Source: Escherichia coli (GTDB taxonomy: Bacteria > Pseudomonadota > Gammaproteobacteria > Enterobacterales > Enterobacteriaceae). Taken from it: a stretch of DNA of 64,000 nt. The notes beneath the pieces are model-generated. The model had not been told where the DNA came from and did not search any database. It saw nothing but the letters and a program-made list of their open reading frames with translations. How positions within the stretch are numbered: the first letter of the stretch is position 1; every line of letters starts with the position of its first letter. The stretch lies in assembly GCF_003018115.1 (NCBI RefSeq), contig NZ_CP027457.1; one strand, given 5' to 3'. Of the stretch, positions 1 to 64,000 are shown piece by piece. A program made the translations under genes and the position numbers.

Positions 1-736
1 TCAGCTCTCCCCGGGAAATCCGTTGTGAAATGAGTGTCAGCCAGATGCGCTCCGTCAGCGTTTCAGGAAGGCTGTAATCGTTTTGCAAACTGCTCAGCCA
101 CGATTTACTGTTGAGCACCGGTTGTTCTTCCAGTGTCTGGCGGATGGCACTGGTCAGTCTTTTCAGCGCCTGGATCTGGCTGGCCGCCCATAGCAGCGTC
201 ACTAATGCAGCCAGCCAGTACAACAACCCGCCCCACCACATCAGTGAGGGTGAAATATCGAACTGCAATGCGATCAATGGTGCGTATGCAGAACACGCCA
301 TAAGGAAAAAAGCAGTATAAAAACAGCAGTAATACCCGTTAATTTCCTTGCTGATATCTTCAGGTGTGAGCCCGTTCTGCTGAATGGTTCTTATCTGCAC
401 GGGAAGAGCCAGCAGACCAGCAGCGAGAGCGGTGGTCAGAATAAATTTTACAGAGTCAAAAGTATGAGCCTCCAGTGCGATATGTTTACCATCAAGTCCC
501 CACATGAAGCTGATGATCATTCCGGCAATCGTCAGAAATACGCCTGCCAGCCAGCGAATATGGAATAACCGGGTTATGCGTTCAGTGATATAGCCAGCCA
601 GTAAAGCCGGGCCGAACAGACACAGCAATACGAATCCTGCCAGCGCAGACGCCGTGCTGGTTAATGCTCTGAACAAAAGGCGAAGAATGGCAAATCCTGC
701 GATCAGCAGAATCAGCGCGCCGACTATCTGTAACAT
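1..736 (-). CDS. yeeR: YeeR-like inner membrane protein, partial (C-terminus lies beyond the window start)
   Basis: Minus-strand frame open from ATG at 736-734 to the window edge; hydrophobic N-terminus MLQIVGALILLIAGFAILRLLF resembles my recollection of CP4-44 YeeR; sits 120 bp downstream of flu as in the K-12 flu-yeeR arrangement. Absent from the ORF track, presumably because it has no stop inside the window. Confidence 0.55.
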   Translation of the reverse strand, partial: MLQIVGALILLIAGFAILRLLFRALTSTASALAGFVLLCLFGPALLAGYITERITRLFHIRWLAGVFLTIAGMIISFMWGLDGKHIALEAHTFDSVKFILTTALAAGLLALPVQIRTIQQNGLTPEDISKEINGYYCCFYTAFFLMACSAYAPLIALQFDISPSLMWWGGLLYWLAALVTLLWAASQIQALKRLTSAIRQTLEEQPVLNSKSWLSSLQNDYSLPETLTERIWLTLISQRISRGEL

Positions 737-856
737 AGTCACTCCGTGATGAATATCATGTTATTGTGAATGCCAGTGAATGTGGCACTGAAACGTTTTC
801 CCCCGTCCGGGTCCCGGTCATGATGACCGGGACCACAGAGAGGCAATGCAGAATTA

Positions 857-3800
857 TCAGAAGGTCACATTCAGCGTGGCCTGACTGCTATAACCTTCAG
901 CGCTGCTGCCGTTGATGCTGTGGGCATAACCGGCCTGAACGCCCAGGGTGATATTTTCCCGGACACGGGCTTCCAGTCCGGCCTGCAGATCCAGTGAAGT
1001 GCCATTCTGTGAGGGAGAGAACGTCATCCCGCTGCCTGCGGTGGAGGTCCCCACACGCATATCACCCCGGGAGCTGAAGGTGCGGATAACGGAAGGCTGT
1101 ACCCACCAGTTCACCGGCAGTTCACGCACACTGTGTTTTGCACTGTCACGCAGGGGGGCACGGGATGAGGTGCCTTCACCAAAGGTCATATCGTTGTGGC
1201 TGCCCAGACGGAAACCGGCACGCACATGCTGTGCACTGCCATGCCCGAACTTCACATAACCGGCGTTGTCCTTACCGTCATCCAGCGAAAGCCCCTGCCA
1301 GGTGTACTGCAGCCGTGGCTCCAGCATCAGGTTGTCAGTGATACTGAAGGGCAGACCGGTTTCCAGTGAGCCCAGCCAGCCCCAGCCCCGTGCGCGGAAG
1401 TCGTTATTGCCCGATGACGCTTTCATACTGTGGCGGGTTCCCTGTGCCACAATGTCAGCCCACAGGCCGGAGGAGGTGTGTGCCAGGTTCATATATCCGC
1501 CCAGGCTGCCGGCATCATCCCGGACCGTGCCGGCGCGGGAGCCGTCATCATCCTTAACATCAACGGAAGAATGGCCTGCAGCACCATACACTCCTGTCGT
1601 CAGTGACATACCGGCGACCTCTGTTCTGAGCAGGTCACCCTCCAGACGGACGAAGCCATAGCTGCCGCTGCTTTCCGGCGTGGCCCCACGGGCAATACCG
1701 CCGTTGTTATCGTGACCGAGATGGCCGCCCTGAATGCTGAGACGGACGCTGTTATTTTCACCGTTTACACCGGTCTGATGGCTGCGGGAGCCTGCCAGAA
1801 TCCGGTCATAGTCCATTGCCTGTGTCAGCATGGAGGCGTACAGGGGGACTTCAGCACGATAACGTTCTTCACTGCGCAGATACCAGCTCTCATCACTGTC
1901 CCGGTTGAGGGTGTAGTTAAAGGCCCCGGCCTGCAGCATATTCCCCTGGACAAAAGCCCCTTCCTCCGTGGTGGCACCGTTAATGGCCTCAACCACCTGA
2001 ATACCCTTACCGGTGGTCGCCAGCCCCGTACCACTGTTGCCGGCGTTCACCAGATTCAGGATGGTTTTTCCGGTTGCCCTGCCACCGTCAATGACCAGTC
2101 TGTCAGCATTGTTCTGCGCCATATCCGGACGTACACGCAGGCTGATGGTGCCATTCTGCCCGTTCAGGTTTTTCACCTGCAGAGTTGTCGGAACGAACTT
2201 CCCTGTGCGGGCGGAGGTGAAATGAATCTGTCCGGCATGGCTGAGGTCATCCACCACCGACTGAACCGTGGCGTTATCGGGAATATTCCAGGTGGCACCA
2301 GAGGCGAGAGTGACATTCGTGGGGTCAATGGCACCGTTCAGCACTGTGCTGCCGGTCAGCTTCAGGGCCGTGCCGCGCTGAGCAATGACATCCGTGGTGA
2401 CGGTACTGTCGTTCAGCGTCAGCGTGCCTTCATTCAGGTTGACGGCTTTCTGGGTGAGTGTGGTGTTGCTGACAGTGAGTGTTCCACTTCCTGATTTTTC
2501 CACCCTGCCGTTACCGGTGAGAGAGCCTCCCTGCAGGAGTGCATCGCCTTCACGGATGGTCAGGGTATCGTTGTTCACCGTCTTCCCGGAAAGGGTAAGT
2601 ATGGCGCCGTTATTCAGCGTGGTGGTGCCCGCCAGTGTGCCGCCCCTGGCGGTGAACAGTCCGCCATTTACCGTGGTATCCGTGGCCGTATCACCGGCGT
2701 TCAGCGTGAATGAACTGCCTTTTTCCAGCATCAGGGCATCCGCCTGACCGCCTCCGATACGGAATGCCTTTCCGTCGCTCCGGGTACCACTGACAGCGGC
2801 ACCGGAATCGGCCAGCAGTACACCGCCATTTCCCATGGATACGGTGGTGGCGGTGCCACCGTTGCGGACATCCAGCGTTCCGCCATCATCCACGCGGGTA
2901 TTAGTGGCTGTGTGTCCGGTCAGCACATCCAGGCGTCCGCCATTTTCCAGTACGACATTATCAGCTTTACCCTCCACAACAGAGAATGCTCCCAGGCGGT
3001 TTATGCCGGTAACGGTTGCAGCCGTACTGGTAACCAGTGCGCCGCCCTGCTTCAGGGTGACATTCGTGGCTGTACCACCGGCGTCCACCTGCAGTCTGCC
3101 CTTCTGATTAACGGTGGTATTCCCGGCCACACCCCCGTTTTTGACAATCTGCCAGCCGTCACTGTTCACAACAGTGTCAGACGCTGTACCGCCGTTGTGC
3201 ACATACTGGTATCCCCCATTCAGCGTGGTATCCAGTGCGTGACCATGTACAGTCTGGTCGCCGCCGGCATAAACCACAGTGGTATTTGCCGTTCCTTCAG
3301 TTCTCACAATCTGGCGACCGTTTTTATTGATGGTTGTGCGTACGGCATCCCCGCGAACAAACTGCCCGGTATCACCGTTTTCTGCATCCGGTCCCCCTTC
3401 CGCCCCGGTATTAACAACGGTATCCGTTGCCACTGTACCGGGCTTGACGACCTGCCAGCCCTTATCATTAATGACGGTTCCTGTGGCTATCGCCCCCTCA
3501 TGCATCCACTGTTCGCCACCATTCAGCGTGGTGTTCACTGCCCGTCCCTGAAGGCTCTGTCCGCCTCCGGCACTGATAACCGTGTCTGAGACACTTCCAC
3601 CGGGGTTCACTCTCTGAAGACCACCACTGGTGACAGTCGTTTTGTTGGCTGTTCCGCTATCCTGTACCCATTGCCCGCCGGTATTGGCCTCATTGTCCGG
3701 CCCGTACTCCAGACCGGTACTGATGGTCATTCCGTTGACCGTACCGAAGACAATCTGGTTGTCATGATTTGTCAGTGTTCCGCCGTTCACGGTTTCTCCC

Positions 3801-3976
3801 GCCTGTACAACCGTGTCAGCAGCCAGTGCCGGGACTGACGTGACAGCAGCAAGAGACAGCGCAACCGCCACACCAGCGCGTTTTCCCCGTGAGCGGGCCA
3901 GTTCGGAGGCCACCACCAGGGTGCCCGTAATGTGATTCCATACCAGCCTGTAGCTGGTGTTCAGATGTCGTTTCAT
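857..3976 (-). CDS. flu: Antigen 43 (Ag43) self-associating autotransporter adhesin
   Basis: 1039-aa product from MKRHLNTSYRLVWNHITG (signal peptide), repetitive passenger domain, C-terminal beta-barrel ending ATLNVTF; near-identical to my recollection of Ag43. The track ORF is extended 25 codons upstream; start chosen at the Met preceded by AAGGA. Confidence 0.95.
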   Translation of the reverse strand: MKRHLNTSYRLVWNHITGTLVVASELARSRGKRAGVAVALSLAAVTSVPALAADTVVQAGETVNGGTLTNHDNQIVFGTVNGMTISTGLEYGPDNEANTGGQWVQDSGTANKTTVTSGGLQRVNPGGSVSDTVISAGGGQSLQGRAVNTTLNGGEQWMHEGAIATGTVINDKGWQVVKPGTVATDTVVNTGAEGGPDAENGDTGQFVRGDAVRTTINKNGRQIVRTEGTANTTVVYAGGDQTVHGHALDTTLNGGYQYVHNGGTASDTVVNSDGWQIVKNGGVAGNTTVNQKGRLQVDAGGTATNVTLKQGGALVTSTAATVTGINRLGAFSVVEGKADNVVLENGGRLDVLTGHTATNTRVDDGGTLDVRNGGTATTVSMGNGGVLLADSGAAVSGTRSDGKAFRIGGGQADALMLEKGSSFTLNAGDTATDTTVNGGLFTARGGTLAGTTTLNNGAILTLSGKTVNNDTLTIREGDALLQGGSLTGNGRVEKSGSGTLTVSNTTLTQKAVNLNEGTLTLNDSTVTTDVIAQRGTALKLTGSTVLNGAIDPTNVTLASGATWNIPDNATVQSVVDDLSHAGQIHFTSARTGKFVPTTLQVKNLNGQNGTISLRVRPDMAQNNADRLVIDGGRATGKTILNLVNAGNSGTGLATTGKGIQVVEAINGATTEEGAFVQGNMLQAGAFNYTLNRDSDESWYLRSEERYRAEVPLYASMLTQAMDYDRILAGSRSHQTGVNGENNSVRLSIQGGHLGHDNNGGIARGATPESSGSYGFVRLEGDLLRTEVAGMSLTTGVYGAAGHSSVDVKDDDGSRAGTVRDDAGSLGGYMNLAHTSSGLWADIVAQGTRHSMKASSGNNDFRARGWGWLGSLETGLPFSITDNLMLEPRLQYTWQGLSLDDGKDNAGYVKFGHGSAQHVRAGFRLGSHNDMTFGEGTSSRAPLRDSAKHSVRELPVNWWVQPSVIRTFSSRGDMRVGTSTAGSGMTFSPSQNGTSLDLQAGLEARVRENITLGVQAGYAHSINGSSAEGYSSQATLNVTF

Positions 3977-4193
3977 CAGCTTTTCCTTACAGAGGGTGAA
4001 TAAAAAAGCCGGTACCCACAAATGTGGATACCGGCAGGTACAAAACAGCATGGTCAGATAAAGTGGTTTTTCCCGGACATAAATGCTTCCCCTCTCTCAT
4101 CCGCCAGAGAAGTATCAGTCCGTTGTGTGCAATTCCGTTCTGCATGATGAAGAGATTCAGCTGCCTTTTCGCAGGCCATTAACCACCATAAAC

Positions 4194-4229
4194 GATCGAT
4201 AGTAACGATCGATACCTGTTTTATCGATC
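4194..4229 (-). promoter_or_regulatory. agn43 phase-variation switch: three Dam GATC sites in the OxyR-binding region
   Basis: GATC at 4194-4197, 4207-4210 and 4226-4229 inside ATAG/CTAT-rich sequence, about 220-250 bp upstream of the flu start codon. Confidence 0.8.
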
Positions 4230-4348
4230 GTTTTATTCTATTGATAGCAGAGCGGTCACGCAAGAGAAACAGGAGGGGCATGAGGTGTTTGTATCATGTT
4301 TTCAGTTGGTTAACGCAATGTAATCAGGCATTTCCCCTGGCAGACTGT

Positions 4349-5221
4349 TCAGAAGAAAATCCAGTTCCATACCGCGCGGGCAACAGAGACCACCGAGTCA
4401 CGGACGGCACGCAGAACCGTGCGTGCAACAGAGGCAATACAGACGCTCTCCGCCGTGTCAAATATCCGGTCCACCGCACCGGTAAACTGTTCACGGGCCT
4501 GAGACCGGACAGATTCCGTGCGCAGCTCGTCCTGCAGGCGGGTCATCAGGGGGCTGGCGGCATGGTCGGGAAGCGCTGTCATGAGCGCACTGACCAGCGT
4601 ATCCAGTTCCCAGCCGGTGCGGGCCGATACGGCAACAACCGGATGTACGGGCCGGAACAGACGGAATACCGCCTCCGTTTTTTCGCGAATGTTCTGTGCC
4701 TGTGCGGGAGAAGGCTGAATGCCGGCCATATCCCATTCATGGCAGGGCTCCGTTTTGTCGGCCTGCGTCACCACAAACAGCACCTGCTGATGCCCCCGGT
4801 GCAGAATGTGTCGCCAGAAATACTCATCCACAGACAGGGCCCGGTCATCGGCTTTAATCAGCCACAGTACCAGGTCCAGTTCAGACAGAATGTTACGGTA
4901 CAGGGCTTCATACTCTGCATCCCTGTCACGGCTCTCGCCCACCCCGGGCAGGTCAGTGATAACCATGCTGTGACCGTGACCACTCAGACGGAAGCGCTGC
5001 ACTTCCCGGGTGCCGGCGTGAACATCACTGACCGGGGTGACCTCCCCCTGAAACAGTGCATTACAGAGTGAGGATTTACCGGCCCCGCTTTTCCCCATAA
5101 TGCCAATCACGGGTTCGTGACTGGTGAGTTTGCGCAGATGTTCCAGGATGTGACGGGAAAGTGAGTAAGGCAGGGAAGAAAGTGGTTTTTCAATTGCCTC
5201 AATGGCATCAGACGGATTCAT
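4349..5221 (-). CDS. yeeP: YeeP/YkfA-family GTPase (intact)
   Basis: P-loop GIMGKSGAGKSS and family-typical DLPGVGES; start set at MNPSD rather than the track's upstream extension; positioned upstream of flu as in CP4-44. Confidence 0.85.
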   Translation of the reverse strand: MNPSDAIEAIEKPLSSLPYSLSRHILEHLRKLTSHEPVIGIMGKSGAGKSSLCNALFQGEVTPVSDVHAGTREVQRFRLSGHGHSMVITDLPGVGESRDRDAEYEALYRNILSELDLVLWLIKADDRALSVDEYFWRHILHRGHQQVLFVVTQADKTEPCHEWDMAGIQPSPAQAQNIREKTEAVFRLFRPVHPVVAVSARTGWELDTLVSALMTALPDHAASPLMTRLQDELRTESVRSQAREQFTGAVDRIFDTAESVCIASVARTVLRAVRDSVVSVARAVWNWIFF

Positions 5222-5384
5222 ACATGTATTCCCGGTGAAAAAAGACAAAACCCCGCGCACCGGAAAGATGGCGGGGGATTCACGGAGATAATATCTGTCT
5301 GAAATTATTTGAAATGCAGGTATATGCAGCTAATTTGTATCAGCTTATTGGTACAGTACTAAACCTCATCTGACAGTCCGCTCT

Positions 5385-5399
5385 GTGCCAGGAGCGGAC
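5385..5399. repeat. 15-bp direct repeat copy A (GTGCCAGGAGCGGAC) within an 8-bp-stem palindrome GTCCGCTC-tgtgccag-GAGCGGAC
   Basis: Exact 15-mer shared with 6896-6910 in the same orientation; the two copies bracket the HEPN-motif gene and the short tyrosine recombinase gene. Confidence 0.6.
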
Positions 5400-5502
5400 A
5401 TTCCGATATTGAAAAGTAAATTGTCTTGCTGTATTTTTTCAGTCATAAAAATGAATAAGGATTCTCAGATGAGTGAGATATTTGAACTATTCAGTTCTAC
5501 TG

Positions 5503-6219
5503 TCAGTCCTTAAGTTTATTCATAGAAAGCCGCTCTTGGCGTTTAAGCTCATTTAAAGTGAAAAAAGCACATTTATTAGATAAAATATAAATAGTTCCTA
5601 CTAACCGATGTAAGCGCCTCATTTTTTCGGGCATAGAGAATTCAGCATTTTTGACAAACATTAAAGAATCAACCCCAGCAGAGAACATATATTGTAAACT
5701 TTCCATATTAAAAGCCTCTAGTGGATTTACTTCGTTAATATCAATACTATTAACAGACCTCTCTATTTCGAGGTAATCTTCACTTGTCATTGAATAGTCT
5801 ATTTTATGAGCGAATTTATTGCGGATAGAATTCAGCTTAACTAAAGAATTTGCAATTGAGAGAGGTAAACCTAAAGCAACACAGATCTCCAGTTTTGGAG
5901 TAAAATATCGTGATGGTTTAACGAACTGCTCAGTACCAGGCTTCCTAACATTGTTGATGAATACTTCCAAGAAATTCTCAATCAATAGGCTAAGTCTTAG
6001 CAAGACTGATGCTTCGTCATTTATACTTAGTAAAGGTGCAAATTTTTCTGCGTCAAGAAAGAAACCGAGGTCATTATTAATCGCTACATATCCAGTTAGA
6101 TTGTTATTTGACTTCATATTCATAAAAACCTTATCTTGTATATTAGCGGCATATTGTACCATAAATTGAATCGTGGTTTGTTCTAAGAATGGACACAAGA
6201 ACTTCCTCTCCTCACTCAT
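5503..6219 (-). CDS. hypothetical protein with a HEPN-like R-N-x-x-A-H motif (possible Abi-type RNase)
   Basis: AT-rich ORF; motif SIRNKFAH matches the HEPN Rx4-6H signature in its common RNxxAH form. Start uncertain: track starts at TTG 6228, ATG at 6219 (MSEER), or ATG at 6123 (MNMKS, preceded by AAGG). Confidence 0.5.
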   Translation of the reverse strand: MSEERKFLCPFLEQTTIQFMVQYAANIQDKVFMNMKSNNNLTGYVAINNDLGFFLDAEKFAPLLSINDEASVLLRLSLLIENFLEVFINNVRKPGTEQFVKPSRYFTPKLEICVALGLPLSIANSLVKLNSIRNKFAHKIDYSMTSEDYLEIERSVNSIDINEVNPLEAFNMESLQYMFSAGVDSLMFVKNAEFSMPEKMRRLHRLVGTIYILSNKCAFFTLNELKRQERLSMNKLKD

Positions 6220-6265
6220 AAGAGACAACCATACTCAAATCTCCCACATTGCAGGAGATTTGAGT

Positions 6266-6868
6266 ATGAACACGTCACCGTGGAACAAAGACCGTATCAT
6301 CGCCCAAAAAAGACCACTTCAGATATCTCATATCTGGGAGATCCGAATCCGGCTTGAACTGGAAGGTAAAACGCGCGATTTAGCTCTGTTCAATATGGCC
6401 CAGGACAGTAAGCTTCGAGGCTGTGATCTGGTCAAACTCAAAGTATCGAATGTGGCATATGGTAGCTCGGTTTCAAGCAGAGAAACGGTGTTGCAACAAA
6501 AAACCGGTAACCTTGTGCAATTCGAGATAACCAAAGGGACAAGAGAAGCTGTTGCTGCATTGATAAAGCTTGGCAATTTGCACAGTAAAGACTTCTTGTT
6601 TCGGTCTCGGGTCGGAACTAATCGGCACATATCAACCCAGCAATACAGCCGAATTTTTCATGGGTGGGTAGAAAAGCTTGGTCTCGAAGCTTCGCTGTAC
6701 AGCACACAATCCATGAGAAGAACAAAACCTTACCTAATCTACAAGAAAACCAAGAATCTCCGGATCATCCAACTTCTGTTGGGTCATAAGAAACTGGAAA
6801 GCACGATCCGTTATCTGGGCATTGAAGTCGATGATGCGTTAGAGACCTCTGAATCGATTGAAGTCTAA
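6266..6868 (+). CDS. short (~200 aa) tyrosine recombinase, catalytic domain only (FimB/FimE-sized)
   Basis: C-terminal LLGHKKLESTIRYLGIE (His...Tyr box), upstream Arg and HSMRRT boxes; start at ATG 6266 preceded by AGGAG at 6254-6258. Confidence 0.7.
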   Translation: MNTSPWNKDRIIAQKRPLQISHIWEIRIRLELEGKTRDLALFNMAQDSKLRGCDLVKLKVSNVAYGSSVSSRETVLQQKTGNLVQFEITKGTREAVAALIKLGNLHSKDFLFRSRVGTNRHISTQQYSRIFHGWVEKLGLEASLYSTQSMRRTKPYLIYKKTKNLRIIQLLLGHKKLESTIRYLGIEVDDALETSESIEV

Positions 6869-6895
6869 GGTTGTCAGAGCTGCAATAGCAGCCCC

Positions 6896-6910
6896 GTGCC
6901 AGGAGCGGAC
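6896..6910. repeat. 15-bp direct repeat copy B (GTGCCAGGAGCGGAC)
   Basis: Exact match to 5385-5399, same orientation, 28 nt past the recombinase stop codon. Confidence 0.6.
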
Positions 6911-7026
6911 CTAACTAAGTTCATACAACATTGATTATTGAAGATTAGGTCAGAAATAAATACTTTATTTTGATAATTTAGTTACGTTAGAACACCGCAA
7001 TGTACAACGTAAAAATGAGGAATAAT

Positions 7027-8388
7027 ATGACTCGGAGTGAAATAAACGTCTGGGATGAGAGAAGAGGTACCAATAGTCATCGAGTGGAGGAGATTCGATC
7101 TGAAGCTCAGCACGACCTTTCTCGATTGATTCACTCGTCTGCTTTCAGACGATTACAATCCAAAACACAGGTTCTTGGTCTGGGTGAAAGTGATTTCTAC
7201 CGCACACGACTGACTCATTCTATGGAAGTCGCACAAATCGGTTCAGGTCTTCTTGCTAAGTTGAAAATAAAATATAAAGGTAAAGAGCAAGAGCAATTTT
7301 TACCAGATAACGCTCTTATGCAGGCAGTATGTCTCGCACATGATATTGGACATCCTCCATTTGGTCACGGCGGTGAGGTAGCTCTTAACTACTGTATGCA
7401 GGATTACGGTGGTTTTGAAGGAAACGGTCAGACGCTTCGCATTCTCTCGAAACTAGATAAGTATACCTTAGAACACGGACTCGATCCTACACGCAGACTT
7501 CTGCTAGGCATACTGAAATATCCGGTTAAATACTCGGAGCTAGTGGTTACAAAAGACAGAATCCCGGTCACTATCGGATCACCAAACTGGCTCTTTAAGT
7601 CATCTGATTTTAAACCTCCAAAATGCTATCTAGATTCAGAATGCGATGTTGTAAAATTTGCTCTCTCACCATTTACTGAACAGGATCGGAGGCTTTTTAC
7701 TTCCGTTGAAGATGGTCAAACTAAATCCGATCATAAAAAAGCTTCTTATAAAGCTCTCGATACAACTATAATGGATCTTGCCGATGAAATTTCGTATTCG
7801 CTGCACGATTTGGAGGATGCTATTTCTCTCGGAATGGTGACACGAGAAATGTGGATGGAGCATTTCAGTGAACATGAAACCCTATTTACTAACTGCCATG
7901 GAAAAATATTTTCCGAAACATGCCAATCTGTAGCGGATAGCCTTTTTGGTGAAAGTTACAAGAGAAAAGAGTGCATCGGGATGCTGGTTCACCTGATGAT
8001 TACAAGCGTTGAGCTTATTACAAAGAATCCAGCATTCGAATGTGGCATGCTCAAATATAATGCGGTCCTTCCGGAAGCGGTCGAAGCACTACGGTTGAAA
8101 ATTTTCAAACTGGTCAAAAATAAAGTAATTAAGCATGAAAATGTACAGCAGCTTGAATTCAAGGGACAAAAGTTGATTGTTGAGCTCTTCGGTGTGTTGG
8201 CGAACGATCCGTGTCGGTTTCTACCTGCCTCAACGAGGGAAATTTACGAGCGGCAGACTAGCTTAGACAAGAAGGCTGGTATGCGAGTCATTTGCGACTA
8301 TGTTTCAGGGATGACTGATGACTATGCAACAAAGCTTTATGAGAAGATCCTTATTCCACGCAAAGGGTCTATTTTTGACCATCTCTAA
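7027..8388 (+). CDS. dGTP triphosphohydrolase-like HD-domain protein (candidate anti-phage dGTPase)
   Basis: HD motifs RLTHSMEV, HDIGHPPFGH, DLADEISYSLHDLEDA, YVSGMTDDYA; alignable by eye to E. coli Dgt but AT-rich and shorter (453 aa); start at ATG 7027 with GAGG six nt upstream. Confidence 0.8.
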   Translation: MTRSEINVWDERRGTNSHRVEEIRSEAQHDLSRLIHSSAFRRLQSKTQVLGLGESDFYRTRLTHSMEVAQIGSGLLAKLKIKYKGKEQEQFLPDNALMQAVCLAHDIGHPPFGHGGEVALNYCMQDYGGFEGNGQTLRILSKLDKYTLEHGLDPTRRLLLGILKYPVKYSELVVTKDRIPVTIGSPNWLFKSSDFKPPKCYLDSECDVVKFALSPFTEQDRRLFTSVEDGQTKSDHKKASYKALDTTIMDLADEISYSLHDLEDAISLGMVTREMWMEHFSEHETLFTNCHGKIFSETCQSVADSLFGESYKRKECIGMLVHLMITSVELITKNPAFECGMLKYNAVLPEAVEALRLKIFKLVKNKVIKHENVQQLEFKGQKLIVELFGVLANDPCRFLPASTREIYERQTSLDKKAGMRVICDYVSGMTDDYATKLYEKILIPRKGSIFDHL

Positions 8389-8449
8389 CACGGTAAGAAT
8401 GATACTCTGAGTTCAATTGACCTATAAACATTAACCAAGGCATCTACCA

Positions 8450-8470
8450 GGGGGGATATCAAATCCCCCC
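8450..8470 (+). terminator. GC-stem hairpin downstream of the dGTPase-like gene
   Basis: GGGGGGAtatcaaaTCCCCCC inverted repeat about 60 nt after the stop codon; the T-tract is weak. Confidence 0.35.
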
Positions 8471-9414
8471 ATTCTGAATTTGTTCATGCAGAATCGGTGA
8501 ACGTTCTCATCTGAGCGTTAAACGCCAATAATCATTGATCTACACTGATCATTAATACACCTTAATACCATTAGCGTCTTACTCCGTTATGAGAACAAAC
8601 GCGAACTTCCGCTGTTCGCTCAAAGCAGACCATTCGCTCAGTTAACGCATCAGTGTCGTGCTAGAAGTAGAAGTGGTTAACAACAATGTGAGTTAATCAA
8701 CGGAGAGCAGGTCAACTCTAACCTGTATCAAAAAACAAATGTGTCATAAAGATGCCGCATGCCTTAATTTGAGTATAATTGAGACGGAAGTAGACGGTTT
8801 ATGACTAGATATTGTTGATATATAGCTATTTGAAGAGTTGTAGCGCAAGCGCATAGCCCAAACTAATAACGCTACGCCCCTTATCAAAGAGCGGCAACGA
8901 TGCACAGCTCGCACGAGACAATATTCGCACAAGAAATCAGGTTCGGAAATAACCAGCTCTGGCATGGCGGGGAGAGTATCAATGGTCAGGCTTTCGGTAA
9001 GATGCGGCGGGATGAGGTCGGCGTGGGTTACAGCAGTACAAGGTCGCCCACAGAGGGTAAGCCACAGCGTGGAATCCTCGGTTTCTATCAGGGATTCGGC
9101 GAAGCGGGCGCAGTTGTCGACCAAGACGATGAAATCCATTGTGGCATTATAAGGGAACGAACAATAGATCGAGTAAATCGCAGTCAGGGACAAGGATTGT
9201 AGTCATAGAGAAGTCTCCTGTAACGGTTTTCAGGAGGCTAATCCCGACGCCTGATTTCGCAGGCGCGGAAAGAGAGGATACTGCGACCATTAATCCGCCA
9301 CAAGTCATTTACGTACATAAATCGCGCAGTCAGATCCGACTCCCACTGTAGTTCTTGAACTTGATACCACATTTAGCTAATTTAGCTAAATTATCCAGTA
9401 TACCAGTGGTTGCC

Positions 9415-9660
9415 ATGAATATGAATGAAGATGAGATTTATCGCCATATCCGGCAGGCACTTTCCAGTGCGCCGCGTAACCAGTACACCGTCGAGCTACA
9501 CCTGCAAATGATTAAATATGCCGACGAACTGGAACACATTACGGCAAAAGCCTTTTGCGAAGGCACCGGTCTGAGCCAGAGCCTCGGTACCGAATTCAGC
9601 AAAATGCGTAACTTAACCCGTCGGTTGAAGGCCGCCGGTCTGAATACCGATCTGCTGTAA
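9415..9660 (+). CDS. small hypothetical protein immediately upstream of hsdM
   Basis: ORF 9355-9660 has protein-like composition but no convincing Shine-Dalgarno before TTG 9355 or ATG 9415/9421; ends 40 nt before hsdM. Confidence 0.3.
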   Translation: MNMNEDEIYRHIRQALSSAPRNQYTVELHLQMIKYADELEHITAKAFCEGTGLSQSLGTEFSKMRNLTRRLKAAGLNTDLL

Positions 9661-9699
9661 CCGACTTACGGCAGATTATCGCGCAAAACGAGATATTTA

Positions 9700-12138
9700 A
9701 TGGCTATCAAAAAAACCGAACTCTATTCTTCCCTGTGGGCAAGCTGCGACGAACTGCGTGGCGGGATGGACGCCAGCCAGTACAAAGACTATGTACTGAC
9801 CCTGCTGTTTATGAAGTACGTTTCCGATAAGTATAAAGGCGATCCTTACGGGATGATCGTGATACCCAAAGGAGCCAGCTTTGACGATATGGTTGCGCTG
9901 AAAAATGACAAAGAGATCGGCGACAAAATCAACAAAATCATCCACAAGCTGGCGGAAGAGAACGGCCTGAAGGGCGTCATCGACGAAGCCGACTTTAACG
10001 ACGAAGATAAGCTCGGCAAAGGCAAGGAAATGATTGACCGCCTGAGCAAGCTTGTCGGTATCTTTGAAGGGTTAGATCTCTCCAGCAACCGGGCCGAAGG
10101 CGACGATCTGTTGGGCGATGCCTATGAATATCTGATGCGTCACTTCGCAACCGAATCCGGCAAGAGTAAAGGGCAGTTTTACACTCCGGCGGAGGTGTCA
10201 CGTATTCTGGCGAAGGTGATTGGTATTACTCCCGATACGCCGCGAGATGCAACGGTTTATGACCCAACCTGTGGCTCTGGTTCGCTGCTGTTGAAAGTGA
10301 ATGATGAAGCCCGGCGCGGACTATCGATTTTCGGCCAGGAGATGGATAACGCTACCAGTGCACTGGCGCGGATGAACATGATTCTGCATAACAATGCCAC
10401 CGCGAAAATCTGGCAGGGTAATACGCTGAGCGATCCGCAGTGGAAAGAGGCGAACGGCAAACTGAAAGCCTTCGATTTTGCCGTGGCGAACCCGCCTTTT
10501 TCCAATAAAAACTGGACCAACGGGTTGACGCCGAAAAAAGATCCGTTTGAACGCTTCGGCTGGGGCATTCCGCCGGAGAAAAACGGCGATTATGCTTTTT
10601 TGCTGCATATCATTAAAAGCCTGAAAAGTACCGGCAAAGGCGCGGTGATCCTGCCCCATGGCGTACTGTTTCGCGGTAACGCCGAGGCAAATATCCGTGA
10701 AAATCTAATCAAGCAGGGCTATATCAAAGGCGTTATTGGTTTGCCGGCCAACCTGTTTTACGGCACCGGCATCCCGGCGTGCATTATTGTGATTGATAAA
10801 GAGCACGCCCACAGCCGCAAAGGCATTTTTATGATCGACGCCAGTCGGGGCTTTATCAAAGATGGCAACAAGAACCGCCTGCGTAGCCGAGATATTCACC
10901 GCATTGTGGACGTGTTCAACCATCAGCGAACGGTGCCGGGCTACAGCCGGATGGTGCCCTCCAGCGAGATCGCCGGAAATGATTACAACCTGAATATTCC
11001 TCGCTATATCGAGAGCGGCGAGCCGGAAGATTTGCACGATCTGACCGCGCACTTACAGGGCGGTATTCCAGCACGCGATGTGGATGCTTTGCAGGATTAC
11101 TGGCGGGTATTCCCTGCCCTGCGCAACGTGCTGTTTGCTGACGACCGTTCCGGTTACTGTCGGGCGCAGGTGAACGCGCAGCAGGTGAAACCAACCATTC
11201 TGGCACATCAGGAGTTTAAGGATTTTGCCACCCGCAGCCTGCTACCGTTTAAAGCGTGGGTGAAAGAGGCAAGTCTGGAAGAGATTCGCAAAGGTGATAA
11301 ACCCAAAGCGCTGATCCACGATATCAGCGAGATGTTGCTTGTGCAGTACGCCAACAGTGAGTTGCTGAACAAGTACAGCGTGTACCAGATCCTGATGGAT
11401 TACTGGGCTGATGTCATGCAGGACGATGTGTATGTGATTATGCAGGATGGCTGGCAAGCCGCCGCGCAAATCCGCGAGCTTCAACCGGTGAAAGGCAAAG
11501 ATGGCAAAAACATCTGGAAAGAAACGCACGATTTCGAGTTTACCAAACAGCGCTACAAGGCCGATGTGCTACCCCGTTCACTAGTGGAAATTCGCTGCTT
11601 CCCGGAACTGCTGGATACGTTGAACCGCGCGCAGGAGCGCAGTGAAGAAGCCAGTCGTCAGCTAGCGGAACTCATCGAGGAGCAGGCAGGGGAAGAGGAT
11701 CTGCTGGCTGAGGCGAAGAACGATAAAGATAAGGTGACGCAAAAGCTGGTGAATGCCCGTCTGGCACAGTTGAAGAAAACCCCTGCCGACCCAGATGAGC
11801 TGGCAGTGCTGAACCGCTGTCTGGCGCTGATTAAGGCCGAGGCCAGTGCGAAAAAAGCGCTGAAAGCCGCACAGGAAGCGTTGGATCGAGCGGTATTTAA
11901 ACATTATCCCACGCTGGATGAAACAGCGATTAAAACGCTGGTAGTGCAGGATAAGTGGCTGGCAACGTTGCAGGCAGGAATCAAGGCGGAGATTGAGCGT
12001 ATTACCCAGCAACTGGCGTCGCGCGTAAAGGAGCTGGAAGAGCGTTATGCTGAACCGTTGCCAGCGCTTGAAGCCTCCGTTGAGGCGTTGAGCGAGAAAG
12101 TGGCCGGGCATTTGCGGGCGATGGGGCTGGAGTGGTGA
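9700..12138 (+). CDS. hsdM: type I restriction-modification N6-adenine DNA methyltransferase subunit, long form (812 aa)
   Basis: N-terminal HsdM signature LWASCDELRGGMDASQYKDYVLTLLFMKYVSD, AdoMet motif DPTCGSGSLL, catalytic NPPF; about 300-aa C-terminal extension rich in charged/coiled-coil-like residues. Confidence 0.95.
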   Translation: MAIKKTELYSSLWASCDELRGGMDASQYKDYVLTLLFMKYVSDKYKGDPYGMIVIPKGASFDDMVALKNDKEIGDKINKIIHKLAEENGLKGVIDEADFNDEDKLGKGKEMIDRLSKLVGIFEGLDLSSNRAEGDDLLGDAYEYLMRHFATESGKSKGQFYTPAEVSRILAKVIGITPDTPRDATVYDPTCGSGSLLLKVNDEARRGLSIFGQEMDNATSALARMNMILHNNATAKIWQGNTLSDPQWKEANGKLKAFDFAVANPPFSNKNWTNGLTPKKDPFERFGWGIPPEKNGDYAFLLHIIKSLKSTGKGAVILPHGVLFRGNAEANIRENLIKQGYIKGVIGLPANLFYGTGIPACIIVIDKEHAHSRKGIFMIDASRGFIKDGNKNRLRSRDIHRIVDVFNHQRTVPGYSRMVPSSEIAGNDYNLNIPRYIESGEPEDLHDLTAHLQGGIPARDVDALQDYWRVFPALRNVLFADDRSGYCRAQVNAQQVKPTILAHQEFKDFATRSLLPFKAWVKEASLEEIRKGDKPKALIHDISEMLLVQYANSELLNKYSVYQILMDYWADVMQDDVYVIMQDGWQAAAQIRELQPVKGKDGKNIWKETHDFEFTKQRYKADVLPRSLVEIRCFPELLDTLNRAQERSEEASRQLAELIEEQAGEEDLLAEAKNDKDKVTQKLVNARLAQLKKTPADPDELAVLNRCLALIKAEASAKKALKAAQEALDRAVFKHYPTLDETAIKTLVVQDKWLATLQAGIKAEIERITQQLASRVKELEERYAEPLPALEASVEALSEKVAGHLRAMGLEW

Positions 12139-13445
12139 TGGTGGATTTAATGGTGAATGAGCAACGATCAGGTACGGCGGGGAAAGATGTGCCTGCGGGG
12201 TATAAGCTGACTGAGGTGGGGGTGATTCCTGAGGATTGGGTAGTAATCTCTATTGATGACTGTACAACCAAAGTTGGTAGTGGAAAAACACCAACTGGTG
12301 GAGCATCTGTTTATATTGATAGCGGACGCCCTTTTGTCCGTAGCCAAAATGTTGATTGGGGAAGATTAGATCTCGCCGATGTCGTACATATTACAGATGA
12401 AACCCATAACACATTCTCTGGTTCTGAAATTCAGCAAGATGATGTTTTACTCAACATAACGGGAGCATCTATCGGCCGATGCGCTAAAGCTGATTTTAGG
12501 GTTATAGGTGGTAATGTTAACCAACATGTTTGCATCATCAGAACAGAGGCAAAAAAACTCTCCCCATCCTTACTGGTTGAATTAATCAATTCAAATTATG
12601 GACAAAACCAGATTGATAGTTATCAAGCCGGAGGAAACAGAGAAGGACTGAATTTTTCTCAAGTTAAAAATCTTAAGTTTGCTATTACACCAAACTCCCT
12701 TGAACAAACGGAAATTGTCAGAACATTAAATGATATTAATGCATTCACTCTCGCTCTGGAAAACTTAATTGCTAAAAAACAGGCCATAAAAGCCGCTGCT
12801 ATGCAACAACTACTCACCGGTAAAACCCGTTTGCCGCAGTTTGCGTTGCGCAAAGATGGATCTGCTAAGAGATATAAAAAGAGCAAGTTGGGGGAGACTC
12901 CAGAAGATTGGGCAGTTAATAATATTGGAGATTTATTCTCCATTACCGCAGGAGGAGATTTAAGACAGTCTGAATTCTCTAATATTCAATCTGAAAAACA
13001 TCTTTACCCTATTTATTCCAATGCAATTAGTCATTATGGTTTATATGGCTATTGCCAGAGTTATGATTATGTTGGTGACTATCTAACAATCACTGCGAGG
13101 GGAGGAATCGGCCATGCCGTGGCAAGAAAAGGAAGATTCTGTGCAATTGGACGATTATTAGTTCTTAGTCCAAAAGGAGATTCAAACGTAAAATTTTATG
13201 AAGGGTATATAAACCAATACTTATCATTTGCAAATGAGAGCACTGGAGTCCCTCAACTTACAGCTCCTCAAGTTGCAAAATATCCGGTTGTTTCCCCATG
13301 CATTGAAGAACAAACCGCCATCGCCACCATCCTCTCCGATATGGACAAGGAAATTCAGACCCTGCAACAACGTCTGGACAAAACCCGTCAGCTTAAACAG
13401 GGGATGATGCAGGAGCTGTTAACCGGGAAAACACGCTTAATATAA
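12138..13445 (+). CDS. hsdS: type I restriction-modification specificity subunit with two target-recognition domains
   Basis: Two AT-rich variable blocks separated and followed by conserved LTGKTRL repeats ([13 protein letters not shown] and [11 protein letters not shown]); ATG at 12138 overlaps the hsdM TGA (TGATG). Confidence 0.9.
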
Positions 13446-13456
13446 AAGGGAAACCT

Positions 13457-14107
13457 ATGACTACAGCGCCAGCCTCAATCCGCAAAAAGCCCTGATCTGG
13501 CGTATCGTCCATCGGGACAATATCCCGTGGATTCTGGACAATGGTCTGCACTGCGGCAACAGCCCGGTGCAGGCTGCTAACTGGATCAATATCGGCAACC
13601 CGGAGCTTATCGGCAAGCACGCCGGACATCCGGTACCTGTCGGGACGGGCGGGACACTGCGTGACTATGTGCCATTTTATTTTACCCCCTTCTCGCCAAT
13701 GCTGATGAACATCCACAGCGGACGTGGCGGCATTAAGCAACGCCCCAATGAAGAGATCGTTATTCTGGTCAGCAGCCTGCGGCACGTGGCAGCACACGAC
13801 GTGCCCTTCGTGTTTACCGACAGCCATGCTTACTATAACTGGACCAACTACTACACCAGTCTGGATAGTCTGGACCAGATCGACTGGCCCATTTTGCAGG
13901 CACGGGACTTTCGCCGCGATCCAGACGATCCGGCTAAATTTGAACGCTATCAGGCAGAGGCGCTAATCTGGCAACACTGCCCGATCTCGCTGCTGGATGG
14001 GATAATTTGTTACAGCGAAGAGGTCAGGTTACAATTAGAACAATGGTTGTTTCAGCGTAATCTAACAATGTCCGTTCACACACGGGCTGGATTGGTACTT
14101 CTCATGA
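13457..14107 (+). pseudogene. darT: DarT-like (DUF4433) DNA ADP-ribosyltransferase gene, reading frame disrupted as read
   Basis: ATG 13457 with AAGGG upstream opens a frame that stops after 12 codons; DarT-like sequence ([46 protein letters not shown]) continues in the -1 frame from about 13459 to 14103; the original frame resumes for the last codons before a TGA that overlaps the darG ATG (ATGA at 14104-14107). Confidence 0.55.
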
Positions 14108-15171
14108 TCACATATACACAAGGCAATTTACTGGACGCACCGGTGGAAGCTCTGGTGAATACGGTTAATACCGTCGGTGTCATGGGGAAAGGCATCGCGT
14201 TGATGTTTAAAGAGCGCTTCCACGAAAATATGAAAGCCTATGCCCTCGCCTGCAAACAAAAGCAGGTGATCACCGGCAAAATGTTCATTACCGAAACCGG
14301 GGAACTGATGGGACCGCGCTGGATTGTTAATTTTCCGACCAAACAGCACTGGCGCGCTGACTCCCGCATGGGGTGGATTGAAGATGGCTTACAAGACTTA
14401 CGTCGATTTTTGATTGAAGAGAACGTGCAATCCATCGCCATTCCACCGCTGGGCGCAGGCAACGGTGACTTGAACTGGCCGGACGTTCGGGCGCAGATTG
14501 AATCTGCCCTTGGCGACCTTCAGGACGTTGATATCCTGATTTACCAACCAACTGAAAAATACCAGAACGTTGCCAAAAGCACTGGCGTAAAAAAGCTCAC
14601 TCCCGCCAGAGCCGCCATCGCTGAACTGGTGCGTCGCTACTGGGTATTGGGGATGGAGTGCAGCCTACTGGAAATCCAGAAACTGGCCTGGCTGTTACAA
14701 CGCGCCCTTAAGCAGCATCAACAGGACGATATCCTCAAACTGCGGTTTGAAGCTCACTATTATGGCCCCTATGCGCCCAATCTGAACCATCTGCTTAATG
14801 CGCTGGACGGCACCTATCTTAAAGCCGAGAAACGCATCCCGGACAGCCAACCGCTGGATGTGATCTGGTTTAACGATCAGAAAAAAGAACACGTTAATGC
14901 GTATCTGAACAGCGAAGCCAGAGAGTGGCTACCGGCGCTGGAGCAGGTCAGCCAGTTAATTGACGGCTTTGAATCGCCGTTTGGTCTGGAGCTGCTGGCA
15001 ACCGTAGACTGGTTGCTGAGCCGTGGCGAATGTCAACCAACACTGGATTCCGTTAAGGAAGGGCTGCACCAGTGGCCTGCGGGCGAACACTGGGCCAGCC
15101 GTAAGTTGAGGCTGTTTGATAATAATAATCTGCAATTTGCCATTAACCGCGTAATGGAGTTCCATTGCTGA
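14104..15171 (+). CDS. darG: DarG-like macrodomain protein (predicted antitoxin / ADP-ribosyl hydrolase)
   Basis: [39 protein letters not shown] with IPPLGAGNG is a macrodomain signature matching my recollection of DarG; as read it is fused in frame to the upstream DarT-like region (track ORF 13567-15171). Confidence 0.7.
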
Positions 15172-15189
15172 GGGTTTAAGGAGCGCCTT

Positions 15190-18100
15190 TTGAGTACCGT
15201 GGGCCAGCGCGAACGCGCCACACAGCAGCGTCTGATTCAGTTTTTTGTTGAAGATTTAGGTTACCGCCATCTGAGTCACCGCACCGGGTACACCGGGAAC
15301 AGCAACATCGACACTAATATACTGAGCGCGTGGCTAAAACGGCGCGGCGTTAATGATACGTTGATCACCCGGGCGTTGCGGCAACTGGATTCCGCCGCCG
15401 CTCTGGGCGAAGGCAAAAAACTCTATTACGCCAATAAAGAGGTCTATCGCCTGCTACGTTACGGCGTGAAAGACAAAGAAGGCGCAGGCGAGCAGAACCA
15501 AACCGTGTGGCTGATTGACTGGGCCAACCCACAAGCCAATGATTTCGCCATCGCCGATGAGGTGACGGTCAAAGGCGAGTACTGCAAGCGCCCGGATCTG
15601 GTGCTGTACGTTAACGGCATTGCGCTGGGCGTGATTGAACTTAAGCGTTCGTCAGTGCACGTCAGCGAAGGCATCCGGCAGAATCTCGATAATCAAAAGA
15701 AAACCTTTATCCGCGATTTCTTCACCACTATGCAGTTAGTGATGGCGGGCAACGATACGCAGGGCCTGCGCTACGGCACCATCGAAACCCCGGAAAAATA
15801 CTATCTGGAGTGGAAAGAAGATAATCCAGGCGACTATACACATAAACTCGACTTTCATTTAAGTCGTCTGTGTAGCAAATCCAGGCTGTTGGATATCGTC
15901 CATAATTACATTGCCTTTGATGTCGGAGTGAAAAAACTCTGCCGCCATAATCAGTTCTTCGGCGTCGAGGCGGCTAAACAACATATTGCCCGTCGTGAAG
16001 GCGGTATTATCTGGCACACACAGGGATCGGGTAAAAGCCTGACGATGGTCTGGCTGGCGAAGTGGATCCGTGAAAATGTGCCAAACTCCCGCGTGTTGAT
16101 TGTGACTGACCGCACCGAACTGGATGAACAGATCGAAAGCGTGTTTATGGGCGTGAATGAAGATATTTATCGCACCTCCAGCGGCAACGATCTTATCGCA
16201 ACGCTCAATCATCCTAACCCGTGGCTCATTTGCTCGCTGGTGCATAAATTTGGTCGTCGCAGCGAAGCTGAAGACAATGCGGCTACCGACGCCTTTATCA
16301 CCGAATTACAGCAGTCCCTGACGAAAACATTCCGCGCCAAAGGCGATCTGTTTGTTTTTGTGGACGAGTGCCACCGCACACAATCCGGCAAGCTGCATAA
16401 CGCCATGACTGCCATTCTGCCGGACGCCCTGTTTATCGGTTTTACCGGCACACCGCTGATGAAGAAAGATAAGAAGAAGTCGGTTGAGGTGTTCGGCCCT
16501 TATATCCATACCTATAAATTTGATGAAGCGGTGGCCGACGGTGTGGTGCTGGATCTGCGCTACGAGGCACGCGATATTGACCAGTATCTGACATCAGAGA
16601 AAAAGGTCGATGACTGGTTTGAAGCCAAGACTCGCGGTTTGTCGAATTTAGCCAGGACCCAGCTTAAGCAAAAGTGGGGATCAATGCAGAAGCTGCTCTC
16701 CAGCAAGTCGAGGCTGGAGCAGATCGTTAACGACATTTTGCTGGATATGGATACCCGTCCACGCCTGATGGACGGGCGCGGCAACGCCATGCTGGTATGC
16801 AGCAGTATCTATCAAGCCTGCAAGGTTTACGAGATGTTCAGCCAGACCGAGCTGGCAGGAAAAGTAGCGATTGTGACCAGCTATCGCCCCGATGCCGCCA
16901 GCATCAAAGGCGAAGAAACGGGCGAAGGGTTAACGGAGAAACTCTCTAAACACGCCACCTATCGTAAAATGTTGGCTGACTATTTTGAACAAAGTGAAGA
17001 GAAGGCCGCCGCACGCATTACCGAGTTCGAGCGGGAAGTGAAACAGCGTTTTATTGAAGAGCCGGGGCAAATGCGCCTGCTTATCGTGGTGGATAAGCTG
17101 CTGACTGGCTTTGACGCGCCGTCCGCCACCTATCTCTACATTGATAAAACCATGACCGACCATACGCTGTTTCAGGCGATTTGTCGGGTGAACCGGCTGG
17201 ACGGTGAGGATAAAGAGTATGGCTATATTATCGATTATAAAGATCTGTTCCGTTCGCTGGATAAAGCGATTACCGATTACACCACGGGCGCGTTTGATGA
17301 TTACGATCGGGACGATGTGGCCGGGTTGCTGAAAGACAGGCTGGAGCAGGCGCAACTGGATCTCGACAGCGCGCTGGAGATGGTTCGCAGCTTATGTGAA
17401 CCCGTCAAAACCCCGCGCAGCCTGCAGGACTATCAGCACTATTTTTGCGGTGAATCAGGAGAGAATCAGACTTCGTTAAACGAAAAAGAGGCGCTGCGCC
17501 TGACATTTTACCAGTGCGTCGCCCGTCTGCTACGCGCTTATGCCAGCATCGCCAATGAAATGCCGGAAGCAGGCTACACTGCCGAAGAGGTAGAGAGCAT
17601 TCGCGCCGAAGTCGCTGAATTCGAAAAACTGCGCTATGAGATTAAGCTGACCAGCGGCGATCTTCTGGATATGAAGCGCTTTGAACCCGCTATGCGTCAT
17701 TTACTGGATATGTATGTTCGCGCCGATGATAGCGAAGTGCTGATGGATTTTGAAGAGTTAAGTCTGATTGAACTGATTGTCGAGAAAGGCTTGGCGGCGA
17801 CCGTCGCCCTGCCGGATGATATCCGTAATAATCAGGATGCGATGGCGGAAACCATCGAAAACAACGTGCGCAAAACCATCGTGGATGAAAACCCGGTTAA
17901 CCCAAAATACTATGGACGCATGTCGCAGCTGCTGGATGAACTGATTACCCTTCGCCGACAAAATGCGCTCAATTATCAGCAGTATCTGGAACGTATCCGC
18001 GATTTGTGTAAACAAGTCATCCGCCCGGAGCAAACCGCCGGAGCGTGCTACCCTGCCACCATGGATACACAAGCAAAGCGCGCCTTCTATGATAACTTCG

Positions 18101-18285
18101 GCCACGACGAGGTACTGGCGACCCGCATAGATACGACGATTCGCTATACCAAAAGGGCAGAGTGGATTGGCGATCGTTTTAAAGAACGGGAAATTGCCAA
18201 CGCATTACGTGAAGAGACCGCCAGCTATAATATTGATATTGATGAGGTGATAGCGCTTGCCCGTCAGCAGAAGGAATATCACTGA
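15190..18285 (+). CDS. hsdR: type I restriction-modification restriction subunit (SF2 helicase/nuclease)
   Basis: 1031 aa; helicase motifs HTQGSGKSLT, VFVDECHRTQ, FIGFTGTP; apparent TTG start at 15190 with AAGGAG eight nt upstream. Confidence 0.93.
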   Translation: MSTVGQRERATQQRLIQFFVEDLGYRHLSHRTGYTGNSNIDTNILSAWLKRRGVNDTLITRALRQLDSAAALGEGKKLYYANKEVYRLLRYGVKDKEGAGEQNQTVWLIDWANPQANDFAIADEVTVKGEYCKRPDLVLYVNGIALGVIELKRSSVHVSEGIRQNLDNQKKTFIRDFFTTMQLVMAGNDTQGLRYGTIETPEKYYLEWKEDNPGDYTHKLDFHLSRLCSKSRLLDIVHNYIAFDVGVKKLCRHNQFFGVEAAKQHIARREGGIIWHTQGSGKSLTMVWLAKWIRENVPNSRVLIVTDRTELDEQIESVFMGVNEDIYRTSSGNDLIATLNHPNPWLICSLVHKFGRRSEAEDNAATDAFITELQQSLTKTFRAKGDLFVFVDECHRTQSGKLHNAMTAILPDALFIGFTGTPLMKKDKKKSVEVFGPYIHTYKFDEAVADGVVLDLRYEARDIDQYLTSEKKVDDWFEAKTRGLSNLARTQLKQKWGSMQKLLSSKSRLEQIVNDILLDMDTRPRLMDGRGNAMLVCSSIYQACKVYEMFSQTELAGKVAIVTSYRPDAASIKGEETGEGLTEKLSKHATYRKMLADYFEQSEEKAAARITEFEREVKQRFIEEPGQMRLLIVVDKLLTGFDAPSATYLYIDKTMTDHTLFQAICRVNRLDGEDKEYGYIIDYKDLFRSLDKAITDYTTGAFDDYDRDDVAGLLKDRLEQAQLDLDSALEMVRSLCEPVKTPRSLQDYQHYFCGESGENQTSLNEKEALRLTFYQCVARLLRAYASIANEMPEAGYTAEEVESIRAEVAEFEKLRYEIKLTSGDLLDMKRFEPAMRHLLDMYVRADDSEVLMDFEELSLIELIVEKGLAATVALPDDIRNNQDAMAETIENNVRKTIVDENPVNPKYYGRMSQLLDELITLRRQNALNYQQYLERIRDLCKQVIRPEQTAGACYPATMDTQAKRAFYDNFGHDEVLATRIDTTIRYTKRAEWIGDRFKEREIANALREETASYNIDIDEVIALARQQKEYH

Positions 18286-19001
18286 TGCCAATCATGCAAA
18301 TAGGCTCGTTACACTTGCTGGTCAACCGTAAGGCGATTAAGAATCTGCATATCAGCGTGCTGCCGCCTGATGGCAAAGTCCGCGTTTCAGCGCCGGAACA
18401 TATGACGGAGACGGCGATTCGTATGGCGGTTGCTTCACGCTTTCGCTGGATCAGAAAACAGCAGCAGGATTTCGCCAGACAGCCTCGTCAATCAGAGAGG
18501 GAAATGGTCAGCGGAGAGTGCCACTATCTTTGGGGCCGAAGATATCGCCTACTTGTGATTGAGCGTCACGGGCGTCACGAAGTAAAAGTTGCGGGAAATA
18601 ATAAGCTCCAGCTTTATGTTCAACCGGGAACCCGTGATGAAAATAAGGCATTGGCGTTAAGTGAATTTTATCGACATGAACTAAAACAGCAGGTGGCTAA
18701 GCTTCTACCTGAATGGCAGGACCGAATCGGTGTTCCCCTAACATTCTGGGGCATCAAAAAGATGAAAACCTTTTGGGGCACCTGTAACACTACAACAAAA
18801 CGAATCTGGCTCAATCTGGAGCTAATTAAGAAGCCGCCGGAGTGTCTGGAGTATATTCTGGTGCATGAACTGGTTCATCTTCTGGAACGTCACCATAATG
18901 CTCGCTTCCGGTTGCATATGGATCGGTTTATTCCTGACTGGCGTGAGCGTCGGGATTTGTTAAATAATATGCCGTTAGCGTTTGAGGCATGGGAGTATTG
19001 A
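18285..19001 (+). CDS. HExxH zinc metallopeptidase (M48/DUF45-like) coupled to hsdR
   Basis: HELVHLLE motif; ATG overlaps the hsdR stop (TGATG at 18283-18287). Confidence 0.8.
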   Translation: MPIMQIGSLHLLVNRKAIKNLHISVLPPDGKVRVSAPEHMTETAIRMAVASRFRWIRKQQQDFARQPRQSEREMVSGECHYLWGRRYRLLVIERHGRHEVKVAGNNKLQLYVQPGTRDENKALALSEFYRHELKQQVAKLLPEWQDRIGVPLTFWGIKKMKTFWGTCNTTTKRIWLNLELIKKPPECLEYILVHELVHLLERHHNARFRLHMDRFIPDWRERRDLLNNMPLAFEAWEY

Positions 19002-19096
19002 TTGAGCCTGTAACTGTTTTTTGTCCATAAATTAACCTTCATTTGATGCTGGATTGAACATATCAAAATCAGACAATTACACAAATCTATGTACAG

Positions 19097-19168
19097 GCTC
19101 AACTCCTGCCATGGAACGTAGTACTCACCAATAAGTAAGCATCAATACGGCGCTCCGTTAACGCTTAC
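19097..19168 (+). mobile_element. IS66-family right-end remnant (about 70 bp)
   Basis: CTCCTGCCATGGAACGTAGTACTCACCAATAAGTAAGCATCAATACGGCGCTCCGTTAACGCTTAC matches the last ~65 bp of the complete IS66 at 21836-21899 with a few mismatches. Confidence 0.6.
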
Positions 19169-19452
19169 TAGCATGGTTATCTCCTTAAAAAATTGAGGCG
19201 ACAACTATGCTGACACAGGGGGTTACTCACCGATCTCCTTCACGGTAATACGCAGTTCTTCAGAACCCGCCTCCGATACCAGCCTGGCGGTCGCCCCGGC
19301 GCAACAGAATAAATCAACCATCGTCAGACTGCGATCATTCGTAATGTTCCGGGGACCTCATCTTCAGTAAGCGTAAACTGACCGCCGTATGTAGCCATTA
19401 AGCCAGTATTGGTAACGTAGGTGCCCACCTTTTCAACTAGTGGACACCTGTT

Positions 19453-19878
19453 ATGGAACAGAAAATATTATCCTCAGAACCCCGCAGATCATTTTCAAAT
19501 GAGTTTAAACTTCAAATGGTTAAACTGGCTTCACAACCAGGAGCCTCTGTTGCCCGTATTGCCCGGGAACACGATATCAATGATAACCTCCTGTTCAAAT
19601 GGCTCAGGCTCTGGCAGAACGAAGGGCGTATATCGCGGCGTCTTCCGGTAACAATCTCTTCTGGCGCTGGCGTTGAATTATTACCTGTTGAGATAACGCC
19701 TGATGAGCAGAAAGAGCCTATGGCGGCTCTTACTCCGCTTTTATCCACTCCTTCACAAAGCACAGTCAGTGCCAGTTCCTGTAAAGTTGAGTTCCGCCAC
19801 GGTAACATGACGCTGGAAAATCCTTCACCAGAGCTGCTCACGGTGTTGATCCGTGAACTGACCGGGAGGGGACGATGA
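19453..19878 (+). CDS. tnpA: IS66 accessory protein TnpA (orfA)
   Basis: 141-aa ORF with HTH-like ASVARIAREHDINDNLLFKW; first ORF of the IS66 element. Confidence 0.8.
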   Translation: MEQKILSSEPRRSFSNEFKLQMVKLASQPGASVARIAREHDINDNLLFKWLRLWQNEGRISRRLPVTISSGAGVELLPVEITPDEQKEPMAALTPLLSTPSQSTVSASSCKVEFRHGNMTLENPSPELLTVLIRELTGRGR

Positions 19879-20225
19879 TCTCGCTCCCATCAGGTACCCG
19901 TATCTGGCTCGTTGCCGGCGTTACCGATATGCGTAAATCCTTCAACGGACTGGGAGAACAGGTACAACATGTGCTGAATGATAATCCCTTCTCCGGTCAC
20001 CTGTTTATCTTCCGTGGCCGACGGGGTGACACCGTCAAAATTCTTTGGGCTGATGCTGATGGTCTGTGCCTGTTCACCAAACGCCTGGAGGAAGGCCAGT
20101 TTATCTGGCCTGCGGTACGTGACGGCAAGGTATCCATTACCCGCTCGCAACTGGCAATGCTCCTCGATAAGCTGGACTGGCGTCAGCCAAAAACATCCAG
20201 CCGTAACTCACTGACAATGTTGTAA
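19875..20225 (+). CDS. tnpB: IS66 accessory protein TnpB (orfB)
   Basis: 116 aa; start overlaps the tnpA stop (ATGA); typical IS66 orfB position and size. Confidence 0.8.
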   Translation: MISLPSGTRIWLVAGVTDMRKSFNGLGEQVQHVLNDNPFSGHLFIFRGRRGDTVKILWADADGLCLFTKRLEEGQFIWPAVRDGKVSITRSQLAMLLDKLDWRQPKTSSRNSLTML

Positions 20226-20255
20226 AAAACTCCTGACCGCATTATAAAAACGGTC

Positions 20256-21869
20256 ATGAGTCAGAAATACCTCATTCGCATCGCAGAGCTGGAAAGATTG
20301 CTCTCTGAGCAGGCTGAAGCCCTCCGTCAGAAAGACCAGCAACTGAGTCTGGTTGAAGAGACGGAAGCCTTCCTGCGCTCTGCACTGACACGTGCCGAAG
20401 AAAAGATCGAAGAAGATGAACGGGAAATAGAACATCTGCGGGCTCAGATAGAAAAACTGCGCCGGATGCTGTTCGGTACCCGTTCTGAAAAACTGCGTCG
20501 TGAAGTTGAACTGGCTGAGGCTCTGCTGAAACAACGTGAACAGGACAGCGATCGTTACAGTGGGCGGGAAGACGATCCTCAGGTTCCCCGCCAGTTGCGA
20601 CAGTCGCGCCATCGTCGTCCGTTACCGGCACACCTTCCCCGTGAAATACACCGCCTGGAGCCAGAAGAAAGCTGTTGCCCGGAGTGTGGCGGTGAACTGG
20701 ATTATCTGGGGGAAGTCAGCGCTGAACAGCTGGAACTGGTGAGCAGTGCCCTGAAAGTGATCCGCACAGAACGGGTAAAAAAAGCCTGTACAAAATGTGA
20801 CTGTATTGTTGAAGCACCGGCGCCGTCCCGCCCGATAGAGCGTGGTATCGCGGGCCCCGGATTACTTGCCCGCGTGTTAACGGGAAAATACTGCGAACAT
20901 CTGCCACTGTATCGTCAGAGTGAAATCTTTGCCCGCCAGGGTGTCGAACTGAGCCGGGCCTTACTCTCCAACTGGGTTGACGCGTGCTGCCAGTTAATGA
21001 CACCGGTGAATGATACCCTGTACCGTTATGTAATGAACACCCGCAAGGTTCACACTGATGACACACCGGTAAAGGTACTGGCACCGGGTCAGAAAAAGGC
21101 GAAAACAGGGCGTATCTGGACGTATGTCCGGGATGATCGCAATGTGGGTTCGTCATCTCCTCCAGCGGTCTGGTTCGCGTACTCGCCGAACCGGCAGGGG
21201 AAACACCCGGAGCAACACCTCCGCCCCTTCCGGGGTATCCTGCAGGCGGATGCGTTCACAGGTTACGACAGGTTGTTCAGTGCAGAACGTGAAGGTGGTG
21301 CACTGACAGAAGTTGCGTGCTGGGCCCATGCCCGGCGAAAAATCCACGATGTATACATCAGCAGCAAAAGTGCGACGGCAGAAGAAGCCCTGAAGCGAAT
21401 CAGTGAACTGTACGCCATCGAGGATGAAATACGGGGATTACCGGAGTCAGAGCGTCTTGCCGTCAGGCAGCAGCGAAGCAAAGTGTTACTGACGTCGCTG
21501 CATGAATGGATGGTGGAGAAGAATGGTACGCTGTCGAAAAAATCCAGACTGGGCGAAGCGTTCAGCTATGTACTGAATCAGTGGGATGCCCTCTGTTATT
21601 ACAGTGATGACGGTCTGGCGGAGGCGGATAATAATGCTGCGGAAAGAGCGCTTCGTGCAGTCTGTCTCGGAAAGAAAAACTTTATGTTCTTTGGCAGCGA
21701 TCACGGCGGCGAGCGTGGAGCACTGTTGTACGGGCTGATCGGCACCTGCCGTCTGAACGGTATCGATCCGGAAGCGTATCTGCGCCATATCCTGAGCGTA
21801 CTGCCGGAATGGCCTTCCAACCGAGTTGATGAACTCCTGCCATGGAACGTAGTACTCACCAATAAATAA
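20256..21869 (+). CDS. tnpC: IS66-family transposase TnpC
   Basis: 537 aa; N-terminal coiled-coil/leucine-zipper-like region and Cys cluster CCPECGGE...CTKCDC, ends LLPWNVVLTNK. Confidence 0.9.
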   Translation: MSQKYLIRIAELERLLSEQAEALRQKDQQLSLVEETEAFLRSALTRAEEKIEEDEREIEHLRAQIEKLRRMLFGTRSEKLRREVELAEALLKQREQDSDRYSGREDDPQVPRQLRQSRHRRPLPAHLPREIHRLEPEESCCPECGGELDYLGEVSAEQLELVSSALKVIRTERVKKACTKCDCIVEAPAPSRPIERGIAGPGLLARVLTGKYCEHLPLYRQSEIFARQGVELSRALLSNWVDACCQLMTPVNDTLYRYVMNTRKVHTDDTPVKVLAPGQKKAKTGRIWTYVRDDRNVGSSSPPAVWFAYSPNRQGKHPEQHLRPFRGILQADAFTGYDRLFSAEREGGALTEVACWAHARRKIHDVYISSKSATAEEALKRISELYAIEDEIRGLPESERLAVRQQRSKVLLTSLHEWMVEKNGTLSKKSRLGEAFSYVLNQWDALCYYSDDGLAEADNNAAERALRAVCLGKKNFMFFGSDHGGERGALLYGLIGTCRLNGIDPEAYLRHILSVLPEWPSNRVDELLPWNVVLTNK

Positions 21870-21909
21870 GCGTCAATACGGTGCTCCGTTGACGCTTACA
21901 GCTTTCCCA

Positions 21910-22284
21910 CTATTTCTTGATTCCTAAACGGAACATATCAGTTGGGAATAAAGGTTGTATTATCACTTCATCATTAAAAATGAATAATTTGGGCGATAAA
22001 GCTGTTACGTCATAGATATTTTCAGCGATTAATCTTAGATTTGACCTAAAAACTGGAATACTTGCATCATCTGCAAAGACAAACATGTCATCGTTTTTTA
22101 CAGAGTTTGCACACAATAGCTCATCAAAACTCTCATAATCAGAATGCCAGATCTCTGACCAAGTAACACTTCCTTTCGCGAGAGGGTACTTATTTAAAAT
22201 GCCCAGAGCCTCCTGCTGAGCCAGCCCCTCTACTATATTAAAATCAGCACTCAGTGCTTCCCGACACTCATCAAATAAAGTCAT
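21910..22284 (-). CDS. cdiI: orphan CDI immunity protein (pair 4)
   Basis: 124-aa ORF directly downstream of orphan cdiA-CT 22290-23657 with a 5-nt gap. Confidence 0.6.
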   Translation of the reverse strand: MTLFDECREALSADFNIVEGLAQQEALGILNKYPLAKGSVTWSEIWHSDYESFDELLCANSVKNDDMFVFADDASIPVFRSNLRLIAENIYDVTALSPKLFIFNDEVIIQPLFPTDMFRLGIKK

Positions 22285-22289
22285 TTGCT

Positions 22290-23657
22290 CTACCTGTTTA
22301 GCTGTTTCAATATTGTTTCAAAAGACTTTTCATTGCCTTCAAAAGGTATGACTTGCTTCACCGCTTTTCCAGGGCCTTTACCCTGCGAGTAATCCCATAT
22401 ATTGATGTGTGTGCCTTTTTCAGGATCATAATCAACACGCCAACCAACTTTTCCGTCGCTGGATTGCCGCCCTATGACTTTCCCATTACCAGCGCTGACT
22501 TCCAAACGTCCGATAACTGGCTTAGAGTCCGCTCCTAAATTACCTACAAGATCCAATGCCTTGTTTCGAGCAGTTTCCCAGTTTTTCTCTGGCTTGAGGA
22601 TTTGTTCAATTTTAGGCTGGGAATTCCCTTTAACCTTACTAATTCCCCCAAATGCTGACGCCGCAGCGCTCGCGACTATTCCCGCCTGAACTTCATCCAA
22701 ACCGTATTCTTCTTGGAGTGCTTCCGAGACTTTGTTGGTCGCGACAACCCCTTCAGCCTGCATTTGCTGCGCAAAAGTCGCCGTCAGATCGTAGACCATT
22801 TTGATCGGGATATCTTCACCCAGAGCACGATCTATTGCCTGCTTCACCGCCAGACTGTCAGTCAGTACATCACCGTATTTCTGCTGGCAGGTTGCCGGGC
22901 TGGCTGCACAGTCACTGATCAGTTGCTTTTGCTGTGCCGTACTCAACTCTTCGTACTTTTTGATAATACCGCCGCAGTCACCGCCTTTCGCCTGACAGGA
23001 CTTCATTTCAGCGGACCAAGCATCTATCTGCTTACTGCTCAGATAGTTATTCTCAACAGCATTCTTCCCGCTTTGTGCTCCCACTGCTGCTGATGCGGTG
23101 CTGTTTCCGGTAAGACCTCCGGCCAGCCCTGCTGACACGGTTGCCAGCGTACTTATCGTTTGCTTCTGCTCTTCACTGAGGTCTGACTGTTTCACGCCCG
23201 GATACAGCATGCCGGCAATCGCTCTGACTGCCAGCTCTCCCGTTGCTGCGCCTGCTGCACCGGCAGCAACATTATTACCCTGCATTGCCGCCACTGCGCC
23301 GCCCAAAATGGCGTGAGCAATGGCGTTTACTGCCGGGTCTTTTTCTGTTGATTTCAGCAGGTGCGCCAGTTCCGGAGCCGAAGTTCCGGCCAGAGCACCC
23401 GCTAAATTACCCCCCGCCAGCCCCTGAAGCGCGGCCTGGATACCCCGCTGAATTTCACTGCCGGTACCATACTTCGCCATTTCATCCCTGTAAGCCTGCG
23501 TGTCACGCAGTTTTGCCAGATATGCCTGCCGCTGCTCTTCCGTCGCATCCGCCGGAACAGGCCCATATTTATCCTGCGCAGCCTTCAACGCATTCAGTTC
23601 CCCCTGCGTCCGCGCAATATCAGCCACCTGACTGCCTATGTCACTGATAAGCCCCAC
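22290..23657 (-). CDS. cdiA-CT: orphan CdiA C-terminal fragment (pre-toxin region, VENN motif, toxin domain)
   Basis: Contains [11 protein letters not shown]; region before VENN is homologous to the pre-toxin region of the full cdiA in this window; no upstream secretion domain. Confidence 0.75.
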
Positions 23658-23742
23658 TGTCTGCAGACGCTGCTGCTCTTTTTCCTTGTCAAAGATGGAA
23701 AAGCAAAAAAACCAGCCAACTGAACTAGCTGGTAGTTAAAGT

Positions 23743-24006
23743 CTATTTGATTTTGCTTAAAATATTATTGACTATCGGTATTACAGAACTAACCAATTGC
23801 TCTTCCTCAACTGTATACAAAAGCAATTCGATCTCATTCTCCGCATTAAATAACATTGTATGGAGCCACTTTTCCTCAACAGCAACAATTTGGCTTTCCG
23901 CAGCATAAATTTCTGATTGAATACTTTGTACCGTTATTTTCCCTTCAAGAAAGTTTTTACAAGAGTGTTGTAACCTCTCGATCACCTCAGGATAAATCCA
24001 ACTCAT
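23743..24006 (-). CDS. putative immunity protein (pair 3)
   Basis: 87-aa acidic ORF overlapping the stop of the upstream toxin-like ORF by 4 nt. Confidence 0.45.
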   Translation of the reverse strand: MSWIYPEVIERLQHSCKNFLEGKITVQSIQSEIYAAESQIVAVEEKWLHTMLFNAENEIELLLYTVEEEQLVSSVIPIVNNILSKIK

Positions 24007-24719
24007 TGCCCACTCCTGCGAAGAATAGTAACAATAATATTACTGTTATTTTCAGTGACTACACCTACGTCACCACTCCAATAAGTCGTTCTAGTTACGC
24101 CATTAACGACACTATTTTGAGGAGTTCCTTCTTTGATAACACTTTCAACCATATTCGGCGTTATATTTCTCCCTGGGCCAACTGTGCCGGCTGGAGAACC
24201 AGATGGCTGCATTCTATCAACAGCATGTTGTGAATACAAACGATGACCTATTTGTGCATATTGTCGCCCATCTACTGTAACCTTTCGATAATTTTGCCAA
24301 GAGTCCCAAGGTAACTTTTCAGAACTATTAGGTACGTTTTCTGATGAGGTTTTCTCATTACGTTGCTCTATTGATTCATTATTCCTGGCGTTCTCCTCAT
24401 CCTGCGGCTCCCATCCCCCCGGTGTTCCAGCACCTGCGCCACCAAGCTCAGCTTTCTCCTTGTCCGTAGCGCTCGCTACGTCTTTGCCCAGATTCGGCTG
24501 TTTGTTTTCGTCTGTATTGTCGCCATTCAGCACATACCCCGGCCCCCGGGCACCATCGCGACTCGGATCACGTACAGCACACTGTTCCCGTGAGCCTTCA
24601 CAACCACCACCGGTATCCCAGCTATTATCATTCCCGGTATCCTTACTGGCATTACCTGTAGCACCAGCTATTGCTGCTGCCGTATTAGCTGCTGTTTCAG
24701 TGGCTATCACGTTCAGCAT
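24003..24719 (-). CDS. orphan polymorphic-toxin C-terminal domain protein (no VENN visible)
   Basis: 238-aa ORF in the orphan array, coupled to a small downstream ORF; toxin fold not assignable from sequence alone. Confidence 0.5.
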   Translation of the reverse strand: MLNVIATETAANTAAAIAGATGNASKDTGNDNSWDTGGGCEGSREQCAVRDPSRDGARGPGYVLNGDNTDENKQPNLGKDVASATDKEKAELGGAGAGTPGGWEPQDEENARNNESIEQRNEKTSSENVPNSSEKLPWDSWQNYRKVTVDGRQYAQIGHRLYSQHAVDRMQPSGSPAGTVGPGRNITPNMVESVIKEGTPQNSVVNGVTRTTYWSGDVGVVTENNSNIIVTILRRSGQ

Positions 24720-24736
24720 ATTGTTTTCAGCAACAA

Positions 24737-24955
24737 CTATTTACGATAGTATCTTCGCATTTGTAGATAGAGTTGTAACCAAATCCCAGCACCTCCCCAT
24801 AAGCCAACTACTGCGCCAATTATTCCGTATTTTACATACACCTCAGAAGGTATTGGTTCCCGAGCTATAAGCCAGATACTAACCACTATTCCAATAGAGC
24901 AAGTAGCTATAGATATAAGTAACAACTTAATAAGAAGTAGTAGATGTTTTTTCAT
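24737..24955 (-). CDS. cdiI: small membrane immunity protein (pair 2)
   Basis: 72 aa, two hydrophobic segments (LLLLIKLLLISIATCSIGIVVSIWLI and IIGAVVGLWGGAGIWLQLYL); overlaps the upstream toxin stop. Confidence 0.6.
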   Translation of the reverse strand: MKKHLLLLIKLLLISIATCSIGIVVSIWLIAREPIPSEVYVKYGIIGAVVGLWGGAGIWLQLYLQMRRYYRK

Positions 24956-25809
24956 TTTTTGTCTCCATCAACTTCTTTTTGCGTTGCGCTGCTTGCACCT
25001 TCTGATACGAATGAACCAACAAATCCACCAAATGTTCCTGGTATAGAGCTCATTTGGCCGCCTTGATACATACCGTATCCGATAGACTTTTCCGAATATT
25101 GCAGTGAATATTTACTGGCGTCCATTCCCAGTTGATTTTTGATGTATTGAGCTTCTAACTTATTAGTAATTGAAGCCCCAATGTTATAGCCAAGGCCTGT
25201 ACCAGCCATGCTACCCACTACTGATGCGGTACTGTCCTGGCCTTCAATCTGGCTGCTCATGTAAGCGCTACCGGCACCCAACAACTGATTAGCGTAATAT
25301 CCTTTCCCGGCTGTACCTACACCAGTCAAGCCTGACATCATGAAACTGAGATAATCGAACTTATCACCGATATTTCCCGTACCAATTTGTACCGCACCAT
25401 TAGCCCCATAGCTCAGCCCGGCACTGACAAATTTTTCAGTCAGCGTGGCTGATGATGTTAACAATGAACCCGCTCCGGCAACCGTACCCCAGTAATTTTC
25501 CGGTTCCCCGAAGAAAGCCAGAGCCTTATCACCTTTCGATGTGTTGTTGTTCAGATAGTTCAGGTCATAGCTGTTACTTTCAGTGACGTAGTTCTTCACG
25601 TCCTGGTTTTCCAGCGAACCATACAACCAGCCAGGCCGACCTGCCGCGCTGAGTCCGCCCTCAATATTCCATTTATCTTCCCCGGACAGAGCCGTCAGAG
25701 GATCTGTGGCCACATCAATGTGTAATTTCTGTCGGTGCTCTGCGCTTATTACAGCATATTTATTCTGAATATCGCCGCAGTCTCCACCCACTTTACGACA
25801 GGCCGTCAT
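24952..25809 (-). CDS. cdiA-CT: orphan CdiA-CT, glycine-rich membrane-active (ionophore-like) toxin domain
   Basis: In-frame VVVENNYLS is encoded at about 25836-25860, upstream of the first Met; body rich in G-x-x-x-G/A runs. Confidence 0.65.
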   Translation of the reverse strand: MTACRKVGGDCGDIQNKYAVISAEHRQKLHIDVATDPLTALSGEDKWNIEGGLSAAGRPGWLYGSLENQDVKNYVTESNSYDLNYLNNNTSKGDKALAFFGEPENYWGTVAGAGSLLTSSATLTEKFVSAGLSYGANGAVQIGTGNIGDKFDYLSFMMSGLTGVGTAGKGYYANQLLGAGSAYMSSQIEGQDSTASVVGSMAGTGLGYNIGASITNKLEAQYIKNQLGMDASKYSLQYSEKSIGYGMYQGGQMSSIPGTFGGFVGSFVSEGASSATQKEVDGDKK

Positions 25810-26173
25810 TTCTCTGTCAAAAGCATGCGCCTCGTCGTAGCTGAGGTAGTTATTCTCAACAACAACTCTTTCCGACGTAAGTTGCTGCGATGAACCCTAT
25901 TTTCTCCTTGCCTTTCCGTGAATTACAACCGTTTTCCCCTGCTGTACTTCCTGCCTGCCAACTTTTTGCCCCGACGCGCCTTTTTCGTCTGAACACGCTA
26001 CCGCCCCGGTGAAAAGTCCACCGAGTAAATAGCCTGCGGCTATTTAACATAACGCGCGGGAATTATGCGCAGTTCAGGAGGCCGAACCACGCATAATCAG
26101 CGTTATGTCTTGCGCCCTTCAGAAGCCTGCGATAGTGCAGGCTGACAGTCAGGAGACCCAGACGGTTAAGATA

Positions 26174-26467
26174 TTAACTGTCGGGCTCTCCTTTTTTATT
26201 ATTTTTATAATCAATCATCAAGTTATTCACCTCATTCCATAGTTGCTCATCGTTAAATTCGTATTCTTCACGATCATTATCTGGGTTGTACATATCAGCC
26301 ACACAGAAGACACTGGATAATAATTCACTTAGATTATCATTATCTTGCTTAAGTAGGTTACTATCACGCTCACCCTTCCACTTCGCCATATAAGTGTCGG
26401 TAAAATATTCAGCCGATATATTCTTAGCAAGAAAATCATCAATGTATTTTTTAAGAGACTGACTCAT
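26174..26467 (-). CDS. cdiI: orphan CDI immunity protein (pair 1)
   Basis: 97-aa acidic ORF whose start overlaps the stop of orphan toxin 26464-27237. Confidence 0.55.
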   Translation of the reverse strand: MSQSLKKYIDDFLAKNISAEYFTDTYMAKWKGERDSNLLKQDNDNLSELLSSVFCVADMYNPDNDREEYEFNDEQLWNEVNNLMIDYKNNKKGEPDS

Positions 26468-27237
26468 CTTAATGTCCCGTTATTTATGAAGTTTTCATAT
26501 TGCTTCGTTTGAGGATCAAGCTTCCACCCACTAACAAAATTACCAGATTTATCAATTACAACCACATTATTAGTTTGTGGATTGAAGAACACCTTTGATT
26601 CTGGAATTAATAGGTATGTCCCATGTTCATAAGTCGTCTTATTATCTAAATGTGATTTGATGGCAGCCTGATATTCTGCAATGGTATCACTATTTTTCTT
26701 AGTTGTTATTACGCCAAAATCAGAAGCATGTTTAAATTTCTTATCTAACTGTTTTGCGCTGAAAGCGACACTATCAGAGACGATTGTAGCTCCAGCATTT
26801 GGAATTTTCTTCCCTGGAAGTATAAGGCTAGCCAGTATTCCGCCAGTTGCTTCCAGCGCAGCCTGGTTCCCTCCATACGCTTGTTTCACATTCTCTGCTA
26901 CTGCTGACCAGGTTTCACTTTGCATCAGCGCTTTAACGCTGTCTGCCACTGCCTGATTTTTACCCGCCAAATCACTCAGTGCTTTATCACAATAGCTTTC
27001 GCCGGTTGCACATGAGGCGAGCGCCATTGCCGCATCACCCACATAATCGGCTGAGCCTATTGCCGTATCACCGGAGTCAGCGATGACATTAATAATGCCG
27101 TTGGCAATAGCCGATGAGGCTCCGTCTCCCAGCTTATCCCTGACCTGTGTTTTCCACCATTCAGCACTTTGTTTGACCGATTCCCTGGCCTTATCACCCG
27201 CCAGCGAGTTATTCTCAACAACAACTCTTTCCGACAT
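26464..27237 (-). CDS. cdiA-CT: orphan CdiA-CT-like toxin beginning MSERVVVENNSL
   Basis: VENN-type junction directly after its own ATG; 257 aa. Confidence 0.65.
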   Translation of the reverse strand: MSERVVVENNSLAGDKARESVKQSAEWWKTQVRDKLGDGASSAIANGIINVIADSGDTAIGSADYVGDAAMALASCATGESYCDKALSDLAGKNQAVADSVKALMQSETWSAVAENVKQAYGGNQAALEATGGILASLILPGKKIPNAGATIVSDSVAFSAKQLDKKFKHASDFGVITTKKNSDTIAEYQAAIKSHLDNKTTYEHGTYLLIPESKVFFNPQTNNVVVIDKSGNFVSGWKLDPQTKQYENFINNGTLR

Positions 27238-27438
27238 AAGTTGCTGCGATGAACCCGGATTCTCCCTGCATTTTCCGTTAGTTACAGCCGATTTTCCCTG
27301 TTGTACTTCCTGCCCGCCAACTTTTTGTGCTGTTAAGCGTTTCTGGCCCCGCAGACGCTACCGCCCCGCCGTGACGCGCCACCATCATATAAGCAAACTA
27401 CAGCACCACTTAGGATGGTGGTGTCTTGGATTTATATT

Positions 27439-27822
27439 TCAATTAAGAAGTTCCTTTGATACGTTACCAGTATCAAAAAACTCTTTTAAGATCTTTACAA
27501 TAAGTTCACAGTCTTTTGTAAGCTGAGATTCCGGCCAGTAATCACCAAGAATCACCATTTTTGTATCAGGTTTAGATGAGTCCCAGTACGTTCTTACTTG
27601 GTATTCATCTTCAAAAATTTCACCTAATGTTATCAAGTAATAACCATTCTCCGTTCTGATCTGAAGCATTTCAGCGCTATTATCGCCACTGTTCTGTATA
27701 TCAAGAGTAAGTGTTCCTTTTTTTCCCTGAATTAGTTTAAACTGATTTAATACCATGTCCCAATTTGAGATCTGTTTATTGCCACCTGTTTCGCCCAGTG
27801 TCCAACTCACTTTAAAATTCAT
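27439..27822 (-). CDS. cdiI: cognate CDI immunity protein for the CdiA C-terminal toxin
   Basis: 127-aa ORF starting 2 nt after the cdiA stop; canonical cdiA-cdiI arrangement. Confidence 0.7.
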   Translation of the reverse strand: MNFKVSWTLGETGGNKQISNWDMVLNQFKLIQGKKGTLTLDIQNSGDNSAEMLQIRTENGYYLITLGEIFEDEYQVRTYWDSSKPDTKMVILGDYWPESQLTKDCELIVKILKEFFDTGNVSKELLN

Positions 27823-27823
27823 T

Positions 27824-30800
27824 TTAATCCCTAACCTTGAGAGATTTCATGCCAGGCTGCCAGTAGAGGACTGATCCTGTAGCCTCTTCATAAATTGTTA
27901 AAGATTTTAGCCCCGCTTTATCAGCCATGGCTGCTATATCACCGCGGCAATAACCACATACAGGCTCTTTAGATACACTCATTGTCATCTCACGCCCTTG
28001 AGACATACCCTTTTCAAAAGCTTGCTGTATAACACCTACTTCAGCATGAGCTGTAGCCATATTGCCGTTAGGAAGAGGCTTGTTTTGCTTATCTATTTTA
28101 GCTTGGATTCGTCCATCAATGAGTGTTGGCTTATTCACATCTGCTAAGTTGGAAGGCCTTGCACCCTGATTAGTATCAGTAAACTTAGCTCCATCAACAT
28201 TACCTTTCGCTACGACCTTAAGATTAGCATCAACGATTTTACTTAATTGTTTTGCCGCAGCAGAACCCAAAATTGGTGTCACCGAAGCCGCAATGCTCTC
28301 CAGACCCTGCTTTGTTTCGGTGTAGCTTTCTGCGGTCTGACGATCCACCCCTTTGGTGACCATGAAATAGTTAATCATGGCGTCTTTCACCTGTTGCTGA
28401 TTCTGTGCATCAACACTGGTGATATCGAGGAGATTGACCATCTGACCATACGCATCAGCGTATTGCTGGCTGTATTTCGAGTTATAAGGGCCATCTTCGT
28501 ACCCTTCTTTCGACGCAATAACTTTCAGTCTTGCGCTGGCACACGCTGAACTACCCGCATTACCATTACCGCAGGCAGCAATAACCTCCTTATCACTGGC
28601 AATATCTTTCTCACGCAGAGCATTATATTTCTGTTGCGCCTTTTCGCGCTCTGCCGGATCTTTACTATTTTTAAGCGTCTGTTTTGCTATCTCAAGCTCT
28701 GTCTTTTCAGACACGCTAAGATAGTTATTCTCAACCGCGTTCCTGCCTGCCTGTGCCCCCGTACCGGCAGACGCCGTACTGTTGCCTGCAAGCCCGCCCG
28801 CAATACCTGAGGCAATGGTGGCCAACATGCTGATTTGCTGACGTTCCTGTTCACTCAGGTTATCAGTACGACCACCATAGTAGTTATCAATGATATACCG
28901 GGCTGCAAGTTCACCGCTGAATGCCCCTGCAGCACCGGAAGCCGCATTGTTTCCGCCCAGTTGTGCGGCAAGCGCTCCCCAGACTGCGTGAGCCATCAGG
29001 TTTGCTTCCCGGTTATCGCCGGTGGCCTGTTTTATAAGCTGTGCCACTGCCGGATTCAGACCGCCAGCCAGTATCTGCCCCGGATTCCCTGCATTCAGTC
29101 CGCCCAGCACACCCGTGATGGCCTGTACCACCATCTGCGGCGTACTGCCCGTACCGTAGCCTTTCATGACCTCTCTGTATTCCGGGGTCTCCCGCAACTG
29201 TGCATCGCTCATGCCAGGATGCTCTTTCCTGGCTGCTTTCATCGCTTCAGTTTCGCCATACGTCATGACGATGTTACTCATCTGACCGCTAATCTGGCTG
29301 ATAACCTGCGCTTCCTGCAGACGCTTCTGCTCTTTCTCCCTGTCAAATATCGGTGCAATGCTGCCGTTGGCGTTTTCCGGGTCCCGGCTGAGCCCGGCAA
29401 TATCCTGCTTCTGACTCTCATTATCACGGATAATGAGATTTCCGCCGCTGATGGCGGATGACGTGGTACCTTCAGCATGTCCACTGCTGCCGGACATACC
29501 GGTAAGTGCGTTCGCCGCACCGGCTATTGCATTTGAGGCCACCATCTGGCTGGCTGACATCCCTGAGCCACCCGATAAACTGATTCCGGTATGGCTGGCT
29601 TTATAGTCTGCCTGGTTATGGATATCCGACCAGCCCAGCGTATTGGTATTGAGGCTGTTTTTGTCATCCGTTGCCGTGGACGCAATTACCGCACCATTGA
29701 GCTGAGTGTGATTCCCAACAGTGACATCAAACCCGTCTTTTCCGGCGTAGATACCACTCTGTTCCCGGACAGAATCGTAATTGCTTTTAATTTTGTCCTG
29801 ACTGATGCTGGCATAGCCGCTGCCGGACATTGAGCCAAACGTGAAGCTTCCACCTGCAGCCACGCTGTTCTGTCTGCTGTCGTAACGGTCACTGTCCTGA
29901 AGGCTCGAAATGGTCAGGTTGTTGCCGACATCTGCTGTGACTTTCTCGCCACTGACCTGAGCCCCCGACAGGGTGGTATCACGTCCGCTTGTGAGGGAGA
30001 CATTTTTACCCGCATCCAGCGTGGTTTCGGTCCAGGTCGTGCCGTTGCCTTTCTCCCTGCCCTCTGAACCATTGATACCGGCGAAGATACTGAGGCCTCC
30101 GCCATTGGTTCCACCACCAAAGCTGACGCCCACGCCGCCACCTTTGCTGCTGTTCTTCCCGGTTGTCTGTCGGGTGTCAGCGGCGGCAGCCAGCAGAATA
30201 TCGTTCTGTGCATTCAGGCTGGTGTCATTGCCGGACTTAATCTGGCTCCCGGTAATGAGAATATCGCCGCTGTTGTTATGGTCCTTATTTTTCCCCGTGG
30301 CAGTGACAGAGACATTGTTACCGGCGCTGAGGGTTGAGCCGGAGACGATATCGTGCTGATATTTCGTCTCAGACTTCGACTGCTGATGGTTGAGCGAAAT
30401 GCTCACGCCGATACCATTATTCGGGTCAGCACTCTGTTGCTGCAGTCCGTGGTTAACACCGGCCTGTACACCAGACAGAACCGCCTGTGTTCCTTTCAGT
30501 GCCGCCAGACGGCTGTCGCTGGTTTCTTTCGCCTCCCGGGCCATGGTGGCAGCATTATTGATGGCACTGCCCACTGTGCCGGAAAGGGCAACCGTCAGCC
30601 CGCTTTTCTTCTGCTCAAATTTTTCGTCCACAGTACGACGGTCATGCCCCGGGTCAACCACCACACTGTCACCGGTAATGCTGATATCCCGGTTCGCAAT
30701 CACATCCGAACCGCTGATATGAGCCTGTTTGCCCGCGGTAATACTGACATTACCAGCAGTGGAGCCGATGGTGCTGGCACTCTGACTCTGCGTTGTCCCG

Positions 30801-33800
30801 GCCTCGCGGCGGTCGTGCGTTGTCTTACTGCTGCCAGTGGTGAAACCAATACCGCCGGTACCCGTCAGACCGGATTTCTTCGTTTCCTTAAAGCGCCAGG
30901 ACGTATCTGTACTGGTGGCAGCAAGAACATCAACATGGTTATCCGCCGCCAGTGACACATCCCAGTCAGCCACCACATCCGAACCCTGTACCGTCAGGTT
31001 ATTACCGGCGTTAACGGTCACGCGGTTTCCCGACAGCAGGGAGCCCTTCTCACGGGTGACGCTGTCTTCCGTGATGGTCCGGGTGGTCTGATGGCTGAGG
31101 AGACGGTTACGGGTTTCCCCTGATTCACTGTAGTGATAATCACTTTCCGTGGCAGTACCCAGTACGATGTCATGACCGGCATTCACACGGATATCGCCCT
31201 TTGCCGTTACAGCGGTCGCAACTGAGGTGATATCCCGTCCGGCAGTAACCGTAATGTCACCGCCACTGGTCATGTCTGTTCCCTGCTGCCGGACCGAATC
31301 ATGAACCGTCTTCATGCTGAAAGTGCTGTCGTGGTCACCTGCGCCTGTGGACTCCGCAGCCATGTTCACATCCCGTCCGGCGCGGATAGCCATACTGTTT
31401 TCAGCCGTAATACCGGCAGCCTGGCTGTTCACATCACGACCGGCGGAAAGCATCAGACTGTTCCCGGCAGTGACCGTGGGGGCCACGGCATGAGTTTCAT
31501 ACCACCCGGACCCGCCATAGCGACGACGTTCTCCGGCCTGTATCGCGTTCATGTTCAGGTCATTACCGGCGGACAGTAACACGCTGTCACCGGCAGAAAC
31601 GGCGGCACCGGTGATACTGATATCCCCGGCTGCGCCCATAAACAGTGAGTCCGTTGCCCTGACAGCAGCCAGCGGACCGGTATCCGTTCCGCTGAAATGG
31701 TTATATCCGTTGTTCATCGCCCACTGTTCTGTCCGGGTGAGGTTACTGATGTTTCCGGTGGCGCTTTCCAGGGATACGGTTTTACCGCTGATGACTGAGC
31801 TGATATTGCCGATATCCCCGATGGCCTTCAGGTTCAGTGCACCACCGGCGTTTATCAGTCCGGCATTCAGGTTGTCGATACTACCTGTGCTGTCGAGCAG
31901 GAGGTCATTCTGTGCGTTGATGCTGCCGCCGCTGTTGGTGATATTGCCACCCGCAAGCTGCACGTTGTTCCCGCTGATAACGCTGCCATTATGAAGGGTG
32001 ATATCTTCCGGAGACAGATACAGTTTCGGAACCATGACTGTCTGTCCGTTGATGGTGACTGACTCCCACCACAGCAGGCTTCTGGTCAGTTGTGCAACCT
32101 GCCCGGCGGTCAGCGACACTCCAAAGGTCAGTCCGAGCGCTTTCTGTTGCGCTGCCGCGCTGTCCATCAGGTATTTCATCTGCGCCAGGTCAGAGCCTGT
32201 GCCGTTAATATAACGTGAGCCCGTCTGGTTCAGTATGACGTTACTGACATACCGGGTATCAAAAGCCGCATCCCCCAGAAAGCGGTAATCTTTTTCCGGT
32301 TTCAGGCCAAGACGGTCAAGAATGTACGACGAGCCCAGAAACTGTTTTTCATCGGTATATGCCGGGTCTGTTTCTCGTGGTGCCTGTCCGGGTTGCATCC
32401 TGAGCAGGTCATACAGTCCGGCAAACAGACTGCTGTCCACCTTTCCGAGACCATCCAGTTTCGGGTTCACCGTAATCAGATACGGACTGTCCGGGTCCGT
32501 GGACGGGACAAAATAACCATTGTTACCGGATGGCAGGGGATAGTTGCTTACACTTGCCCCGGACAGCGACAGCGCACCCGGGATATCCTTCAGCGTATCC
32601 GGCAGCGCGTCATTCCATACAGGGCCGGTTATCCCGGTACCGCTTTCATTCAGCAGGGCTTCACCGCTCACCCCCTGACTGACCGTCGGTGGTGTCAGGG
32701 AGTTCAGCGAAGGCACCGTTATCGTGTTACCTGCACCACCTGCCCGGGGCATGACAGTGGTATTACCGGTGTCAGTGGCAAAGCTGGCAGACACATCACC
32801 GGCAGCGCTGATAACCGCACGGTACTGACCTGCCGGAGAGGTGCCACTGGCTTCTGTCGCATCCGGCGAGACCTGGCGATAGACCTTATACCATGGCTCA
32901 GTAAACCACGCTTTGGGGAGTGAGCCGGAGGCAAGCCGCCAGACCGTTTCCTTTCCGGTGGTCCCCTCCTGCCAGCCCTGATTGTTCAGTGTGTCGCCAC
33001 TCAGGGTCATACTGCCACCGGCGAGAAGAAACGATGCCTCATTATCCAGTCGTCCTGCACGGATATGCATATCAGCGCCGCCGGATATCCGGGCAGCATG
33101 ACCGGAGGCACTGACTGTCACCGTTTCCGTATCGCCCGTACGGATACGGTATTCATCAGGTACCGTGGCACCCTCCCCCCAGTACACGGCCAGATATTCC
33201 ACACCATCATGCCGGACAACACCCCACCAACGGTTATTTTCCGGAACCGGTGAAATCACCCCGCGACTGCTTCCAGGAATGACCTCATGGCTGGCCGAAA
33301 TGGCATCCCAGGAATTCAGCAGATGCGCCGTATTCATGGTGATATCGCCACGTGTGGTTTCAATATTACCGGAACGGTTAATGATTTCGCTGTTTGCCGT
33401 ACCGCTGCTGTCCTTCTGTACCCACAGACTGTTGCCGGCCAGGATATCACCATGCTGGTTATGCAGACGGTCTGTAAACAGCTTCAGGTTATTCCCCGCA
33501 TAAATCAGCGCACTGTTCAGCAGGGTACCGGCCACATTCATTGTCAGACTGCCTGCCGTGCCGGTAAAACCACTGATGGTGATATCACTCCGGCTGTTCA
33601 GACTCACATCGCCACCGGCCTGAAGTGAACCCGGTGCGTTAAGGAAAAGACGCTGTGCGCTGAAAACACTGTTGCCTTTACCGGCAGTCAGCGTTCCATT
33701 GTTGGTGAATGCCTCTCCGGCACCGAGCACCATGGCATCACCCAGCATGACACCGCCGTTGGTGATGGCATTTTGCGACGTGACGGAAAGGGTTTTCCCT

Positions 33801-36800
33801 GCGGCCAGGGTACCGTAATTCGTGAGGGCAGCAATCAGTTTCAGTGTGACATCACCGGTGGCCACCACCTGGCCCTGACCACTGAAGTCCTGAGCGTCAA
33901 GCAGCAGGTTGCCTGCACTGTACAGCCGCCCTGTACCATTTTGCAGCAGTGAACTGCCCTTGACGCCAAGCCCGGAGGTTCCCAGCAGGGTACCGCTGTT
34001 GCTGAATGTGTGGTAATTCACCAGCAGATCCGCACCCTGAAGCGTACCGATATTATTCAGCGTGGTTCCTTTAACGTCGGCACTGCCGGTGGCAAGTACG
34101 CGTCCGCCGTTGACAGTATTCACCACATCCAGCAGCAGGGTGGCAGCCTGTACCAGTCCGCTGCCGGTGTTCGCCAGCACCTGCGCCGTCAGCGTGAGGT
34201 TACTGCCGGAGAAGATTTTGCCGTCGTTCTGCAGACGGTCAGTGGCGTTCAGGGAAACCCCGCCACCACCCTGTATCGTGCCCTGGTTACTCAGGGTCGC
34301 AGTACTGACATTCAGTGCATTCCGGCTCATCAGAACACCACCGGAACGGTTGTTCACGCCACCGGAGGCGGCCAGCGTCAGCGTTTCGCCCTGCAGATGC
34401 CCGCCGTTTGTGAGTTGTCCTGCCGTGATGGTGGTGGCATTTCCCTGTAATTGCCCGTCGTTTGTGACACTGTCTGCCTTCAGCGTCAGCACACCTGCAC
34501 TGAGCAGTTTTCCGCTCGCGTGATTGTTCAGCGTCTGATTCACCGTGAGCGTGAGAGCATCCACACCGGTGATGTCACCCGCACTGGTCAGTGAGTTCGC
34601 CTTCAGAGTCAGATTTTTTGCAATCCATTGTCCGCTGTTGCTTAAATTCAGTGCACTGAGCGCCATTTCACCGTTCGAGGTGACTTTGCTGCCTGCTGTG
34701 CTGACAAGCTCACCCGTCAGACGTGCAGTCAGGCTGTCAGCCGCCTGGATCGCCCCGCTGTTTGCCAGACTGTCTGCGGTGATCAGCACCCGTTTGCCCT
34801 GCCAGTGTCCGGAACTGGTAATACTGCCTGCGGTGATTGTCAGATCGCCGCTGGTCAGCAATGAACCTCCGTTATTCATCAGCGCAGGTTGAGGGGATAC
34901 CATACGAGCAGCAAGCGTCAGCGCGGCAATCCCGGTGAGCGAGCCACTGTTGGTGACACTGTTCTGGCGAATCGTGACATGGTCACCCTGGACAGTGCCG
35001 CTGTTATCCAGTGAGTTTCCATCAAGGGAGAGCGTGCCGGCCGAAAGCAGACTGCCCCGGTTGTCCGTGGTGGCTGCTTTCAGCGTGGTGTCACCCTGGC
35101 TCATGATATCGCCGGTACTGGTCAACTGACCGGTTGCCGAAGCAGTAAGGTTACCGGTTGCCAGTACGGAACCACTGTTCGCCCATCTGTCCGCCTGCAC
35201 GGTGAGATTCTGTCCCTGCGTGGTCCCTGCGGTATTCAGTGTTTTACCCCGGAGGGAGAGGTCGCCCGCCGTCAGCCAGCGTCCGTTACGGCCCTGTGAG
35301 AGGGTGTCGCCTGCAAGCGCCAGTGCACCTGCGCCCTGCAACAGGCCATCGCCATCCAGCGTGGTCGCCCTGACGTTCAGCGTGTCAGCGGTGATTTTTC
35401 CCGGATTGCTGAGGGAGGCAGTGTTTAACGTTAAACCGTTATCACCGGTGATAAGCCCGCTGTTGCGGATGTCCGGTATATCCAGCGTCAGGTCTGCAGC
35501 ACTGTACAGCGTGCCGTTCTGCTGATTATCAAGCCTCTGTGTGTTAACGGTGAGTGAGGCCTCCCCCTGCAACAGACCGCTGTTGGTCAGGGTCTGTGAC
35601 TGTGTATTCAGGGCGGAAGCAACAAGTACGCCGCTGCTGGTCAGTTCCGGCGCAATGAGGCTGAGCGACGGGGCACTGCTTTTCCCGCTGTGGGTGAGCT
35701 TTTCACTGGCGTTCACCACCATGGTCTGTTGTGCTGCCTGCGTACCTGCAAGACGTGCATCTCTGGCGTTGATGCTGAGATTTTTGCCGCTCTGAAGTTG
35801 TGCGCCCGCTGCGGTACTCAGTTTGTCTGCCTGAACCCGGAGGGTGTCACCGGCACTGGTTTCCCCGTCCAGCGCCACGGTTGTCACATTCAGCGTCATC
35901 GCAGCATCGCTGTGGGTGACTGATTTTTTACCGGAGCTCAGCGTCTGCGCACTGACTGTCAGCCCTTTGCCGCCGGACAGCACACCGTTCTGTGTCACAT
36001 CCTGCGCCTTCAGCACCAGTACATCATCGCTCACCAGCGAACCTGTACTGGTCAGTTTCCCACTGGCTGTGATATCCACTTTGCCCTTCGCGCCAGTGCG
36101 GCCGCTCTGGGTAAAGTCGCGGGTATTCACGGTCAGGCGACCGCCACTGAGCAGGGAGCCACTGTTGCTGAGCGTTGTACTGCCGAGCGTCAGGGAAGCC
36201 CCCTGAACAGCACCACTGTTATTCAGCGTGCCGGCATCGAGTCCCGCATGACCTTTCGCCAGCAATATTCCGTCCTGTGTCAGCGTGGTGGCGCTGGCCG
36301 TGAGATTCTGCCCGGCGGTTATCTGTCCCTGTGTTGTCAACGTGTCACTGGCGACAGTCACAATATTGCGGGCCGCGTTAATCTGGCTGGCGGTATCCTG
36401 TGTGATGTTTTTCGCGGCAAGCGTTACATCCCGGCCGGCAGTCAGTTTTTCATTCTGTTGAGTGATTCTGCCGCCGGCGGTCAGGCTGAGGTCCTTGTCG
36501 CTGTTAAGCGTTCCATTGCTGAGAACGATATCGCTCCGGCTGCTGACGCTCAGGTTACCTCCCGCTTTATGGTCGCCGGTTAAGGTGACGCCCTGACCTT
36601 TTGCAGTGACGGCCCCCGTGGCGAGACTGTTGTTGACAGTCAGTCTGCCGCTGGCATCCAGGGTGATATCGCCATCGCGGGCATAAAGGTTACCAAGATT
36701 AACCCCGACACCACTTTCAGTGGAGGTCAGATGAATACGCCTGGCGTACATTCCACCGAGCGCGCCGGTATCAACGGCAACTTTCGGCACATCACCTTCG

Positions 36801-37501
36801 CCCTTCAGTGCACTGACACGACCATCTGCAGTTATCCGGTTAGCGCCTGCAGTGACAGTTAAATCCTTCGCATGAAGCGCGGCATTCACTTCCGTTGCAC
36901 GGGCAATAATGGATACGGCATCGCTCCGGGTGCCGTCCAGGCCCGCGCCATTGATGGTGATACTGCCTTCAGTCACCTCCAGCGCCTGCAGGCTGCCGTC
37001 GGCATTCATCACAGGTCTGCCCGTGGTGAGCGTCGCGTGCGGCGTGTTGATAAAACCACAGCCGTCACAGGTGATACCATACGGGTTGGCAACAATCACA
37101 TTCGCCGCTTTGCCGGCCACTTCCGTATAGCCCTGCAGCAGTGAACGGTTACCGCCGGTCACTTCGTTGATGATACCCTTCGCTTCCCCGCCCGCTTTCA
37201 GGTTCGGGTTATTCTGTATCAGTCCACCAAGCTGCGTCGGATTAAGCTTACCGGTGGCATTATTGAGAATCAGCCCTTCCTTCCCGACGTTGTAATCCGT
37301 AAACCGGTTATGCGAAATCCCGGCCCCGTTCGGCGTGGCAATGTTCACGACCGGCACACCATTTGCCGCTTTATCCATTCCGGCCCCGTTTTGTGGGGTG
37401 ATGACGGCCCCCACAGCCGGTAACAACGGCTGCCCGGCGATAATCGTACTGATAAGGTAACTCAGCAGGCGGTAAGTGAAGCGAACGGGAGGCTGATGCA
37501 T
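27824..37501 (-). CDS. cdiA: contact-dependent inhibition exoprotein CdiA (3225 aa) with a deaminase-like C-terminal toxin
   Basis: N-terminal two-partner-secretion domain ([21 protein letters not shown]), long repeat region, pre-toxin VENN ([11 protein letters not shown]), C-terminal HAEVGV...(~25 aa)...PVCGYC. Confidence 0.95.
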
Positions 37502-37513
37502 GGTAATAATCCC

Positions 37514-39280
37514 TTAAAACGCGACGGCAACGCGCCAGTAAACCGTGAGATGGTCAGGGGCAAGCCAGTCCGGGTAGACCAGAGGCAGTCCGGCGGTGAA
37601 CGAACCGGAAACATGACCACTGGTGGTGCTGAGCCCGGCAGCAGCACCCCACAGCGTGCCGGACGAGTACGGGTCATCGCTGTCAGAGTGCAGCCAGCCG
37701 CCGTCCAGTGCAGCCACTGCACGGACAGTTCCCACATATGGCAGGGAGAACAGAGACCAGGACAGCTCATTTCGCAGATAACCGCCGTTATTACCGGAGA
37801 TATACTGCTCCTTAAAGCCACGCACTGAACTCTCACCCCCGAGGCTCAGTTGTTCCACACCATGAAGACGGTCCGGTGACCACTGGGCATAAGCGCTGGT
37901 CAGCCACCACACCCTGTCCGTGACGGGGCGCTGAAAACTGGCACTCACCGACCATTTCCGGAACTGATTTACGGGCAGGTCTCCCCTTTTCCCGTGGTCG
38001 CTTTCTGCGCCGAACCAGGGCATCCCCCGTGTGAATACCGGATTCAGTGTTCCGACCCCCCCCAGAAACTTGTGTGTGTGATTCAGCCCGACAGAAAATG
38101 AAGTGAGTTTACGGCTGCTGCCCTGAAGCAGAACATCATCCAGATAATTGTGAATAATGCGGTGCTGCAGACCTCCGGTCAGTGCTGTCTTCATGTCCCC
38201 GTTACGGAACAGAACATGCGACAGTCCCAGCCGGTGAGTCTGCAGGTCTCCCGTGGAACGCCACCGCCAGCCCCGGTTATCAATGGTGCTGAGGTAGTCA
38301 CTCCATGAATACGTGTAATCCACCAGGGTATAGCCATACGGCAGACTGACACCGGCGGCAAAATTCCTCGCATCATGTGACACCGAAAAGTCACTGCTCC
38401 GTCCCCCGCTGACAAACCAGTTGTCAGCCAGCCCCAGCGGATTATTAAAGGAAAGGACACCATTTAACTGCCCCGTACCGGTATTCTTCTGTCCGCTGTT
38501 GTCGAAGCCCGCGCTCCCTGTGACAGGCCATTCCGGCGATGCCGTCAGTGTCACCACCGACCATCCCTCACGGTCACCGGGCGATATTTCAATCTGTACC
38601 GGCTCCGTACGCAGACGGTTAATCTGCTCCATCCCCTGCTCAATATCCCGCAGGTTCAGAACCGCCCCCTCCATTCCCGGGAAAACCATCTTCAGGGTGC
38701 GGGCAGGAAGGTCAGCGCCTTCCGCCCGGATTTGCTGCAGCCTGCCTTCCATGACCGTTATGTGCAGTACGCCCCCTGAAAGGTCCTGCTCTGTCAGAAA
38801 GGCCCGGCTGGTGATATATCCCCGACGTATATAGCCGTCCGTCACAGCATCCGTGACCGTGGTCAGCCCCGTGATATTCAGACACTGATTCACCCACGGT
38901 GCCACCAGTCTGTCGGTTTCTGCAGACGTCAGTCGGGTGGCCCCACTGACAACAATGCGTGACACCGTAAAGCAGGGACCTTCAGTACCGGCAGACGTTT
39001 CCCGAGACGGTACAACAGTCAGCGGCGTACTGCGCTCCAGCGCATCACGCTGACGCTGGTTTTCATCCAGCAACTGCTGCTGTTGCTGCTGAATTGCACT
39101 GCGGTCACCCGGAGACAGCATGGCTGCCGGAGACGAAAACGAAAGAATACAAAGGCAGGGGAGGAGGGAAAAATAGCGTGCCACCGGAGAGAAAGTGCGG
39201 AGCTTAAATGCGCACTGACCGGAAACCATACCAGGCAACAAATTTCTGTTCGCCAGTAAGTTATCCTGCCGGTGCTGCAT
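37514..39280 (-). CDS. cdiB: CdiB two-partner-secretion outer-membrane transporter (Omp85/TpsB family)
   Basis: 588-aa ORF ending 12 nt upstream of cdiA with a terminal aromatic residue (WRVAVAF), typical TpsB position and size. Confidence 0.9.
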   Translation of the reverse strand: MQHRQDNLLANRNLLPGMVSGQCAFKLRTFSPVARYFSLLPCLCILSFSSPAAMLSPGDRSAIQQQQQQLLDENQRQRDALERSTPLTVVPSRETSAGTEGPCFTVSRIVVSGATRLTSAETDRLVAPWVNQCLNITGLTTVTDAVTDGYIRRGYITSRAFLTEQDLSGGVLHITVMEGRLQQIRAEGADLPARTLKMVFPGMEGAVLNLRDIEQGMEQINRLRTEPVQIEISPGDREGWSVVTLTASPEWPVTGSAGFDNSGQKNTGTGQLNGVLSFNNPLGLADNWFVSGGRSSDFSVSHDARNFAAGVSLPYGYTLVDYTYSWSDYLSTIDNRGWRWRSTGDLQTHRLGLSHVLFRNGDMKTALTGGLQHRIIHNYLDDVLLQGSSRKLTSFSVGLNHTHKFLGGVGTLNPVFTRGMPWFGAESDHGKRGDLPVNQFRKWSVSASFQRPVTDRVWWLTSAYAQWSPDRLHGVEQLSLGGESSVRGFKEQYISGNNGGYLRNELSWSLFSLPYVGTVRAVAALDGGWLHSDSDDPYSSGTLWGAAAGLSTTSGHVSGSFTAGLPLVYPDWLAPDHLTVYWRVAVAF

Positions 39281-39444
39281 ATTCTCCTCGTGGGGTATCC
39301 AGTGTAAATTAACGTAAGTGGAATGTCAGTGCTGAAATTTACACCAGATAAAAAACATACAGAAACAATCCTGTTATGTAAAATCCGGAAAAAATGTCAG
39401 AAATGTGATCAGAGTTGTGTTTTACGGAGGGGAGTGCACTGCGC

Positions 39445-39586
39445 ACGGACTAATCGGAACCTATCGGCTGAGCGATATCGATCCGGAAGCGTATCTGCCT
39501 CATATACTGAGAGTTTTGCCGGAATGGCCTTCCAACCTGTTGATGAACTACCTCCATGGAACGTAGTGCTCACCAATAAATAAGCG
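39445..39586 (+). mobile_element. degenerate IS66 3-prime remnant (about 140 bp)
   Basis: About 85 percent identity by eye to IS66 21740-21880 (ATCGATCCGGAAGCGTATCTGC...CCATGGAACGTAGT.CTCACCAATAAATAAGCGTCA), lacking the terminal repeat. Confidence 0.6.
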
Positions 39587-39624
39587 TCATGCCTAACTTA
39601 AAGTAAATAGAATAGCAGATATGC

Positions 39625-40203
39625 TTAATCCTTTTTGTTGAGTGTCACTGGACCATAGACCATAAAAACACAAGTTGAACCAGATACTCCCCTATAACCT
39701 CCCTGTCCATCGCCGAGATAACAGGCAAGAGCAGTAAATTCCCAGGCATCATCCATAGACGCAGCAATTTTGCGTGTGGTTAGTGTTTCTTTGCCATATT
39801 GCTCACCAAAGTCGTGCACGCGCCGGGCATATTCTCCAAGTGACTCGCTGACTGACGGATGGTCCCACCCCCATAACCAGGTGCTGTCTTCAGTATCGTA
39901 AGTGCCAACCACTTGAACAGGTGCTGTGACCATGATCTCTTTTTCATCATTGGTGAAGGTGATTGTACCTGTATTAAGATCAACATCCCACGCAGCAGTA
40001 TCAAGTCCCCACATTTCTATAGCGGCTTGTGTGAGTAACTGCATTTCGTTATTCGCTCGTGCAATTGTGAGATCTGGCTCTGAAAGAATTGCTGTGTTAG
40101 CACTGGAATCTTTATTCTTTCTGCCAAAAAGCTTCTTGAATAAATTAGTCATTCCTACTCTCCCGTTTTCTGCAAACACTTTGGCTGAATTATTAACGTT
40201 CAA
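39625..40203 (-). CDS. hypothetical protein
   Basis: 192-aa ORF between the IS66 remnant and ykgG; no motif recognised; possible alternative start at MTNLFKK. Confidence 0.5.
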   Translation of the reverse strand: MNVNNSAKVFAENGRVGMTNLFKKLFGRKNKDSSANTAILSEPDLTIARANNEMQLLTQAAIEMWGLDTAAWDVDLNTGTITFTNDEKEIMVTAPVQVVGTYDTEDSTWLWGWDHPSVSESLGEYARRVHDFGEQYGKETLTTRKIAASMDDAWEFTALACYLGDGQGGYRGVSGSTCVFMVYGPVTLNKKD

Positions 40204-40641
40204 ATTTTGTCAGACATGTGTATACCCTAACCTGACATCAGGCCTGATAATGAAAAACTATCAGAATAAAATCGTCATGAGTATTTATTGAGACAAGTAA
40301 TTAAAGGTCATAGATTCATTTATGACATATTCAGGCGTGATAGCGGCATCGTGGTAGTGACTCAGTCCTTTAAACCCGCAATATAAAACGAAAAAACAGA
40401 CCGTTTTTCAGAAGATTAGCGCATTTATTGAGAAGTTTAAAGGCGTGGGAGGGCATCTTTAGTTACAAGCACCCAGACTAACCCTTGCCACAATAAACAG
40501 GCATGAACACTGACTGCTATTGTAAGGCATTAACGGAGTCCGTATTGACGCTTACGCTCAAGTCGCGACTAATACAACTAAATGAATGATTAACAGCTCA
40601 GCTAAACGGAGCTGTTAATCGTATATACATACTAAAATGTA

Positions 40642-41337
40642 TTAGCAGTCATCAATAATCAAGTAAGTTGCATGTACTGGTCCATGCACACCAACAACTT
40701 TGATCAGTTCTATATCTGCAGTAGAACTTGGGCCTCCAATCAGATTGATACAGGAAGGCAGTCGTTGTCCTTCCTGAGCCATTTCATGAAGTTTTTGCGC
40801 AAGCTGAGCCACTCGGGGGAGAATAGTGCTTTTGCGTAAAACAAATAATGATGCTTCAGGCAAAAGGCTTACTGAGCGCCCACGTTCTGGTGCGGAGAAT
40901 AAGACAATGCCTCCTGATTCTGTCAGCCCATACTCAGCGAAAACGACACCAGTTTTTGCCTTTTCAGCAAGATGGATATTTTCATCGCCCTTCTCCGGAT
41001 CCCACAGAGCAGCGTCCATTTCTTTTTGTAGCAATGGCGTAATCCCTGTATCGACCAGTCGTTGATCGTTGCTGATAATGACTGGCCCGGAACCGAACTT
41101 CCAACAGATGTCTAAGGCTGTTGATGGTGCGTTCTCAGGCGACACCAGAACACACTCGGCAAGCATCACTTCCGAGGCAAATTTAATAAACGCCTCACAG
41201 CGTTGGTCTGATGTCAACTCTGTTAAACGTGTCGTAGCCAGCGTATTTACAGGCTCCGGCATTGCTTCGGGAATATGTCTTACTGGTCTGCCAAGCTTTC
41301 TGGCGATCGCAACGAGAAATTCCTCTCTGTTTTCCAT
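40642..41337 (-). CDS. ykgG: LutC/YkgG-family lactate utilisation protein
   Basis: 231 aa, closely matching my recollection of E. coli YkgG (YAEYGLTESGG...IELIKVVGVHGP). Confidence 0.85.
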   Translation of the reverse strand: MENREEFLVAIARKLGRPVRHIPEAMPEPVNTLATTRLTELTSDQRCEAFIKFASEVMLAECVLVSPENAPSTALDICWKFGSGPVIISNDQRLVDTGITPLLQKEMDAALWDPEKGDENIHLAEKAKTGVVFAEYGLTESGGIVLFSAPERGRSVSLLPEASLFVLRKSTILPRVAQLAQKLHEMAQEGQRLPSCINLIGGPSSTADIELIKVVGVHGPVHATYLIIDDC

Positions 41338-41340
41338 AAA

Positions 41341-51568: not shown

Positions 51569-53431
51569 TCACGACAGCTCAGGAGGGTTATTCCTGATGT
51601 CATCTTCACAAATAATGGTTAACGCATCATATATCATTCTGCGTCTGTTCCTGTTTTCGGCCTTATCGCCATACAACATCATCACATTTTTAATTTCATC
51701 GACCGGTGATTTCACATAGTGAACTAATACACCAAGCTTCTCAACACATTGCAGTAAAGTATATTTCTTACTGCCTGTGAAAAGCCCTATCATAGTTTCT
51801 TTACGTTCGCGACTGGATAATACTTTGTTTTCCATAATGACTTCAGCCAGCGTCTTACCATCATAAACATACTCTTTATCTATCAGAATATTTATCTTAT
51901 CCAGCACCTTCTCTACGTCATCAAGCAAACCTGTAATATATGGGGGCGCAATATATGGTTTCGTACTGATCTTTTCAAGCATACAATTATACATCTTAAT
52001 AACACGCATCAGGGTAAAATTGTTCGCATCATACTGTATTTCACCCTCCTTATATACAGGTTCAATAAGTGGTATTGTTTCAATAAATGCATCCTGATAG
52101 GCTTTTACATGGTCAAGCCAATAAAACAACGAGCCATACTTTATATTTTTTCTATTTACTTTAACCTCCAGTGCTGTCCGAAGCAACGATAATGCCCCCC
52201 TGACATATCCTGAAGGTAATTCACCAAACAATCCTTTTCTTTCCATGTCATCATAATGCTGCAGCACATCATTAATTTTATTTTTCCTTATCAGACAAAT
52301 GTACACCGCAAGTGTTTCGTAGCAGCTGGTCACATGAACAGCCTCATTCTGCAACTGCCCAAAATAGCTTATAATCTTTTTCAGATATGCGTCATCACAA
52401 CCATTCTTATCATTAATATTAAATACAAGATCTTTCAGACGGGAAATATATTCCTGAGATTTATCATCAAGTGAAACACTATAACGAGACAATGTTCCTT
52501 CTGCACTGTTTTCAAACTTATAAAACATTTCCAGTAATTTTTTTGCATAAGGCGTTGTATCAAAGCTGGTAAAGTCATAAAGATATTGCGCAGCGTAACC
52601 ATACAAACCATGAATCCAGAGTCCTTCTCTCACCAACACTCTGAGATAATATGCAAGGTTTTTAAGTATCTTCGTCTTTCGTTGTATATCAAGTAAGACA
52701 CTTAATGAATAAAATGCATTATAGAATTTATCAATATTCCTGAGCACTTTCTCCAGTTCATCCTTATCCAGCTTCTTCTCCCGGTAATCCTTTTTATATT
52801 CATTTTTGATAGCCATGATATATTGTTGCATCAGGCTCTTGCTTTTCCCGTTATCCTTCCGTATAGTTCCTGTATATTTCCCCAGAGCATACAGCTTTCC
52901 ATTTTCATGAAAATCTTCCTTGTTGAATCCCAGTTCAGCCAGATATTCCCGAAGATAACGTTTAACAGCAGCTTCATCGCTTTCTGTATCAGCGTGATCA
53001 AGACAAGGGCAATACGATTTCTGTAAAAAATTATAAATATGATAATAAAAAGCAGAGTCATTCTCTGGTCTGTATGTATTATACATATCTACAACAAGAA
53101 AAATAACCCCAAAAGTGCGCAGACAATAGCTGCGAAGGAATTCAGGTTTTAGTGTGGAATGCACTGGATAAGAATTCATCATGTAATAAAAATGTTCATA
53201 TCGGGCATATATGATCCGCCGTTGCTCCTGACTGAACACCCCTTCAGCATCAATAATACGACTGATCTCATTATAACGTTGATCCCAGAATTTTTGATGC
53301 ATTTCAAAATTGGTACTCTTCCGCTTGTGTGCCGGATTCTCGCCTTCCTTAAACAACCCCAAAACAGTACAAATATCATACAACAGATTTGTAAATGTGC
53401 GCATATGCTGTGCTCTCCGGTTGGTTTGCAT
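51569..53431 (-). CDS. large AT-rich hypothetical protein (620 aa), function unknown
   Basis: Long uninterrupted ORF in AT-rich DNA between the YagK-like and AlpA genes; no catalytic or nucleotide-binding motif recognised. Confidence 0.7.
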   Translation of the reverse strand: MQTNRRAQHMRTFTNLLYDICTVLGLFKEGENPAHKRKSTNFEMHQKFWDQRYNEISRIIDAEGVFSQEQRRIIYARYEHFYYMMNSYPVHSTLKPEFLRSYCLRTFGVIFLVVDMYNTYRPENDSAFYYHIYNFLQKSYCPCLDHADTESDEAAVKRYLREYLAELGFNKEDFHENGKLYALGKYTGTIRKDNGKSKSLMQQYIMAIKNEYKKDYREKKLDKDELEKVLRNIDKFYNAFYSLSVLLDIQRKTKILKNLAYYLRVLVREGLWIHGLYGYAAQYLYDFTSFDTTPYAKKLLEMFYKFENSAEGTLSRYSVSLDDKSQEYISRLKDLVFNINDKNGCDDAYLKKIISYFGQLQNEAVHVTSCYETLAVYICLIRKNKINDVLQHYDDMERKGLFGELPSGYVRGALSLLRTALEVKVNRKNIKYGSLFYWLDHVKAYQDAFIETIPLIEPVYKEGEIQYDANNFTLMRVIKMYNCMLEKISTKPYIAPPYITGLLDDVEKVLDKINILIDKEYVYDGKTLAEVIMENKVLSSRERKETMIGLFTGSKKYTLLQCVEKLGVLVHYVKSPVDEIKNVMMLYGDKAENRNRRRMIYDALTIICEDDIRNNPPELS

Positions 53432-53504
53432 TTTATCGCAGAGGACATTCTGAGCTTAACGTATCAAACTGACACAACGACATGCAATGCATATGGAGAA
53501 CAAT

Positions 53505-53792
53505 ATGTCAAATCAAACCGGACAGCTTTACACGCCTTCACGCATCCTGCGTATGGCTGAACTTACCCGACTGCTGGGTATATCAAGATCTACTATTTAC
53601 GTGAAAATAAATCCGGCCTCGAAATACCACGACCCTACCTTTCCCAAACCAATAAGGCTTGGTAGTGCATCCGTAGGCTGGCGGGCATCTGCCATCGATG
53701 AGTGGCTGATGTTACATACGGCACCAGCCTGGTCTGAACCTGAAAACAAACGAAAGGAACTTAATGATGACGACAAAACTATCACTCCCTGA
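53505..53792 (+). CDS. alpA: AlpA-family phage/island transcriptional regulator (P4 Vis-like)
   Basis: MAELTRLLGISRSTIY helix-turn-helix and FPKPIRLGSASVGWRASAIDEWL; start taken at MSNQTGQL. Confidence 0.8.
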   Translation: MSNQTGQLYTPSRILRMAELTRLLGISRSTIYVKINPASKYHDPTFPKPIRLGSASVGWRASAIDEWLMLHTAPAWSEPENKRKELNDDDKTITP

Positions 53793-55293
53793 ACTTGACA
53801 CAACTAAACTGCCTGACAGGTGCCAGGCATTACTTGATGAAATGCATGAAGAAACAGGAATACGCCGTGAAATACTTCTGTCTGTTATGCTGACGGTCAT
53901 GGCTGCCTCGGTCCAGGATACGCATGAAGTTGAACTTTCCGGAGGGCAACGTACCAGCCTTCAGATATTTATGTGTCTTTCATCAGCATCAGGCAGTGGA
54001 AAAACCTCTGCCTGCGCAAAATTAATCGCTCCTGTTCATGAAACAGAAGAAGAACTACATCAGGCATATATCGACGATAAAAAAAACTATGACCGAATGA
54101 TGGAAATGTGGACAACAGATAAAAAAATCCTGGAGCGGAGATATAAAAAGGAAATTGAAAGATCCCCGGAAAATGCTGCTGCTGCACGAGCAGCACTTGA
54201 AAAGTGTATAGCAAATAAACCCGAACCTCCCGTACAACAGGTTCTCATCGTGAATGACGCGACACCAGAAGGGATAGCTTTGAAACTCAGCCAGTCACCC
54301 TCTCTTCTGTTGCTGTCTGATGAAGGAGGTACTATTCTGGATAAGCGTTTCGAACGCAAATCGGCACTGTACAACACATTATGGAGTGGGCAACCAGTCA
54401 ACGTTGAACGGGCATCCAGACCCGGGTTCCGGCTGAATGATGTCCGTCTCACTATACTTATACTGACTCAACCGGTAATATTTAATAAGTTTTTTACTCT
54501 CACTGGCGATCAGATCCGGGGCAATGGCTTTCTGGCCCGGTTGCTATTTTGCGAACCCGGAGCAATTAAAATAATGACGACAGAACCGCATACTGCCACT
54601 CCTGTTGTGACGCAACAATGTGCAAGCTGTTTTCGTAAGAAAAGTTTTGGCAGTCAGATCAGAGACTCTCTGAGAGCATCCAGAGAAAGACGTGCAAAAA
54701 GTAAAGAGCGCATCTGCATGACATTATCAAATGCAGCATCCCGCGCACTGGAGCGCTTTCACAAAGAAAATATGGATACTGTCAGACAGAATCCTCATAT
54801 GGGTACTTTTGAAGACATTATTGTCAGAAAAAGAGAGCAGGTTGTCAGGATAGCAGCACTTCTGGAACTGGAGAAAGATCCAGACTCGACAGTAATAACG
54901 CTGGAAAGTACTAATAGCGCCATTTATCTCATTGAATTTTATTTCAAGCATCTTATATATAAACTTGAATCCCTTCGGGAAATATCCCCGGCTGAGAAAC
55001 TTGATAAATGGCTTCAGAAAAGAATTATCACAACAGCAGGTTACATATTCCAGAAAAGTTATATTTTACAATATGCCCCATATGCTCTCAGGAAAAAATG
55101 TGTTCTGGATGAAGCACTTGACATACTGGCGGAACAAAGGAAAATAAGGATTGATGATAACCTGGTTGTTTATATAGGAAACACGATTACACCATCCGAA
55201 CTGGCAAAAAAACTAAATATTCCTGCATTCGATGCCGGAGTTTTCATTTGTGATCATCAAAACATACTGAAGTATCACCGAAACAGACTATAG
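53764..55293 (+). CDS. YfjI/DUF3987-like P-loop protein of CP4/P4-type islands
   Basis: Walker A-like SASGSGKTSA; overlaps the alpA 3-prime end as in CP4-57-type elements. Confidence 0.7.
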   Translation: MMTTKLSLPELDTTKLPDRCQALLDEMHEETGIRREILLSVMLTVMAASVQDTHEVELSGGQRTSLQIFMCLSSASGSGKTSACAKLIAPVHETEEELHQAYIDDKKNYDRMMEMWTTDKKILERRYKKEIERSPENAAAARAALEKCIANKPEPPVQQVLIVNDATPEGIALKLSQSPSLLLLSDEGGTILDKRFERKSALYNTLWSGQPVNVERASRPGFRLNDVRLTILILTQPVIFNKFFTLTGDQIRGNGFLARLLFCEPGAIKIMTTEPHTATPVVTQQCASCFRKKSFGSQIRDSLRASRERRAKSKERICMTLSNAASRALERFHKENMDTVRQNPHMGTFEDIIVRKREQVVRIAALLELEKDPDSTVITLESTNSAIYLIEFYFKHLIYKLESLREISPAEKLDKWLQKRIITTAGYIFQKSYILQYAPYALRKKCVLDEALDILAEQRKIRIDDNLVVYIGNTITPSELAKKLNIPAFDAGVFICDHQNILKYHRNRL

Positions 55294-55462
55294 ATACTAT
55301 CGGACAAAAAATAAATTATCACAAGTGTATTATTCGTTATAATAATGAATAATCGTTATCTGAGTGCAATGCCAGGTTTTCATTACGAACTGGCATTGCA
55401 TTTATTTTTCAAAAAAGAAAGCAGTAACCATTTGGCTACTCTGAGTATGCCAGTCCATGAAA

Positions 55463-56680
55463 CTAAGCGAATTCCTTAGTGTTTTTAGCAAGTTGAGACA
55501 TCACATAATCCGCCCATGCCTGCATCATCGGTACACGCTGCTCCAGTAGATCAGTACGATGATATGCCGCCTCAACCTTATTTTTCAGCGTATGAGCGAG
55601 CGCCCTTTCCGCCAGATCCCGCGAATACCCCTGTTCACTACACCAGTCCCTGAATGTTGAGCGAAAACCATGTGCCGTGGCAACTCGCCCCGGTATATCA
55701 CTGATGGCTTTCTTTTTACGCAGAAAACTCGTCAACACCATATCTGAAAGGATCTGCTGCTTTCTGGGAGAAGGAAACACTAGTTCATCATGCAAACCAC
55801 GTATATTTTCCAGAATGTGAATGGCCTGCCGGGATAAAGGAACACGATGCTGTATCCTGGCTTTCATTCTTTCTGCGGGTATAGTCCATATCCGCTTATG
55901 AAAATCAATTTCAGCCCAGCGCATTCCCCTGGCTTCGCCCGAGCGGGTTGCTGTAAGTATCACCATTAATAACAGTGCCCGGGTAACATTATAAGGTTCA
56001 TCTGTATACACACTGGTCGCCACAAAAAGCGGTAACTGCCTCCAGGGCATTGCGGGTTGGTGTTCATCACGTCCTCTTGTCTGCTGAGGAAGCAAATGGT
56101 CAACCACATCAACAGGGTTTGCCACACAAAAACCGTGCGCCCATCCCCACTGCATAACAACATGAATGCGCTGTTTAACCCGGCTTGCCGTTTCTGACAA
56201 GGTTAACCAGACTGGACGCAGTGTTTCTGCCACGTCCGCAGCCGTAATCGAATCCAGCGTTTTTGCTCCCAGTTGAGGAAACGCGTAATTTTCAAGCGTC
56301 GATAACCACTGCCTGACATGCTTTGGATTTTCCCATCCCGGTGACAATTCAGCATGTACACGCCTGGCTGCATCGGCAAATGTTGGGATAACAACTTTTT
56401 CAGCTTCAGCCTTTTTAATCTCCAGTGGGTCATCACCTGCAGCAAGTTGCTCTCGCATTATCCGGGCAGCACGTGCAGCTTCAGCAATACTGACCTCAGG
56501 ATAAGTTCCCAATCCAGCATTACGCCTTTTTTGTGTCACCGGACTTACATAACGAAAAACCCATTTACCCCGCCCTTTTACTGAAGAAGGATGAAGAGTC
56601 AGTCCTGTAATTCCCCCATGGGGCAATGGTTTGTCATCAGGTTTGATATGCCTTGCTTTAGTATCCGTCAATACTGCCAT
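55463..56680 (-). CDS. int: P4-type tyrosine integrase
   Basis: 405 aa; N-terminal MAVLTDTKARHIKPDDKPLPHGGITGLTLHPSSVKGRGKWVFRY, catalytic boxes ...TATRSGEARGMRW..., AHGFRSTFRDW, LAERALAHTLKNKVEAAYHRTD. Confidence 0.9.
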   Translation of the reverse strand: MAVLTDTKARHIKPDDKPLPHGGITGLTLHPSSVKGRGKWVFRYVSPVTQKRRNAGLGTYPEVSIAEAARAARIMREQLAAGDDPLEIKKAEAEKVVIPTFADAARRVHAELSPGWENPKHVRQWLSTLENYAFPQLGAKTLDSITAADVAETLRPVWLTLSETASRVKQRIHVVMQWGWAHGFCVANPVDVVDHLLPQQTRGRDEHQPAMPWRQLPLFVATSVYTDEPYNVTRALLLMVILTATRSGEARGMRWAEIDFHKRIWTIPAERMKARIQHRVPLSRQAIHILENIRGLHDELVFPSPRKQQILSDMVLTSFLRKKKAISDIPGRVATAHGFRSTFRDWCSEQGYSRDLAERALAHTLKNKVEAAYHRTDLLEQRVPMMQAWADYVMSQLAKNTKEFA

Positions 56681-56945
56681 ACGCTAATTCCTGTTACTCT
56701 GGTATGCCATCCAGTATGCCATTAGTCTCTCGCTTCACTAAGAATACATTAGATAATATCGGACAGCAAAAAGTGTAATACATTGTTTATAATGAAATTA
56801 TATAACACCCCCGGATTAAGTCAGATTTATTTCAGGCGGCCCCCCTCACCGCCATATTTAAAGAAGAGCTCGTACGAAAGTACGGGCTTTTTTTTCGTAT
56901 ATTGCACACACCGGGGGGATGAGAATCCCCGACCGGGATACTTAG

Positions 56946-57632
56946 TTAATGCAACGGTTCACTCTTTGTCGCCGCGACTAATGGGCGAATTTTGTCACGA
57001 GTCTCCCAGACCGGAGGGATTTCCTCCAATTTAGTGACAGAAGCTCGTACAAAAGGCACCCGTGCAAGAGTCATAATCGTATCCAACCAACGGTCACGAA
57101 TAATGCGATCCGCCCTTTCATGACTCGGGTCATCCAGCTCAATAACACAGACTATTTTATTGTTCTTCTTTGAAACCAGAACATAATCCATTGCCATGCC
57201 ATTATAAATTGCAAAGAAACGCTTTCTTTCTTCTTCGCTAAACTCAGGTTGTTCTGGAAAGTTGATCAAGCGCCCCAGAGAGACCTGGCAATGGATATGA
57301 CAATAATGTCCAAACCATTTTTCCAGATTATCGAAATACATTTTTTCACAACGCGTGATTAACCACTCTTTTCTTTCCAATAAAATACCTTCGGCAACCA
57401 TTCCCTGAAATAACTCATCTCGCTCTTGCCAACGAGAGTCACGATAGGTTTTCTGCGGTATATAGCTCCTTGTCGACGCCTTAGCGGCAGGGGAAGTTGC
57501 AGATGAAGGGACTGGTTGCGATTTAGCGATGATTACCGATGAGGCAACTTTTCGGAGTGTCAATTTTCTGGCAACAGCAAAACCGGCGATAAATGCAATT
57601 GTCAAACAAGTTACAAAAGACATAAAGCTCAT
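56946..57632 (-). CDS. hypothetical membrane-anchored protein
   Basis: 228-aa ORF with N-terminal hydrophobic segment; no family assigned with confidence. Confidence 0.45.
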   Translation of the reverse strand: MSFMSFVTCLTIAFIAGFAVARKLTLRKVASSVIIAKSQPVPSSATSPAAKASTRSYIPQKTYRDSRWQERDELFQGMVAEGILLERKEWLITRCEKMYFDNLEKWFGHYCHIHCQVSLGRLINFPEQPEFSEEERKRFFAIYNGMAMDYVLVSKKNNKIVCVIELDDPSHERADRIIRDRWLDTIMTLARVPFVRASVTKLEEIPPVWETRDKIRPLVAATKSEPLH

Positions 57633-58178
57633 AATTAATGTTCACCTATCCATGTTGATTATATTTCATTACCAATGTTACTCGCTGAAGCGTGTTACAT
57701 GCCAACAATGCAACGATCAATATATAGTTAGTATCATGTTTTGATTATTACAACCATCCCTATTTAGCCATTGCGGCTTGCCTTCCACAAAAAAACAACA
57801 ACACACAATATTAGCCAAAGAATTAATTAAGATTAACCTTACATTTATAATATTATCCCTAAAGAATAAATCAGAGGAATATATTCGGTGTTAAACAGTC
57901 AGTCAAAGTATGGCCCATTGTTGATTAAACCTCATAAGCAAAATTGGCACCAGATCTCCTGTACAGGTTGAATGGCCGAAAAAAGATAGGCAGATGCTCA
58001 TTTTTTTGGCTTCTGGAAGAAAAACTCTCCGCGCTGGCAGTATTACACTGGTCTGATGCTATGACGAAAAATGCCTGGTAAGAGTATCTAAACCAGACTC
58101 CAGTTCAGCTTATCAACACCCTCAAAGTCGCCCCCCTGAACGCTAACCTGAAGTGAAAATCTGTTGAAATAAAACAAA

Positions 58179-58197
58179 GCCCGGTTCGCCCGGGCTC
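58179..58197 (-). terminator. hairpin downstream of phoH
   Basis: GCCCGG-ttcg-CCCGGGC inverted repeat; on the minus strand it is followed by a T-rich tract (TTTGTTTTATTT), consistent with a rho-independent terminator. Confidence 0.5.
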
Positions 58198-58213
58198 TGC
58201 ACCGATAATACAC

Positions 58214-59278
58214 TTAACTGTATGCATGTAGCGTACGTTGGCAAAGTGCCGAACGTACGCAATCCTCTTTACCGAATCGGACGATCCCGACCATTTCATC
58301 TTCTTCGAAACGTTCCAGTGCGTCACTTAATCCGGAGTGCACGCCGCGAGGTAAATCGCATTGCGTGATATCACCGTTGACGATAACCGTCACGTTCTCC
58401 CCGAGGCGGGTTAAAAACATTTTCATTTGCGCGGCAGTCACATTCTGCGCCTCGTCAAGAATGACGACTGCATTTTCAAAGGTACGTCCACGCATATAGG
58501 CGAACGGCGCAATTTCCACCTTCCCTATTTCCGGTCGCAGGCAGTACTGCATAAAGGAAGCCCCTAAGCGCCGGACCAGCACGTCGTATACCGGGCGAAA
58601 ATAGGGAGCAAACTTTTCTGCGATATCTCCAGGTAAGAAGCCAAGATCTTCATCGGCTTGCAGAACTGGACGGGTGACGATAATCCTGTCGACATCCTTA
58701 TGTATCAGGGCCTCTGCCGCTTTTGCTGCGCTGATCCAGGTTTTTCCGCACCCGGCTTCGCCCGTGGCGAATATCAGCTGCTTACTCTCAATAGCCTTCA
58801 GATAGTGCAATTGCGCTTCATTTCGCGCGAGGATGGGCGAGGTATCGCGACTGTCGCGGGCCATACCAATGGCTTCTACGCCGCTCATCTGCACAAGCGA
58901 GGTGACCGATTCTTCTTCACGCTGCTTATGGCTGCGCGAATCCCGTCTCAGCACACGTTTTGCCTCGCGACGAGCTTTGATCACTGCTTTTTGTCTTCCC
59001 ATGGAGAGCACCTTGAGTTGTTTGTATTCATCACACGCGCCGTTGGCAGCGCGATTATGCGCACGAACATCAGAGGGTTGGCTTCCTTGTAAGCCATAGT
59101 TTGCTTTTGGATAAAATGCCGAAAAACGGCTACGCGCACCGTTTACGGCGTCGGTAACACATGAAAAGAAAGGATGAGGTTGAAAATGCAAAGTGACGAG
59201 ATGACTACCGGAGGAGAAAACTCCGCGAGTGGTGGCGCGTTGATTATCTAAAACATGTCCAGTACAGGACGTTACCAT
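58214..59278 (-). CDS. phoH: PhoH ATPase (phosphate-starvation inducible)
   Basis: 354 aa; Walker A GEAGCGKT; matches my recollection of E. coli PhoH. Confidence 0.9.
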   Translation of the reverse strand: MVTSCTGHVLDNQRATTRGVFSSGSHLVTLHFQPHPFFSCVTDAVNGARSRFSAFYPKANYGLQGSQPSDVRAHNRAANGACDEYKQLKVLSMGRQKAVIKARREAKRVLRRDSRSHKQREEESVTSLVQMSGVEAIGMARDSRDTSPILARNEAQLHYLKAIESKQLIFATGEAGCGKTWISAAKAAEALIHKDVDRIIVTRPVLQADEDLGFLPGDIAEKFAPYFRPVYDVLVRRLGASFMQYCLRPEIGKVEIAPFAYMRGRTFENAVVILDEAQNVTAAQMKMFLTRLGENVTVIVNGDITQCDLPRGVHSGLSDALERFEEDEMVGIVRFGKEDCVRSALCQRTLHAYS

Positions 59279-59426
59279 CCGCGATCTCCATAGTGACTGA
59301 CTATCACTGCCGGGAACTTCCGCTGCTACTTAATAAGTACAACAGATCTCGCATTTATTGCAACAATATATTTACTTATATTTAACTATAAAACACCATT
59401 TCAGTGACATTAGTTTCTACTGGAAA

Positions 59427-59450
59427 GATGACAGAGTGATGACAGTGATG
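59427..59450 (-). promoter_or_regulatory. putative PhoB box upstream of phoH
   Basis: Minus strand reads CATCACTGTCATCACTCTGTCATC, i.e. tandem CTGTCAT half-sites about 150-170 bp upstream of the phoH start. Confidence 0.5.
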
Positions 59451-59479
59451 AAAAAAGCTGTGTGCTTTCAGCAGGATTT

Positions 59480-59622
59480 GCATCAGGCATCAGTGCACGA
59501 TCGCCGGATGCGGCGTGAACGCCTTATCCAGCCTACCAAACCCGCACTGATTGTAGGCATGATAAGACGCGCAAGCGTCGCATCAGGCATCTGCGCACAA
59601 ATGCCTTATCCGCCTAAAAACA
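59480..59622. repeat. REP/BIME-type extragenic palindromic elements
   Basis: GCCGGATGCGGCGTGAACGCCTTATCCAGCCTAC and an inverted partner ...GCATCAGGCATCTGCGCACAAATGCCTTATCCGCCTA; classic E. coli REP sequence. Confidence 0.7.
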
Positions 59623-60894
59623 TTAAACCCGCAATAATGCGCTTCCGAGATAATCGTTCGCGTCCTTCACTCCCGGCAGCGCAAAAAAATAACCGCCGCC
59701 GATAGGTTTAACGTATTCCTCCAGCGCTTCGCCATTGAGCCTTTTTTGTACTGTCAGGAAGCCTTTTTCCAGATCGTGCTGGTAGCAGACAAACAGCAAC
59801 CCCATATCCAGTTGTCCGGAGTTGGTGACGCCCAGTGAATAACTGTAGCCACGACGCAGCATCAGGCTGGACTCACTCTCCGCCGTGCGGGGATTCGCCA
59901 GCCGGATATGGCTGTCCAACGCAATCACCTTCCCTTCCGGGTCGCTGGCGTAATCAGGCACATCATGCTCATGTTGCATTCCCAGCGGCGCACCGGTTTG
60001 CTTATCACGGCCAAAAATCGTCTGCTGTTCTTTCAGCGGCGTTCTGTCCCAAAATTCCACTCGAAACTGAATCAAGCGTACTGCCTGATAGCTGCCACCG
60101 ATTGTCCACGCAAGCTCCTGCTGATCTGCCGTTACCCACACCACTTTTTGCATCAACTTATCATTCTGGCTATCGGGATTGGCAGTGCCGTCTTTGAAAC
60201 CCAGCAAATTAATCGGCGTCTCTTTGCCTTTACTACGCGCCGCGTGATCGGAAATAAACCCTTCCCGCTTCCAGCGCACACTGAGCAAATCCGGCGTGTG
60301 TTTGATGATATCGCGCAGCGCATGGATCACCGTGTCCTGGGTGTTGGCGCAAATCTGTAACAACACATCACCATGACATAACGCCGCATCCAGCGAGTCG
60401 TTGGGGAAACGCGTCATCTTCTGCAGCTTTTTTGGCATCTGTGGCGCAAGGCCAAAGCGCTCATCAAACAATGAGTGACCCACCGATAACGTGATGGTGA
60501 GATTATCGGGCGCAATGTAGCCGCCAAGAATGCCGGAATCGAGTGGTGGCAGGCGCGGATTTGGCGTTTCTGGTGCTGCTCCGCCCTGAGTCAGAAAAGC
60601 AAAACGCTGAGTCAACAAGCGAAACAACCGCTCAAGATCGGCTTTATCGCTGGCAAGCACATCAAACGCCACCAGCATCATTGCGGCCTGTTGTGGCGTC
60701 AGGATCCCTGCCTGATGCTCACCATAAAACGGCTGTTTCTCATTGCGTGCATCCGGTGAAAGCGTACCCGGCGCACTTTGCGTTTTTTGTGCATGAGCGA
60801 CCGGACAACTTCCCGCCAGCGCCAGTGCACCAATCCCTTTCAGTAAACGTCGGCGTGACGGTCCATTCACGCCGTTTTCATCTTTATACTGCAT
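59623..60894 (-). CDS. efeB: EfeB Dyp-type peroxidase (Tat-exported)
   Basis: 423 aa with twin-arginine signal ([16 protein letters not shown]); last gene of efeUOB. Confidence 0.9.
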
Positions 60895-60899
60895 AACGC

Positions 60900-62027
60900 T
60901 TAATCCAGTCCCAGCACACCGCGAAGTTGCGCCAGATCTTCCGCCAGCGCAGTAATCGGTCCTTTCAGTGCATTCCGGTCGGCATCGGTCAATTTGTCGT
61001 AGGTTTCAAAACCGTCTTTAGTACGGTATTTCGCCAGAATGGTATCGACCTTTTTAAAGTTGGCATCGACTTTTGCCAACAGTTCCGGGTTGGCTTTTTG
61101 CAGTTGTGGACGCAGCAGATCGACAATTTTCTGCGAGCCTTCAACGTTAGCCTGGAAATCCCACAGATCGGTGTGGCTGTAGCGATCTTCTTCACCGCTG
61201 ATTTTGCTGGCTGCCACTTCCTCAATCAGTCCGGCTGCGCCGCCGACCACTTTTGAAGGTGGGAAAGCCAGTTCACTGATGCGTTTTTGCAAATCGACCA
61301 CATCGGTATAAAGCTGGTCGGCATACTTATCCATCCCTTTGGTGGTGTTGTCGCCAAACAATGCTTTTTCCAGACGGTGGAAACCGGTGAATTTTGGATC
61401 AGCAGCTTTTTGCTCGTAATCATCTTCACGGGCGTCAATGCTGCCATCCAGATCGGAGAACAGTTCAGCAATCGGTTCAATGCGCTCATAGTGCTGGCGC
61501 GTCGGCGCATACAGTGCTTTCGCTTTTTCGATATCGCCTGCTTTAATCGCGTCGGTAAAGGCTTTGGTGTCGGTCACCAGCTGTGTGGTTTCCGCCATGA
61601 CATACGCTTTATATGCAGTAATTGCACCACCAAGACTTAACAGCGCATCACTTTGCGCCGCATCCGCCGTTGCCTCACCTTTGACAATCAACTTCCCTTT
61701 CGGGTTAGTCAGCAGACCGCAGGTCATATCGTATTCGCCAGGCTGTAAATTCGCCGTCATTTTCTGGCTAAAACCAGGGGCGATATTTTCCCGCTCTTCC
61801 ACCACCATCACGCCTTTGAGGATCTCCCACTCCAGCGCCTTCTGGCTGTGGTTCTGAATAATGAACTGTGTTTTCCCGGCGTTAACCGTAATGGTCATCG
61901 GTTCGCACTGCTTATCCGTCACGGTCACTTTGACCTGCGGCACATCAGCGGCGTTAGCCATAAAAGCAGAAGAGAACAGCGCAGCCACGCTCAACTGCAA
62001 TGCGTTACGGCGGAAGTTAATGGTCAT
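60900..62027 (-). CDS. efeO: EfeO periplasmic iron-uptake component
   Basis: 375 aa with signal peptide; between efeU and efeB. Confidence 0.9.
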
Positions 62028-62084
62028 GACGAGACTATCCCTTTAAAGTATGTTGTAACTAAGCAAGAGTTTGCGTCGTATTTG

Positions 62085-64000: not shown

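Follow-up and report, generated by a model that had tools for sequence, protein, structure and literature searches.

The hsdS gene in the stretch of Escherichia coli DNA analysed here (64,000 nucleotides, hereafter the window) is an ordinary, intact gene for the specificity subunit of a Type I restriction-modification (R-M) system, encoded together with hsdM (N6-adenine methyltransferase) and hsdR (SF2 helicase-nuclease). Very probably, it consists of a conserved scaffold holding two exchangeable target-recognition domain (TRD) cassettes, a rare pair designated A and X, of which X lies in an imported tract, and the AT-richness of these cassettes is independent of the host. The swapping of TRDs through a conserved linker is textbook Type I behaviour and was already known; the locus does not represent a new kind of system.

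Locus and gene order

The gene belongs to an island with the order rptR-hsdM-hsdS-darT-darG-hsdR-M48 and TAGCTA operator repeats 5′ of rptR, as follows:

9372–9390, + strand: RptR operator repeats at the island promoter, two adjacent perfect TTTAGCTAA copies with TAGCTA in each
9421–9660, + strand: rptR, HTH-like repressor and gene 1 of the RRDM island (Pfam HTH_73; RefSeq WP_024175231.1)
9700–12138, + strand: hsdM, 812 aa (HsdM_N and N6_Mtase; GC 0.53, GC3 0.635)
12138–13445, + strand: hsdS, 435 aa, allele A+X, WP_000228012.1 (Pfam Methylase_S, RefSeq annotation, AlphaFold, Foldseek)
13492–14107, + strand: darT pseudogene, DNA ADP-ribosyltransferase toxin (Pfam DarT match of the frame-1 translation; RefSeq pseudogene)
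14104–15171, + strand: darG, macrodomain antitoxin, intact
15190–18285, + strand: hsdR, 1031 aa (Pfam HSDR_N, SWI2_SNF2, T1R_D3-like; GC 0.515, GC3 0.61)
18285–19001, + strand: M48/YgjP-like metallopeptidase, the final gene of the RRDM island

Perfect matches to TTTAGCTAA, the RptR operator motif as defined by Zhang et al. (2025, NAR, PMC12255303), cluster solely at 9372–9390. The three R-M genes are all full-length and in frame, and the C-terminal extension of hsdM (about 360 aa) matches no family. An intact DarT partner for DarG, which belongs to the RRDM definition, is lacking in the window, where the darT start has been lost.

The same seven-gene order and the same locus family are represented by the RRDM island of EPEC E2348/69 (RptR, Type I RMS, DarTG2, M48; PMC12255303). 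The hsdM, darG, hsdR and M48 genes of the two islands share 93–100% nucleotide identity, and the TTTAGCTAA operators and the HsdS scaffold are common to both. In contrast, both TRDs differ (C+D in EPEC, A+X in the window), and the darT of the window, unlike that of EPEC, is inactivated by a 7-nt deletion. Upstream, the two islands also have different neighbours: IS elements in EPEC, and an anti-phage dGTPase gene with an integrase remnant in the window. The latter is a tyrosine recombinase fragment of 200 aa located about 5 kb upstream of hsdS, inside the ORF 6173–6868, and the dGTPase gene sits between it and hsdS.

Domain layout of HsdS

The hsdS gene is an intact ORF of 435 codons, whose ATG overlaps the hsdM stop codon in TGATG. 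Its product matches Pfam PF01420 (Methylase_S) with E = 6.5e-30 in two stretches in tandem, and phmmer matched it to 1YF2, PacII S and EcoKI S. The AlphaFold model (pLDDT 90.7) shows globular parts at aa 22–183 and 246–386 and helices at aa 187–227 and 389–428, with 1YF2 as the best Foldseek match (TM 0.79, E = 1.6e-25). The predicted fold is thus the canonical TRD-helix-TRD-helix arrangement with two long antiparallel helices. The gene is divided as follows:

12138–12239, + strand: conserved N-terminal segment, aa 1–34, ending in IPEDW; 5′ recombination substrate for TRD1, 89–100% nucleotide identity among alleles
12240–12698, + strand: TRD1 cassette A, aa 35–187, globular recognition domain, AT-rich; 100% identical in A+B and A+D alleles
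12699–12800, + strand: first part of helix D1 (5′ half of the central conserved region), aa 188–221, AT-rich, moderately variable, moving with TRD1
12801–12905, + strand: end of helix D1 and inter-domain linker up to PEDW, a near-invariant stretch in which the crossovers fall
12906–13298, + strand: TRD2 cassette X, aa 257–387, short (131 aa), AT-rich; 100% identical in C+X and E+X alleles
13299–13445, + strand: helix D2 or distal conserved region, containing LLTGKTRLI (GC3 0.60; helix aa 389–428)

The segment 12699–12800 is 65–85% identical between alleles and about 98–99% identical when TRD1 is held in common. Further downstream, a run of about 40 nt (~12819–12859) is invariant across alleles except for the polymorphic site 12836. 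The distal conserved region occurs in variants, T/T going with cassettes X and D and I/I with B.

As for more distant kinship, TRD1-A is only remotely related to the TRD of PacII S, and a PDB sequence search with TRD2-X yielded no informative relative. HsdM has a match to the M subunit of EcoR124II (E = 1.3e-64) and better matches to those of Streptococcus thermophilus and PacII. Compared with Type IC systems, no TAEL repeats are present in the central conserved region, and HsdM carries the 360-aa extension.

Cassette reassortment among E. coli alleles

A comparison of alleles at the same locus showed that hsdM, the HsdS scaffold, darG and hsdR are 93–100% identical, yet the TRDs are unrelated. 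Within E. coli, three N-terminal cassettes (A, C and E) and three C-terminal cassettes (X, B and D) were distinguished, each of them conserved to at least 98% identity in all its occurrences. A megablast search with the six cassettes concatenated matched 249 E. coli records, in which all cassettes were at least 99% identical and the combinations were mixed. In a sample of 60 of these 249 records, all from complete genomes, on which the combination frequencies rest, C+B occurred 31 times, E+B 16, A+B 8, C+D 3 and A+X 2 times. Database proteins, with the contigs that encode them, added the A+D, C+X and E+X alleles, so that eight of the nine possible pairings, all but E+D, are observed in E. coli. 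Strains 2014C-4135, 1303 and C311 have A+X, 28RC1 and NE122 A+B, EH031 A+D, C4 C+B, 2014C-3050 E+B and E2348/69 C+D, and the assemblies of alleles L009 (GCA_017761505.1) and L010 represent C+X and E+X. This comparison shows that the six cassettes reassort by homologous recombination in near-invariant scaffold DNA. Hence the proposal of the preliminary description that the TRDs are exchanged by recombination is borne out, though through the comparison of alleles and not through base composition.

The allele of the window is rare, being present in five of 5426 complete genomes (strain 2014C-4135 and four others). The encoded A+X protein is identical in these five unrelated genomes and in many draft assemblies, which bears on whether hsdS could be a decaying, non-functional remnant that owes its composition to relaxed selection. 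Such decay has a precedent next door, since darT is a pseudogene and is deleted further in STEC2017-197. However, hsdS is as complete as hsdM and hsdR, the structure model is confident, and the cassettes are conserved to at least 98% across pairings, making decay of hsdS itself highly improbable.

Base composition of hsdS

Along the gene, the GC content and the GC content at third codon positions (GC3) change as follows: 0.53 and 0.56 in the N-terminal segment (12138–12239), 0.39 and 0.26 in TRD1, 0.36 and 0.27 in the 5′ half of the central conserved region, 0.47 and 0.49 in its 3′ half, 0.37 and 0.22 in TRD2, and 0.49 and 0.60 in the C-terminal conserved region (13299–13442). The pooled flanking genes hsdM, darG and hsdR have a GC3 of 0.62, from which both TRDs deviate strongly (Fisher test, p = 1e-17 for TRD1 and 7e-19 for TRD2), while the N-terminal segment, the 3′ half of the central region and the distal region showed no difference from these flanks.

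The preliminary description held that hsdS is a compositional mosaic, which the formal analysis confirmed. An unbiased best-interval scan of 9700–18285 returned 12241–13239 as the low-GC block (GC 0.382 inside and 0.522 outside), with a log-likelihood ratio of 34.5, whereas mononucleotide shuffles reached 10.0 at most. Recursive segmentation with single change points gave no change point, because the block is internal. The same description regarded both TRDs as markedly more AT-rich than hsdM, hsdR, the C-terminal part and the linker. This is correct for the first three (GC3 of 0.22–0.26 against 0.62 and 0.60) but not for the 5′ half of the linker: the stretch that had been taken as the linker, 12701–12879, has a GC content of 0.397, equal to the level of the TRDs, and only its 3′ half is richer in GC. 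Within the low-GC block, this bump is not significant in raw GC by an unbiased sub-scan (p about 0.15), but a targeted GC3 test finds it significant (17/35 vs 69/284, p = 0.004). The contrast is one between the TRDs and their own operon, not the whole heterogeneous window, where the TRDs are not extreme and their AT-richness is reached by about 11% of windows of equal size.

A difference in amino acid composition was considered as a cause: the globular TRDs would abound in Lys, Asn, Ile, Tyr and Phe, which have AT-rich codons, and the helices in Ala, Gln, Leu and Arg. Indeed, the TRDs have a somewhat lower GC content at the first two codon positions (GC12, 0.45) than the flanks, including hsdM and hsdR (about 0.47–0.48). 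This gap amounts to just 0.02–0.03, however, and about nine-tenths of the GC deficit falls on third positions; therefore, the low GC content is not an effect of protein composition. The GC3/GC12 split refutes amino acid composition as the main cause, and this explanation is scarcely credible.

Relatives outside E. coli

Isolated TRDs used as queries returned partial proteins of at most 266 aa and missed the protein of the window itself, and these searches were not used for claims of absence. Instead, relatives were taken from a full-length HsdS query combined with BLAST for each domain. TRD1-A has relatives that are 87–88% identical in Pectobacterium and 76% identical in Aeromonas, and TRD2-X has relatives that are 89% identical in Serratia fonticola and 82% identical in Yersinia, Cronobacter and Morganella. 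A donor of X was not found among these, the S. fonticola cassette being the nearest outside E. coli, and a tblastn search of plasmids gave relatives that are all below 60% identity and no plasmid-borne donor. A contig scan for exact 8-mer peptides of a chimeric A+X query gave no match and is uninformative on donors.

These relatives allow the composition of the cassettes to be read in other hosts. In Aeromonas, hsdM has a GC3 of 0.77–0.80 and the scaffold 0.6–0.9, in contrast to 0.12–0.44 for the TRDs; the A-like TRD has a GC3 of 0.26 within an operon of 0.7–0.8, and its four-fold sites are saturated relative to A (identity 0.28). The X-like cassette of Serratia has a GC3 of 0.24 and a nucleotide identity to X of 0.88, compared with 0.86–0.87 for hsdR and darG. 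The six E. coli cassettes do not differ in AT-richness, and this holds for the commonest ones too. Low GC3 (about 0.25) is thus a host-independent hallmark of the TRD cassettes of this family, which marks their boundaries but does not date their import. Since old cassettes in Aeromonas and Serratia still have a low GC3, composition cannot separate recent from old cassettes.

The step from AT-rich to acquired, as made in the preliminary description, is consequently invalid on its own, because every TRD of the family is AT-rich, even where the flanks reach a GC3 of 0.7–0.8 as in Aeromonas. A specific form of this idea is that the donor genome of both TRDs was AT-rich and that too little time has passed since their import for them to take on the composition of E. 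coli. The large gap in GC3 between TRDs (0.22–0.26) and flanks (0.62) and the position of X inside a tract with divergent flanks agree with it. Nevertheless, recent import from such a donor appears unlikely, given the equal AT-richness of all six cassettes, the Serratia cassette that is as diverged as hsdR and darG but still low in GC3, the synonymously saturated A-like TRDs of Aeromonas, and searches that revealed no AT-rich donor.

In E. coli, Serratia and Aeromonas, where operon GC3 is 0.6–0.8, the cassettes keep a GC3 of about 0.25 even when related ones are saturated at synonymous sites. This may mean that the AT-richness is actively maintained irrespective of the host and is no passive relic of a recent import, a tentative idea that we consider rather doubtful. 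If it were true, cassettes might turn over from a supraspecific AT-rich pool faster than they ameliorate, or selection might act on the DNA itself, for example through binding of xenogeneic silencers, tuning of expression or insulation from GC-rich flanking recombination substrates. The host-independent AT-richness of TRDs is, in any case, a minor question.

Crossovers, probable imported tract and darT lesion

The C+X allele follows C+B up to 12901 and the window from 12899 on, with zero differences. This switch of identity places one crossover inside the PEDW codons. The crossover positions are 12899–12901 for the C+X and E+X alleles and 12837–12859 for the allele of the window, which has private SNPs at 12860, 12870, 12885 and 12898. 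On the other side of the cassette, 13331–13800 of the window is only 83–98% identical to all non-X alleles, and identity returns to at least 99% from 13823. In this flank, formed by the distal conserved region and darT, every other record is at most 94% identical, and its divergent form is confined to X alleles. Two further features are defined by these data:

12837–13820, + strand: probable imported tract with cassette X, about 1 kb, comprising the private SNPs, TRD2-X, the distal conserved region and the divergent 5′ part of darT
13454–13460, + strand: site of the 7-nt deletion, with one CCTATGG copy lost and the darT start codon out of frame (RefSeq ‘frameshifted’)

An identical 7-nt deletion is present in the other X-bearing alleles (L009 and L010), so that all X alleles share it. 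It seems rational to propose that an A-bearing allele acquired the tract, from 12837–12859 to about 13820, from a diverged homologous locus, and that the tract would have brought in cassette X along with helix D2 and the darT 5′ part, which bears the deletion that destroys the start. Later crossovers at 12899–12901 could then have put X onto C- and E-bearing alleles. The order and direction of these exchanges were deduced by parsimony from a few alleles and not from a phylogeny with dates; alternatively, it may have been an X-bearing allele that received A. The linkage of X to a dead darT indicates that recombination tracts that change specificity can bring along lesions in neighbouring defence genes.

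Comparison with known forms of TRD exchange

New pairings of TRDs, and with them new specificities, also arise from hsdS invertons such as SpnD39III/ivr and those of Mycoplasma pulmonis and Bacteroides fragilis. In favour of a phase-variable shufflon of this type, with site-specific inversion between the expressed hsdS and silent copies in a single cell, are the recombinase fragment upstream and the reassortment of TRDs between strains. However, hsdS is single in the window, and tblastn detected no second copy or fragment there; no meaningful inverted or direct repeats occur in or near the gene, only weak ones at chance level. The integrase is a remnant, with the dGTPase gene lying between it and hsdS, and each genome has one fixed hsdS allele. 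We therefore assign a practically negligible probability to a shufflon. The outcome is the same as in invertons, but the window has no silent hsdS copies, inverted repeats or dedicated adjacent recombinase, and the variation lies between strains and is due to homologous recombination.

Exchange of TRDs, natural or in the laboratory, has been documented for StySB and StySP, giving StySQ and StySJ, for EcoR124I/EcoDXXI hybrids and for other systems (Loenen et al. 2014, PMC3874165). These classical reassortants resemble the window in their variable-conserved-variable-conserved hsdS and in crossovers in the conserved centre of the gene, where the first dimerisation helix or linker is encoded. They differ from it in belonging to another Type I lineage, as the HsdM of the window (812 aa) is nearest to the M subunits of S. 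thermophilus, PacII and EcoR124II, not EcoKI.

In the HsdS proteins of Helicobacter pylori, TRDs move between the N- and C-terminal positions, which is known as DoMo (Furuta et al. 2011, PMC3077401). Similarly, A-like TRDs are C-terminal in several Aeromonas HsdS proteins, E-like and C-like TRDs are C-terminal in other alleles, and X-like TRDs occupy both positions across 1568 representative clusters. Within E. coli, unlike in DoMo, the six cassettes were seen in their usual positions only. The position switches lie between species at 59–78% identity and are therefore old events.

Predicted specificity

The scaffold is formed by the N-terminal segment that ends in IPEDW, helix D1, the linker to PEDW and helix D2, with the two TRDs as cassettes. 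An established rule assigns one half-site to each TRD (Loenen et al. 2014, PMC3874165), so that a distinct specificity is predicted for the A+X allele. By this rule, M2S1 would methylate, and R2M2S1 would restrict, a bipartite target made of the A half-site, a spacer and the X half-site. One half-site would be in common with A+B and A+D strains and the other with C+X and E+X strains. A literature search for WP_000228012 or the strain returned nothing on specificity. If the rule applies here, carriers of the allele would be expected to have their own m6A motif and to restrict incoming phage and plasmid DNA in a strain-specific way. More broadly, the 3 × 3 matrix of cassettes offers a clean natural experiment for assigning the six half-sites.

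Gene content of the locus

The region 12100–13480 is identical over its full length (100%, megablast against complete E. coli genomes) to strain 2014C-4135, and gene positions in the window were worked out from the RefSeq annotation via the locus offset. Here, hsdS is already annotated, and the island is already published as the RRDM defence island of EPEC E2348/69.

Genes of the island in the window (RefSeq; Pfam domains in brackets)
9421–9660: HTH-like gene
9700–12138: hsdM (HsdM_N, N6_Mtase)
12138–13445: hsdS, 'restriction endonuclease subunit S' WP_000228012.1 (Methylase_S, two stretches)
13454–14107, including the lesion: darT, frameshifted (DarT)
following darT in the island order: darG (Macro)
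15190–18285: hsdR (HSDR_N, SWI2_SNF2, T1R_D3)
18285–19001: M48 peptidase (YgjP-like)

Two perfect, adjoining copies of the RptR operator repeat, TTTAGCTAA, are situated at 9372–9390, about 30–50 bp upstream of the repressor gene rptR, and the second copy also matches perfectly on the minus strand (9382–9390). These repeats agree with the published promoter architecture of the island (2025, PMC12255303).

Reassortment of HsdS cassettes between strains

Alignment of five E. coli loci showed 93–100% identity in hsdM, darTG and hsdR, and chance-level identity in the target-recognition domains (TRDs). Three N-terminal (TRD1: A, C, E) and three C-terminal (TRD2: X, B, D) cassettes were distinguished. 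A concatenated query of all six matched 249 records, every cassette being at least 99% identical (megablast), and a spread sample of 60 of these comprised 31 C+B, 16 E+B, 8 A+B, 3 C+D and 2 A+X alleles. With the further pairings obtained from a full-length protein search and per-domain BLAST, eight of the nine possible combinations were seen.

Cassette pairings and their sources
A+X: window
A+B: 28RC1
C+D: E2348/69
C+B: C4
E+B: 2014C-3050
A+D: HsdS protein P0174, on 335 contigs (protein search, BLAST)
C+X: HsdS protein P0183 (protein search, BLAST)
E+X: HsdS proteins P0185/P0186 (protein search, BLAST)

The island context of the contigs coding C+X and E+X matches that of the window. Since the 64-kb window holds neither a second hsdS nor meaningful repeats, phase variation within the cell was rejected, and the variation is attributed to homologous recombination between strains. 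Thus, the exchange of TRDs by recombination proposed in the preliminary description is supported, by the allele comparison and not by composition. This is a phenomenon already known: that crossovers in the central conserved region reassort TRDs, in nature and in the laboratory, has been textbook knowledge ever since StySQ/StySJ (PMC3874165).

Junctions of the proposed X tract and the darT lesion

The C+X allele equals C+B over 12138–12901, and from 12899 up to 14199 or beyond it equals the window; this overlap at 12899–12901 places the crossover inside the PEDW codons. Shortly before TRD2-X, on its 5′ side, the window allele itself has substitutions at 12860, 12870, 12885 and 12898, and all four are absent from every other allele compared, including C+X and E+X. 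Further downstream, the region from the distal conserved region to 5′ darT (13331–13800) is 83–98% identical to all non-X alleles, rising to at least 99% from 13823. In the most economical reading, a diverged homologous locus would have donated a tract of about 1 kb containing X to an allele with cassette A, with the left junction at 12837–12859 and the right junction near 13820.

The DarTG2 toxin, a DNA ADP-ribosyltransferase, is encoded by darT. Here this gene is a pseudogene: loss of one CCTATGG copy (a 7-nt deletion) puts its start codon out of frame, while darG is intact. The same lesion occurs in the C+X and E+X loci (L009, L010), so all X-cassette alleles examined share it and an orphan antitoxin hitch-hikes with the specificity cassette; the X tract would have carried the deletion along. 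In STEC2017-197, darT has decayed further by deletion.

Composition along hsdS

The whole hsdS gene has a GC of 0.41 and GC3 of 0.33, compared with 0.53 and 0.635 for hsdM and 0.515 and 0.61 for hsdR. Segment borders were set by allele conservation and the structure model.

GC3 of hsdS segments
aa 1–34, N-terminal conserved: 0.56
aa 35–187, TRD1: 0.26
aa 188–221, central conserved region, 5′ half: 0.27
aa 222–256, central conserved region, 3′ half (ending in PEDW): 0.49
aa 257–387, TRD2: 0.22
aa 388–435, C-terminal conserved: 0.60

Against pooled hsdM, darG and hsdR (GC3 0.62), both TRDs deviate strongly (TRD1 p = 1e-17, TRD2 p = 7e-19, Fisher), and the N-terminal, C-terminal and 3′ central conserved segments of hsdS do not differ in GC3 from the flanking genes. 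A scan of 9700–18285 without prior coordinates returned 12241–13239 as the best low-GC interval (GC 0.382 inside, 0.522 outside; log-likelihood ratio 34.5 versus a shuffle maximum of 10.0), although about 11% of equal-sized segments across the whole heterogeneous window are equally AT-rich as the TRDs. At codon positions 1+2, GC is nearly equal in TRDs (0.45) and flanks (0.47–0.48), so the AT bias is synonymous and does not reflect amino-acid composition. The TRDs had been described as more AT-rich than hsdM/hsdR, the C-terminal repeats and the linker; this is confirmed for the first two, but not for the linker (12701–12879), whose GC of 0.397 is not above that of the TRDs. Only its 3′ half is richer; the rise reaches significance for GC3 (p = 0.004), whereas an unbiased scan of raw GC gave no significant result (p about 0.15).

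Relatives outside E. coli

A-like cassettes were found in Pectobacterium (87–88% identical) and Aeromonas (76%), and X-like cassettes in Serratia fonticola (89%) and in Yersinia, Cronobacter and Morganella (82%). In other HsdS proteins, cassettes related to A, C, E and X sit either N- or C-terminally. All six E. coli cassettes have a GC of 0.36–0.43. In S. fonticola, the X-like cassette has a GC3 of 0.24 versus 0.59–0.69 for hsdR, darG and darT, and its nucleotide identity to X (0.88) reflects a divergence equal to that of hsdR and darG (0.86–0.87). Three Aeromonas loci show GC3 of 0.77–0.80 in hsdM, 0.6–0.92 in conserved HsdS blocks and 0.12–0.44 in TRDs; four-fold sites are saturated when A is compared with the A-like TRD of Aeromonas (identity 0.28). 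As these TRDs are AT-rich despite their GC3-rich loci, low GC3 is a host-independent TRD hallmark in this HsdS family. It marks out the cassettes, and alone is no proof of a recent or foreign origin for those of this allele. Its source may be either rapid turnover via an AT-rich supraspecific pool or selection acting on the DNA. No close donor was found on plasmids (relatives below 60% identity) or among database proteins; exact 8-mer peptides of the chimeric A+X query gave no match in species-representative genomes, a method uninformative on donors.

Subunit architecture and predicted specificity

The AlphaFold model of HsdS (48-sequence alignment as input) has a pLDDT of 90.7.

Segments of the HsdS AlphaFold model
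aa 22–183: TRD1 globular
aa 187–227: helix D1
aa 228–245: linker
aa 246–386: TRD2 globular
aa 389–428: helix D2

In the PDB, Foldseek places it nearest to the M. jannaschii S subunit (1YF2, TM 0.79), followed by the S subunits of EcoKI, T. tengcongensis, M. genitalium and PacII. The established rule (Loenen et al. 2014, PMC3874165) assigns one half-site to each TRD, and A+X should therefore read a bipartite target, one half-site of which would be common to A+B/A+D strains and the other to C+X/E+X strains. The distinct specificity put forward in the preliminary description is thus supported as an interpretation predicted from this rule. The comparisons did not yield the target sequence itself: TRD2-X had no solved relative in a PDB sequence search, the resemblance of TRD1-A to a PacII TRD is only distant, and no paper mentioning WP_000228012.1 was found.

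The M subunits nearest to HsdM are those of S. thermophilus, PacII and EcoR124II, that of EcoKI being much less similar. HsdM comprises 812 aa versus about 500–540 aa for typical Type I M subunits. Its C-terminal ~360 aa (aa ~450–812; 11050–12135) have no match in Pfam or NCBIfam, and the extension is kept in Aeromonas homologues (815–825 aa).

Surroundings of the island

A 200-aa remnant of a tyrosine recombinase and an anti-phage dGTPase with HD and HD_assoc domains lie directly upstream of the island (6173–8388). This pair also flanks the C+X and E+X loci and is absent beside the EPEC and 28RC1 loci, which gives the X haplotype an island context of its own. The roughly 1 kb separating the dGTPase gene from rptR (8400–9350) lacks annotation and includes a GC-rich patch (reaching 0.57 at 8900–9150); a 100-aa ORF at 8900–9202, without Pfam match, is called as a gene in metagenome contig L010. 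Related rptR-hsdM-hsdS-...-hsdR islands in E. coli GYB01 (L006) and Aeromonas veronii (L011) have a DUF262/GmrSD-family gene pair in place of DarTG, so the hsdS–hsdR slot is also a site where defence cargo is exchanged. Upstream are Ag43 and a GTPase-family gene, IS66-family tnpA/tnpB begin directly after the M48 gene (19453 onward), and Rfam matches at 3995–4231 and 58219–58412 are to minus-strand IS102 RNA and to an antisense RNA of the Ysr251 family; these surroundings are consistent with a mosaic genomic island.

Follow-up and report, generated by a model that had tools for sequence, protein, structure and literature searches.

The window, the whole stretch of DNA that was analysed, comprises 64,000 nucleotides of Escherichia coli (contig NZ_CP027457.1, RefSeq assembly GCF_003018115.1). 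Within it, seven genes lie on one strand in the RRDM-type order rptR-hsdM-hsdS-darT-darG-hsdR-M48, behind an RptR promoter with TAGCTA repeats. The features of this island are as follows, all on the + strand.

9355-9395, +: promoter of rptR and the island, with a -35 TTGAAC followed by TAGCTAATT repeats (from the sequence, compared with the experimentally mapped EPEC promoter, PMC12255303)
9421-9660, +: rptR, a predicted 79-aa repressor of the island (RefSeq CDS 'HTH-like domain-containing protein'; function from PMC12255303)
9700-12138, +: hsdM, type I methyltransferase subunit, 812 aa, intact (TIGR00497 hsdM, 282 bits; PADLOC MTase_I, 1429 bits)
12138-13445, +: hsdS, specificity subunit, intact (PADLOC Specificity_I, 1.6e-103; RefSeq CDS)
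13459-14107, +: darT pseudogene (NCBIfam, PADLOC and Pfam DarT matches; flagged 'frameshifted' by RefSeq in the identical sequence)
14104-15171, +: darG, an intact 355-aa ORF with a macrodomain and a C-terminal DarT-binding domain (NCBIfam DarG, 443 bits; PDB 5M31, 5M3I and 7YK3_B)
15190-18285, +: hsdR, type I restriction endonuclease subunit, 1031 aa, TTG start, intact (TIGR00348, 546 bits; PADLOC REase_I, 1633 bits; RefSeq CDS)
18285-19001, +: gene for an M48-family metallopeptidase, the last of the island (RefSeq CDS WP_001122107.1, the EPEC protein being identical)

Gene content, promoter and surroundings

The original prediction had placed a DarT-like domain followed by a DarG-like macrodomain between hsdS and hsdR, and the profile searches it proposed bear this out. 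Between the end of hsdS at 13445 and the TTG start of hsdR at 15190 runs one long open frame on the + strand. Positions 13459-14103 code for a DarT homologue (NCBIfam toxin_DarT NF048013, E=2e-73, 246 bits against a cut-off of 150) and 14104-15171 for DarG (antitoxin_DarG NF048014, E=5e-133, 443 bits against a cut-off of 250), the latter matching the full-length model over residues 1-348. Both families were also recovered with the PADLOC profiles (DarT 1.7e-69, DarG 3.3e-124) and with Pfam, where DarT PF14487 matched the darT part at 1e-48 and Macro PF01661 the darG part at 1.5e-18. The NCBIfam and PADLOC searches for DarG were run on 14107-15171, and their scores are unaffected by a start at 14104. 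A darG start at 14107 was rejected, as comparison with RefSeq gives 14104. All of the peptide motifs quoted in the prediction, including IPPLGAGNG, occur in the translation of 13459-15171, and the glutamate expected of DarT is kept as the catalytic Glu170 (codon GAG, 13957-13959). The overlaps it described at hsdM/hsdS and hsdR/M48 are likewise present, each of 1 nt (GTGATGG and CTGATGC, respectively).

Apart from darT and darG, the genes of the island (rptR, hsdM, hsdS, hsdR and M48) are all uninterrupted and carry no RefSeq pseudogene flag. RefSeq starts hsdS at 12138, versus 12132 for the longest ORF. HsdM (9700-12138, +), at 812 aa, is about 300 aa longer than the classical TIGR00497 model (515 positions), whose match is confined to residues 71-444, and has a long coiled-coil-like C-terminal extension. 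The dedicated PADLOC MTase_I profile covers the protein over its whole length and therefore identifies it as a known long-HsdM subtype.

In EPEC the promoter lies upstream of rptR and is repressed by RptR through TAGCTA repeats, which silences the anti-phage activity of the island (PMC12255303). The operator of the window (9374-9392, +) contains two TAGCTAATT units (TAGCTA sites at 9374 and 9383) against three in EPEC E2348/69; the shortfall of one 9-bp unit is consistent with repeat slippage. Two TAGCTA sites suffice for repression, and three raise its sensitivity (PMC12255303).

Co-transcription of the island, as proposed in the original prediction, is likely, given how closely the genes are spaced, the absence of terminator-like sites and the single-promoter control published for EPEC. 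In the ancestral arrangement 11 nt separate hsdS from darT, and 18 nt with an AAGGAG Shine-Dalgarno sequence separate darG from hsdR. No terminator-like site was found on the + strand in 13445-15190. Silencing by RptR in EPEC fits a single regulated unit, in a study that contains no junction-spanning transcripts (PMC12255303). Promoter-like sites across the island do not exceed the shuffled expectation (12 found vs 11.2 expected). A weak sigma-70-like consensus match (TTGTTA, 17 nt, TACAAT) is located at 14007-14035 (+), in the 3′ end of the darT remnant; the darG ATG follows about 70 nt further on. Were this site active, it could serve darG and hsdR as a promoter separate from that of rptR.

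A gene for an anti-phage dGTPase (7000-8388, +; NCBIfam antiphage_dGTPase, 560 bits; PADLOC dGTPase) precedes rptR by about 1 kb, and a gene for a tyrosine recombinase sits just before it in the identical genome. These neighbours place the hsd/darG island within a larger integrase-associated defence island. In EPEC, other genes are found at the position of the dGTPase gene. No tRNA gene that might serve as a marker of island insertion was found in the window. Directly downstream of M48 lies a complete IS66-family element (19453-21869, +) comprising tnpA, tnpB and a 537-aa transposase, annotated as IS682 family; from about 19895, inside this element, several hundred positions differ from strain 2014C-4135, so that the window probably derives from another, related strain. 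At 27824-39280 (-) a 3225-aa ORF is followed directly by a 588-aa ORF on the same strand. Together these look like a very large secreted adhesin/toxin with a transporter partner, in a two-partner-secretion-like arrangement.

Lesions in darT and their distribution

The module does not consist of two intact genes: darT has neither an in-frame start nor a stop of its own and is a frameshifted pseudogene in RefSeq. It carries three lesions relative to the EPEC gene:

13454-13459, +: junction of a 7-bp deletion, one tandem CCTATGG/CCTATGA copy being gone (alignment with EPEC darT; translation)
13618-13620, +: CAC (His) in place of CGT (Arg57), a two-nucleotide change (alignment to EPEC and PDB 7OMV)
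14092-14093, +: one extra T, changing GGATGG to GGATTGG (alignment with EPEC darT)

The EPEC gene begins GGGAAA-CCTATGG-CCTATGA-CTAC and initiates at the first ATG (MAYDYSAS...). The deletion removes this in-frame ATG; the ATG that is left, at 13457, lies in another frame and opens an ORF of only 12 codons. Homology to DarT2 begins at ancestral codon 4, and the DarT frame contains no ATG, GTG or TTG before GTG 13567, which corresponds to codon 40. A 7-bp loss would be typical of slippage between CCTATG repeats. Loss of 1 nt from an A-run, or a -1 ribosomal slip (CGC AAA AAG, 13484-13492), was rejected as an account of the missing start, this stretch being unchanged relative to EPEC. At the other end of the gene, the extra T turns the C-terminal GWYFS-stop into GLVLL and the darT frame runs into the darG ATG. 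The residues replaced, W215, Y216 and F217, are conserved in 117, 119 and 118, respectively, of 120 DarT homologues, the sample being the 120 closest cluster representatives at 65-85% identity. A complete DarT reading frame (about 218 aa, from a start codon to a stop codon of its own) no longer exists.

The substitution falls on the catalytic arginine. EPEC R57 pairs with R51 of Thermus sp. 2.9 DarT in a phmmer alignment to 7OMV, the numbering of which has a one-residue offset to the literature that was checked on Y71, M78, H119 and E160. The role of R51 in the Thermus enzyme is to polarise NAD+ and to take the N3 proton from thymine; when this residue is mutated, toxicity and activity are both lost (reviewed in PMC9967889). 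Position 57 (EPEC numbering) is Arg in 120/120 homologues. Thus, of the catalytic pair (Thermus R51 and E160, the latter being EPEC E170), the window retains E170 and has His at position 57. Read from the sequence, each lesion should be disabling by itself, and with all three present an active toxin is no longer credible. That DarT activity is lost we infer from what the affected residues do in homologues, with the inactivity of R57H taken from Thermus DarT.

The two halves of the original prediction fare differently: the DarT and DarG identities hold on their family matches, whereas a working DNA ADP-ribosylating toxin-antitoxin pair does not, the start, the C-terminus with its stop and Arg57 all having been lost. 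A functional DarT and DarG pair, co-transcribed with hsdMSR and adding ADP-ribosylation-based abortive infection to restriction, would agree with the strength of the family matches (DarT to NF048013, PF14487 and the PADLOC profile), with the retained Glu170 and with the defence function of the orthologous EPEC island (PMC12255303). However, the want of an in-frame start upstream of codon 40, the lost stop codon and conserved WYF C-terminus, the replacement of an Arg invariant among the homologues and the RefSeq pseudogene call make such a pair very improbable.

Because the extra T fuses the darT and darG frames, a single uninterrupted ORF of 534 aa extends from 13567 to 15171, and its product, or a longer one from a near-cognate start, could be imagined as a single-chain DarT-DarG fusion, a self-inhibited toxin-antitoxin. 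Judged by the sequence, some fusion polypeptide might conceivably be made, but we give such a working fusion little credence. There is no Shine-Dalgarno-like sequence before GTG 13567, and a product starting there would be without the first 39 residues, among them R18, H21 and N24, each conserved in 120/120 homologues. In Thermus DarT the same segment carries the positions that contact NAD+ at its adenosine and nicotinamide moieties (H13, I14, T15, N19, K28 and L30; PMC9967889). Moreover, the fusion would carry R57H and be devoid of WYF, and the overall pattern of lesions is one of decay, which in one related genome has gone further.

The segment 13400-15250 was found by megablast in 248 of 5,426 complete E. 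coli genomes. The copy in 2014C-4135 is 100% identical and that in EPEC O127:H6 E2348/69 96.8%, and the RefSeq annotation names darT and darG in every case between the genes for restriction subunit S and type I subunit R. Short queries across each indel located both indels in exactly five genomes, all 100% matches: 2014C-4135 (USA), 1303 (Germany), C311 (Hong Kong), CFIAFB20180511 (Canada) and STEC2017-197 (Switzerland). The remaining 244 records fell in lower identity bands, and the matches listed among them had 7 bp more at the start and 1 bp less at the 3′ end; the intact darT alleles that were inspected have neither indel. Both indels and the His57 codon were confirmed by inspection in 2014C-4135, 1303, C311 and CFIAFB20180511, whilst darT of STEC2017-197 has lost about 226 bp more. 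The 81-nt stretch that encodes His57 and Arg71 is confined to the four pseudogene genomes in which this region survives. A search with this segment found no intact E. coli darT with His57.

These sequences point to a lineage with an eroding darT, and about 2% of the island-bearing complete E. coli genomes are in such a state. Relative to EPEC, darT shows non-synonymous and synonymous differences in a ratio of 9 to 16, which is not elevated; since most DarT residues, Glu170 included, are also intact, the decay is recent. Sequencing or assembly errors in a truly intact gene have next to no probability, for although single-base indels are a common type of error and the extra T adjoins another T, the same indels occur in five independently sequenced genomes from five countries (with R57H wherever the region is present), a 7-bp deletion is not a homopolymer error, and R57H is a two-nucleotide codon change.

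The remaining antitoxin gene

The DarG macrodomain matches 5M31 and 5M3I, and the C-terminal half matches 7YK3_B, the DarT-binding domain of M. tuberculosis DarG. The catalytic Lys80, invariant in 119/119 homologues, is retained; K80 in Taq numbering is K54 in the shorter EPEC numbering of Lawaree (PMC7003065). DarG differs from EPEC DarG by 8 aa. Three of these changes are P40H, E90G and G122D, at positions that are Pro in 106/119, Glu in 91/119 and Gly in 118/119 homologues, respectively, the last being Gly also in the three closest solved structures. As a result of G122D the GxGxGGL loop reads GAGNGDL in the window where GAGNGGL is expected. Codon 122 (14467-14469) varies within E. coli: EPEC has Gly, the representative of the 759-member E. 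coli cluster Ser and the window Asp. Set against the 119 homologues, several of the DarG changes are derived in the lineage of the window, at conserved columns, and P40H, E90G and G122D would fit relaxed constraint after loss of the toxin.

In the ancestral allele the darT stop overlaps the darG start (ATGA), which suggests that translation of darT and darG was coupled in the ancestor. With darT untranslated, DarG synthesis may consequently be reduced.

The same DarG protein is encoded in four of the five darT-pseudogene genomes. It is conceivable, though unlikely, that an orphan darG has been selectively retained in the hsd operon, either for immunity to DarT2 from mobile elements or for the ribosome traffic it would provide for hsdR expression. 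Were this true, P40H, E90G and G122D would represent retuning, not decay. The preservation of DarG whilst darT erodes is explained equally well by recent common ancestry.

Interpretation and comparison with known systems

Taken together, these data lead us to regard the locus, with a probability of roughly 0.9, as an already known island of the RRDM type whose DarTG2 arm would be dead at its toxin, the type I R-M arm alone still being functional. The RRDM island holds a DarTG2 pair between hsdS and hsdR, and the promoter ahead of rptR, under RptR repression, drives its expression. Where the island is intact, as in EPEC, its DarT2 ADP-ribosylates thymidines in ssDNA and so stalls replication during infection, whilst DarG reverses the modification and sequesters DarT. 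In the window, three independent lesions in darT would leave no active DNA ADP-ribosyltransferase. What would remain is an apparently intact type I R-M system controlled by RptR (an HsdM2S methylase plus HsdR as translocase-nuclease), together with the M48 peptidase and an orphan darG.

Pseudogenisation of darT is ordinary toxin decay, and its importance beyond correct annotation is slight. Defence inventories based on HMMs or domains (PADLOC, Pfam) would score the strain as DarTG-positive despite a triply inactivated toxin, when only the restriction system should count as active. The locus also illustrates, cleanly and on a small scale, how a toxin can decay ahead of its antitoxin inside a defence island. 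Nor is the combination that the original prediction singled out as noteworthy, DarTG inside a type I R-M operon, new: the arrangement has been published (PMC12255303, PMC5179494), characterised experimentally in EPEC and annotated automatically, with darT and darG named by RefSeq. The association of DarTG with type I R-M was noted as a general pattern in 2016 (Jankevicius, PMC5179494).

The closest known system is the seven-gene RRDM island (rptR-hsdM-hsdS-darT2-darG2-hsdR-M48) of EPEC E2348/69, which functions in phage defence (Zhang 2025, NAR, PMC12255303) and protects by up to seven orders of magnitude in plaque assays (PMC12255303). Its DarT ADP-ribosylates ssDNA at TTT/TCT and is toxic when DarG is missing, with E170A dead and G49D attenuated, and its DarG works by hydrolysis and sequestration (Lawaree 2020, PMC7003065). 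The two islands share gene order and spacing, a promoter architecture of TTGAAC -35 and TAGCTA repeats, and flanking IS elements. Their darTG DNA is 96.8% identical and the M48 proteins are the same, whilst HsdR differs by 4 aa and RptR by 2 aa. In contrast to EPEC, the window has a darT pseudogene (7-bp start deletion, +1 T and R57H), the 8 aa differences in DarG including G122D, two TAGCTA repeats rather than three, and HsdS allele WP_000228012.1 instead of WP_000228010.1. Given the different HsdS allele, the recognition sequence is probably different from that of EPEC.

With the DarTG2 systems of Thermus aquaticus, M. tuberculosis and EPEC the locus shares the DarT domain (PF14487/NF048013), a DarG with an N-terminal macrodomain bearing the catalytic Lys and a C-terminal DarT-binding domain, and an ancestral darT upstream of darG with the ATGA overlap, embedded in a type I R-M operon. 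It departs from them in that the toxin half appears non-functional, leaving an orphan antitoxin and not a pair. In this respect it resembles the orphan DarG-like anti-DarT enzymes of phages, which are likewise reported as DarG-type ADP-ribosyl hydrolases without a functional cognate DarT (PMC11825919, PMC11481870, PMC13309987). The phage genes reportedly serve in counter-defence, whereas the darG of the window would be a chromosomal remnant in a bacterial hsd operon.

What the first reader, a model, noticed from the sequence alone, without database searches (positions are those of the whole stretch)
13457..14107. darT frame is interrupted at two points; as read the toxin domain is fused to DarG and lacks its start
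The ATG at 13457 has a good Shine-Dalgarno (AAGGG) but terminates after 12 codons. The DarT-like sequence runs in the -1 frame from about 13459 to 14103 without an ATG, then continues in frame straight into darG. Adding one A to the A5 tract at 13484-13488 would give a continuous [25 protein letters not shown]... Removing one T in GGATTGG (about 14089-14095) would give ...HTRAGWYFS followed by TGA overlapping the darG ATG (ATGA), the canonical coupled arrangement. Two compensating single-base indels bounding exactly one toxin gene point to either homopolymer assembly errors or a genuinely inactivated or covalently fused toxin.
Basis: seen in the sequence. Interest (0 to 1): 0.6.

Follow-up and report, generated by a model that had tools for sequence, protein, structure and literature searches.

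The report
Dead darT toxin gene, E. coli
The toxin gene of a known E. coli anti-phage toxin-antitoxin pair (DarT/DarG, inside a type I restriction system) is a real, inherited pseudogene with several independent inactivating mutations, already flagged as frameshifted in RefSeq. It is ordinary gene decay, not a sequencing error or a designed toxin-antitoxin fusion.

Summary
The reading-frame facts hold. ATG 13457 stops after 12 codons, the DarT frame has no start, and it runs in frame into darG. The 5' lesion is not an A5-tract slip. It is a 7-bp deletion between CCTATG direct repeats at the start codon; the true N-terminus is [13 protein letters not shown].

The lesions are not assembly errors. 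Both occur identically in five complete E. coli genomes and in hundreds of draft contigs.

The allele also carries R57H at the catalytic arginine, which is Arg in 124/124 homologues; EPEC R57A behaves like the inactive enzyme. Sublineages show further decay, including a 226-bp deletion. The darG ORF is intact but has a private G122D at an invariant glycine.

The locus is the published RptR-RMS-DarTG2-M48 defence island with its toxin dead. The 534-aa "fusion" ORF is an incidental read-through. PGAP already annotates darT here as a frameshifted pseudogene. Interest is low.

The parts
9372..9389 (+). Two tandem TTTAGCTAA repeats (RptR operator) in the island promoter
   Evidence: Alignment with E2348/69, which has three. 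The repeats are defined in PMC12255303. Two copies is the common E. coli state.
9421..9660 (+). rptR (79-aa HTH repressor of the island)
   Evidence: PGAP WP_024175231.1. Homologous to EPEC RptR WP_000343040.1 (PMC12255303).
9700..12138 (+). hsdM, type I R-M methylase subunit, intact
   Evidence: ORF; PGAP WP_000985461.1.
12138..13445 (+). hsdS, specificity subunit, intact
   Evidence: ORF; PGAP WP_000228012.1.
13454..13459 (+). Surviving copy of the CCTATG direct repeat. This is the junction of the 7-bp deletion that puts the darT start codon out of frame with the gene body.
   Evidence: Alignments A1 and A2.
13457..13495 (+). 12-codon out-of-frame ORF ([12 protein letters not shown]) read from the original darT SD and ATG
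13456..14107 (+). darT pseudogene body (codons 3-218 of the intact gene, plus one extra T)
   Evidence: The repaired frame scores 256 bits on NF048013 toxin_DarT, cut-off 150. Pfam PF14487 matches. PGAP annotates it 'frameshifted'.
13618..13620 (+). CAC = His57 in place of the catalytic Arg (Thermus R51 / EPEC R57)
   Evidence: Arg in 124/124 homologues. EPEC R57A behaves like inactive E170A (PMC13368585).
13660..13662 (+). CGT = Arg71 in place of the active-site His/Asn (Thermus H65)
   Evidence: Arg is never seen at this position in 124 homologues. The position is variable (N/H/S).
14092..14093 (+). TT where intact alleles have a single T. This +1 insertion replaces the last four DarT residues and fuses the frame to darG.
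14104..15171 (+). darG antitoxin ORF (355 aa), intact
   Evidence: NF048014 scores 443 bits, cut-off 250. It is 98% identical to EPEC DarG. The catalytic Lys80 is present.
14467..14469 (+). GAC = Asp122 in DarG at an otherwise invariant Gly of the macrodomain PPLGAGNGG loop
   Evidence: Gly in 117/117 other sequences.
15190..18285 (+). hsdR, restriction subunit, intact
   Evidence: PGAP WP_000108736.1.
18285..19001 (+). M48 metallopeptidase, last gene of the island
   Evidence: PGAP WP_001122107.1, the same protein as in EPEC.

Best explanation
Window 9372-19001 is the RptR / type I R-M / DarTG2 / M48 (RRDM) anti-phage defence island of E. coli. In this lineage its toxin gene darT is a genuine, vertically inherited, multi-hit pseudogene.

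Shown:
1. A 7-bp slipped-strand deletion between CCTATG direct repeats leaves the SD and ATG in place but one base out of register with the gene. Ribosomes starting there would make a 12-residue peptide and stop.
2. The invariant catalytic Arg57 is His, and active-site residue 71 is Arg.
3. A T duplication 12 nt before the stop codon shifts the darT frame into the darG frame. This follows from the ATGA overlap, which puts darG one base out of register with darT.

Inferred:
- No active DarT is made.
- The 534-aa 'DarT-DarG' ORF is an incidental read-through with no selected function.
- DarG, if made, starts at its own ATG 14104 and has lost translational coupling to darT. It persists as an orphan antitoxin that is itself starting to drift (G122D).
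- The type I R-M part of the island remains functional.
- Toxin-first decay is the expected route, because losing the antitoxin first would be lethal.
For: Placement of the lesions:
- Alignment to intact darT of EPEC E2348/69 and DA33137 locates both indels.

Genuine and inherited, not an artefact:
- Both lesions are present in exactly the same 5 of 248 darTG-positive complete genomes: 2014C-4135 (USA), 1303 (Germany), C311 (Hong Kong), CFIAFB20180511 (Canada) and STEC2017-197 (Switzerland).
- The island context is the same in strain 1303.
- PGAP marks darT as a frameshifted pseudogene in all five and calls darG intact.
- The exact 534-aa ORF is on 65 contigs and its 1303 variant on 230 contigs. 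The DarG allele is indexed in 670 blocks of the collection. None of the 26 contigs read has a called darT, and the 3 loci retrieved carry the same lesions.

Catalytically dead:
- R57 is Arg in 124/124 homologues and aligns to Thermus R51. That residue is needed for NAD+ polarisation and proton abstraction.
- EPEC DarT2 R57A behaves like the inactive E170A.
- The GTG-13567 ORF lacks residues 1-39, which include the beta1 and NAD-binding residues.

Continuing decay within the clade:
- A 226-bp deletion flanked by TGCGGCA repeats in STEC2017-197, two nonsynonymous SNPs, and a further truncated variant P0259.

Recent loss:
- The allele differs from the majority allele at 21 synonymous versus 6 nonsynonymous codons. 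It therefore evolved as a working gene until recently.
Against: - No expression data are available. Whether DarG or a truncated fusion is actually made is untested.
- R57H itself has not been assayed; only R57A (EPEC) and mutation of Thermus R51 (substitution not specified in the review read) have.
- The order of the four lesions is unknown. No intact or single-lesion intermediate was found, but that look-up works by exact sequence only.
- The darG ORF stays open in hundreds of assemblies. This could mean selection for retention rather than simple lag.
Confidence: 0.9

Rival explanations
1. Assembly or sequencing artefact: darT is really intact and the two indels are errors in this assembly.
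For: The second lesion is a single-base length change (T to TT). Many long-read assemblies do carry indel errors.
Against: Identical lesions occur in five complete genomes from independent laboratories and in roughly 295 or more draft contigs from NCBI, ENA and Logan. Lesion 1 is a 7-bp deletion, and neither lesion lies in a homopolymer run. Lineage-private missense changes and a further 226-bp deletion travel with them.
Confidence: 0.01
2. Recoded or covalently fused active toxin. A -1 ribosomal slip on CGC-AAA-AAG (13481-13489) would join ATG 13457 to the DarT frame. The product would be a full-core DarT fused in cis to DarG: a self-neutralised single-chain TA or defence protein.
For: The arithmetic works: the DarT frame is -1 relative to ATG 13457, and A-AAG is a slippery tetranucleotide in E. 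coli (general knowledge). The region is more structured than shuffled controls (z = -3.15). The fused frame is open for 575 codons.
Against: - The catalytic Arg57 is His.
- The heptamer is not canonical (C AAA AAG). The nearest downstream hairpin starts 17 nt after the site, and the tract itself sits in a hairpin loop.
- The A5G tract is unchanged in intact alleles, where it is read in another frame, so it did not evolve for this purpose.
- STEC2017-197 deletes 226 bp of the toxin and other members add missense changes.
- Fused ORFs elsewhere (P0050, P0010, P0021) contain out-of-frame stretches or truncations, not linkers.
Confidence: 0.03
3. An N-terminally truncated, catalytically dead DarT remnant fused to DarG (534 aa from GTG 13567) is expressed and selected. 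It might act as a DarG with an added ssDNA-binding or DarT-mimicking module, or as an anti-addiction factor against incoming DarTG elements.
For: The 534-aa ORF is kept open and identical on at least 295 contigs. DarG retains its catalytic Lys80 and full HMM match. Orphan antitoxins acting as anti-addiction modules are an established concept (general knowledge).
Against: No SD precedes GTG 13567. Members of the clade destroy the DarT part further while keeping darG, so the DarT moiety is not under selection. DarG itself carries G122D at an invariant Gly. The clade is young, with few SNPs, so an open frame is expected by default.
Confidence: 0.05

Closest known systems
RRDM (RptR-RMS-DarTG2-M48) defence island of EPEC E2348/69 (NAR 2025, PMC12255303; DarTG2 biochemistry in Cell Rep 2020, PMC7003065)
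   Same: It has the same seven genes in the same order: rptR, hsdM, hsdS, darT, darG, hsdR, M48. The M48 protein is identical and DarG is 98% identical. The darT-to-darG region is about 97% identical at the DNA level. The promoter uses the same TAGCTA operator repeats.
   Different: darT is dead (7-bp start deletion, R57H, H71R, +T frameshift). DarG has G122D. The promoter has two operator repeats instead of three. hsdS is a different specificity allele. The 5' half of darT is a divergent tract (about 8% versus under 1% elsewhere).
Thermus sp. 2.9 DarT (PDB 7OMV-7ON0), the structural reference for DarT2
   Same: The repaired protein aligns over 206 residues (E = 2e-25). Equivalents of Y71, M78, H119 and E160 are conserved as Y77, M84, H126 and E170.
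   Different: The R51 equivalent is His and the H65 equivalent is Arg. The gene has no usable start.
Toxin-first decay of type II TA modules / orphan antitoxins
   Same: The toxin is inactivated by several hits while the antitoxin ORF persists. Lesions arise by slippage between short direct repeats.
   Different: Here the module sits inside an intact, still-regulated type I R-M operon. The ATGA overlap makes the toxin frameshift read through into the antitoxin, which creates a spurious 'fusion' ORF that gene callers report as a 534-aa protein.

Membership tests
DarT (NF048013 / PF14487) DNA ADP-ribosyltransferase toxin | Sequence matches the family HMM above the curated cut-off | tested here: met
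   The repaired frame scores 256 bits and the ORF as read scores 208 bits; the cut-off is 150. Pfam DarT E = 2.9e-40. PADLOC DarT matches.
DarT (NF048013 / PF14487) DNA ADP-ribosyltransferase toxin | Complete ORF with a start codon in frame, including the N-terminal beta1 / NAD-binding segment (Thermus H13-N19, K28, L30) | tested here: not met
   The 7-bp deletion puts the ATG out of frame. The first in-frame start is GTG 13567 (codon 40), downstream of those residues.
DarT (NF048013 / PF14487) DNA ADP-ribosyltransferase toxin | Catalytic Arg (Thermus R51 / EPEC R57) | tested here: not met
   It is His57 here. Arg is present in 124/124 homologues. EPEC R57A behaves like the inactive enzyme.
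DarT (NF048013 / PF14487) DNA ADP-ribosyltransferase toxin | Catalytic Glu (Thermus E160 / EPEC E170) and the Y71, M78, H119 equivalents | tested here: met
   E170, Y77, M84 and H126 are present and invariant in the alignment.
DarT (NF048013 / PF14487) DNA ADP-ribosyltransferase toxin | ssDNA thymidine ADP-ribosylation activity and toxicity | not testable with these tools
   Needs an enzymatic or toxicity assay.
DarG (NF048014) macrodomain antitoxin | Full-length match above cut-off, with macro plus C-terminal DarT-binding domains | tested here: met
   443 bits against a cut-off of 250, covering 1-337 of 338 profile positions. Macro domain PF01661 matches.
DarG (NF048014) macrodomain antitoxin | Catalytic Lys (K80 in 355-aa numbering, which by my numbering offset corresponds to K54 of PMC7003065) | tested here: met
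   K80 is present and invariant in 116/116. K54A abolishes activity in EPEC DarG.
DarG (NF048014) macrodomain antitoxin | Invariant Gly122 of the PPLGAGNGG loop | tested here: not met
   It is Asp122 here. Gly is present in 117/117 others. The functional consequence is unknown.
RRDM defence island | Seven ORFs in the order rptR-hsdM-hsdS-darT-darG-hsdR-M48, with TAGCTA operator repeats upstream of rptR | tested here: met
   Two operator repeats are present, and two suffice for repression (PMC12255303). darT is present only as a pseudogene.
Programmed -1 ribosomal frameshift site | Canonical X XXY YYZ heptamer with a stimulatory structure 5-9 nt downstream, conserved for that purpose | tested here: not met
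   The site is C AAA AAG. The next hairpin starts 17 nt downstream. The same bases are present in intact alleles in another frame.

The most novel reading that the evidence does not exclude
The retained, still-open darG (alone or as the dead-DarT-DarG read-through protein) is kept by selection. It would act as a stand-alone DNA de-ADP-ribosylase, giving immunity against DarT toxins delivered by incoming mobile elements or phages. Toxin loss would then convert an abortive-infection module into an anti-addiction module inside a working R-M operon.
Probability: 0.05. Interest if true: 0.4.

Novelty: already known. Interest (0 to 1): 0.13.

Why it matters
It matters little beyond annotation hygiene.

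- Gene callers such as Prodigal report this locus as a 534-aa "DUF4433 / RNase III inhibitor" protein in hundreds of E. coli assemblies. That protein also drags DarT and DarG sequences into one 90% cluster. It is a read-through of a pseudogene and should not be counted as a natural DarT-DarG fusion or as an active DarTG2 defence system.
- Strains of this lineage, including the mastitis model strain 1303, should be scored as type I R-M positive and DarTG2 negative in defence-system censuses.
- The lineage is a natural example of toxin-first decay of a TA module embedded in an operon.
- It also provides a natural R57H variant at DarT's unusual catalytic arginine.

Tried and rejected
1. A5-tract slip as the 5' lesion. 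Rejected: the tract is invariant in intact alleles.
2. Assembly error. Rejected on the basis of five complete genomes and hundreds of contigs.
3. Conserved natural DarT-DarG fusion. A search of 5.8 billion protein clusters listed only three DarT+Macro proteins among the top 120 hits (P0050, P0010, P0021). Each contains out-of-frame stretches or truncations, so they are independent accidents.
4. Search for an intact or single-lesion intermediate of this allele. Six hypothetical proteins were looked up by exact sequence and none is in the collection. The order of lesions therefore stays unresolved.
5. Link between darT loss and loss of one RptR operator repeat (two repeats here versus three in EPEC). 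Rejected: two repeats is the state of nearly all E. coli islands with an intact darT, and two repeats suffice for repression.
6. Programmed -1 frameshift at CAAAAAG. There is no canonical heptamer or correctly spaced structure.
7. Divergence of the 5' half of darT as a sign of long neutral decay. Rejected: changes are 21 synonymous to 6 nonsynonymous, and four of the six replacements are residues common in other DarTs, including Citrobacter. It is a divergent or recombinant functional allele that died recently.
8. Literature search for a described E. coli darT pseudogene. None was found.
9. Scans of metagenome contigs and genome contigs were not used, as they were judged unnecessary.

Full report
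**Observation**

Reading the window confirms the frame facts.
- ATG 13457 sits behind AAGGG and encodes [12 protein letters not shown], followed by TGA at 13493-13495.
- The frame one base upstream is open from 13441 and encodes a DarT-like sequence. It has no ATG/GTG/TTG until GTG 13567.
- That frame runs on through the darG ATG (14104) to 15171. This produces a 534-aa ORF, or 575 open codons counted from 13447.

**Identity of the locus**

The window is 100% identical over 13380-15220 to E. coli 2014C-4135 (NZ_CP027310.1). The darT-darG region is found in 248 of 5426 complete E. coli genomes. The genes are:
- rptR (9421-9660)
- hsdM (9700-12138)
- hsdS (to 13445)
- darT
- darG (14104-15171)
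- hsdR (15190-18285)
- M48 (18285-19001)

 This is the seven-gene RRDM defence island characterised in EPEC E2348/69 (PMC12255303). Its DarTG2 module was characterised biochemically in PMC7003065. PGAP already annotates darT here as "frameshifted" and darG as intact.

**Where the lesions really are**

The window was aligned with the intact 657-bp darT genes of E2348/69 and DA33137.
- The A5 tract is invariant, and the ancestral N-terminus is [23 protein letters not shown].
- The 5' lesion is a 7-bp deletion at the start codon. E2348/69 reads AAACCTATGGCCTATGACTAC and the window reads AAACCTATGACTAC. One copy of a CCTATG direct repeat has been lost, which is a slipped-strand event.
- The SD and an ATG stay in place, but they are now out of register with the gene. 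This explains the 12-codon ORF.
- darG overlaps darT by ATGA and lies one base out of register with it. A +1 insertion late in darT therefore reads straight into darG. The "fusion" is a geometric consequence of that overlap, not a design.

**Not an artefact**

Short queries across each lesion match at 100% in exactly the same five complete genomes: 2014C-4135 (USA), 1303 (Germany), C311 (Hong Kong), CFIAFB20180511 (Canada) and STEC2017-197 (Switzerland). All five are annotated with a frameshifted darT.

Support from draft assemblies:
- The exact 534-aa ORF is recorded on 65 contigs.
- The 1303 variant of that ORF is on 230 contigs.
- The accompanying DarG allele is indexed in 670 blocks of the collection.
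- None of the 26 contigs read has a called darT gene, and the three representative loci carry the same lesions.

 Neither lesion is in a homopolymer run.

**Further inactivating changes**

The repaired protein was aligned to Thermus sp. 2.9 DarT (7OMV; chain numbering is the paper's plus one).
- Window residue 57 falls on Thermus R51, and residue 71 falls on Thermus H65.
- The window allele has His57 (CAC, 13618-13620) and Arg71 (CGT, 13660-13662). EPEC and Citrobacter DarT have R57 and H71.
- In an alignment of 124 other DarT homologues (65-97% identity), position 57 is Arg in all 124. Arg is never seen at position 71.
- R51 polarises NAD+ and abstracts the thymine N3 proton, and its mutation abolishes activity and toxicity (review PMC9967889).
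- EPEC DarT2 R57A gives growth like the inactive E170A and compromises editing (PMC13368585).
- The only in-frame start, GTG 13567, is codon 40. Any product from it would lack beta1 and the NAD-binding residues equivalent to Thermus H13, I14, T15, N19, K28 and L30.

**Recent death, continuing decay**
- Against the majority E. coli allele, the darT body differs at 21 synonymous and 6 nonsynonymous codons. These are concentrated in 13400-13800.
- Four of the six replacements (P39, A43, S109, H112) are common in other DarTs. The tract is therefore a divergent functional allele, not the product of long neutral drift.
- Within the five-genome clade, over the 4.1 kb from hsdM to darG, two of three SNPs are nonsynonymous changes in darT (13832 Y to S; 13934 A to D).
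- The single large deletion in that stretch also falls in darT: 226 bp in STEC2017-197, flanked by TGCGGCA repeats.
- P0259 is a further truncated variant.
- By contrast, the majority darT allele is at least 99% identical in 237 of 249 records. Of the 60 sampled records, 57 show the full 657-bp span, all at 98.8-100% identity.

**DarG**
- The ORF is intact and matches NF048014 at 443 bits.
- It is 98% identical to EPEC DarG.
- It keeps the catalytic Lys80. By my numbering offset this is K54 in the numbering of PMC7003065.
- It carries G122D (GAC, 14467-14469) where Gly is found in 117/117 other DarGs. It also carries P40H, at a position where His is never seen.
- This fits relaxed constraint on an orphan antitoxin, or possibly an antitoxin defect that preceded toxin loss. 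The order cannot be resolved. No intact or single-lesion intermediate was found by exact look-up.

**Fusions elsewhere**

Among the top 120 hits to the conceptual fusion, only three proteins carry both DarT and Macro domains.
- P0050 contains an out-of-frame stretch that replaces the region with the catalytic Glu.
- P0010 is N-terminally truncated and frameshifted near the junction.
- P0021 has an internal deletion and a scrambled C-terminus.

These are independent accidents of the same kind, not a fusion family.

**Side hypotheses**
- The island promoter has two TTTAGCTAA RptR operator repeats (9372-9389), against three in EPEC. Two is the usual state in E. coli islands with intact darT, and two repeats suffice for repression. 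There is no link to darT loss.
- A -1 slip on CGC-AAA-AAG would join ATG 13457 to the DarT frame. However, the heptamer is not canonical, the next hairpin starts 17 nt downstream, the bases are unchanged from intact alleles, and the enzyme would still carry H57.

**Verdict**

This is a real, lineage-fixed, multi-hit darT pseudogene in a known defence island, and it is already flagged in RefSeq. The 5' indel placement, the "two single-base compensating indels" reading and the artefact option are wrong. A functional fusion is very unlikely.

The practical points are:
- The 534-aa ORF is a gene-calling artefact of a pseudogene.
- This lineage should be scored DarTG2-negative.

Noticed in passing
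window 14467-14469 (darG codon 122) and 14221-14223 (codon 40): DarG of this lineage has Asp at a Gly that is invariant in 117/117 other DarGs (the PPLGAGNGG macrodomain loop). It also has His at a Pro found in 103/116 homologues. The orphan antitoxin may itself be drifting or impaired.
   Followed up: partly
window 9372-9389: The island promoter has two TTTAGCTAA RptR operator repeats, where EPEC E2348/69 has three. Nearly all other E. coli copies have the window's length, so the published three-repeat promoter is the minority form (only 4 records fall in the lowest identity band, 80-90%; the one sampled, an O127:H6 record, has the longer span).
   Followed up: yes
window 15282-17101 (hsdR): The window's hsdR differs at about 38 mostly clustered SNPs from the other four darT-dead genomes, yet is nearly identical to the hsdR of DA33137. 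This indicates recombination within hsdR between island alleles after darT had died.
   Followed up: partly
window 13400-13800 (5' half of darT) and 14200-14500 (darG): These are mosaic tracts with about 8% and about 4% divergence from the majority E. coli allele, against under 0.3% in hsdR. Some replacements (P39, A43, S109) match Citrobacter koseri DarT, which suggests imported or ancient allelic segments.
   Followed up: partly
L005 (E. coli STEC2017-197, NZ_CP075663.1), locus about 2690-2700: There is an additional 226-bp deletion inside the darT pseudogene between TGCGGCA direct repeats, plus an Ala to Asp SNP. PGAP downgrades the name to 'DarT family protein, frameshifted'.
   Followed up: yes
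NZ_CP038336.1 (E. coli O157:H7 LSU61), darT start: The match to the majority darT begins at query base 3 instead of base 1. This suggests a change in the ATG start codon in that strain and possibly another independent darT lesion.
   Followed up: no
window about 19450-27200: A cluster of three IS66-family elements (ISEc23, IS682 and one with a frameshifted tnpC) lies immediately downstream of the M48 gene. This matches the IS-flanked context reported for the EPEC island.
   Followed up: no
window about 27200-42800: A contact-dependent inhibition locus: a 9.7-kb cdiA (tRNA nuclease effector) followed by orphan toxin/immunity modules. These include a colicin-D-domain protein with its immunity protein and a VENN-motif fragment with a CDI immunity protein.
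   Followed up: no
window about 860-8400: Upstream of the island lie Ag43 autotransporter, a GTPase-family protein, a truncated tyrosine recombinase and an anti-phage dGTPase. The R-M/DarTG island is therefore part of a larger integrative defence island, and the same arrangement is seen in strain 1303.
   Followed up: no
protein cluster of P0001: The 534-aa read-through ORF makes DarT (218 aa) and DarG (355 aa) proteins fall into a single 90%-identity cluster of 759 members. This is a clustering artefact that can hide E. coli DarT from searches of that database.
   Followed up: partly

Follow-up and report, generated by a model that had tools for sequence, protein, structure and literature searches.

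Four orphan cdiA-CT/cdiI modules behind cdiBAI in Escherichia coli, two of them preceded by decayed lipoprotein-type leaders

Orphan cdiA-CT/cdiI arrays are a well-documented arrangement, described by Poole et al. 2011. The orphan modules are co-transcribed and share homology from VENN to VENN, and the orphan CdiI is made whereas the orphan toxin is not (PMC3150448; review PMC9086364). The 64,000-nucleotide stretch of E. coli DNA analyzed here (the window) carries this known arrangement on the minus strand, in the order cdiB-cdiA-cdiI followed by four toxin/immunity pairs (o1 to o4). An earlier note on this DNA had read four toxin-like ORFs downstream of cdiI, each with a small ORF on its 3′ side, as orphan toxin/immunity modules behind cdiBAI; the coordinates were confirmed on the minus strand, and the reading is right and matches the published phenomenon (PMC3150448). 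Like the EC93 and EC869 orphans (PMC3150448), the modules sit immediately behind cdiBAI in the same orientation; their toxin fragments begin at VENN, each with a small immunity gene after it, and the homology blocks extend from VENN to VENN. In addition, o2, o3 and the pre-VENN stretch of o4 share 90-95% identity with parts of the EC869-type array of strain C11, which carries CdiA-o11. In contrast to the EC93 and EC869 orphans, the combination and order of the modules are specific to this strain lineage, and two modules have a lipoprotein-type leader instead of cdiA-derived pre-VENN sequence. The array is 100% identical to that of E. coli strain 2014C-4135, and at least 80% of it is covered in only 1 of 5426 complete genomes. 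RefSeq features at the identical locus include "VENN motif pre-toxin", "CDI toxin immunity protein" and "colicin D domain". Taken together, we consider it highly probable (about 0.88) that the region is a mosaic chain of four orphans with cassette boundaries on VENN codons and cognate immunity, in which in-strain switching is rare.

In the resident locus, cdiB (37514-39280) is an ORF for a TpsB/ShlB-type outer-membrane transporter of 588 amino acids (RefSeq, "ShlB/FhaC/HecB family protein"); it is followed by cdiA (27824-37501; 3225 amino acids, VENN codons at 28724-28735) and cdiI (27439-27822; 127 amino acids, DUF6911 family), all on the minus strand, as are the array features below. The CT of the resident CdiA comprises an EC3006-like (PtsG-type) entry domain and a cytidine-deaminase-fold toxin: CT residues 1-166 match PDB 6VEK (7e-70), and the Pfam matches are Deam_C (2e-51) and MafB19-deam (2e-6). 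This toxin corresponds to type 17 in the toxin table of PMC11630599. Each orphan cassette would pair a cognate immunity protein with a two-domain CDI toxin made up of an inner-membrane entry domain and a toxin domain.

The o1 toxin (26464-27237; 257 amino acids) has an ATG six codons before its VENN (27208-27219) and consists of an entry domain and a colicin-D-type tRNase, with matches to Pfam Colicin_D (4e-17), to PDB colicin D (3e-28) and, for the N-terminal domain, to PDB 8SSK (1e-37). The o1 immunity gene (26174-26467; 97 amino acids, WP_021578776.1) overlaps the toxin stop in an ATGA and encodes a colicin-D-immunity-like protein (Pfam Colicin_immun, 1e-20). The colicin D operon consists of toxin, immunity and lysis lipoprotein genes. 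The o1 toxin domain and immunity protein fall in the colicin D tRNase and immunity families, and a small lipoprotein-like ORF remnant lies 3′ of the o1 immunity gene, which is the position of the lysis gene in colicin operons. However, the delivery context of o1 is given by CdiA and VENN, not by a colicin translocation/receptor domain, and, unlike a lysis gene, the leader (see below) forms an in-frame fusion with the next toxin in intact relatives. The leader is not known to resemble colicin lysis proteins, which have a CQANYIRDVQGG motif.

For the o2 toxin (24952-25860), VENN lies at 25849-25860 and the first ATG is only at 25809, giving an ORF of 24952-25809 whose frame is open back through VENN to 25896. 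The toxin has a YciB-type entry domain and a Gly-rich ionophore-like domain with a glycine zipper (GSMAGTGLG), and its N-terminal domain matches PDB 4G6U (EC869 CdiA-CT; 7e-14). Group 4 CDI ionophores have been described, and small membrane CdiI proteins are typical of CDI ionophores (PMC11630599); the translation of the o2 immunity gene (24737-24955; ATGA overlap) is a hydrophobic membrane protein of 72 amino acids.

The plus-strand VENN 12-mer GTTATTCTCAAC occurs at exactly four sites in the 64 kb (23046, 25849, 27208 and 28724), while 0.32 sites are expected by chance and none of 100 shuffles reached four. The motif is common to cdiA and three orphans, as the earlier note had stated, but the position it gave for o1, 27193, is 15 nt away from the actual 27208. 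Its further claim that the module at 24003-24719 has no VENN was refuted, since the frame directly upstream of the ATG reads I-V-V-A-E-N-N (24720-24740; ATA GTT GTT GCT GAA AAC AAT). This o3 junction, V-V-A-E-N-N (24720-24737; GTT GTT GCT GAA AAC AAT), was compared with those of C11, where the o3 module reads TTVENN-MLNVIATE with the codons GTT GAA AAC AAT and has a PT-VENN domain upstream, and of CFS3292, where the corresponding junction is AAENN. Judging from these sequences, the o3 junction is VENN in alternative codons with a V-to-A change, and the 12-mer search therefore missed it.

The o3 toxin (24003-24719; 238 amino acids) starts with an ATG directly after AENN and is a DUF4258-domain protein in RefSeq, although the Pfam scan gave no match for it. 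CDI toxin type 8 is DUF4258 (PMC11630599). The o3 immunity gene (23743-24006; 87 amino acids, ATGA overlap) encodes WP_000118523.1, the same protein as in C11. The whole o3 module is present in 33 E. coli genomes and is an orphan in every listed example (C11, 12089 and O22:H8 strain 154); no full-length cdiA with the o3 toxin domain was found in the genome searches, and the view that o3 was formerly a CdiA tip would rest on the C11 copy with its PT-VENN domain. Between the o3 immunity gene and o4 lies an intrinsic-terminator-like hairpin (23711-23733) with a 10-bp stem followed by TTTTTTT. The last module, o4, is a cdiA 3′ fragment (22290-23696) with an ORF at 22290-23657, cdiA homology up to 23696 and VENN at 23046-23057; its pre-VENN coding sequence of about 640 nt includes a PT-VENN domain (Pfam PT-VENN, 1e-20). 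The o4 toxin matches PDB 5T86 chain A (3e-67), and the o4 immunity protein (21910-22284; 124 amino acids) matches chain I (2e-77). The immunity ORFs, all described as overlapping in the earlier note, overlap in three pairs through ATGA, but the fourth pair has a 5-nt gap. An IS66-family element with tnpA, tnpB and tnpC (19363-21902, plus strand; ends approximate) adjoins the distal end of the array.

Recombinant cdiA alleles, which the earlier note had suggested looking for in other strains, were found: o1, o2 and o4 end full-length cdiA genes, with the breakpoints on VENN. A full-length cdiA in strain GXU-23-25-310 ends in the o1 toxin (99.5% identity), with the same immunity protein 3′ of it, and full-length cdiA genes in CFS3292 (95.5% identity) and QA-1986 630 end in the o2 toxin. 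For o4, the CT/I pair is present in 122 E. coli genomes, in many of them as the end of cdiA, including strain A0 34/86, while the resident CT/I pair is an orphan in other strains. Along the window, segment 28738-27193 corresponds to an orphan of strain 89-3156 (99.5%), 27233-25849 to the full-length cdiA end of GXU-23-25-310 (99.5%), 25863-24720 to the cdiA end in CFS3292 (95.5%), and 24732-23109 to the EC869-like array of C11 (89.8%); across strains, all cassette boundaries fall on VENN codons. Since the cassettes have orphan roles in some strains and cdiA-terminal roles in others, toxins are exchanged at VENN on an evolutionary timescale. The array would be a mosaic of different origins, with o4 as the displaced 3′ end from another cdiA lineage.

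In Salmonella, as Koskiniemi et al. reportedly found in 2014, orphan Rhs-CT/RhsI modules recombine into the main rhs gene, and the Rhs orphan is said to keep long near-identical upstream homology that leads to RecA-dependent switching. The Rhs orphans are likewise silent C-terminal toxin/immunity cassettes downstream of a large delivery gene and bounded by a conserved peptide motif, whereas here the orphans and the resident gene have 13-17 nt of homology. The earlier note proposed that the VENN flanks of the orphans allow RecA-dependent recombination with the strain's own cdiA, so that a deletion puts an orphan toxin in the expressed position. The VENN 12-mer common to cdiA, o1, o2 and o4 and the cross-strain breakpoints described above are in line with this proposal, as is the finding that an EC93 orphan fused to cdiA is functional (PMC3150448). 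However, exact matches of the orphans to the 3′ region of the resident cdiA reach just 13, 14, 8 and 17 nt for o1, o2, o3 and o4, respectively; those of o1, o2 and o4 fall on the VENN codons, and the 8 nt of o3 is a chance match. In addition, the approximately 165 nt preceding VENN in o1 and o2 show no relation to coding DNA of cdiA or PT-VENN, and the 640-nt pre-VENN region of o4 is 59% identical to resident cdiA globally and 70-72% locally, its identical runs not exceeding 11 nt. For RecA recombination in E. coli, the minimal efficient processing segment is about 23-27 identical bases, and efficiency drops steeply with divergence. Since homology between the resident cdiA and the orphans is limited to the 12-17-nt VENN motif, in-strain switching by homologous recombination should be rare; judged by the refuting condition that the earlier note itself had set, a lack of VENN-flanking homology beyond the motif, the proposed mechanism is largely unsupported, and RecA-driven switching in this strain is poorly supported and appears unlikely. 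Rare illegitimate or short-homology recombination at the 13-17 nt is possible. Exchange with incoming DNA, through crossovers at VENN or within the approximately 165-nt leaders, would better account for cassette turnover.

The TPS, FHA and receptor-binding regions of CdiA are missing from the orphan toxin fragments, which would therefore be undeliverable as they stand. Following Poole et al. 2011, read-through from the cdi promoter would extend at least to the terminator-like hairpin after o3, and, given this read-through, the present-day benefit of the array would lie mainly in extra immunity proteins and a silent toxin reservoir. Since o1 and o3 have an in-frame ATG at or near the junction and are annotated as complete CDSs in RefSeq, some cytoplasmic translation of these two toxins is possible.

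An unexpected detail is that o1 and o2 are preceded by a decayed lipoprotein-type leader and not by cdiA sequence. As defined by alignment of the leader family and frame analysis, leader 1 (27220-27368), before the o1 VENN, has a lipobox Cys changed to Ser and a frameshift. Leader 2 (25861-26050), before the o2 VENN, reads ...LLGGLFTGAVAC/SDEKGASGQKVGRQEVQQGKTVVIHGKARRK-stop in the VENN frame, with no in-frame Met and with the stop at 25897-25899; the two leaders are 82% identical over 163 nt. Both are decayed versions of a module comprising a lipoprotein signal peptide, a linker and VENN, a lead that appears to be undescribed. In other Enterobacterales, intact leader modules are found at the end of approximately 7.5-kb primase-integrase-ParDE elements inserted in cdi loci. 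One reading, to which we give roughly even odds, is that o1 and o2, together with the VVVENN flavor of the o3 junction, are relics of stand-alone lipoprotein-signal-linker-VENN-toxin genes rather than displaced cdiA ends, brought by these primase/tyrosine-integrase/ParDE elements recombining through the leader. The leader family translates, in the VENN frame, as a lipoprotein precursor, such as MPKKLTRLMSLLLCQVIFTGAVAC/SGEKGASGQKV...ERVVVENN, and intact ORFs of 210-576 amino acids combine the leader N-terminus with CDI-type C-termini; a PS51257-like lipobox pattern is satisfied by 7 of the 8 tested, and no leader continues into a long cdiA ORF, the open stretch upstream being 72 codons at most. 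The intact genes directly follow primase-integrase-ParDE units that are tandemly repeated beside cdiA-cdiI, one 7791-bp unit in E. coli GXU lies between 164-nt direct leader repeats of 99% identity, and the window's o2 leader and the element-borne leader share 98% identity. However, both leader copies in the window are decayed, the window contains no primase or integrase, and the element is present in only 4 of 5426 complete E. coli genomes. Lipidation, export and excision/integration are predictions from sequence, the flanking repeats could come from homologous rather than site-specific recombination, and the leader could be a small separate lipoprotein gene merely abutting VENN.

The intact relatives of leaders 1 and 2 match the architecture of SitA of Myxococcus, which is said to combine a lipoprotein signal and a conserved N-terminal part with a polymorphic toxin at the C-terminus, next to an immunity gene. 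However, SitA belongs to another phylum and is reportedly delivered by outer-membrane exchange specific to myxobacteria; the likeness is one of architecture, and the window copies are pseudogenised. CDI-associated DNA also moves as a unit in the Burkholderia thailandensis "megacircles", which, as cited in PMC9086364, are mobile CDI elements with the whole bcpAIOB locus, whereas the primase/tyrosine integrase/ParDE elements have just a toxin/immunity cassette and lie inserted in the orphan arrays of enterobacteria.

Leader 2 contains a perfect ops 12-mer, GGCGGTAGCGTG (25994-26005), in sense orientation before o2, and leader 1 contains an ops-like GGCGGTAGCGTC with one mismatch (27354-27365) before o1. 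The leader start could be taken for an ops/JUMPstart element that would recruit RfaH and sustain transcription, as well as translation of SD-less genes, across the untranslated orphan toxins and on into the immunity genes. The two sites are the only GGCGGTAG sites in the 64 kb, and a 14-mer is kept in intact homologues, synonymous sites included; however, two sites are within chance (1.29 expected), the motif is degraded in the most diverged copies, and it is conserved no better than the remaining leader. An Rfam JUMPstart match at 25994-26023 scored 20.3 bits, which is below the gathering threshold of 35 (E = 0.75), and no paper linking RfaH to CDI was found in the literature searched. We regard a role of RfaH here as very improbable. 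The ops motif is exactly the G-A-V-A-C codons of the lipobox, which explains its presence in the leaders.

Behind the cdiBAI locus (cdiB, 37514-39280; cdiA, 27824-37501, encoding 3225 amino acids; cdiI, 27439-27822; all on the minus strand), an earlier note had described four toxin-like ORFs, each followed by a small ORF. We found this arrangement for all four pairs, which are located 3′ of cdiI on the minus strand and are designated o1 to o4; the toxin ORFs encode 238-455 amino acids and have no TPS, FHA or receptor-binding region of their own. The plus-strand 12-mer GTTATTCTCAAC, which is the reverse complement of GTT GAG AAT AAC and codes for VENN, was found exactly four times in the 64 kb (at 23046, 25849, 27208 and 28724), compared to 0.32 occurrences expected by chance, and none of 100 shuffled sequences contained four or more. 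Since this count is far above chance, the core observation stands: the VENN nucleotide motif of cdiA is also present in three orphans, with one of the positions first reported for it being 15 nt off. The immunity ORFs had been described as overlapping, which holds for three of the four (ATGA at the toxin stop codon), while the fourth begins 5 nt past the stop. The module at 24003-24719 (o3) had been thought to lack VENN, and this is wrong. The frame upstream of its ATG reads I-V-V-A-E-N-N (junction codons GTT GTT GCT GAA AAC AAT), and the o3 copy of strain C11 has the sequence ...AQSGKTTVENN-MLNVIATE, its junction being preceded by a PT-VENN domain. As judged from these sequences, the o3 junction is a VENN junction with alternative codons and a V-to-A change, and was therefore missed by a search for the nucleotide motif. 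The toxin fragments thus start at VENN in o1, o2 and o4 and at VVAENN in o3.

In o2, there is no start codon from the upstream stop down to 25809; o1 and o3 have an ATG at or near the junction with no evident Shine-Dalgarno sequence, and the only start-type codon of o4 is an internal GTG. Internal promoter-like sites in the array were at chance level (9 versus 10.2 expected), Rfam at the gathering threshold gave no match anywhere in the array, and an NCBIfam scan of ten proteins gave zero matches. A strong terminator-like hairpin (23711-23733, minus strand; 10-bp stem and T7 tail) is located between the o3 immunity gene and o4, so that transcription of o4 from the cdi promoter may be poor. Strain C11 has the same junction in its EC869-type array.

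Orphan cdiA-CT/cdiI pairs 3′ of cdiBAI, in which CT is the toxin-bearing C-terminus of CdiA, were described by Poole et al. 2011 (PMC3150448), who reported that the orphan toxin fragments begin at VENN and usually lack initiation signals, that the amount of upstream cdiA sequence kept varies and is sometimes none, and that homology blocks between strains span one VENN to the next. In the same study, orphans were co-transcribed with cdiBAI, orphan CdiI was made and orphan toxin was not, and an orphan CT worked once fused to CdiA; a review (PMC9086364) gives the same picture. Since the array matches this description, it is an instance of a known arrangement. E. coli 2014C-4135 (NZ_CP027310.1) shows 100% identity to the region 21800-27900, and RefSeq names its array proteins 'colicin D domain-containing', 'colicin immunity domain-containing', 'DUF4258 domain-containing', 'VENN motif pre-toxin domain-containing (partial)' and 'CDI toxin immunity protein'. 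Among 5426 complete E. coli genomes, a single one covers 80% or more of the array. Strain C11 has an EC869-type array ending in CdiA-o11, and identity to it is 90-95% for o2, o3 and the pre-VENN stretch of o4. The array is genuine but unremarkable, a series of orphan cdiA-CT/cdiI modules with catalogued toxin types and existing RefSeq annotation; as such it adds nothing conceptually, being one more mosaic of catalogued cassettes in an annotated genome.

The entry domain of the resident CdiA-CT resembles the E. coli 3006 type (PDB 6VEK, 7e-70), and its toxin has a cytidine-deaminase fold (Pfam Deam_C, 2e-51; MafB19-deam), type 17 in the table of E. coli CDI toxins in PMC11630599. For o1, the N-terminal domain matches 8SSK (1e-37), the C-terminal domain is assigned by profile and PDB match to the colicin D tRNase family (PF11429; Pfam 4e-17, PDB 3e-28), and the immunity protein belongs to the Colicin_immun family (1e-20). 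The o2 entry domain matches the N-terminus of EC869 CdiA-CT o11 (4G6U, 7e-14); inspection of its C-terminus revealed a Gly-rich sequence with a GxxxGxxxG motif (GSMAGTGLG), and its partner is a hydrophobic protein of 72 amino acids. A YciB-type entry domain, a glycine-zipper helical C-terminal domain and a small membrane CdiI are the pattern of the YciB-dependent group 4 ionophores (PMC11630599), and o2 is predicted to follow this ionophore-like pattern. The o3 toxin carries the RefSeq name DUF4258, which is type 8 in the CDI toxin table of PMC11630599, although a Pfam scan of o3 gave no match. The o4 toxin and immunity protein match both chains of the crystal complex 5T86 (3e-67 and 2e-77), and o4 retains about 640 nt of cdiA-like coding sequence including the PT-VENN domain (PF04829, 1e-20). 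The pairings in o1 and o4 are indirect evidence that the toxins may inhibit growth and be neutralised specifically by the neighbouring immunity proteins. The PT-VENN profile had no match in o1, o2 or o3, and the DNA upstream of these three has no homology to PT-VENN coding sequence.

The earlier note had proposed that VENN-flanking homology could allow the toxin of cdiA to be swapped. In order to compare the orphans with the resident cdiA, we used junction alignment and blastn of the array. Only about 21 nt around VENN are common to cdiA and o1 or o2, while o4 and cdiA share three local segments that are 70-72% identical. Against the 3′ kilobase of resident cdiA, the longest exact match is 13 nt for o1, 14 nt for o2, 8 nt for o3 and 17 nt for o4; those of o1, o2 and o4 all fall on the VENN codons, and that of o3 is a chance match elsewhere. 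Over the pre-VENN stretch of o4, global identity to cdiA is 59%, and identical runs extend to 11 nt at most. For RecA recombination in E. coli, about 23-27 identical bases are required, and efficiency drops steeply with divergence. Since identities of 13-17 nt are below this requirement, the proposed swap is a weak mechanism for this strain, whose cdiA offers the orphans no usable flanking homology. A strain that has orphans is not necessarily able to switch the toxin it deploys.

Across strains, in contrast, the comparison supports exchange at VENN. When relatives were screened for cdiA genes carrying the orphan toxins, as had been suggested, the outcome was positive for the o1, o2 and o4 cassettes, and the resident CT/immunity pair was found as an orphan. 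In strain 89-3156, the resident cassette (28738-27193) recurs at 99.5% identity as an orphan, and the cdiA ahead of it is a different one. In GXU-23-25-310, a 9.85-kb cdiA has a 3′ end that, together with its cdiI, matches the o1 cassette (27233-25849) at 99.5% identity. The o2 cassette (25863-24720) is 95.5% identical to a cdiA end in CFS3292, o2 also being the deployed toxin in QA-1986 630. The o4 pair occurs in 122 genomes, often under 'cdiA' or 'hemagglutinin repeat' features, for example in A0 34/86. Unlike o1, o2 and o4, o3 was not seen terminating a full-length cdiA, either in the protein database or in the E. coli genomes; its toxin domain matched only orphan or short ORFs, with all protein matches at most 185 amino acids long. 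Every cassette boundary falls on the VENN codons; at the o2/o3 junction, too, this holds, with the crossover inside the V/A codon. Exchange at VENN over evolutionary time, with partners other than the cdiA of this strain, is thus well supported by these comparisons. The array is a clean illustration of boundaries that fall on VENN codons even without flanking homology.

The sequences that precede the VENN codons of o1 and o2 (leader 1, 27368-27207; leader 2, 26008-25848) form a 163-nt direct repeat of 82% identity. Within E. coli, leaders of this family occupy 26 sites spread over 18 genomes; each site is immediately 5′ of an orphan VENN, and the toxins downstream differ. Leaders are also found in Citrobacter, Pluralibacter, Pseudocitrobacter, Proteus, Pantoea, Rosenbergiella, Yokenella and an Aeromonadaceae MAG. 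A leader never continued into a long cdiA ORF, with at most 72 codons open upstream. Decayed PT-VENN coding sequence was considered as their origin, and a nhmmer profile of 14 leaders scored at best 0.1 bits against six genuine pre-VENN regions, within the codon-shuffle range, and this origin was rejected. A second candidate, antitermination by RfaH at an ops site, would fit the perfect ops 12-mer GGCGGTAGCGTG before o2 (25994-26005) and a one-mismatch copy before o1 (27354-27365), both on the minus strand and in sense orientation; GGCGGTAG occurs in the 64-kb window only at the two leader sites, and intact homologues in several genera conserve a 14-mer around the ops site down to its synonymous positions. 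The JUMPstart match (RF01707) scores 20.3 bits (E = 0.75), below the gathering score of 35, and our literature search found nothing relevant joining RfaH, JUMPstart or lipoproteins to CDI orphans. Because the motif consists of the lipobox codons G-A-V-A-C and shows no special conservation, ops/RfaH was rejected as the main reading. Translation in the VENN frame as a lipoprotein is the better explanation of the 12-mer, which may have a dual role as ops and lipobox codons.

In the VENN frame, the translated leader family has the form of a lipoprotein precursor, as in MPKKLTRLMSLLLCQVIFTGAVAC followed by SGEKGASGQKVGRQEVQQGK..HGK.REK....ERVVVENN. A PS51257-like lipobox pattern is present in 7 of 8 intact leader sequences tested, with S, T or A after the Cys. 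In the intact leader proteins (210-576 amino acids; P0037-P0040, P0047 and P0050), which were found by profile searches, VENN joins this N-terminus to entry and toxin domains of CDI type. Of the related loci, L019 has an intact 279-amino-acid leader ORF with an immunity gene, and L026 has an intact Gly-rich toxin of 346 amino acids with the leader, together with a membrane immunity protein. In the window, leader 2 retains an h-region and AVAC, with no in-frame Met and with a stop 12 codons before VENN, and in leader 1 the lipobox Cys is replaced by Ser and a frameshift is present. Both thus fall outside the PS51257-type definition of a lipoprotein precursor (in-frame Met, basic n-region, hydrophobic h-region and a [LVI..][AS..][GAS]C lipobox). 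In addition, intact leader proteins (P0037, P0038 and P0003) often have a C-x5-C pair just ahead of ERVVVENN (for example CSSQQC, CSSPEC and CTLAGC), which is gone from the decayed E. coli leaders (GSSQQL); this pair may form a small disulfide loop beside the VENN processing site.

Intact leader genes directly follow a unit that comprises a divergent HTH repressor, a DnaG/Toprim primase of about 1030 amino acids, a tyrosine integrase and a ParD/DinJ-ParE/RelE pair. This unit repeats in tandem with a 7.4-7.8-kb period, and tandem arrays adjoin cdiA-cdiI in three related loci (L027, 3300-19200; L026, 1-11800; L004, 14194-22148), with each unit ending in an intact lipoprotein-VENN-toxin gene and an immunity gene. 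In L027, the unit comes directly after cdiA-cdiI, and SymE-like genes lie between the units. A 7791-bp unit in GXU-23-25-310 is flanked by 164-nt leader direct repeats of 99% identity, and compared to QA-1986 630 it is an insertion between the 'o1 immunity plus leader' and the next VENN. Of 5426 complete E. coli genomes, just 4 have the integrase-toxin/antitoxin part, in every case within cdi orphan arrays, and none of the repressor, primase, integrase or ParDE genes is present in the window.

We infer that elements of this kind would bring toxin/immunity cassettes into cdi loci through recombination at the leader, and that o1 and o2 would be the remains of such deliveries. Leaders 1 and 2 would then be remnants of polymorphic toxin genes of Enterobacterales that form an apparently undescribed class, with a lipoprotein signal peptide, a linker of about 45 amino acids, VENN, and CDI-type entry and toxin domains, followed by an immunity gene. 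These genes would be cargo at the 3′ end of primase/tyrosine integrase/ParDE elements of about 7.5 kb, which would enter cdi loci, often in tandem, via recombination inside the leader. The leader could thus serve both as an export signal and as a docking site that shuttles cassettes into orphan arrays, from which crossovers at VENN would then move them onto cdiA. We put the probability of this reading as a whole at roughly 40%, somewhat short of even odds. It bears on how new CT/immunity modules reach cdi loci; if it is true, a vehicle and a docking sequence for the movement of CDI cassettes between genomes would be identified, and a CdiA-independent, lipoprotein-anchored presentation of the same toxins would be possible. 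The link between lipoprotein leader and integrase element, which rests on the related loci and not on this window, is the only part that might be new. Our literature search found no description of leader-borne toxins or elements at cdi loci in an incomplete library, and because of this coverage, novelty is not claimed firmly.

At its distal end, the array is abutted by an IS66-family element (19363-21902), which lies between an M48 peptidase gene and the array and probably truncates it. One IS66-family copy is present at this site in the window and three in 2014C-4135 (L001, 5900-14100), where the site is about 5.3 kb longer; the flanks are 98.0-99.5% identical between the two, so that the window derives from a genome or assembly close to that of 2014C-4135 but distinct from it. 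A darT (frameshifted)/darG toxin-antitoxin pair is found at L001 369-2048, upstream of the type I restriction genes of the window (approximately 13500-15200 by offset). Since darT/darG and type I restriction-modification flank the cdi island, this suggests a defence and competition island. Two Rfam matches above the gathering threshold, Ysr251 (58219-58412, plus strand, 188 bits) and IS102 RNA (3995-4231, minus strand, 74.8 bits), are unrelated to the array.

What the first reader, a model, noticed from the sequence alone, without database searches (positions are those of the whole stretch)
24737..25860. Glycine-rich orphan toxin paired with a small two-helix membrane immunity protein
The toxin-like ORF at 24952-25809 is dominated by G-x-x-x-G/A runs (LTGVGTAGKGYY, GAGSAYMS, GSMAGTGLGYNIGAS), typical of membrane-inserting ionophore-type domains. 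Its downstream partner is a 72-aa protein with two predicted transmembrane helices. The pairing suggests a pore-forming CDI toxin with a membrane-embedded immunity protein, unlike the nuclease or deaminase-type modules beside it.
Basis: inference. Interest (0 to 1): 0.4.

Follow-up and report, generated by a model that had tools for sequence, protein, structure and literature searches.

The report
Known CDI ionophore toxin, orphan copy

Summary
The module is the second orphan cdiA-CT/cdiI cassette downstream of a 3225-aa CdiA in an E. coli cdiBAI locus. The toxin really starts at a VENN motif (25860-25849), 17 codons before the ATG at 25809. It has no start codon or secretion domain of its own.

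The 302-aa CT is 99.7% identical to the C-terminus of a full-length CdiA (EAC1475517.1) and 95.4% identical to another (QKD20815.1). Halvorsen et al. 2024 (PLoS Genet, PMC11630599) list both as group 4 alpha-helical CDI ionophores. That group uses YciB as its inner-membrane receptor, and its immunity proteins are two-helix proteins of 72-100 aa.

- Residues 12-162 match the N-terminal part of the EC869 o11 toxin (PDB 4G6U, E=7.5e-14), the kind of entry domain that the paper links to YciB.
- The C-terminal half models as long helices and carries a G-x3-G-x3-G-x3-G zipper.
- The 72-aa CdiI is identical in every E. coli copy examined, and its 5' end matches the paper's VREC0495 cdiI primer 22/22.

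Verdict: interpretation supported, already known, low interest.

Side observation: a conserved ~150-nt spacer precedes this and other orphan cassettes. Here it contains an exact ops (RfaH-recruiting) 12-mer.

The parts
25849..25866 (-). VVVENN junction. The VENN motif (25860-25849) marks the start of the orphan CdiA-CT. An in-frame stop lies at 25899-25897, and there is no start codon between it and VENN.
   Evidence: Sequence read and translated. The homology breakpoint with other E. coli genomes falls at 25860.
25486..25860 (-). Entry (receptor-hijacking) domain of the CT, residues 1 to about 125 counted from VENN. It is all-helical and has a Cys21/Cys28 pair. It resembles the entry domain that Halvorsen et al. 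link to YciB.
   Evidence: phmmer against PDB: 4G6U_A (EC869 CdiA-CT o11) E=7.5e-14, query 12-162. Weak Pfam CdiA_helical hit. AF2 pLDDT is about 90 over residues 10-110. Many library hits match only residues 1 to about 140.
24955..25485 (-). Alpha-helical ionophore domain, residues about 126-302. The long helices of the model are 140-160, 170-183, 188-206, 210-244 and 273-299.
   Evidence: AF2 model. 32% identity, E=1e-31, to a B088-type group 4 CT, covering both domains. Library hits that match only residues from about 125 to 300.
25177..25215 (-). Glycine zipper G216-x3-G220-x3-G224-x3-G228 (GSMAGTGLGYNIG). A GxxxGxxxG zipper is the one sequence element reported as shared by all CDI alpha-helical ionophores.
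   Evidence: for the motif. for the paper's statement on the Gly168/172/176 zipper of CT-EC93.
24952..24954 (-). Toxin stop codon TGA. It overlaps the cdiI ATG (ATGA).
24737..24955 (-). cdiI: a 72-aa two-helix inner-membrane immunity protein. Its Shine-Dalgarno sequence GGAGA lies at 24966-24962.
   Evidence: It is identical in all eight E. coli copies compared except PapRG-04-4, which has L29F. Its first 22 nt equal the VREC0495 cdiI primer CH6268.
24720..24737 (-). VVAENN start of the next orphan module (o3). It begins on the last base of the cdiI stop codon and marks the right-hand end of the cassette.
   Evidence: Sequence. Homology with O157-type copies ends near 24714.
25861..26010 (-). 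Conserved non-coding inter-module spacer that ends in ...SERVVVENN. It contains GGCGGTAGCGTG (26005-25994), an exact ops 12-mer, in the sense orientation.
   Evidence: A paralogous copy lies at 27207-27370. Weak JUMPstart hit. Exact ops match. The spacer family occurs in other E. coli and other Enterobacterales.

Best explanation
The region is an orphan cdiA-CT/cdiI cassette. It encodes a group 4 member of the alpha-helical CDI ionophore family (toxin type 10 of Halvorsen et al. 2024) and its cognate immunity protein.

How the toxin works when it sits at the end of a full-length CdiA, as it does in strains A1.S1.65, MEI4BO-21, CFS3292 and QA-1986 630:
1. The CT is cleaved after VENN in the target-cell periplasm.
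2. Its N-terminal ~125-residue helical entry domain engages the inner-membrane protein YciB.
3. The C-terminal helical bundle, with its glycine zipper, inserts into the cytoplasmic membrane and dissipates the membrane potential.
4. The 72-aa CdiI is a helical hairpin with both termini in the cytoplasm. It binds the ionophore helices within the membrane and blocks them.

In this window the toxin fragment has no start codon, signal peptide or CdiA stalk, so it is probably not made or exported. The cdiI gene has its own Shine-Dalgarno sequence and ATG, and it probably protects the cell against neighbours that deploy this toxin. The cassette also serves as a reserve toxin that recombination at VENN could load onto cdiA.

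Shown here: the anatomy, near-identity to listed family members, entry-domain homology, the helical models, and the conserved pairing with a 2-TM ORF.

Taken from the paper: YciB dependence and CdiI protection, tested on the group 4 toxins from VREC0495 and E. ictaluri, and depolarisation, reported for a representative of each group.

Inferred: expression of the orphan cdiI, and silence of the toxin fragment.
For: - Locus context: a 3225-aa CdiA at 27824-37501 is followed by four VENN/immunity cassettes.
- The VENN-to-stop CT is 100% identical to the 2014C-4135 orphan. It is 99.7% identical to the CdiA C-termini of A1.S1.65 and MEI4BO-21, and 95.4% identical to those of CFS3292 and QA-1986.
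- Exact look-up equates MEI4BO-21 CdiA with EAC1475517.1 and CFS3292 CdiA with QKD20815.1.
- Both accessions are in the group 4 block of S1 Appendix, beside JAN 013B and VREC0495 and with the same BLAST statistics.
- Group 4 toxins from VREC0495 and E. ictaluri were shown to depend on YciB and to be neutralised by cognate CdiI.
- Representatives of every group depolarise target cells.
- Primer CH6268 for VREC0495 cdiI matches the first 22 nt of the 72-aa ORF.
- Entry-domain homology to 4G6U_A, E=7.5e-14.
- 32% identity over 240 aa, E=1e-31, to a B088-type group 4 CT (WP_073535323.1), which is also followed by an unannotated 81-aa 2-TM ORF.
- All-helical AF2 models of the toxin and of CdiI.
- A 2-TM ORF directly follows toxin homologues of 61-63% identity in Pantoea and Brenneria.
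- The orphan concept and VENN-to-VENN cassette boundaries come from Poole et al. 2011.
Against: - No sequence of VREC0495 or JAN 013B itself was available. The link rests on accession identity of sister entries, matching lengths and BLAST statistics, and a 22-nt primer.
- The ionophore-domain model is only moderately confident (pLDDT 55-80, below 50 around residues 250-269), and Foldseek found no solved homologue.
- Nothing here shows that the orphan cdiI is transcribed or that the toxin fragment is silent. PGAP annotates a 285-aa CDS from the internal ATG.
- The window toxin differs from the VREC0495-type toxin at 14 positions, mostly in the entry domain. Receptor use is therefore inferred, not tested.
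Confidence: 0.9

Rival explanations
1. The cassette is an internally expressed toxin-antitoxin-like addiction module. Translation from the ATG at 25809 would make an N-terminally shortened cytosolic ionophore that the 72-aa protein neutralises, and this would stabilise the orphan array.
For: - An intact 285-aa ORF from an ATG is annotated as a CDS by PGAP.
- CDI ionophores can be toxic from the cytosol.
- The 4-nt ATGA overlap suggests translational coupling with cdiI.
Against: - There is no good Shine-Dalgarno sequence before 25809.
- Starting at Met18 removes part of entry-domain helix 1 (helix 8-23).
- The paper reports that even one extra or wrongly processed N-terminal residue can abolish activity.
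- Homologues in other strains are simply the ends of full-length CdiA.
Confidence: 0.05
2. The toxin fragment is a decaying pseudogene remnant and only the immunity gene matters. The cassette would then be purely an immunity gene kept for protection.
For: - There is no start codon or secretion domain.
- About 35 of the 40 complete genomes that carry the cassette have it as an orphan.
- Poole et al. propose immunity collection as one role of orphans.
- M-series plasmid copies are truncated by a transposase.
Against: - The 302-codon frame is intact.
- It differs by one residue from copies on full-length CdiA.
- It shows no frameshifts in any chromosomal copy compared, which argues for recent exchange or continued selection as a usable toxin.
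Confidence: 0.3
3. The toxin is a soluble enzyme (a nuclease or deaminase like its neighbours), and the small hydrophobic ORF is incidental.
For: Neighbouring cassettes encode colicin D-like, deaminase and DUF4258-type toxins.
Against: - There is no enzymatic Pfam, NCBIfam or PDB match.
- The model is all-helical and glycine-rich.
- The toxin is near-identical to proteins classed as ionophores.
- The 2-TM partner is conserved across genera.
Confidence: 0.02

Closest known systems
Group 4 alpha-helical CDI ionophore toxins with their CdiI proteins (E. coli VREC0495, JAN 013B, B088; E. ictaluri 93-146), Halvorsen et al. 2024, PLoS Genet, PMC11630599
   Same: - VENN-delimited CT made of an entry domain and a helical ionophore domain, with a glycine zipper.
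- A 72-aa two-helix CdiI directly downstream.
- 99.7% and 95.4% identity to CdiA proteins listed in the group 4 block.
- The start of cdiI equals the VREC0495 cdiI primer.
   Different: Here the module is an orphan cassette, not the end of a full-length CdiA. There are 14 substitutions relative to the CFS3292/VREC0495-type toxin, mostly in the entry domain.
CdiA-CT/CdiI of E. coli EC93 (founding CDI ionophore, AcrB-dependent, group 1)
   Same: According to the paper, the same toxin clade (type 10), the same glycine-zipper helical ionophore domain, and a small two-helix membrane immunity protein.
   Different: The entry domain and receptor differ (AcrB versus YciB). The paper's BLAST gives only about 28% identity over half of the CT. 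I could not align the two directly because I had no EC93 sequence.
CdiA-CT o11 of E. coli EC869 / TA271 (PDB 4G6U), a YciB-dependent DNase toxin
   Same: A homologous N-terminal entry domain (E=7.5e-14 over about 150 residues), including the two cysteines near the start.
   Different: Its C-terminal domain is a DNase with a soluble immunity protein. Here the C-terminal domain is a membrane ionophore with a membrane immunity protein.
Orphan cdiA-CT/cdiI modules (Poole et al. 2011, PLoS Genet, PMC3150448)
   Same: It lies downstream of cdiBAI, starts at VENN, and lacks translation initiation and secretion signals. Homology runs from one VENN to the next VENN.
   Different: None of substance. This cassette is preceded by a conserved spacer rather than by retained cdiA pre-toxin sequence.
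Pore-forming colicins (A, E1, Ia, K, N) with their membrane immunity proteins
   Same: A depolarising inter-bacterial toxin that is neutralised within the membrane by an integral-membrane immunity protein.
   Different: There is no colicin pore-domain match. According to the paper, the colicin domains have ten helices, insert without a receptor and form voltage-gated cation channels.

Membership tests
CDI alpha-helical ionophore toxins (type 10), group 4 | The CT is demarcated by the VENN motif of CdiA or of an orphan CdiA fragment. | tested here: met
   VVVENN is encoded at 25866-25849. The same CT follows ...GRNAVENN in the full-length CdiA of A1.S1.65.
CDI alpha-helical ionophore toxins (type 10), group 4 | Sequence relationship to recognised family members. 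| tested here: met
   99.7% identity to the CT of EAC1475517.1 and 95.4% to that of QKD20815.1, both listed as group 4. 32% identity, E=1e-31, to the B088-type WP_073535323.1.
CDI alpha-helical ionophore toxins (type 10), group 4 | Two alpha-helical domains, the C-terminal one a five-helix bundle able to span the membrane. | tested here: met
   The AF2 model is all-helical. The long C-terminal helices are 140-160, 170-183, 188-206, 210-244 and 273-299. Confidence is moderate (pLDDT 55-80). Bundle packing was not inspected.
CDI alpha-helical ionophore toxins (type 10), group 4 | A conserved glycine zipper G-x3-G-x3-G in the ionophore domain. | tested here: met
   G216/G220/G224/G228. The motif is described.
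CDI alpha-helical ionophore toxins (type 10), group 4 | [quoted passage not shown] | tested here: met
   4G6U_A E=7.5e-14, residues 12-162. Cys21 and Cys28 lie at the junction of helices 8-23 and 29-52. Disulfide geometry was not measured.
CDI alpha-helical ionophore toxins (type 10), group 4 | A cognate CdiI of 72-100 residues that is very hydrophobic, forms a two-helix hairpin and is encoded immediately downstream. | tested here: met
   A 72-aa ORF with a 4-nt overlap. Two hydrophobic segments and basic termini. AF2 helices 2-30 and 37-71.
CDI alpha-helical ionophore toxins (type 10), group 4 | Depolarises target cells, requires YciB, and is neutralised only by the cognate CdiI. | not testable with these tools
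   Reported for CT-VREC0495 and CT-Eict in PMC11630599. Not measured for this exact variant.
Orphan cdiA-CT/cdiI module | Lies downstream of cdiBAI, encodes VENN, and lacks translation-initiation and secretion signals. | tested here: met
   It is the second cassette after CdiA (27824-37501). A stop lies 13 codons before the VENN valine, and there is no ATG, GTG or TTG between that stop and VENN.
Orphan cdiA-CT/cdiI module | Homology with other genomes runs from one VENN to the next VENN. | tested here: met
   Matches to other genomes end at 25860. They end at about 24714 for the O157-type copies and run on to the query edge (24600) for A1.S1.65-type genomes. The next cassette starts with VVAENN at 24737-24720.
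Pore-forming colicin domain | Match to the colicin pore-forming domain (ten-helix fold). | tested here: not met
   No such Pfam hit at E<=0.1, no PDB sequence hit and no Foldseek hit.
Ntox25 beta-barrel CDI ionophores | Ntox25 (PF15530) domain, beta-barrel fold. | tested here: not met
   No Pfam hit. The model is all-helical.

The most novel reading that the evidence does not exclude
The conserved ~150-nt spacer immediately upstream of this orphan carries a functional ops element (GGGGCGGTAGCGTG at 26007-25994, sense strand). RfaH loaded there would suppress Rho-dependent polarity across the untranslated toxin fragment. Transcription could then reach the 72-aa cdiI and the cassettes beyond it. 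That would be an unrecognised way of expressing orphan immunity genes in CDI arrays.
Probability: 0.12. Interest if true: 0.5.

Novelty: already known. Interest (0 to 1): 0.1.

Why it matters
As a discovery it matters little. The toxin family, its receptor class and its immunity proteins were described in 2024, and this cassette is near-identical to listed members.

Its practical value is for annotation:
- The 72-aa cdiI is not called by PGAP in the RefSeq records examined.
- The toxin is labelled "hypothetical protein" from an internal ATG.

An orphan copy predicts that this strain is immune to neighbours armed with VREC0495/JAN 013B-type CdiA.

The spacer with its ops-like motif is the only element nearby that might lead somewhere new.

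Tried and rejected
- Pfam gave only a sub-threshold CdiA_helical hit, and NCBIfam gave nothing for either protein.
- Foldseek of the full toxin model against PDB found no match better than E=3.8. It did not recover 4G6U, which the sequence search had found.
- The paper's supplements hold accession lists but no sequences. Peptide strings and RefSeq WP numbers were not found in them. The link was made instead through exact-sequence look-up of full-length CdiA proteins.
- Look-up of the 72-aa protein did not display SQY39222.1 or TGF52224.1, because only a few accessions are shown per member.
- tblastn of the ionophore domain against plasmids did not reach the EC93 plasmid. Homology to EC93 therefore rests on the paper's PSI-BLAST.
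- M15 as a group 6 relative was considered and rejected. The M15 plasmid CdiA carries this group 4-type CT truncated by a transposase, and the group 6 M15 primers do not match this sequence.
- RNA structure in the spacer: the RNAalifold consensus is -4.8 kcal/mol with no covariation.
- A coding role for the spacer was rejected, because frames are broken by stops and indels between copies.
- The promoter scan found nothing above shuffles.
- The mir-329 Rfam hit is chance.

Full report
**What is in the sequence**

They lie downstream of a 3225-aa ORF (27824-37501) with filamentous-haemagglutinin repeats and a PT-VENN motif. Its C-terminus is a Deam_C/MafB19-like deaminase, and a DUF6911 protein follows it.

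Four cassettes follow on the same strand:
- a colicin D-like toxin (26464-27237) with a colicin-type immunity protein (26174-26467);
- the finding;
- a fragment that PGAP calls DUF4258 (24003-24719) with an 87-aa ORF;
- a 455-aa PT-VENN fragment (22290-23657) with a CdiI_ImmP protein (21910-22284).

This is a cdiBAI locus with an orphan array. It is essentially identical to that of E. coli 2014C-4135.

**The true extent of the toxin**

Reading the minus strand, the frame of the 285-aa ORF stays open upstream to a stop at 25899-25897. It encodes ...SERVVVENNYLSYDEAHAFDREM, so VENN sits at 25860-25849 and the first ATG (25809) is residue 18 of the CT. Matches to other E. coli genomes stop exactly at 25860.

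The toxin stop overlaps the ATG of the 72-aa ORF (ATGA), which has a GGAGA Shine-Dalgarno sequence 6 nt upstream. The last base of the 72-aa ORF's stop codon is the first base of VVAENN, the start of the next cassette. Poole et al. 2011 described exactly this VENN-to-VENN organisation, together with the absence of translation-initiation and secretion signals.

**Is the composition remarkable?**

Glycine makes up 14.6% of the CT and 18.3% of its last 142 residues. The number of GxxxG pairs (10) is only marginally above composition-preserving shuffles (6.2 +/- 2.1; 7% of shuffles reach it). "Dominated by GxxxG runs" is therefore mainly a composition effect. One four-glycine zipper, G216-x3-G220-x3-G224-x3-G228, stands out.

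**What it is**

The CT and the 72-aa gene occur whole in 40 of 5426 complete E. coli genomes.
- In five genomes (A1.S1.65, MEI4BO-21, PapRG-04-4, CFS3292, QA-1986 630) the CT is the C-terminus of a full-length CdiA.
- In the rest it is an orphan. In O157:H7 strains it is the first orphan after cdiAI.
- The window CT is 99.7% identical (V24A) to the A1.S1.65 and MEI4BO-21 versions, and 95.4% identical to the CFS3292, QA-1986 and O157 versions. Most substitutions fall in the N-terminal third.
- The 72-aa protein is identical in all of them, apart from L29F in PapRG-04-4.

Halvorsen et al. 2024 (PMC11630599) describe a family of alpha-helical CDI ionophores, divided into six groups by entry domain.
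- The only shared motif is a glycine zipper.
- The CdiI proteins have 72-100 residues and form two-helix hairpins.
- Group 4 uses YciB. This was shown with CT-VREC0495 and CT-Eict, and cognate CdiI protects.

Exact-sequence look-up shows that MEI4BO-21 CdiA is EAC1475517.1 and CFS3292 CdiA is QKD20815.1. Both accessions appear in the group 4 block of the paper's S1 Appendix. The first sits among the JAN 013B-type entries and the second next to VREC0495, with identical BLAST statistics. The paper's primer for VREC0495 cdiI (...ATGAAAAAACATCTACTACTTC) equals the first 22 nt of the window's 72-aa ORF.

**Independent tests of the family features**

- A sequence search of PDB finds EC869 CdiA-CT o11 (4G6U_A), E=7.5e-14, aligning CT residues 12-162 with the N-terminal part of that DNase toxin. 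The paper assigns YciB dependence to the equivalent toxin from strain TA271.
- A full HMMER scan of 1.84 billion representatives finds only 92 relatives. Some match only residues 1 to about 140, and others only residues from about 125 to 300. This fits two exchangeable domains.
- AlphaFold2 on a 36-sequence alignment gives an all-helical protein. The N-domain is confident (pLDDT about 90). Five long C-terminal helices follow at pLDDT 55-80. Foldseek finds no solved counterpart.
- A B088-type group 4 CT from an E. coli M8 plasmid (WP_073535323.1, listed as group 4) aligns at 32% identity over 240 residues, E=1e-31. An unannotated 81-aa two-TM ORF with the same 4-nt overlap follows it.
- Toxin homologues of 61-63% identity in Pantoea and Brenneria are likewise followed at once by 72-aa and 77-aa two-TM ORFs.
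- The window CdiI has hydrophobic segments 5-30 and 43-65 and basic ends (MKKH......RRYYRK). Its AlphaFold2 model has helices 2-30 and 37-71, pLDDT 79.

**Mechanism**

By near-identity to characterised relatives, the CT, when carried by a full-length CdiA, is released after VENN in the target periplasm. It uses its entry domain to exploit YciB and inserts its helical bundle to dissipate the membrane potential. CdiI blocks it within the membrane.

In this window the fragment cannot be exported and has no start codon at VENN. The paper shows that imprecise N-termini can abolish ionophore activity, so translation from Met18 would probably give an inactive product. The cdiI gene has its own ribosome-binding site. 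The likeliest present role is immunity against neighbours that deploy this toxin, plus a reserve toxin. Expression was not tested here.

**Novelty**

The finding is already known.

**Side observation**

The 313 nt between the preceding immunity gene and this VENN contain a ~150-nt element. It is repeated at 85% identity upstream of the colicin D-like orphan.
- Diverged copies (about 70-98% identity) lie upstream of other orphan CTs in 65 complete E. coli genomes.
- Copies also occur in Citrobacter, Trabulsiella, Pluralibacter, Pseudocitrobacter, Yokenella and other genera. They always end in ERVVVENN and are followed by unrelated CTs.
- The window copy contains GGCGGTAGCGTG (26005-25994). This is an exact match to the ops consensus GGCGGTAGnnTG, and from memory it is also the form found in the waaQ JUMPstart. 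It lies in the sense orientation. There is a weak JUMPstart hit of 20.3 bits against a gathering score of 35.
- The family consensus at that block is GGGCGGTAGCGT(G/C)T. Several copies are degenerate there, so the block is no better conserved than the rest of the spacer.
- No RNA structure or promoter was found.
- No paper in the held library links RfaH to CDI.

RfaH-mediated suppression of polarity across untranslated toxin fragments would be a logical way to express orphan cdiI genes. At present this is a lead only.

Noticed in passing
window 25861-26010 and 27207-27370 (minus strand); also L014, L015, L016, L004:9640-9800, L020-L024, L027-L029: A conserved ~150-nt non-coding spacer precedes orphan CTs of unrelated types and always ends in ...ERVVVENN. 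It occurs in 65 complete E. coli genomes and in several other Enterobacterales genera. It may be the unit of cassette exchange. I know of no description of it.
   Followed up: partly
window 25994-26005 (minus); paralogue 27354-27365: An exact ops (RfaH-recruiting) 12-mer, GGCGGTAGCGTG, lies in the sense orientation inside that spacer, with a weak JUMPstart hit (20.3 bits, below threshold). The paralogue has GGCGGTAGCGTC. The motif is only partly conserved across the spacer family. No ops match was found upstream of cdiB.
   Followed up: partly
window 24737-24955; L001, L003, L004, L006, L007, L018: The 72-aa cdiI, and the 81-aa one after the B088-type toxin, are not annotated by PGAP in any RefSeq record examined. 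The toxin is called "hypothetical protein" from an internal ATG. Halvorsen's S1 Table also marks many of these cdiI genes as unannotated.
   Followed up: yes
window 26464-27237: The colicin D-like orphan has an in-frame ATG five codons before VENN (MSERVVVENN...), created by the same spacer (ATG here, ACG in the copy before the ionophore). Unlike most orphans it could be translated in the cytoplasm.
   Followed up: no
window 27824-28840 and 27439-27822: The main CdiA carries a Deam_C/MafB19-like cytidine deaminase CT (E=1.5e-51) behind a DUF6862 entry-type region. A DUF6911 protein follows and is presumably its CdiI. This corresponds to toxin type 17, which the paper lists as uncharacterised.
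   Followed up: partly
L008 (E. coli M15 plasmid A, NZ_CP010214.1 134604-135416) and sister plasmids of M6, M9, M19: A plasmid-borne full-length cdiA carries this same group 4-type CT. The CT diverges after about residue 250 and ends at 270 residues, with no cdiI, where a transposase fragment abuts it. The toxin end is apparently disrupted.
   Followed up: partly
L004 (O157:H7 FRIK944) 12239-13239 compared with window 24737-25860: O157:H7 and other STEC carry the cassette as their first orphan. The toxin differs at 14 residues, 11 of them in the entry domain, while CdiI is 100% identical. The two toxin variants should therefore share one immunity group.
   Followed up: partly
window 24003-24737: The next cassette starts with VVAENN, a variant of VENN, on the last base of the cdiI stop codon. 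Its 238-aa product has no Pfam hit here, although PGAP labels it DUF4258.
   Followed up: no

Follow-up and report, generated by a model that had tools for sequence, protein, structure and literature searches.

Judged by sequence comparison, two similar stretches that precede orphan toxin modules in the 64,000-nt piece of Escherichia coli DNA analysed here (the window) are very probably each a pseudogenised 5' fragment of a small, self-contained toxin gene with a lipoprotein signal. The homology of these blocks, the lesions that they carry, the existence of intact homologues bearing a lipobox, and the polymorphism of the toxin domains found behind one leader are established by the comparisons described below. 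An earlier sequence-only reading had offered "a relic of a different toxin system" as one explanation of the blocks, and this suggestion is supported, as they appear to derive from a VENN toxin gene of lipoprotein type, namely from its 5' coding leader, and this gene belongs to a family other than CdiA. For the window itself the practical message is modest, in that the blocks would be pseudogene remnants and not regulatory elements.

Two related blocks behind a CDI operon

All of the features described here lie on the minus strand. The resident operon (27439..39280), upstream of the blocks, consists of cdiB (39280..37514), cdiA (37501..27824), whose own NAVENN junction is at about 28735, and cdiI (27822..27439). 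A terminator-like hairpin is present just after cdiI, upstream of block 1. The orphan array of the window contains four orphans, the fourth of which retains cdiA sequence upstream of VENN. Block 1 (27207..27368) is found between the main cdiI and orphan toxin 1, an ORF (26464..27237) that begins MSERVVVENN and is predicted to encode a colicin D-type tRNase (Pfam Colicin_D, E = 2e-17; RefSeq annotation of the identical locus), with its immunity gene at 26174..26467. Block 2 (25848..26008) is located between this immunity gene and orphan toxin 2, whose frame from VENN (24952..25860) has 302 codons and a glycine-rich C-terminus, and whose immunity gene is at 24737..24955. Both modules are on the same strand as cdiBAI and downstream of it, both have a toxin ORF after a VENN junction and then a small immunity ORF, and neither has working translation-initiation and secretion signals of its own, as in orphan modules generally. 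Homology of the pre-VENN sequence to full-length cdiA, which is frequent in orphans though not obligatory, was not found for the blocks.

The similarity between block 1 (27368..27207) and block 2 (26008..25848) is far above chance, at 81.6% identity over 163 nt in a blastn comparison (E = 4e-38), and includes a 29-nt identical run at the junction. The sequence-only reading had noticed this resemblance at 27238-27380 and 25862-26010, and had placed it at about 85%. Global alignment of those intervals gives 105 identities in 131 aligned columns, or 80%, with a score of 70 compared to 4.9 +/- 2.5 (maximum 15) for 300 shuffles. The resemblance is therefore real, while the identity is 80-82% by the two methods and not 85%. 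Both of the strings quoted in that reading are present, as the reverse complement of GGGTTCATCGCAGCAACTTA and of CAAAAAGTTGGC.GGCAGGAAGTACA.CAGGGGAAAA.

A predicted lipoprotein leader in intact and broken form

The leader in its intact form is approximately 215 nt in length, encoding a lipoprotein signal peptide (for example MPKKLTRLMSLLLCLVIFTGAVAC), the lipobox GAVAC, and a linker of about 45 residues with the motifs SGEKGASGQKV..VTHGKxREK..ERVV, which ends in ...ERVVVENN; the VVVENN junction is invariant across the family. Intact leaders head complete toxin genes of 210-576 aa on Enterobacter and Salmonella plasmids and on the chromosomes of Erwinia, Cedecea and Enterobacter (an example is WP_223540630.1 of pJBIWA003_1). 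One leader is found on unrelated C-terminal domains with a small ORF downstream, as is expected of a polymorphic toxin: L031 and L032, both of 287 aa, have an identical leader and different toxin domains, and the same is seen among P0007-P0016. Other complete genes are L033 on a Salmonella plasmid, L030 (305 aa, E. asburiae, gene at 8472-9389), where a PM0498 immunity-type domain is present, P0007/8/9/10/14/16 (210-576 aa), and L139 of Erwinia pyrifoliae. The toxin domain of Erwinia sp. P0001 is the same as that of orphan 1 in the window.

PROSITE rule PS51257 asks for a Met start, K or R among residues 1-7, a hydrophobic stretch free of charged residues, and the lipobox [LIVMFWSTAG](2)-[LIVMFYSTAGCQ]-[AGS]-C with the Cys at position 15-35, and it is passed by 23 of the 23 N-terminally complete family members. 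In the signal-peptide region the intact members differ by substitutions and by indels in multiples of 3, and a lipobox (LAGC, LSGC, ASAC) is present in the divergent ones also, including those that no longer have the nucleotide motif. In an orthologue pair from Enterobacter and Erwinia the toxin domain has pN = 0.28 and pS = 0.77, so that the toxin gene is, by this measure, under purifying selection. For the intact proteins we infer lipidation and a toxic action. Neither Pfam nor NCBIfam has a family covering the leader; a word-index protein search with the block translation returned only 4 proteins, and the family is visible only by exhaustive profile search. A literature search, mostly outside subscription journals, found no description of lipoprotein or lipobox CdiA-CT toxins.

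Since the leader codes for protein on Enterobacter and Salmonella plasmids and in Erwinia loci, the earlier view that coding does not explain the similarity of the blocks is wrong historically; a block that codes in homologous loci is exactly what had been named there as evidence against it.

Block 1 aligns with the intact leaders of Salmonella, Enterobacter and Erwinia, and extends from the lipobox through the linker to VVVENN. Its lipobox codons GGGGCGGTAGCGTCT (27353..27367) read G-A-V-A-S, the Cys codon TGT having been changed to TCT (Ser), and a 1-nt insertion just 3' of the lipobox produces a +1 frameshift, such that translation in the lipobox frame gives GAVASAGPETLNSTKSW...N*. In the VENN frame there are 46 open codons, and a TAG at 27360..27358 closes it. 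The sole ATG, at 6 codons before VENN, is not preceded by any visible Shine-Dalgarno-like sequence, and there is no recognisable signal peptide, any remnant of which is reduced to MMVARHGGAVAS. Orphan toxin domain 1 starts at the junction GTTGTTGTTGAGAATAAC (VVVENN, 27208..27225).

Block 2 has 98% identity with the leader at the head of the array in E. coli C10, and from GAVAC through VENN it aligns without gaps to the leaders of Erwinia P0001 and the plasmids. The lipobox codons GGGGCGGTAGCGTGT (25993..26007) still read G-A-V-A-C, and the same junction sequence (25849..25866) starts orphan toxin domain 2. In the VENN frame the block reads GAVACSDEKGASGQKVGRQEVQQGKTVVIHGKARRK*GSSQQLTSERVVVENN, where the counterpart in Erwinia sp. 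P0001 is MIKLRKALTWVLCAVMAAGAVAC|AGEKGASGQKVAVPEVQQGK...EKVVVENN. The stop is a TAG in the linker at 25897..25899, followed by 12 open codons up to the V of VENN at 25860, and it is common to every examined E. coli copy that retains the signal-peptide region (ZYB39, CEC15, C10). The sequence-only reading had placed in-frame stops about 15 codons before the junction in both blocks, which holds for block 2 but not for block 1 with its 46 open codons. The promoter, ATG, n-region and h-region of the signal peptide are gone from block 2. E. coli CEC15 has a syntenic interval, with a colicin-D orphan, an immunity gene and the leader, that retains both the ATG and the signal peptide; alignment of the window to this interval matches on both sides, and the difference is confined to the promoter/ATG/signal-peptide segment, which in the window is occupied by 26009..26124. 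The replacing segment includes about 93 nt between 7-nt direct repeats, CGCAGGC (26131..26125 and 26038..26032), and its flank recurs in other loci.

Neither window copy shows the features of PS51257, block 2 having no ATG, n-region or h-region and block 1 having Ser for Cys, and by these lesions the two copies are relics of a lipoprotein leader. In block 2 the promoter, start codon and signal peptide would have been lost by replacement or deletion, with the TAG stop in addition, and in block 1 the acylated Cys would have been lost and the frame shifted, leaving a signal peptide that is not recognisable. Toxin/immunity modules that formerly had a leader would now be silent orphans behind cdiBAI. 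Because many toxin domains, all with an immunity gene behind them, are joined to a constant leader in the intact genes, this leader would play the part that the 3,000-residue CdiA stalk has in CDI, but with a lipoprotein export signal. As for the blocks at present, we infer no function, except that modules with a leader could recombine through the approximately 160 bp of homology that the blocks provide.

Recombination site, ops site, promoter or cdiA remnant

Some properties of the copies are not those of simple decay. The block is found in about 62-66 of 5,426 complete E. coli genomes, no intact leader is present among the E. coli copies examined, and broken copies, from genomes and metagenomes, make up 80 of the 84 unique ones. 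The broken copies keep their length, with the lipobox 145 +/- 3 nt upstream of VENN, and up to 7 relics are found in a single 11.5-kb array (L015). Mean information at codon positions 1, 2 and 3 of the 80 broken copies is 0.86, 1.01 and 1.02, and this lack of codon periodicity counts against decayed coding sequence, as does the leader of the intact orthologue pair, where pS = 0.27 and pN = 0.26, unlike a typical coding region. Recent exchange, a relaxed disordered linker, or nucleotide-level constraint could each explain the flat ratio in the leader. Decay by itself does not account for so many relics having persisted.

Several observations would fit the block being a DNA-level recombination site, either a homology patch through which a head gene with a leader would capture orphan toxin domains downstream of it, or the att site of the tyrosine recombinase element that adjoins intact leader genes. 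A recombination substrate had also been offered in the sequence-only reading, and we consider this reading possible but unlikely. It would account for the equal conservation at the three codon positions, the constant length, the low synonymous divergence of intact leaders, the number of relics per array and the 29-nt junction run common to blocks 1 and 2. It would also fit the finding that in 57 of 62 E. coli genomes the homology has a common starting point, namely the lipobox, but this sharp 5' boundary is expected otherwise as well, because the signal-peptide region is variable. Intact or near-intact leaders are found directly downstream of a primase, an XerC-like recombinase and a toxin-antitoxin unit in E. 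coli C10, ZYB39, Erwinia and plasmids, and in other genomes this element, with an intact leader gene as cargo, separates cdiBAI from the orphan array. At the left end of this element in C10, however, no direct repeat of leader sequence was found, and a search there for attachment-site repeats found only iteron-like AT-rich ones; comparison with empty sites is confounded by IS elements. The window has neither a recombinase element nor an intact leader, and the conserved patches of the block coincide with conserved amino-acid motifs of the intact proteins. Nothing relevant on a link between integrases or primases and orphans was found in a literature search conducted mostly outside subscription journals.

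Another reading, to which we would give a rather small probability, is that the block has been kept as an RfaH ops site of the JUMPstart type, where read-through from cdiBAI would load RfaH, suppress Rho polarity and allow expression of the orphan immunity genes. The rationale is sound, as untranslated orphans are natural Rho targets. The 12-nt ops (GGCGGTAGnnTG, non-template strand) is present in block 2 as the exact wild-type GGCGGTAGCGTG at 26005..25994, on the non-template strand of the operon (ops sequence as given in PMC5995543). Block 1 has GGCGGTAGCGTC, with one mismatch to ops; this is the G12C variant, created by the same change that replaced the lipobox Cys, and it still recruits RfaH in vitro (PMC5995543). 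JUMPstart is the best family match in Rfam, the 14-mer GGGGCGGTAGCGTG is the 3' end of the model consensus, and GGCGGTAGNNTG, with the rare Val codon GTA, fits 6 of 8 intact leaders. Against this, the match has 20.3 bits compared to the gathering score of 35 for RF01707 (E = 0.54 in a 4.5-kb search), the 5' half of the model is missing, and the Rfam search gave no JUMPstart match in block 1. Nor is ops conserved above the surrounding sequence: it is exact in 13 of 80 broken copies, compared to 14-28 of 80 for four control 10-mers of the same block, and common variants alter bases essential for RfaH (GCCCGTAGCGTG carries G4C). In intact genes ops is inside the signal-peptide codons and not in an untranslated leader, and none is found upstream of cdiB. 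The lipobox survives without ops in divergent intact leaders (LAGC, LSGC), suggesting that the protein feature is the conserved one. As its conservation is no better than that of neighbouring bases, the ops sequence within the lipobox codons is probably incidental, though the site in the window is possibly active. A search of the literature, most of it outside subscription journals, found nothing relevant on RfaH control of CDI.

That the block is a shared promoter, as had been proposed in the sequence-only reading, or a structured RNA leader of the orphan modules is very improbable. Its position directly 5' of two modules would suit such a role, and block 2 folds slightly better than shuffles (z = -1.95), but block 1 does not stand out (z = -0.78), and RNAalifold of 19 diverse copies recovers, apart from a trivial hairpin of 6 pairs in the invariant junction, no structure and no covariation. 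A sigma-70 scan found no site in either block. In intact genes of the Erwinia type a likely extended -10 element (TGTTAAAAT) precedes the ATG and is not part of the block, and it is this likely promoter/RBS/ATG segment that has been replaced in the window. A known RNA family was also rejected, as Rfam gave only the sub-threshold JUMPstart match and chance miRNA/snoRNA matches.

Almost no weight can be given to the reading in which the block is the decayed PT-VENN coding region of another full-length cdiA class: cdiA sequence is retained upstream of VENN in many orphan modules (PMC3150448), including orphan 4 of the window, and about 27 nt at GKNAVENN resemble the block junction, but the resident cdiA has no similarity past the junction, PF04829 has no match at E <= 0.1 in the approximately 50 residues before VENN of four intact leader proteins, the sequence in every intact homologue starts a short ORF with a signal peptide and not a CdiA stalk, and in P0014 the leader and a genuine PT-VENN region are separate, consecutive segments. 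Descent from the pre-VENN region of the resident cdiA was likewise rejected, as local DNA alignment to cdiA and orphan 4 was within the shuffle range and covered about 27 nt only.

A possible second delivery route and its closest known systems

With at least 84 distinct copies across Enterobacterales, many orphans bear the remains of a lipoprotein leader, which implies that CDI toxin domains may also circulate on small lipoprotein genes, predicted to be self-exported, together with a primase/recombinase element. We tentatively propose, as a possibility and not as the expected outcome, a second route of deployment in which the CdiA stalk is replaced by the short lipoprotein leader, which consists of signal peptide, lipobox, a tether of about 45 residues and VENN. 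An element of approximately 7 kb, comprising an HTH regulator, a DnaG-like primase, a tyrosine recombinase and a toxin-antitoxin pair, would carry the leader-toxin gene as cargo, and would insert between cdiBAI and the orphan array or reside on plasmids. Exchange at the VENN-coding sequence could move toxin/immunity cassettes from CdiA genes to lipoprotein genes and back, and would thereby seed orphan arrays. A further possibility is that RfaH, loaded at the perfect ops of the lipobox, carries transcription through untranslated orphans. The origin of orphan modules, the movement of toxin domains between delivery systems, and the delivery of CdiA-CT without CdiA are all now testable.

The modules of the window are closest to the classical orphan cdiA-CT/cdiI pairs (Poole et al. 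2011, PMC3150448), which are also downstream of cdiBAI in the same orientation, have VENN followed by toxin and immunity ORFs, and are without a working initiation or export signal. Classical orphans have cdiA sequence before VENN or start abruptly at VENN, while blocks 1 and 2 have approximately 145 nt of an unrelated lipoprotein-type leader. The JUMPstart/ops elements (RF01707; PMC5995543) have in common with block 2 that an exact 12-nt ops is present on the non-template strand, in a gene array that was acquired horizontally and is translated in part only, but the copy in the block is below the Rfam threshold, falls within signal-peptide codons of intact genes and is not preferentially conserved. 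The MafB/mafB-CT system of Neisseria (PMC4287609; PMC3482391) resembles the intact leader family in its signal peptide, in a conserved N-terminal region specific to the family, in polymorphic C-terminal toxins that have immunity genes, and in the silent cassettes that follow as alternatives downstream. MafB has a DUF1020/MAFB-N domain and a separate MafA lipoprotein, whereas in the leader family the lipobox is on the toxin itself, no more than about 45 residues are constant and the CDI motif VENN forms the junction; the two have no sequence relationship. Myxobacterial SitA (PMC5562445, PMC8546572) is likewise a polymorphic toxin with an N-terminal lipobox signal, a variable toxin region and an immunity gene, but it has no homology with the leader family and is delivered by TraAB outer-membrane exchange, which is absent from Enterobacterales.

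Toxin leaders upstream of orphans 1 and 2

Over the query, the window is a 100% match to E. coli strain 2014C-4135. It carries, on the minus strand, cdiB (39280..37514), cdiA (37501..27824; 3,225 aa, with its own VENN junction at ~28735) and cdiI (27822..27439), followed by an array of orphan toxin/immunity modules. Orphan 1 consists of a colicin D-type domain (27237..26464) and an immunity gene (26467..26174), while orphan 2 has its VENN at 25860, a toxin domain to 24952 and an immunity gene at 24955..24737. Orphan 3 abuts that immunity gene at 24731, its variant junction VVAENN (24719-24740) following the stop directly and without a leader; orphan 4 (23657..22290) keeps CdiA-type sequence upstream of its VENN (23057-23657). 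IS66 copies on the same strand lie beyond the array, and past them (~1-19000) L003, the identical locus, is annotated with a defence cluster of type I restriction-modification, an M48 peptidase and DarTG, with darT frameshifted.

The stretches 5' of orphans 1 and 2 (block 1, 27368..27207; block 2, 26008..25848) are 81.6% identical over 163 nt (blastn, E = 4e-38). Within the narrower limits proposed by the sequence-only reading they are 80% identical over 131 columns, with an alignment score of 70 versus 4.9 +/- 2.5 in shuffles, and the similarity it described stands. Its statement that an in-frame stop closes both blocks close to VENN holds for block 2, with a TAG at 25899..25897, 12 codons before VENN, but not for block 1, where 46 codons are open in the VENN frame, as far as a TAG at 27360..27358. 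Neither block resembles cdiA upstream of its own VENN, save for ~27 nt at the junction.

Searching proteins with the block translated in the VENN frame turned up P0001, an Erwinia ORF (MIKLRKALTWVLCAVMAAGAVAC/AGEKGASGQKVAVPEVQQGK...EKVVVENNSLSGDKARESV). Its N-terminus resembles a signal peptide and its toxin domain is that of orphan 1. From the lipobox GAVAC to VENN, block 2 and P0001 align gaplessly, and block 2 has one stop in this stretch. One and the same leader (MPKKLTRLMSLLLCLVIFTGAVGC/SGEKGASGQKV...ERVVVENN) heads 287-aa genes on two Enterobacter plasmids, with a different toxin domain in each, and the leader is joined to the toxin domain of orphan 4 on one Salmonella plasmid and one E. 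asburiae chromosome. An exhaustive profile search gathered 74 proteins, the complete members (210-576 aa) coming from Enterobacter, Cedecea, Erwinia pyrifoliae, Erwinia oleae and an unclassified Enterobacteriaceae isolate. All N-terminally complete members of the leader family (23/23) conform to the PROSITE lipoprotein rule; divergent members keep the lipobox with other residues (LAGC, LSGC, ASAC), and the signal-peptide region varies between lineages by substitutions and 9- and 12-nt indels. The leader is without any Pfam or NCBIfam model (PT-VENN gave no match), and the leader-toxin family appears, as far as the literature was searched, to be undescribed.

These comparisons lead us to read the blocks as pseudogenised lipoprotein-leader fragments, and the feature in the window itself is ordinary decay. 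The earlier suggestion of a relic of a different toxin system is borne out by the intact homologues, and the view of the blocks as non-coding gives way, the homologous loci in Erwinia, Enterobacter and Salmonella being coding. The blocks had also been proposed as a shared promoter, but no sigma-70-like promoter was found in either. Nor was any significant or conserved RNA structure found in them.

Lesions, decay and constraint

Block 1 has TCT (Ser) at the lipobox Cys position, with a +1 insertion just downstream and a signal-peptide stump at most. The arrangement around block 2 (colicin-D orphan, immunity gene, then leader) is shared by E. coli CEC15, with near-identity that extends 57 nt past the immunity gene and resumes at TTCACCGGGGCGG as far as VENN; the intervening 165 nt, which in CEC15 comprise the upstream region, ATG and signal peptide, are unrelated sequence in the window. 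This replacement includes ~93 nt between 7-nt direct repeats, CGCAGGC (26032-26131, minus), missing from the syntenic CEC15 interval. A 170-nt flank around the segment is repeated at 79-85% in several other loci, and a 41-nt piece of the region occurs in opposite orientation in Erwinia, in the gap that separates ParE from the leader gene; the segment could represent a small mobile element or repeat. The linker TAG is common to the four E. coli copies examined (C10, C11, ZYB39 and CEC15) of the five genomes found with a signal-peptide region, the fifth being GXU-23-25-310. No intact leader was found among the E. coli copies examined.

Among 5,426 complete E. coli genomes, 66 carry the block. 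In all loci inspected it is flanked by an immunity gene on one side and an orphan toxin domain on the other, without coding annotation upstream of VENN, and it precedes many different toxin domains. Metagenomes were scanned for the leader-specific junction GAGTTGTTGTTGAGAATAA and all loci pooled, giving 166 junctions, of which 103 are preceded by leader homology; these amount to 84 unique sequences. An intact leader is present in just 4 of the 84, all from loci fetched via protein matches. Stops and frameshifts lie at widely differing positions among the broken copies, and leader decay has therefore occurred many times. The downstream toxin ORFs are mostly full length. A single 11.5-kb contig (L015, 2096-11377), binned as Aeromonadaceae and probably enterobacterial, has seven leader relics, one before each orphan module. 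A terminator-like hairpin, CACCACCATCCTAAGTGGTG, lies directly 3' of the cdiI stop (27404-27423, minus), and the 66-nt flank that includes it (27375-27440) is repeated, with 86-94% identity, 5' of leader relics from >10 metagenome loci.

Between Enterobacter and Erwinia orthologues the toxin domain has pN = 0.28 and pS = 0.77, and the leader-toxin gene is therefore under purifying selection. The leader of this intact pair (Enterobacter plasmid L031, 5965-6183; Erwinia pyrifoliae L139, 10001-10216) has pS = 0.27, far below that of the toxin domain, with about equal pN (0.26), which points to either recent exchange or nucleotide-level constraint. Broken copies keep the lipobox-to-VENN spacing (-145 +/- 3 nt) and show no excess change at third codon positions; together with the low leader pS, this is beyond simple decay. 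The patches conserved in nucleotide sequence are also those that encode the conserved peptide motifs (EKGASGQKV, VTHGKxREK, ERVVVENN). In view of these features, DNA-level constraint of some kind, or frequent recombination, is possible.

The lipobox codons GGG GCG GTA GCG TGT hold GGCGGTAGCGTG, on the non-template strand in the cdi operon direction, which is the wild-type ops12 recruitment site of RfaH (PMC5995543). It is exact in block 2 (25994-26005, minus) and a G12C variant in block 1 (27354-27365, minus), and a perfect ops on the transcribed strand may recruit RfaH. The Rfam JUMPstart score is 20.3 bits versus a threshold of 35. Since exact ops is found in 13/80 broken copies versus 14-28/80 for control 10-mers, frequent variants alter RfaH-essential bases, and divergent intact leaders have kept the lipobox and lost ops, the site is probably incidental to the lipobox codons.

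A primase/recombinase element beside intact leaders

An HTH/primase/recombinase/toxin-antitoxin unit directly precedes leader-toxin genes that are intact or nearly so (E. coli C10, L142 19067-24290; L139 3726-9330 and 11169-16447; L141 4273-9236; L031 609-5847), on plasmids or between cdiBAI and orphan arrays. The genes follow one another as cdiA, cdiI, (SymE, antisense), HTH (antisense), primase (DnaG-like, ~1,000 aa), tyrosine recombinase, a toxin-antitoxin pair (ParDE or DinJ-RelE), leader-VENN toxin, immunity gene and further orphans. This arrangement recurs in three E. coli genomes (C10, C11, ZYB39), one Enterobacteriaceae isolate and Erwinia pyrifoliae, the last with two units in tandem. 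Enterobacter and Salmonella plasmids also carry the unit, lacking cdiA. By annotation, the window has neither this element nor an intact leader.

In the orphan arrays of Erwinia and Pantoea, SymE-family toxin genes in antisense orientation directly follow immunity genes, occupying the repeated element's boundary (L139 3726-3944, 11169-11387 and 18949-19125; L029 17117-17407; L140 73-642). At the left end of the C10 element (L142 18617-18710) are four iteron-like AT-rich repeats with TTAATGCAA / TTAGTGCAA motifs ~10-20 nt apart, which may serve as an origin or as arm sites for the recombinase. Erwinia-type elements have a ~700-nt gap without a called gene between the recombinase/toxin-antitoxin genes and the leader gene (L010 2300-2970, G+C-rich by eye; L139 9330-10000; L141 9236-10000), and a conserved sequence just 5' of the ATG (GCTGTTAAAATGCGCG..GCAGGGAAAGCGGGATG) that looks like an extended -10 element and ribosome-binding site.

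Attachment sites and an empty site were sought for the element, and none was demonstrated. The leader family exposed by the blocks merits experimental follow-up. The recurrent gene order could arise if a circular element integrated by exchange at VENN-coding sequence, and such integration would also agree with the module boundaries, running from VENN to VENN, that Poole et al. describe (PMC3150448).
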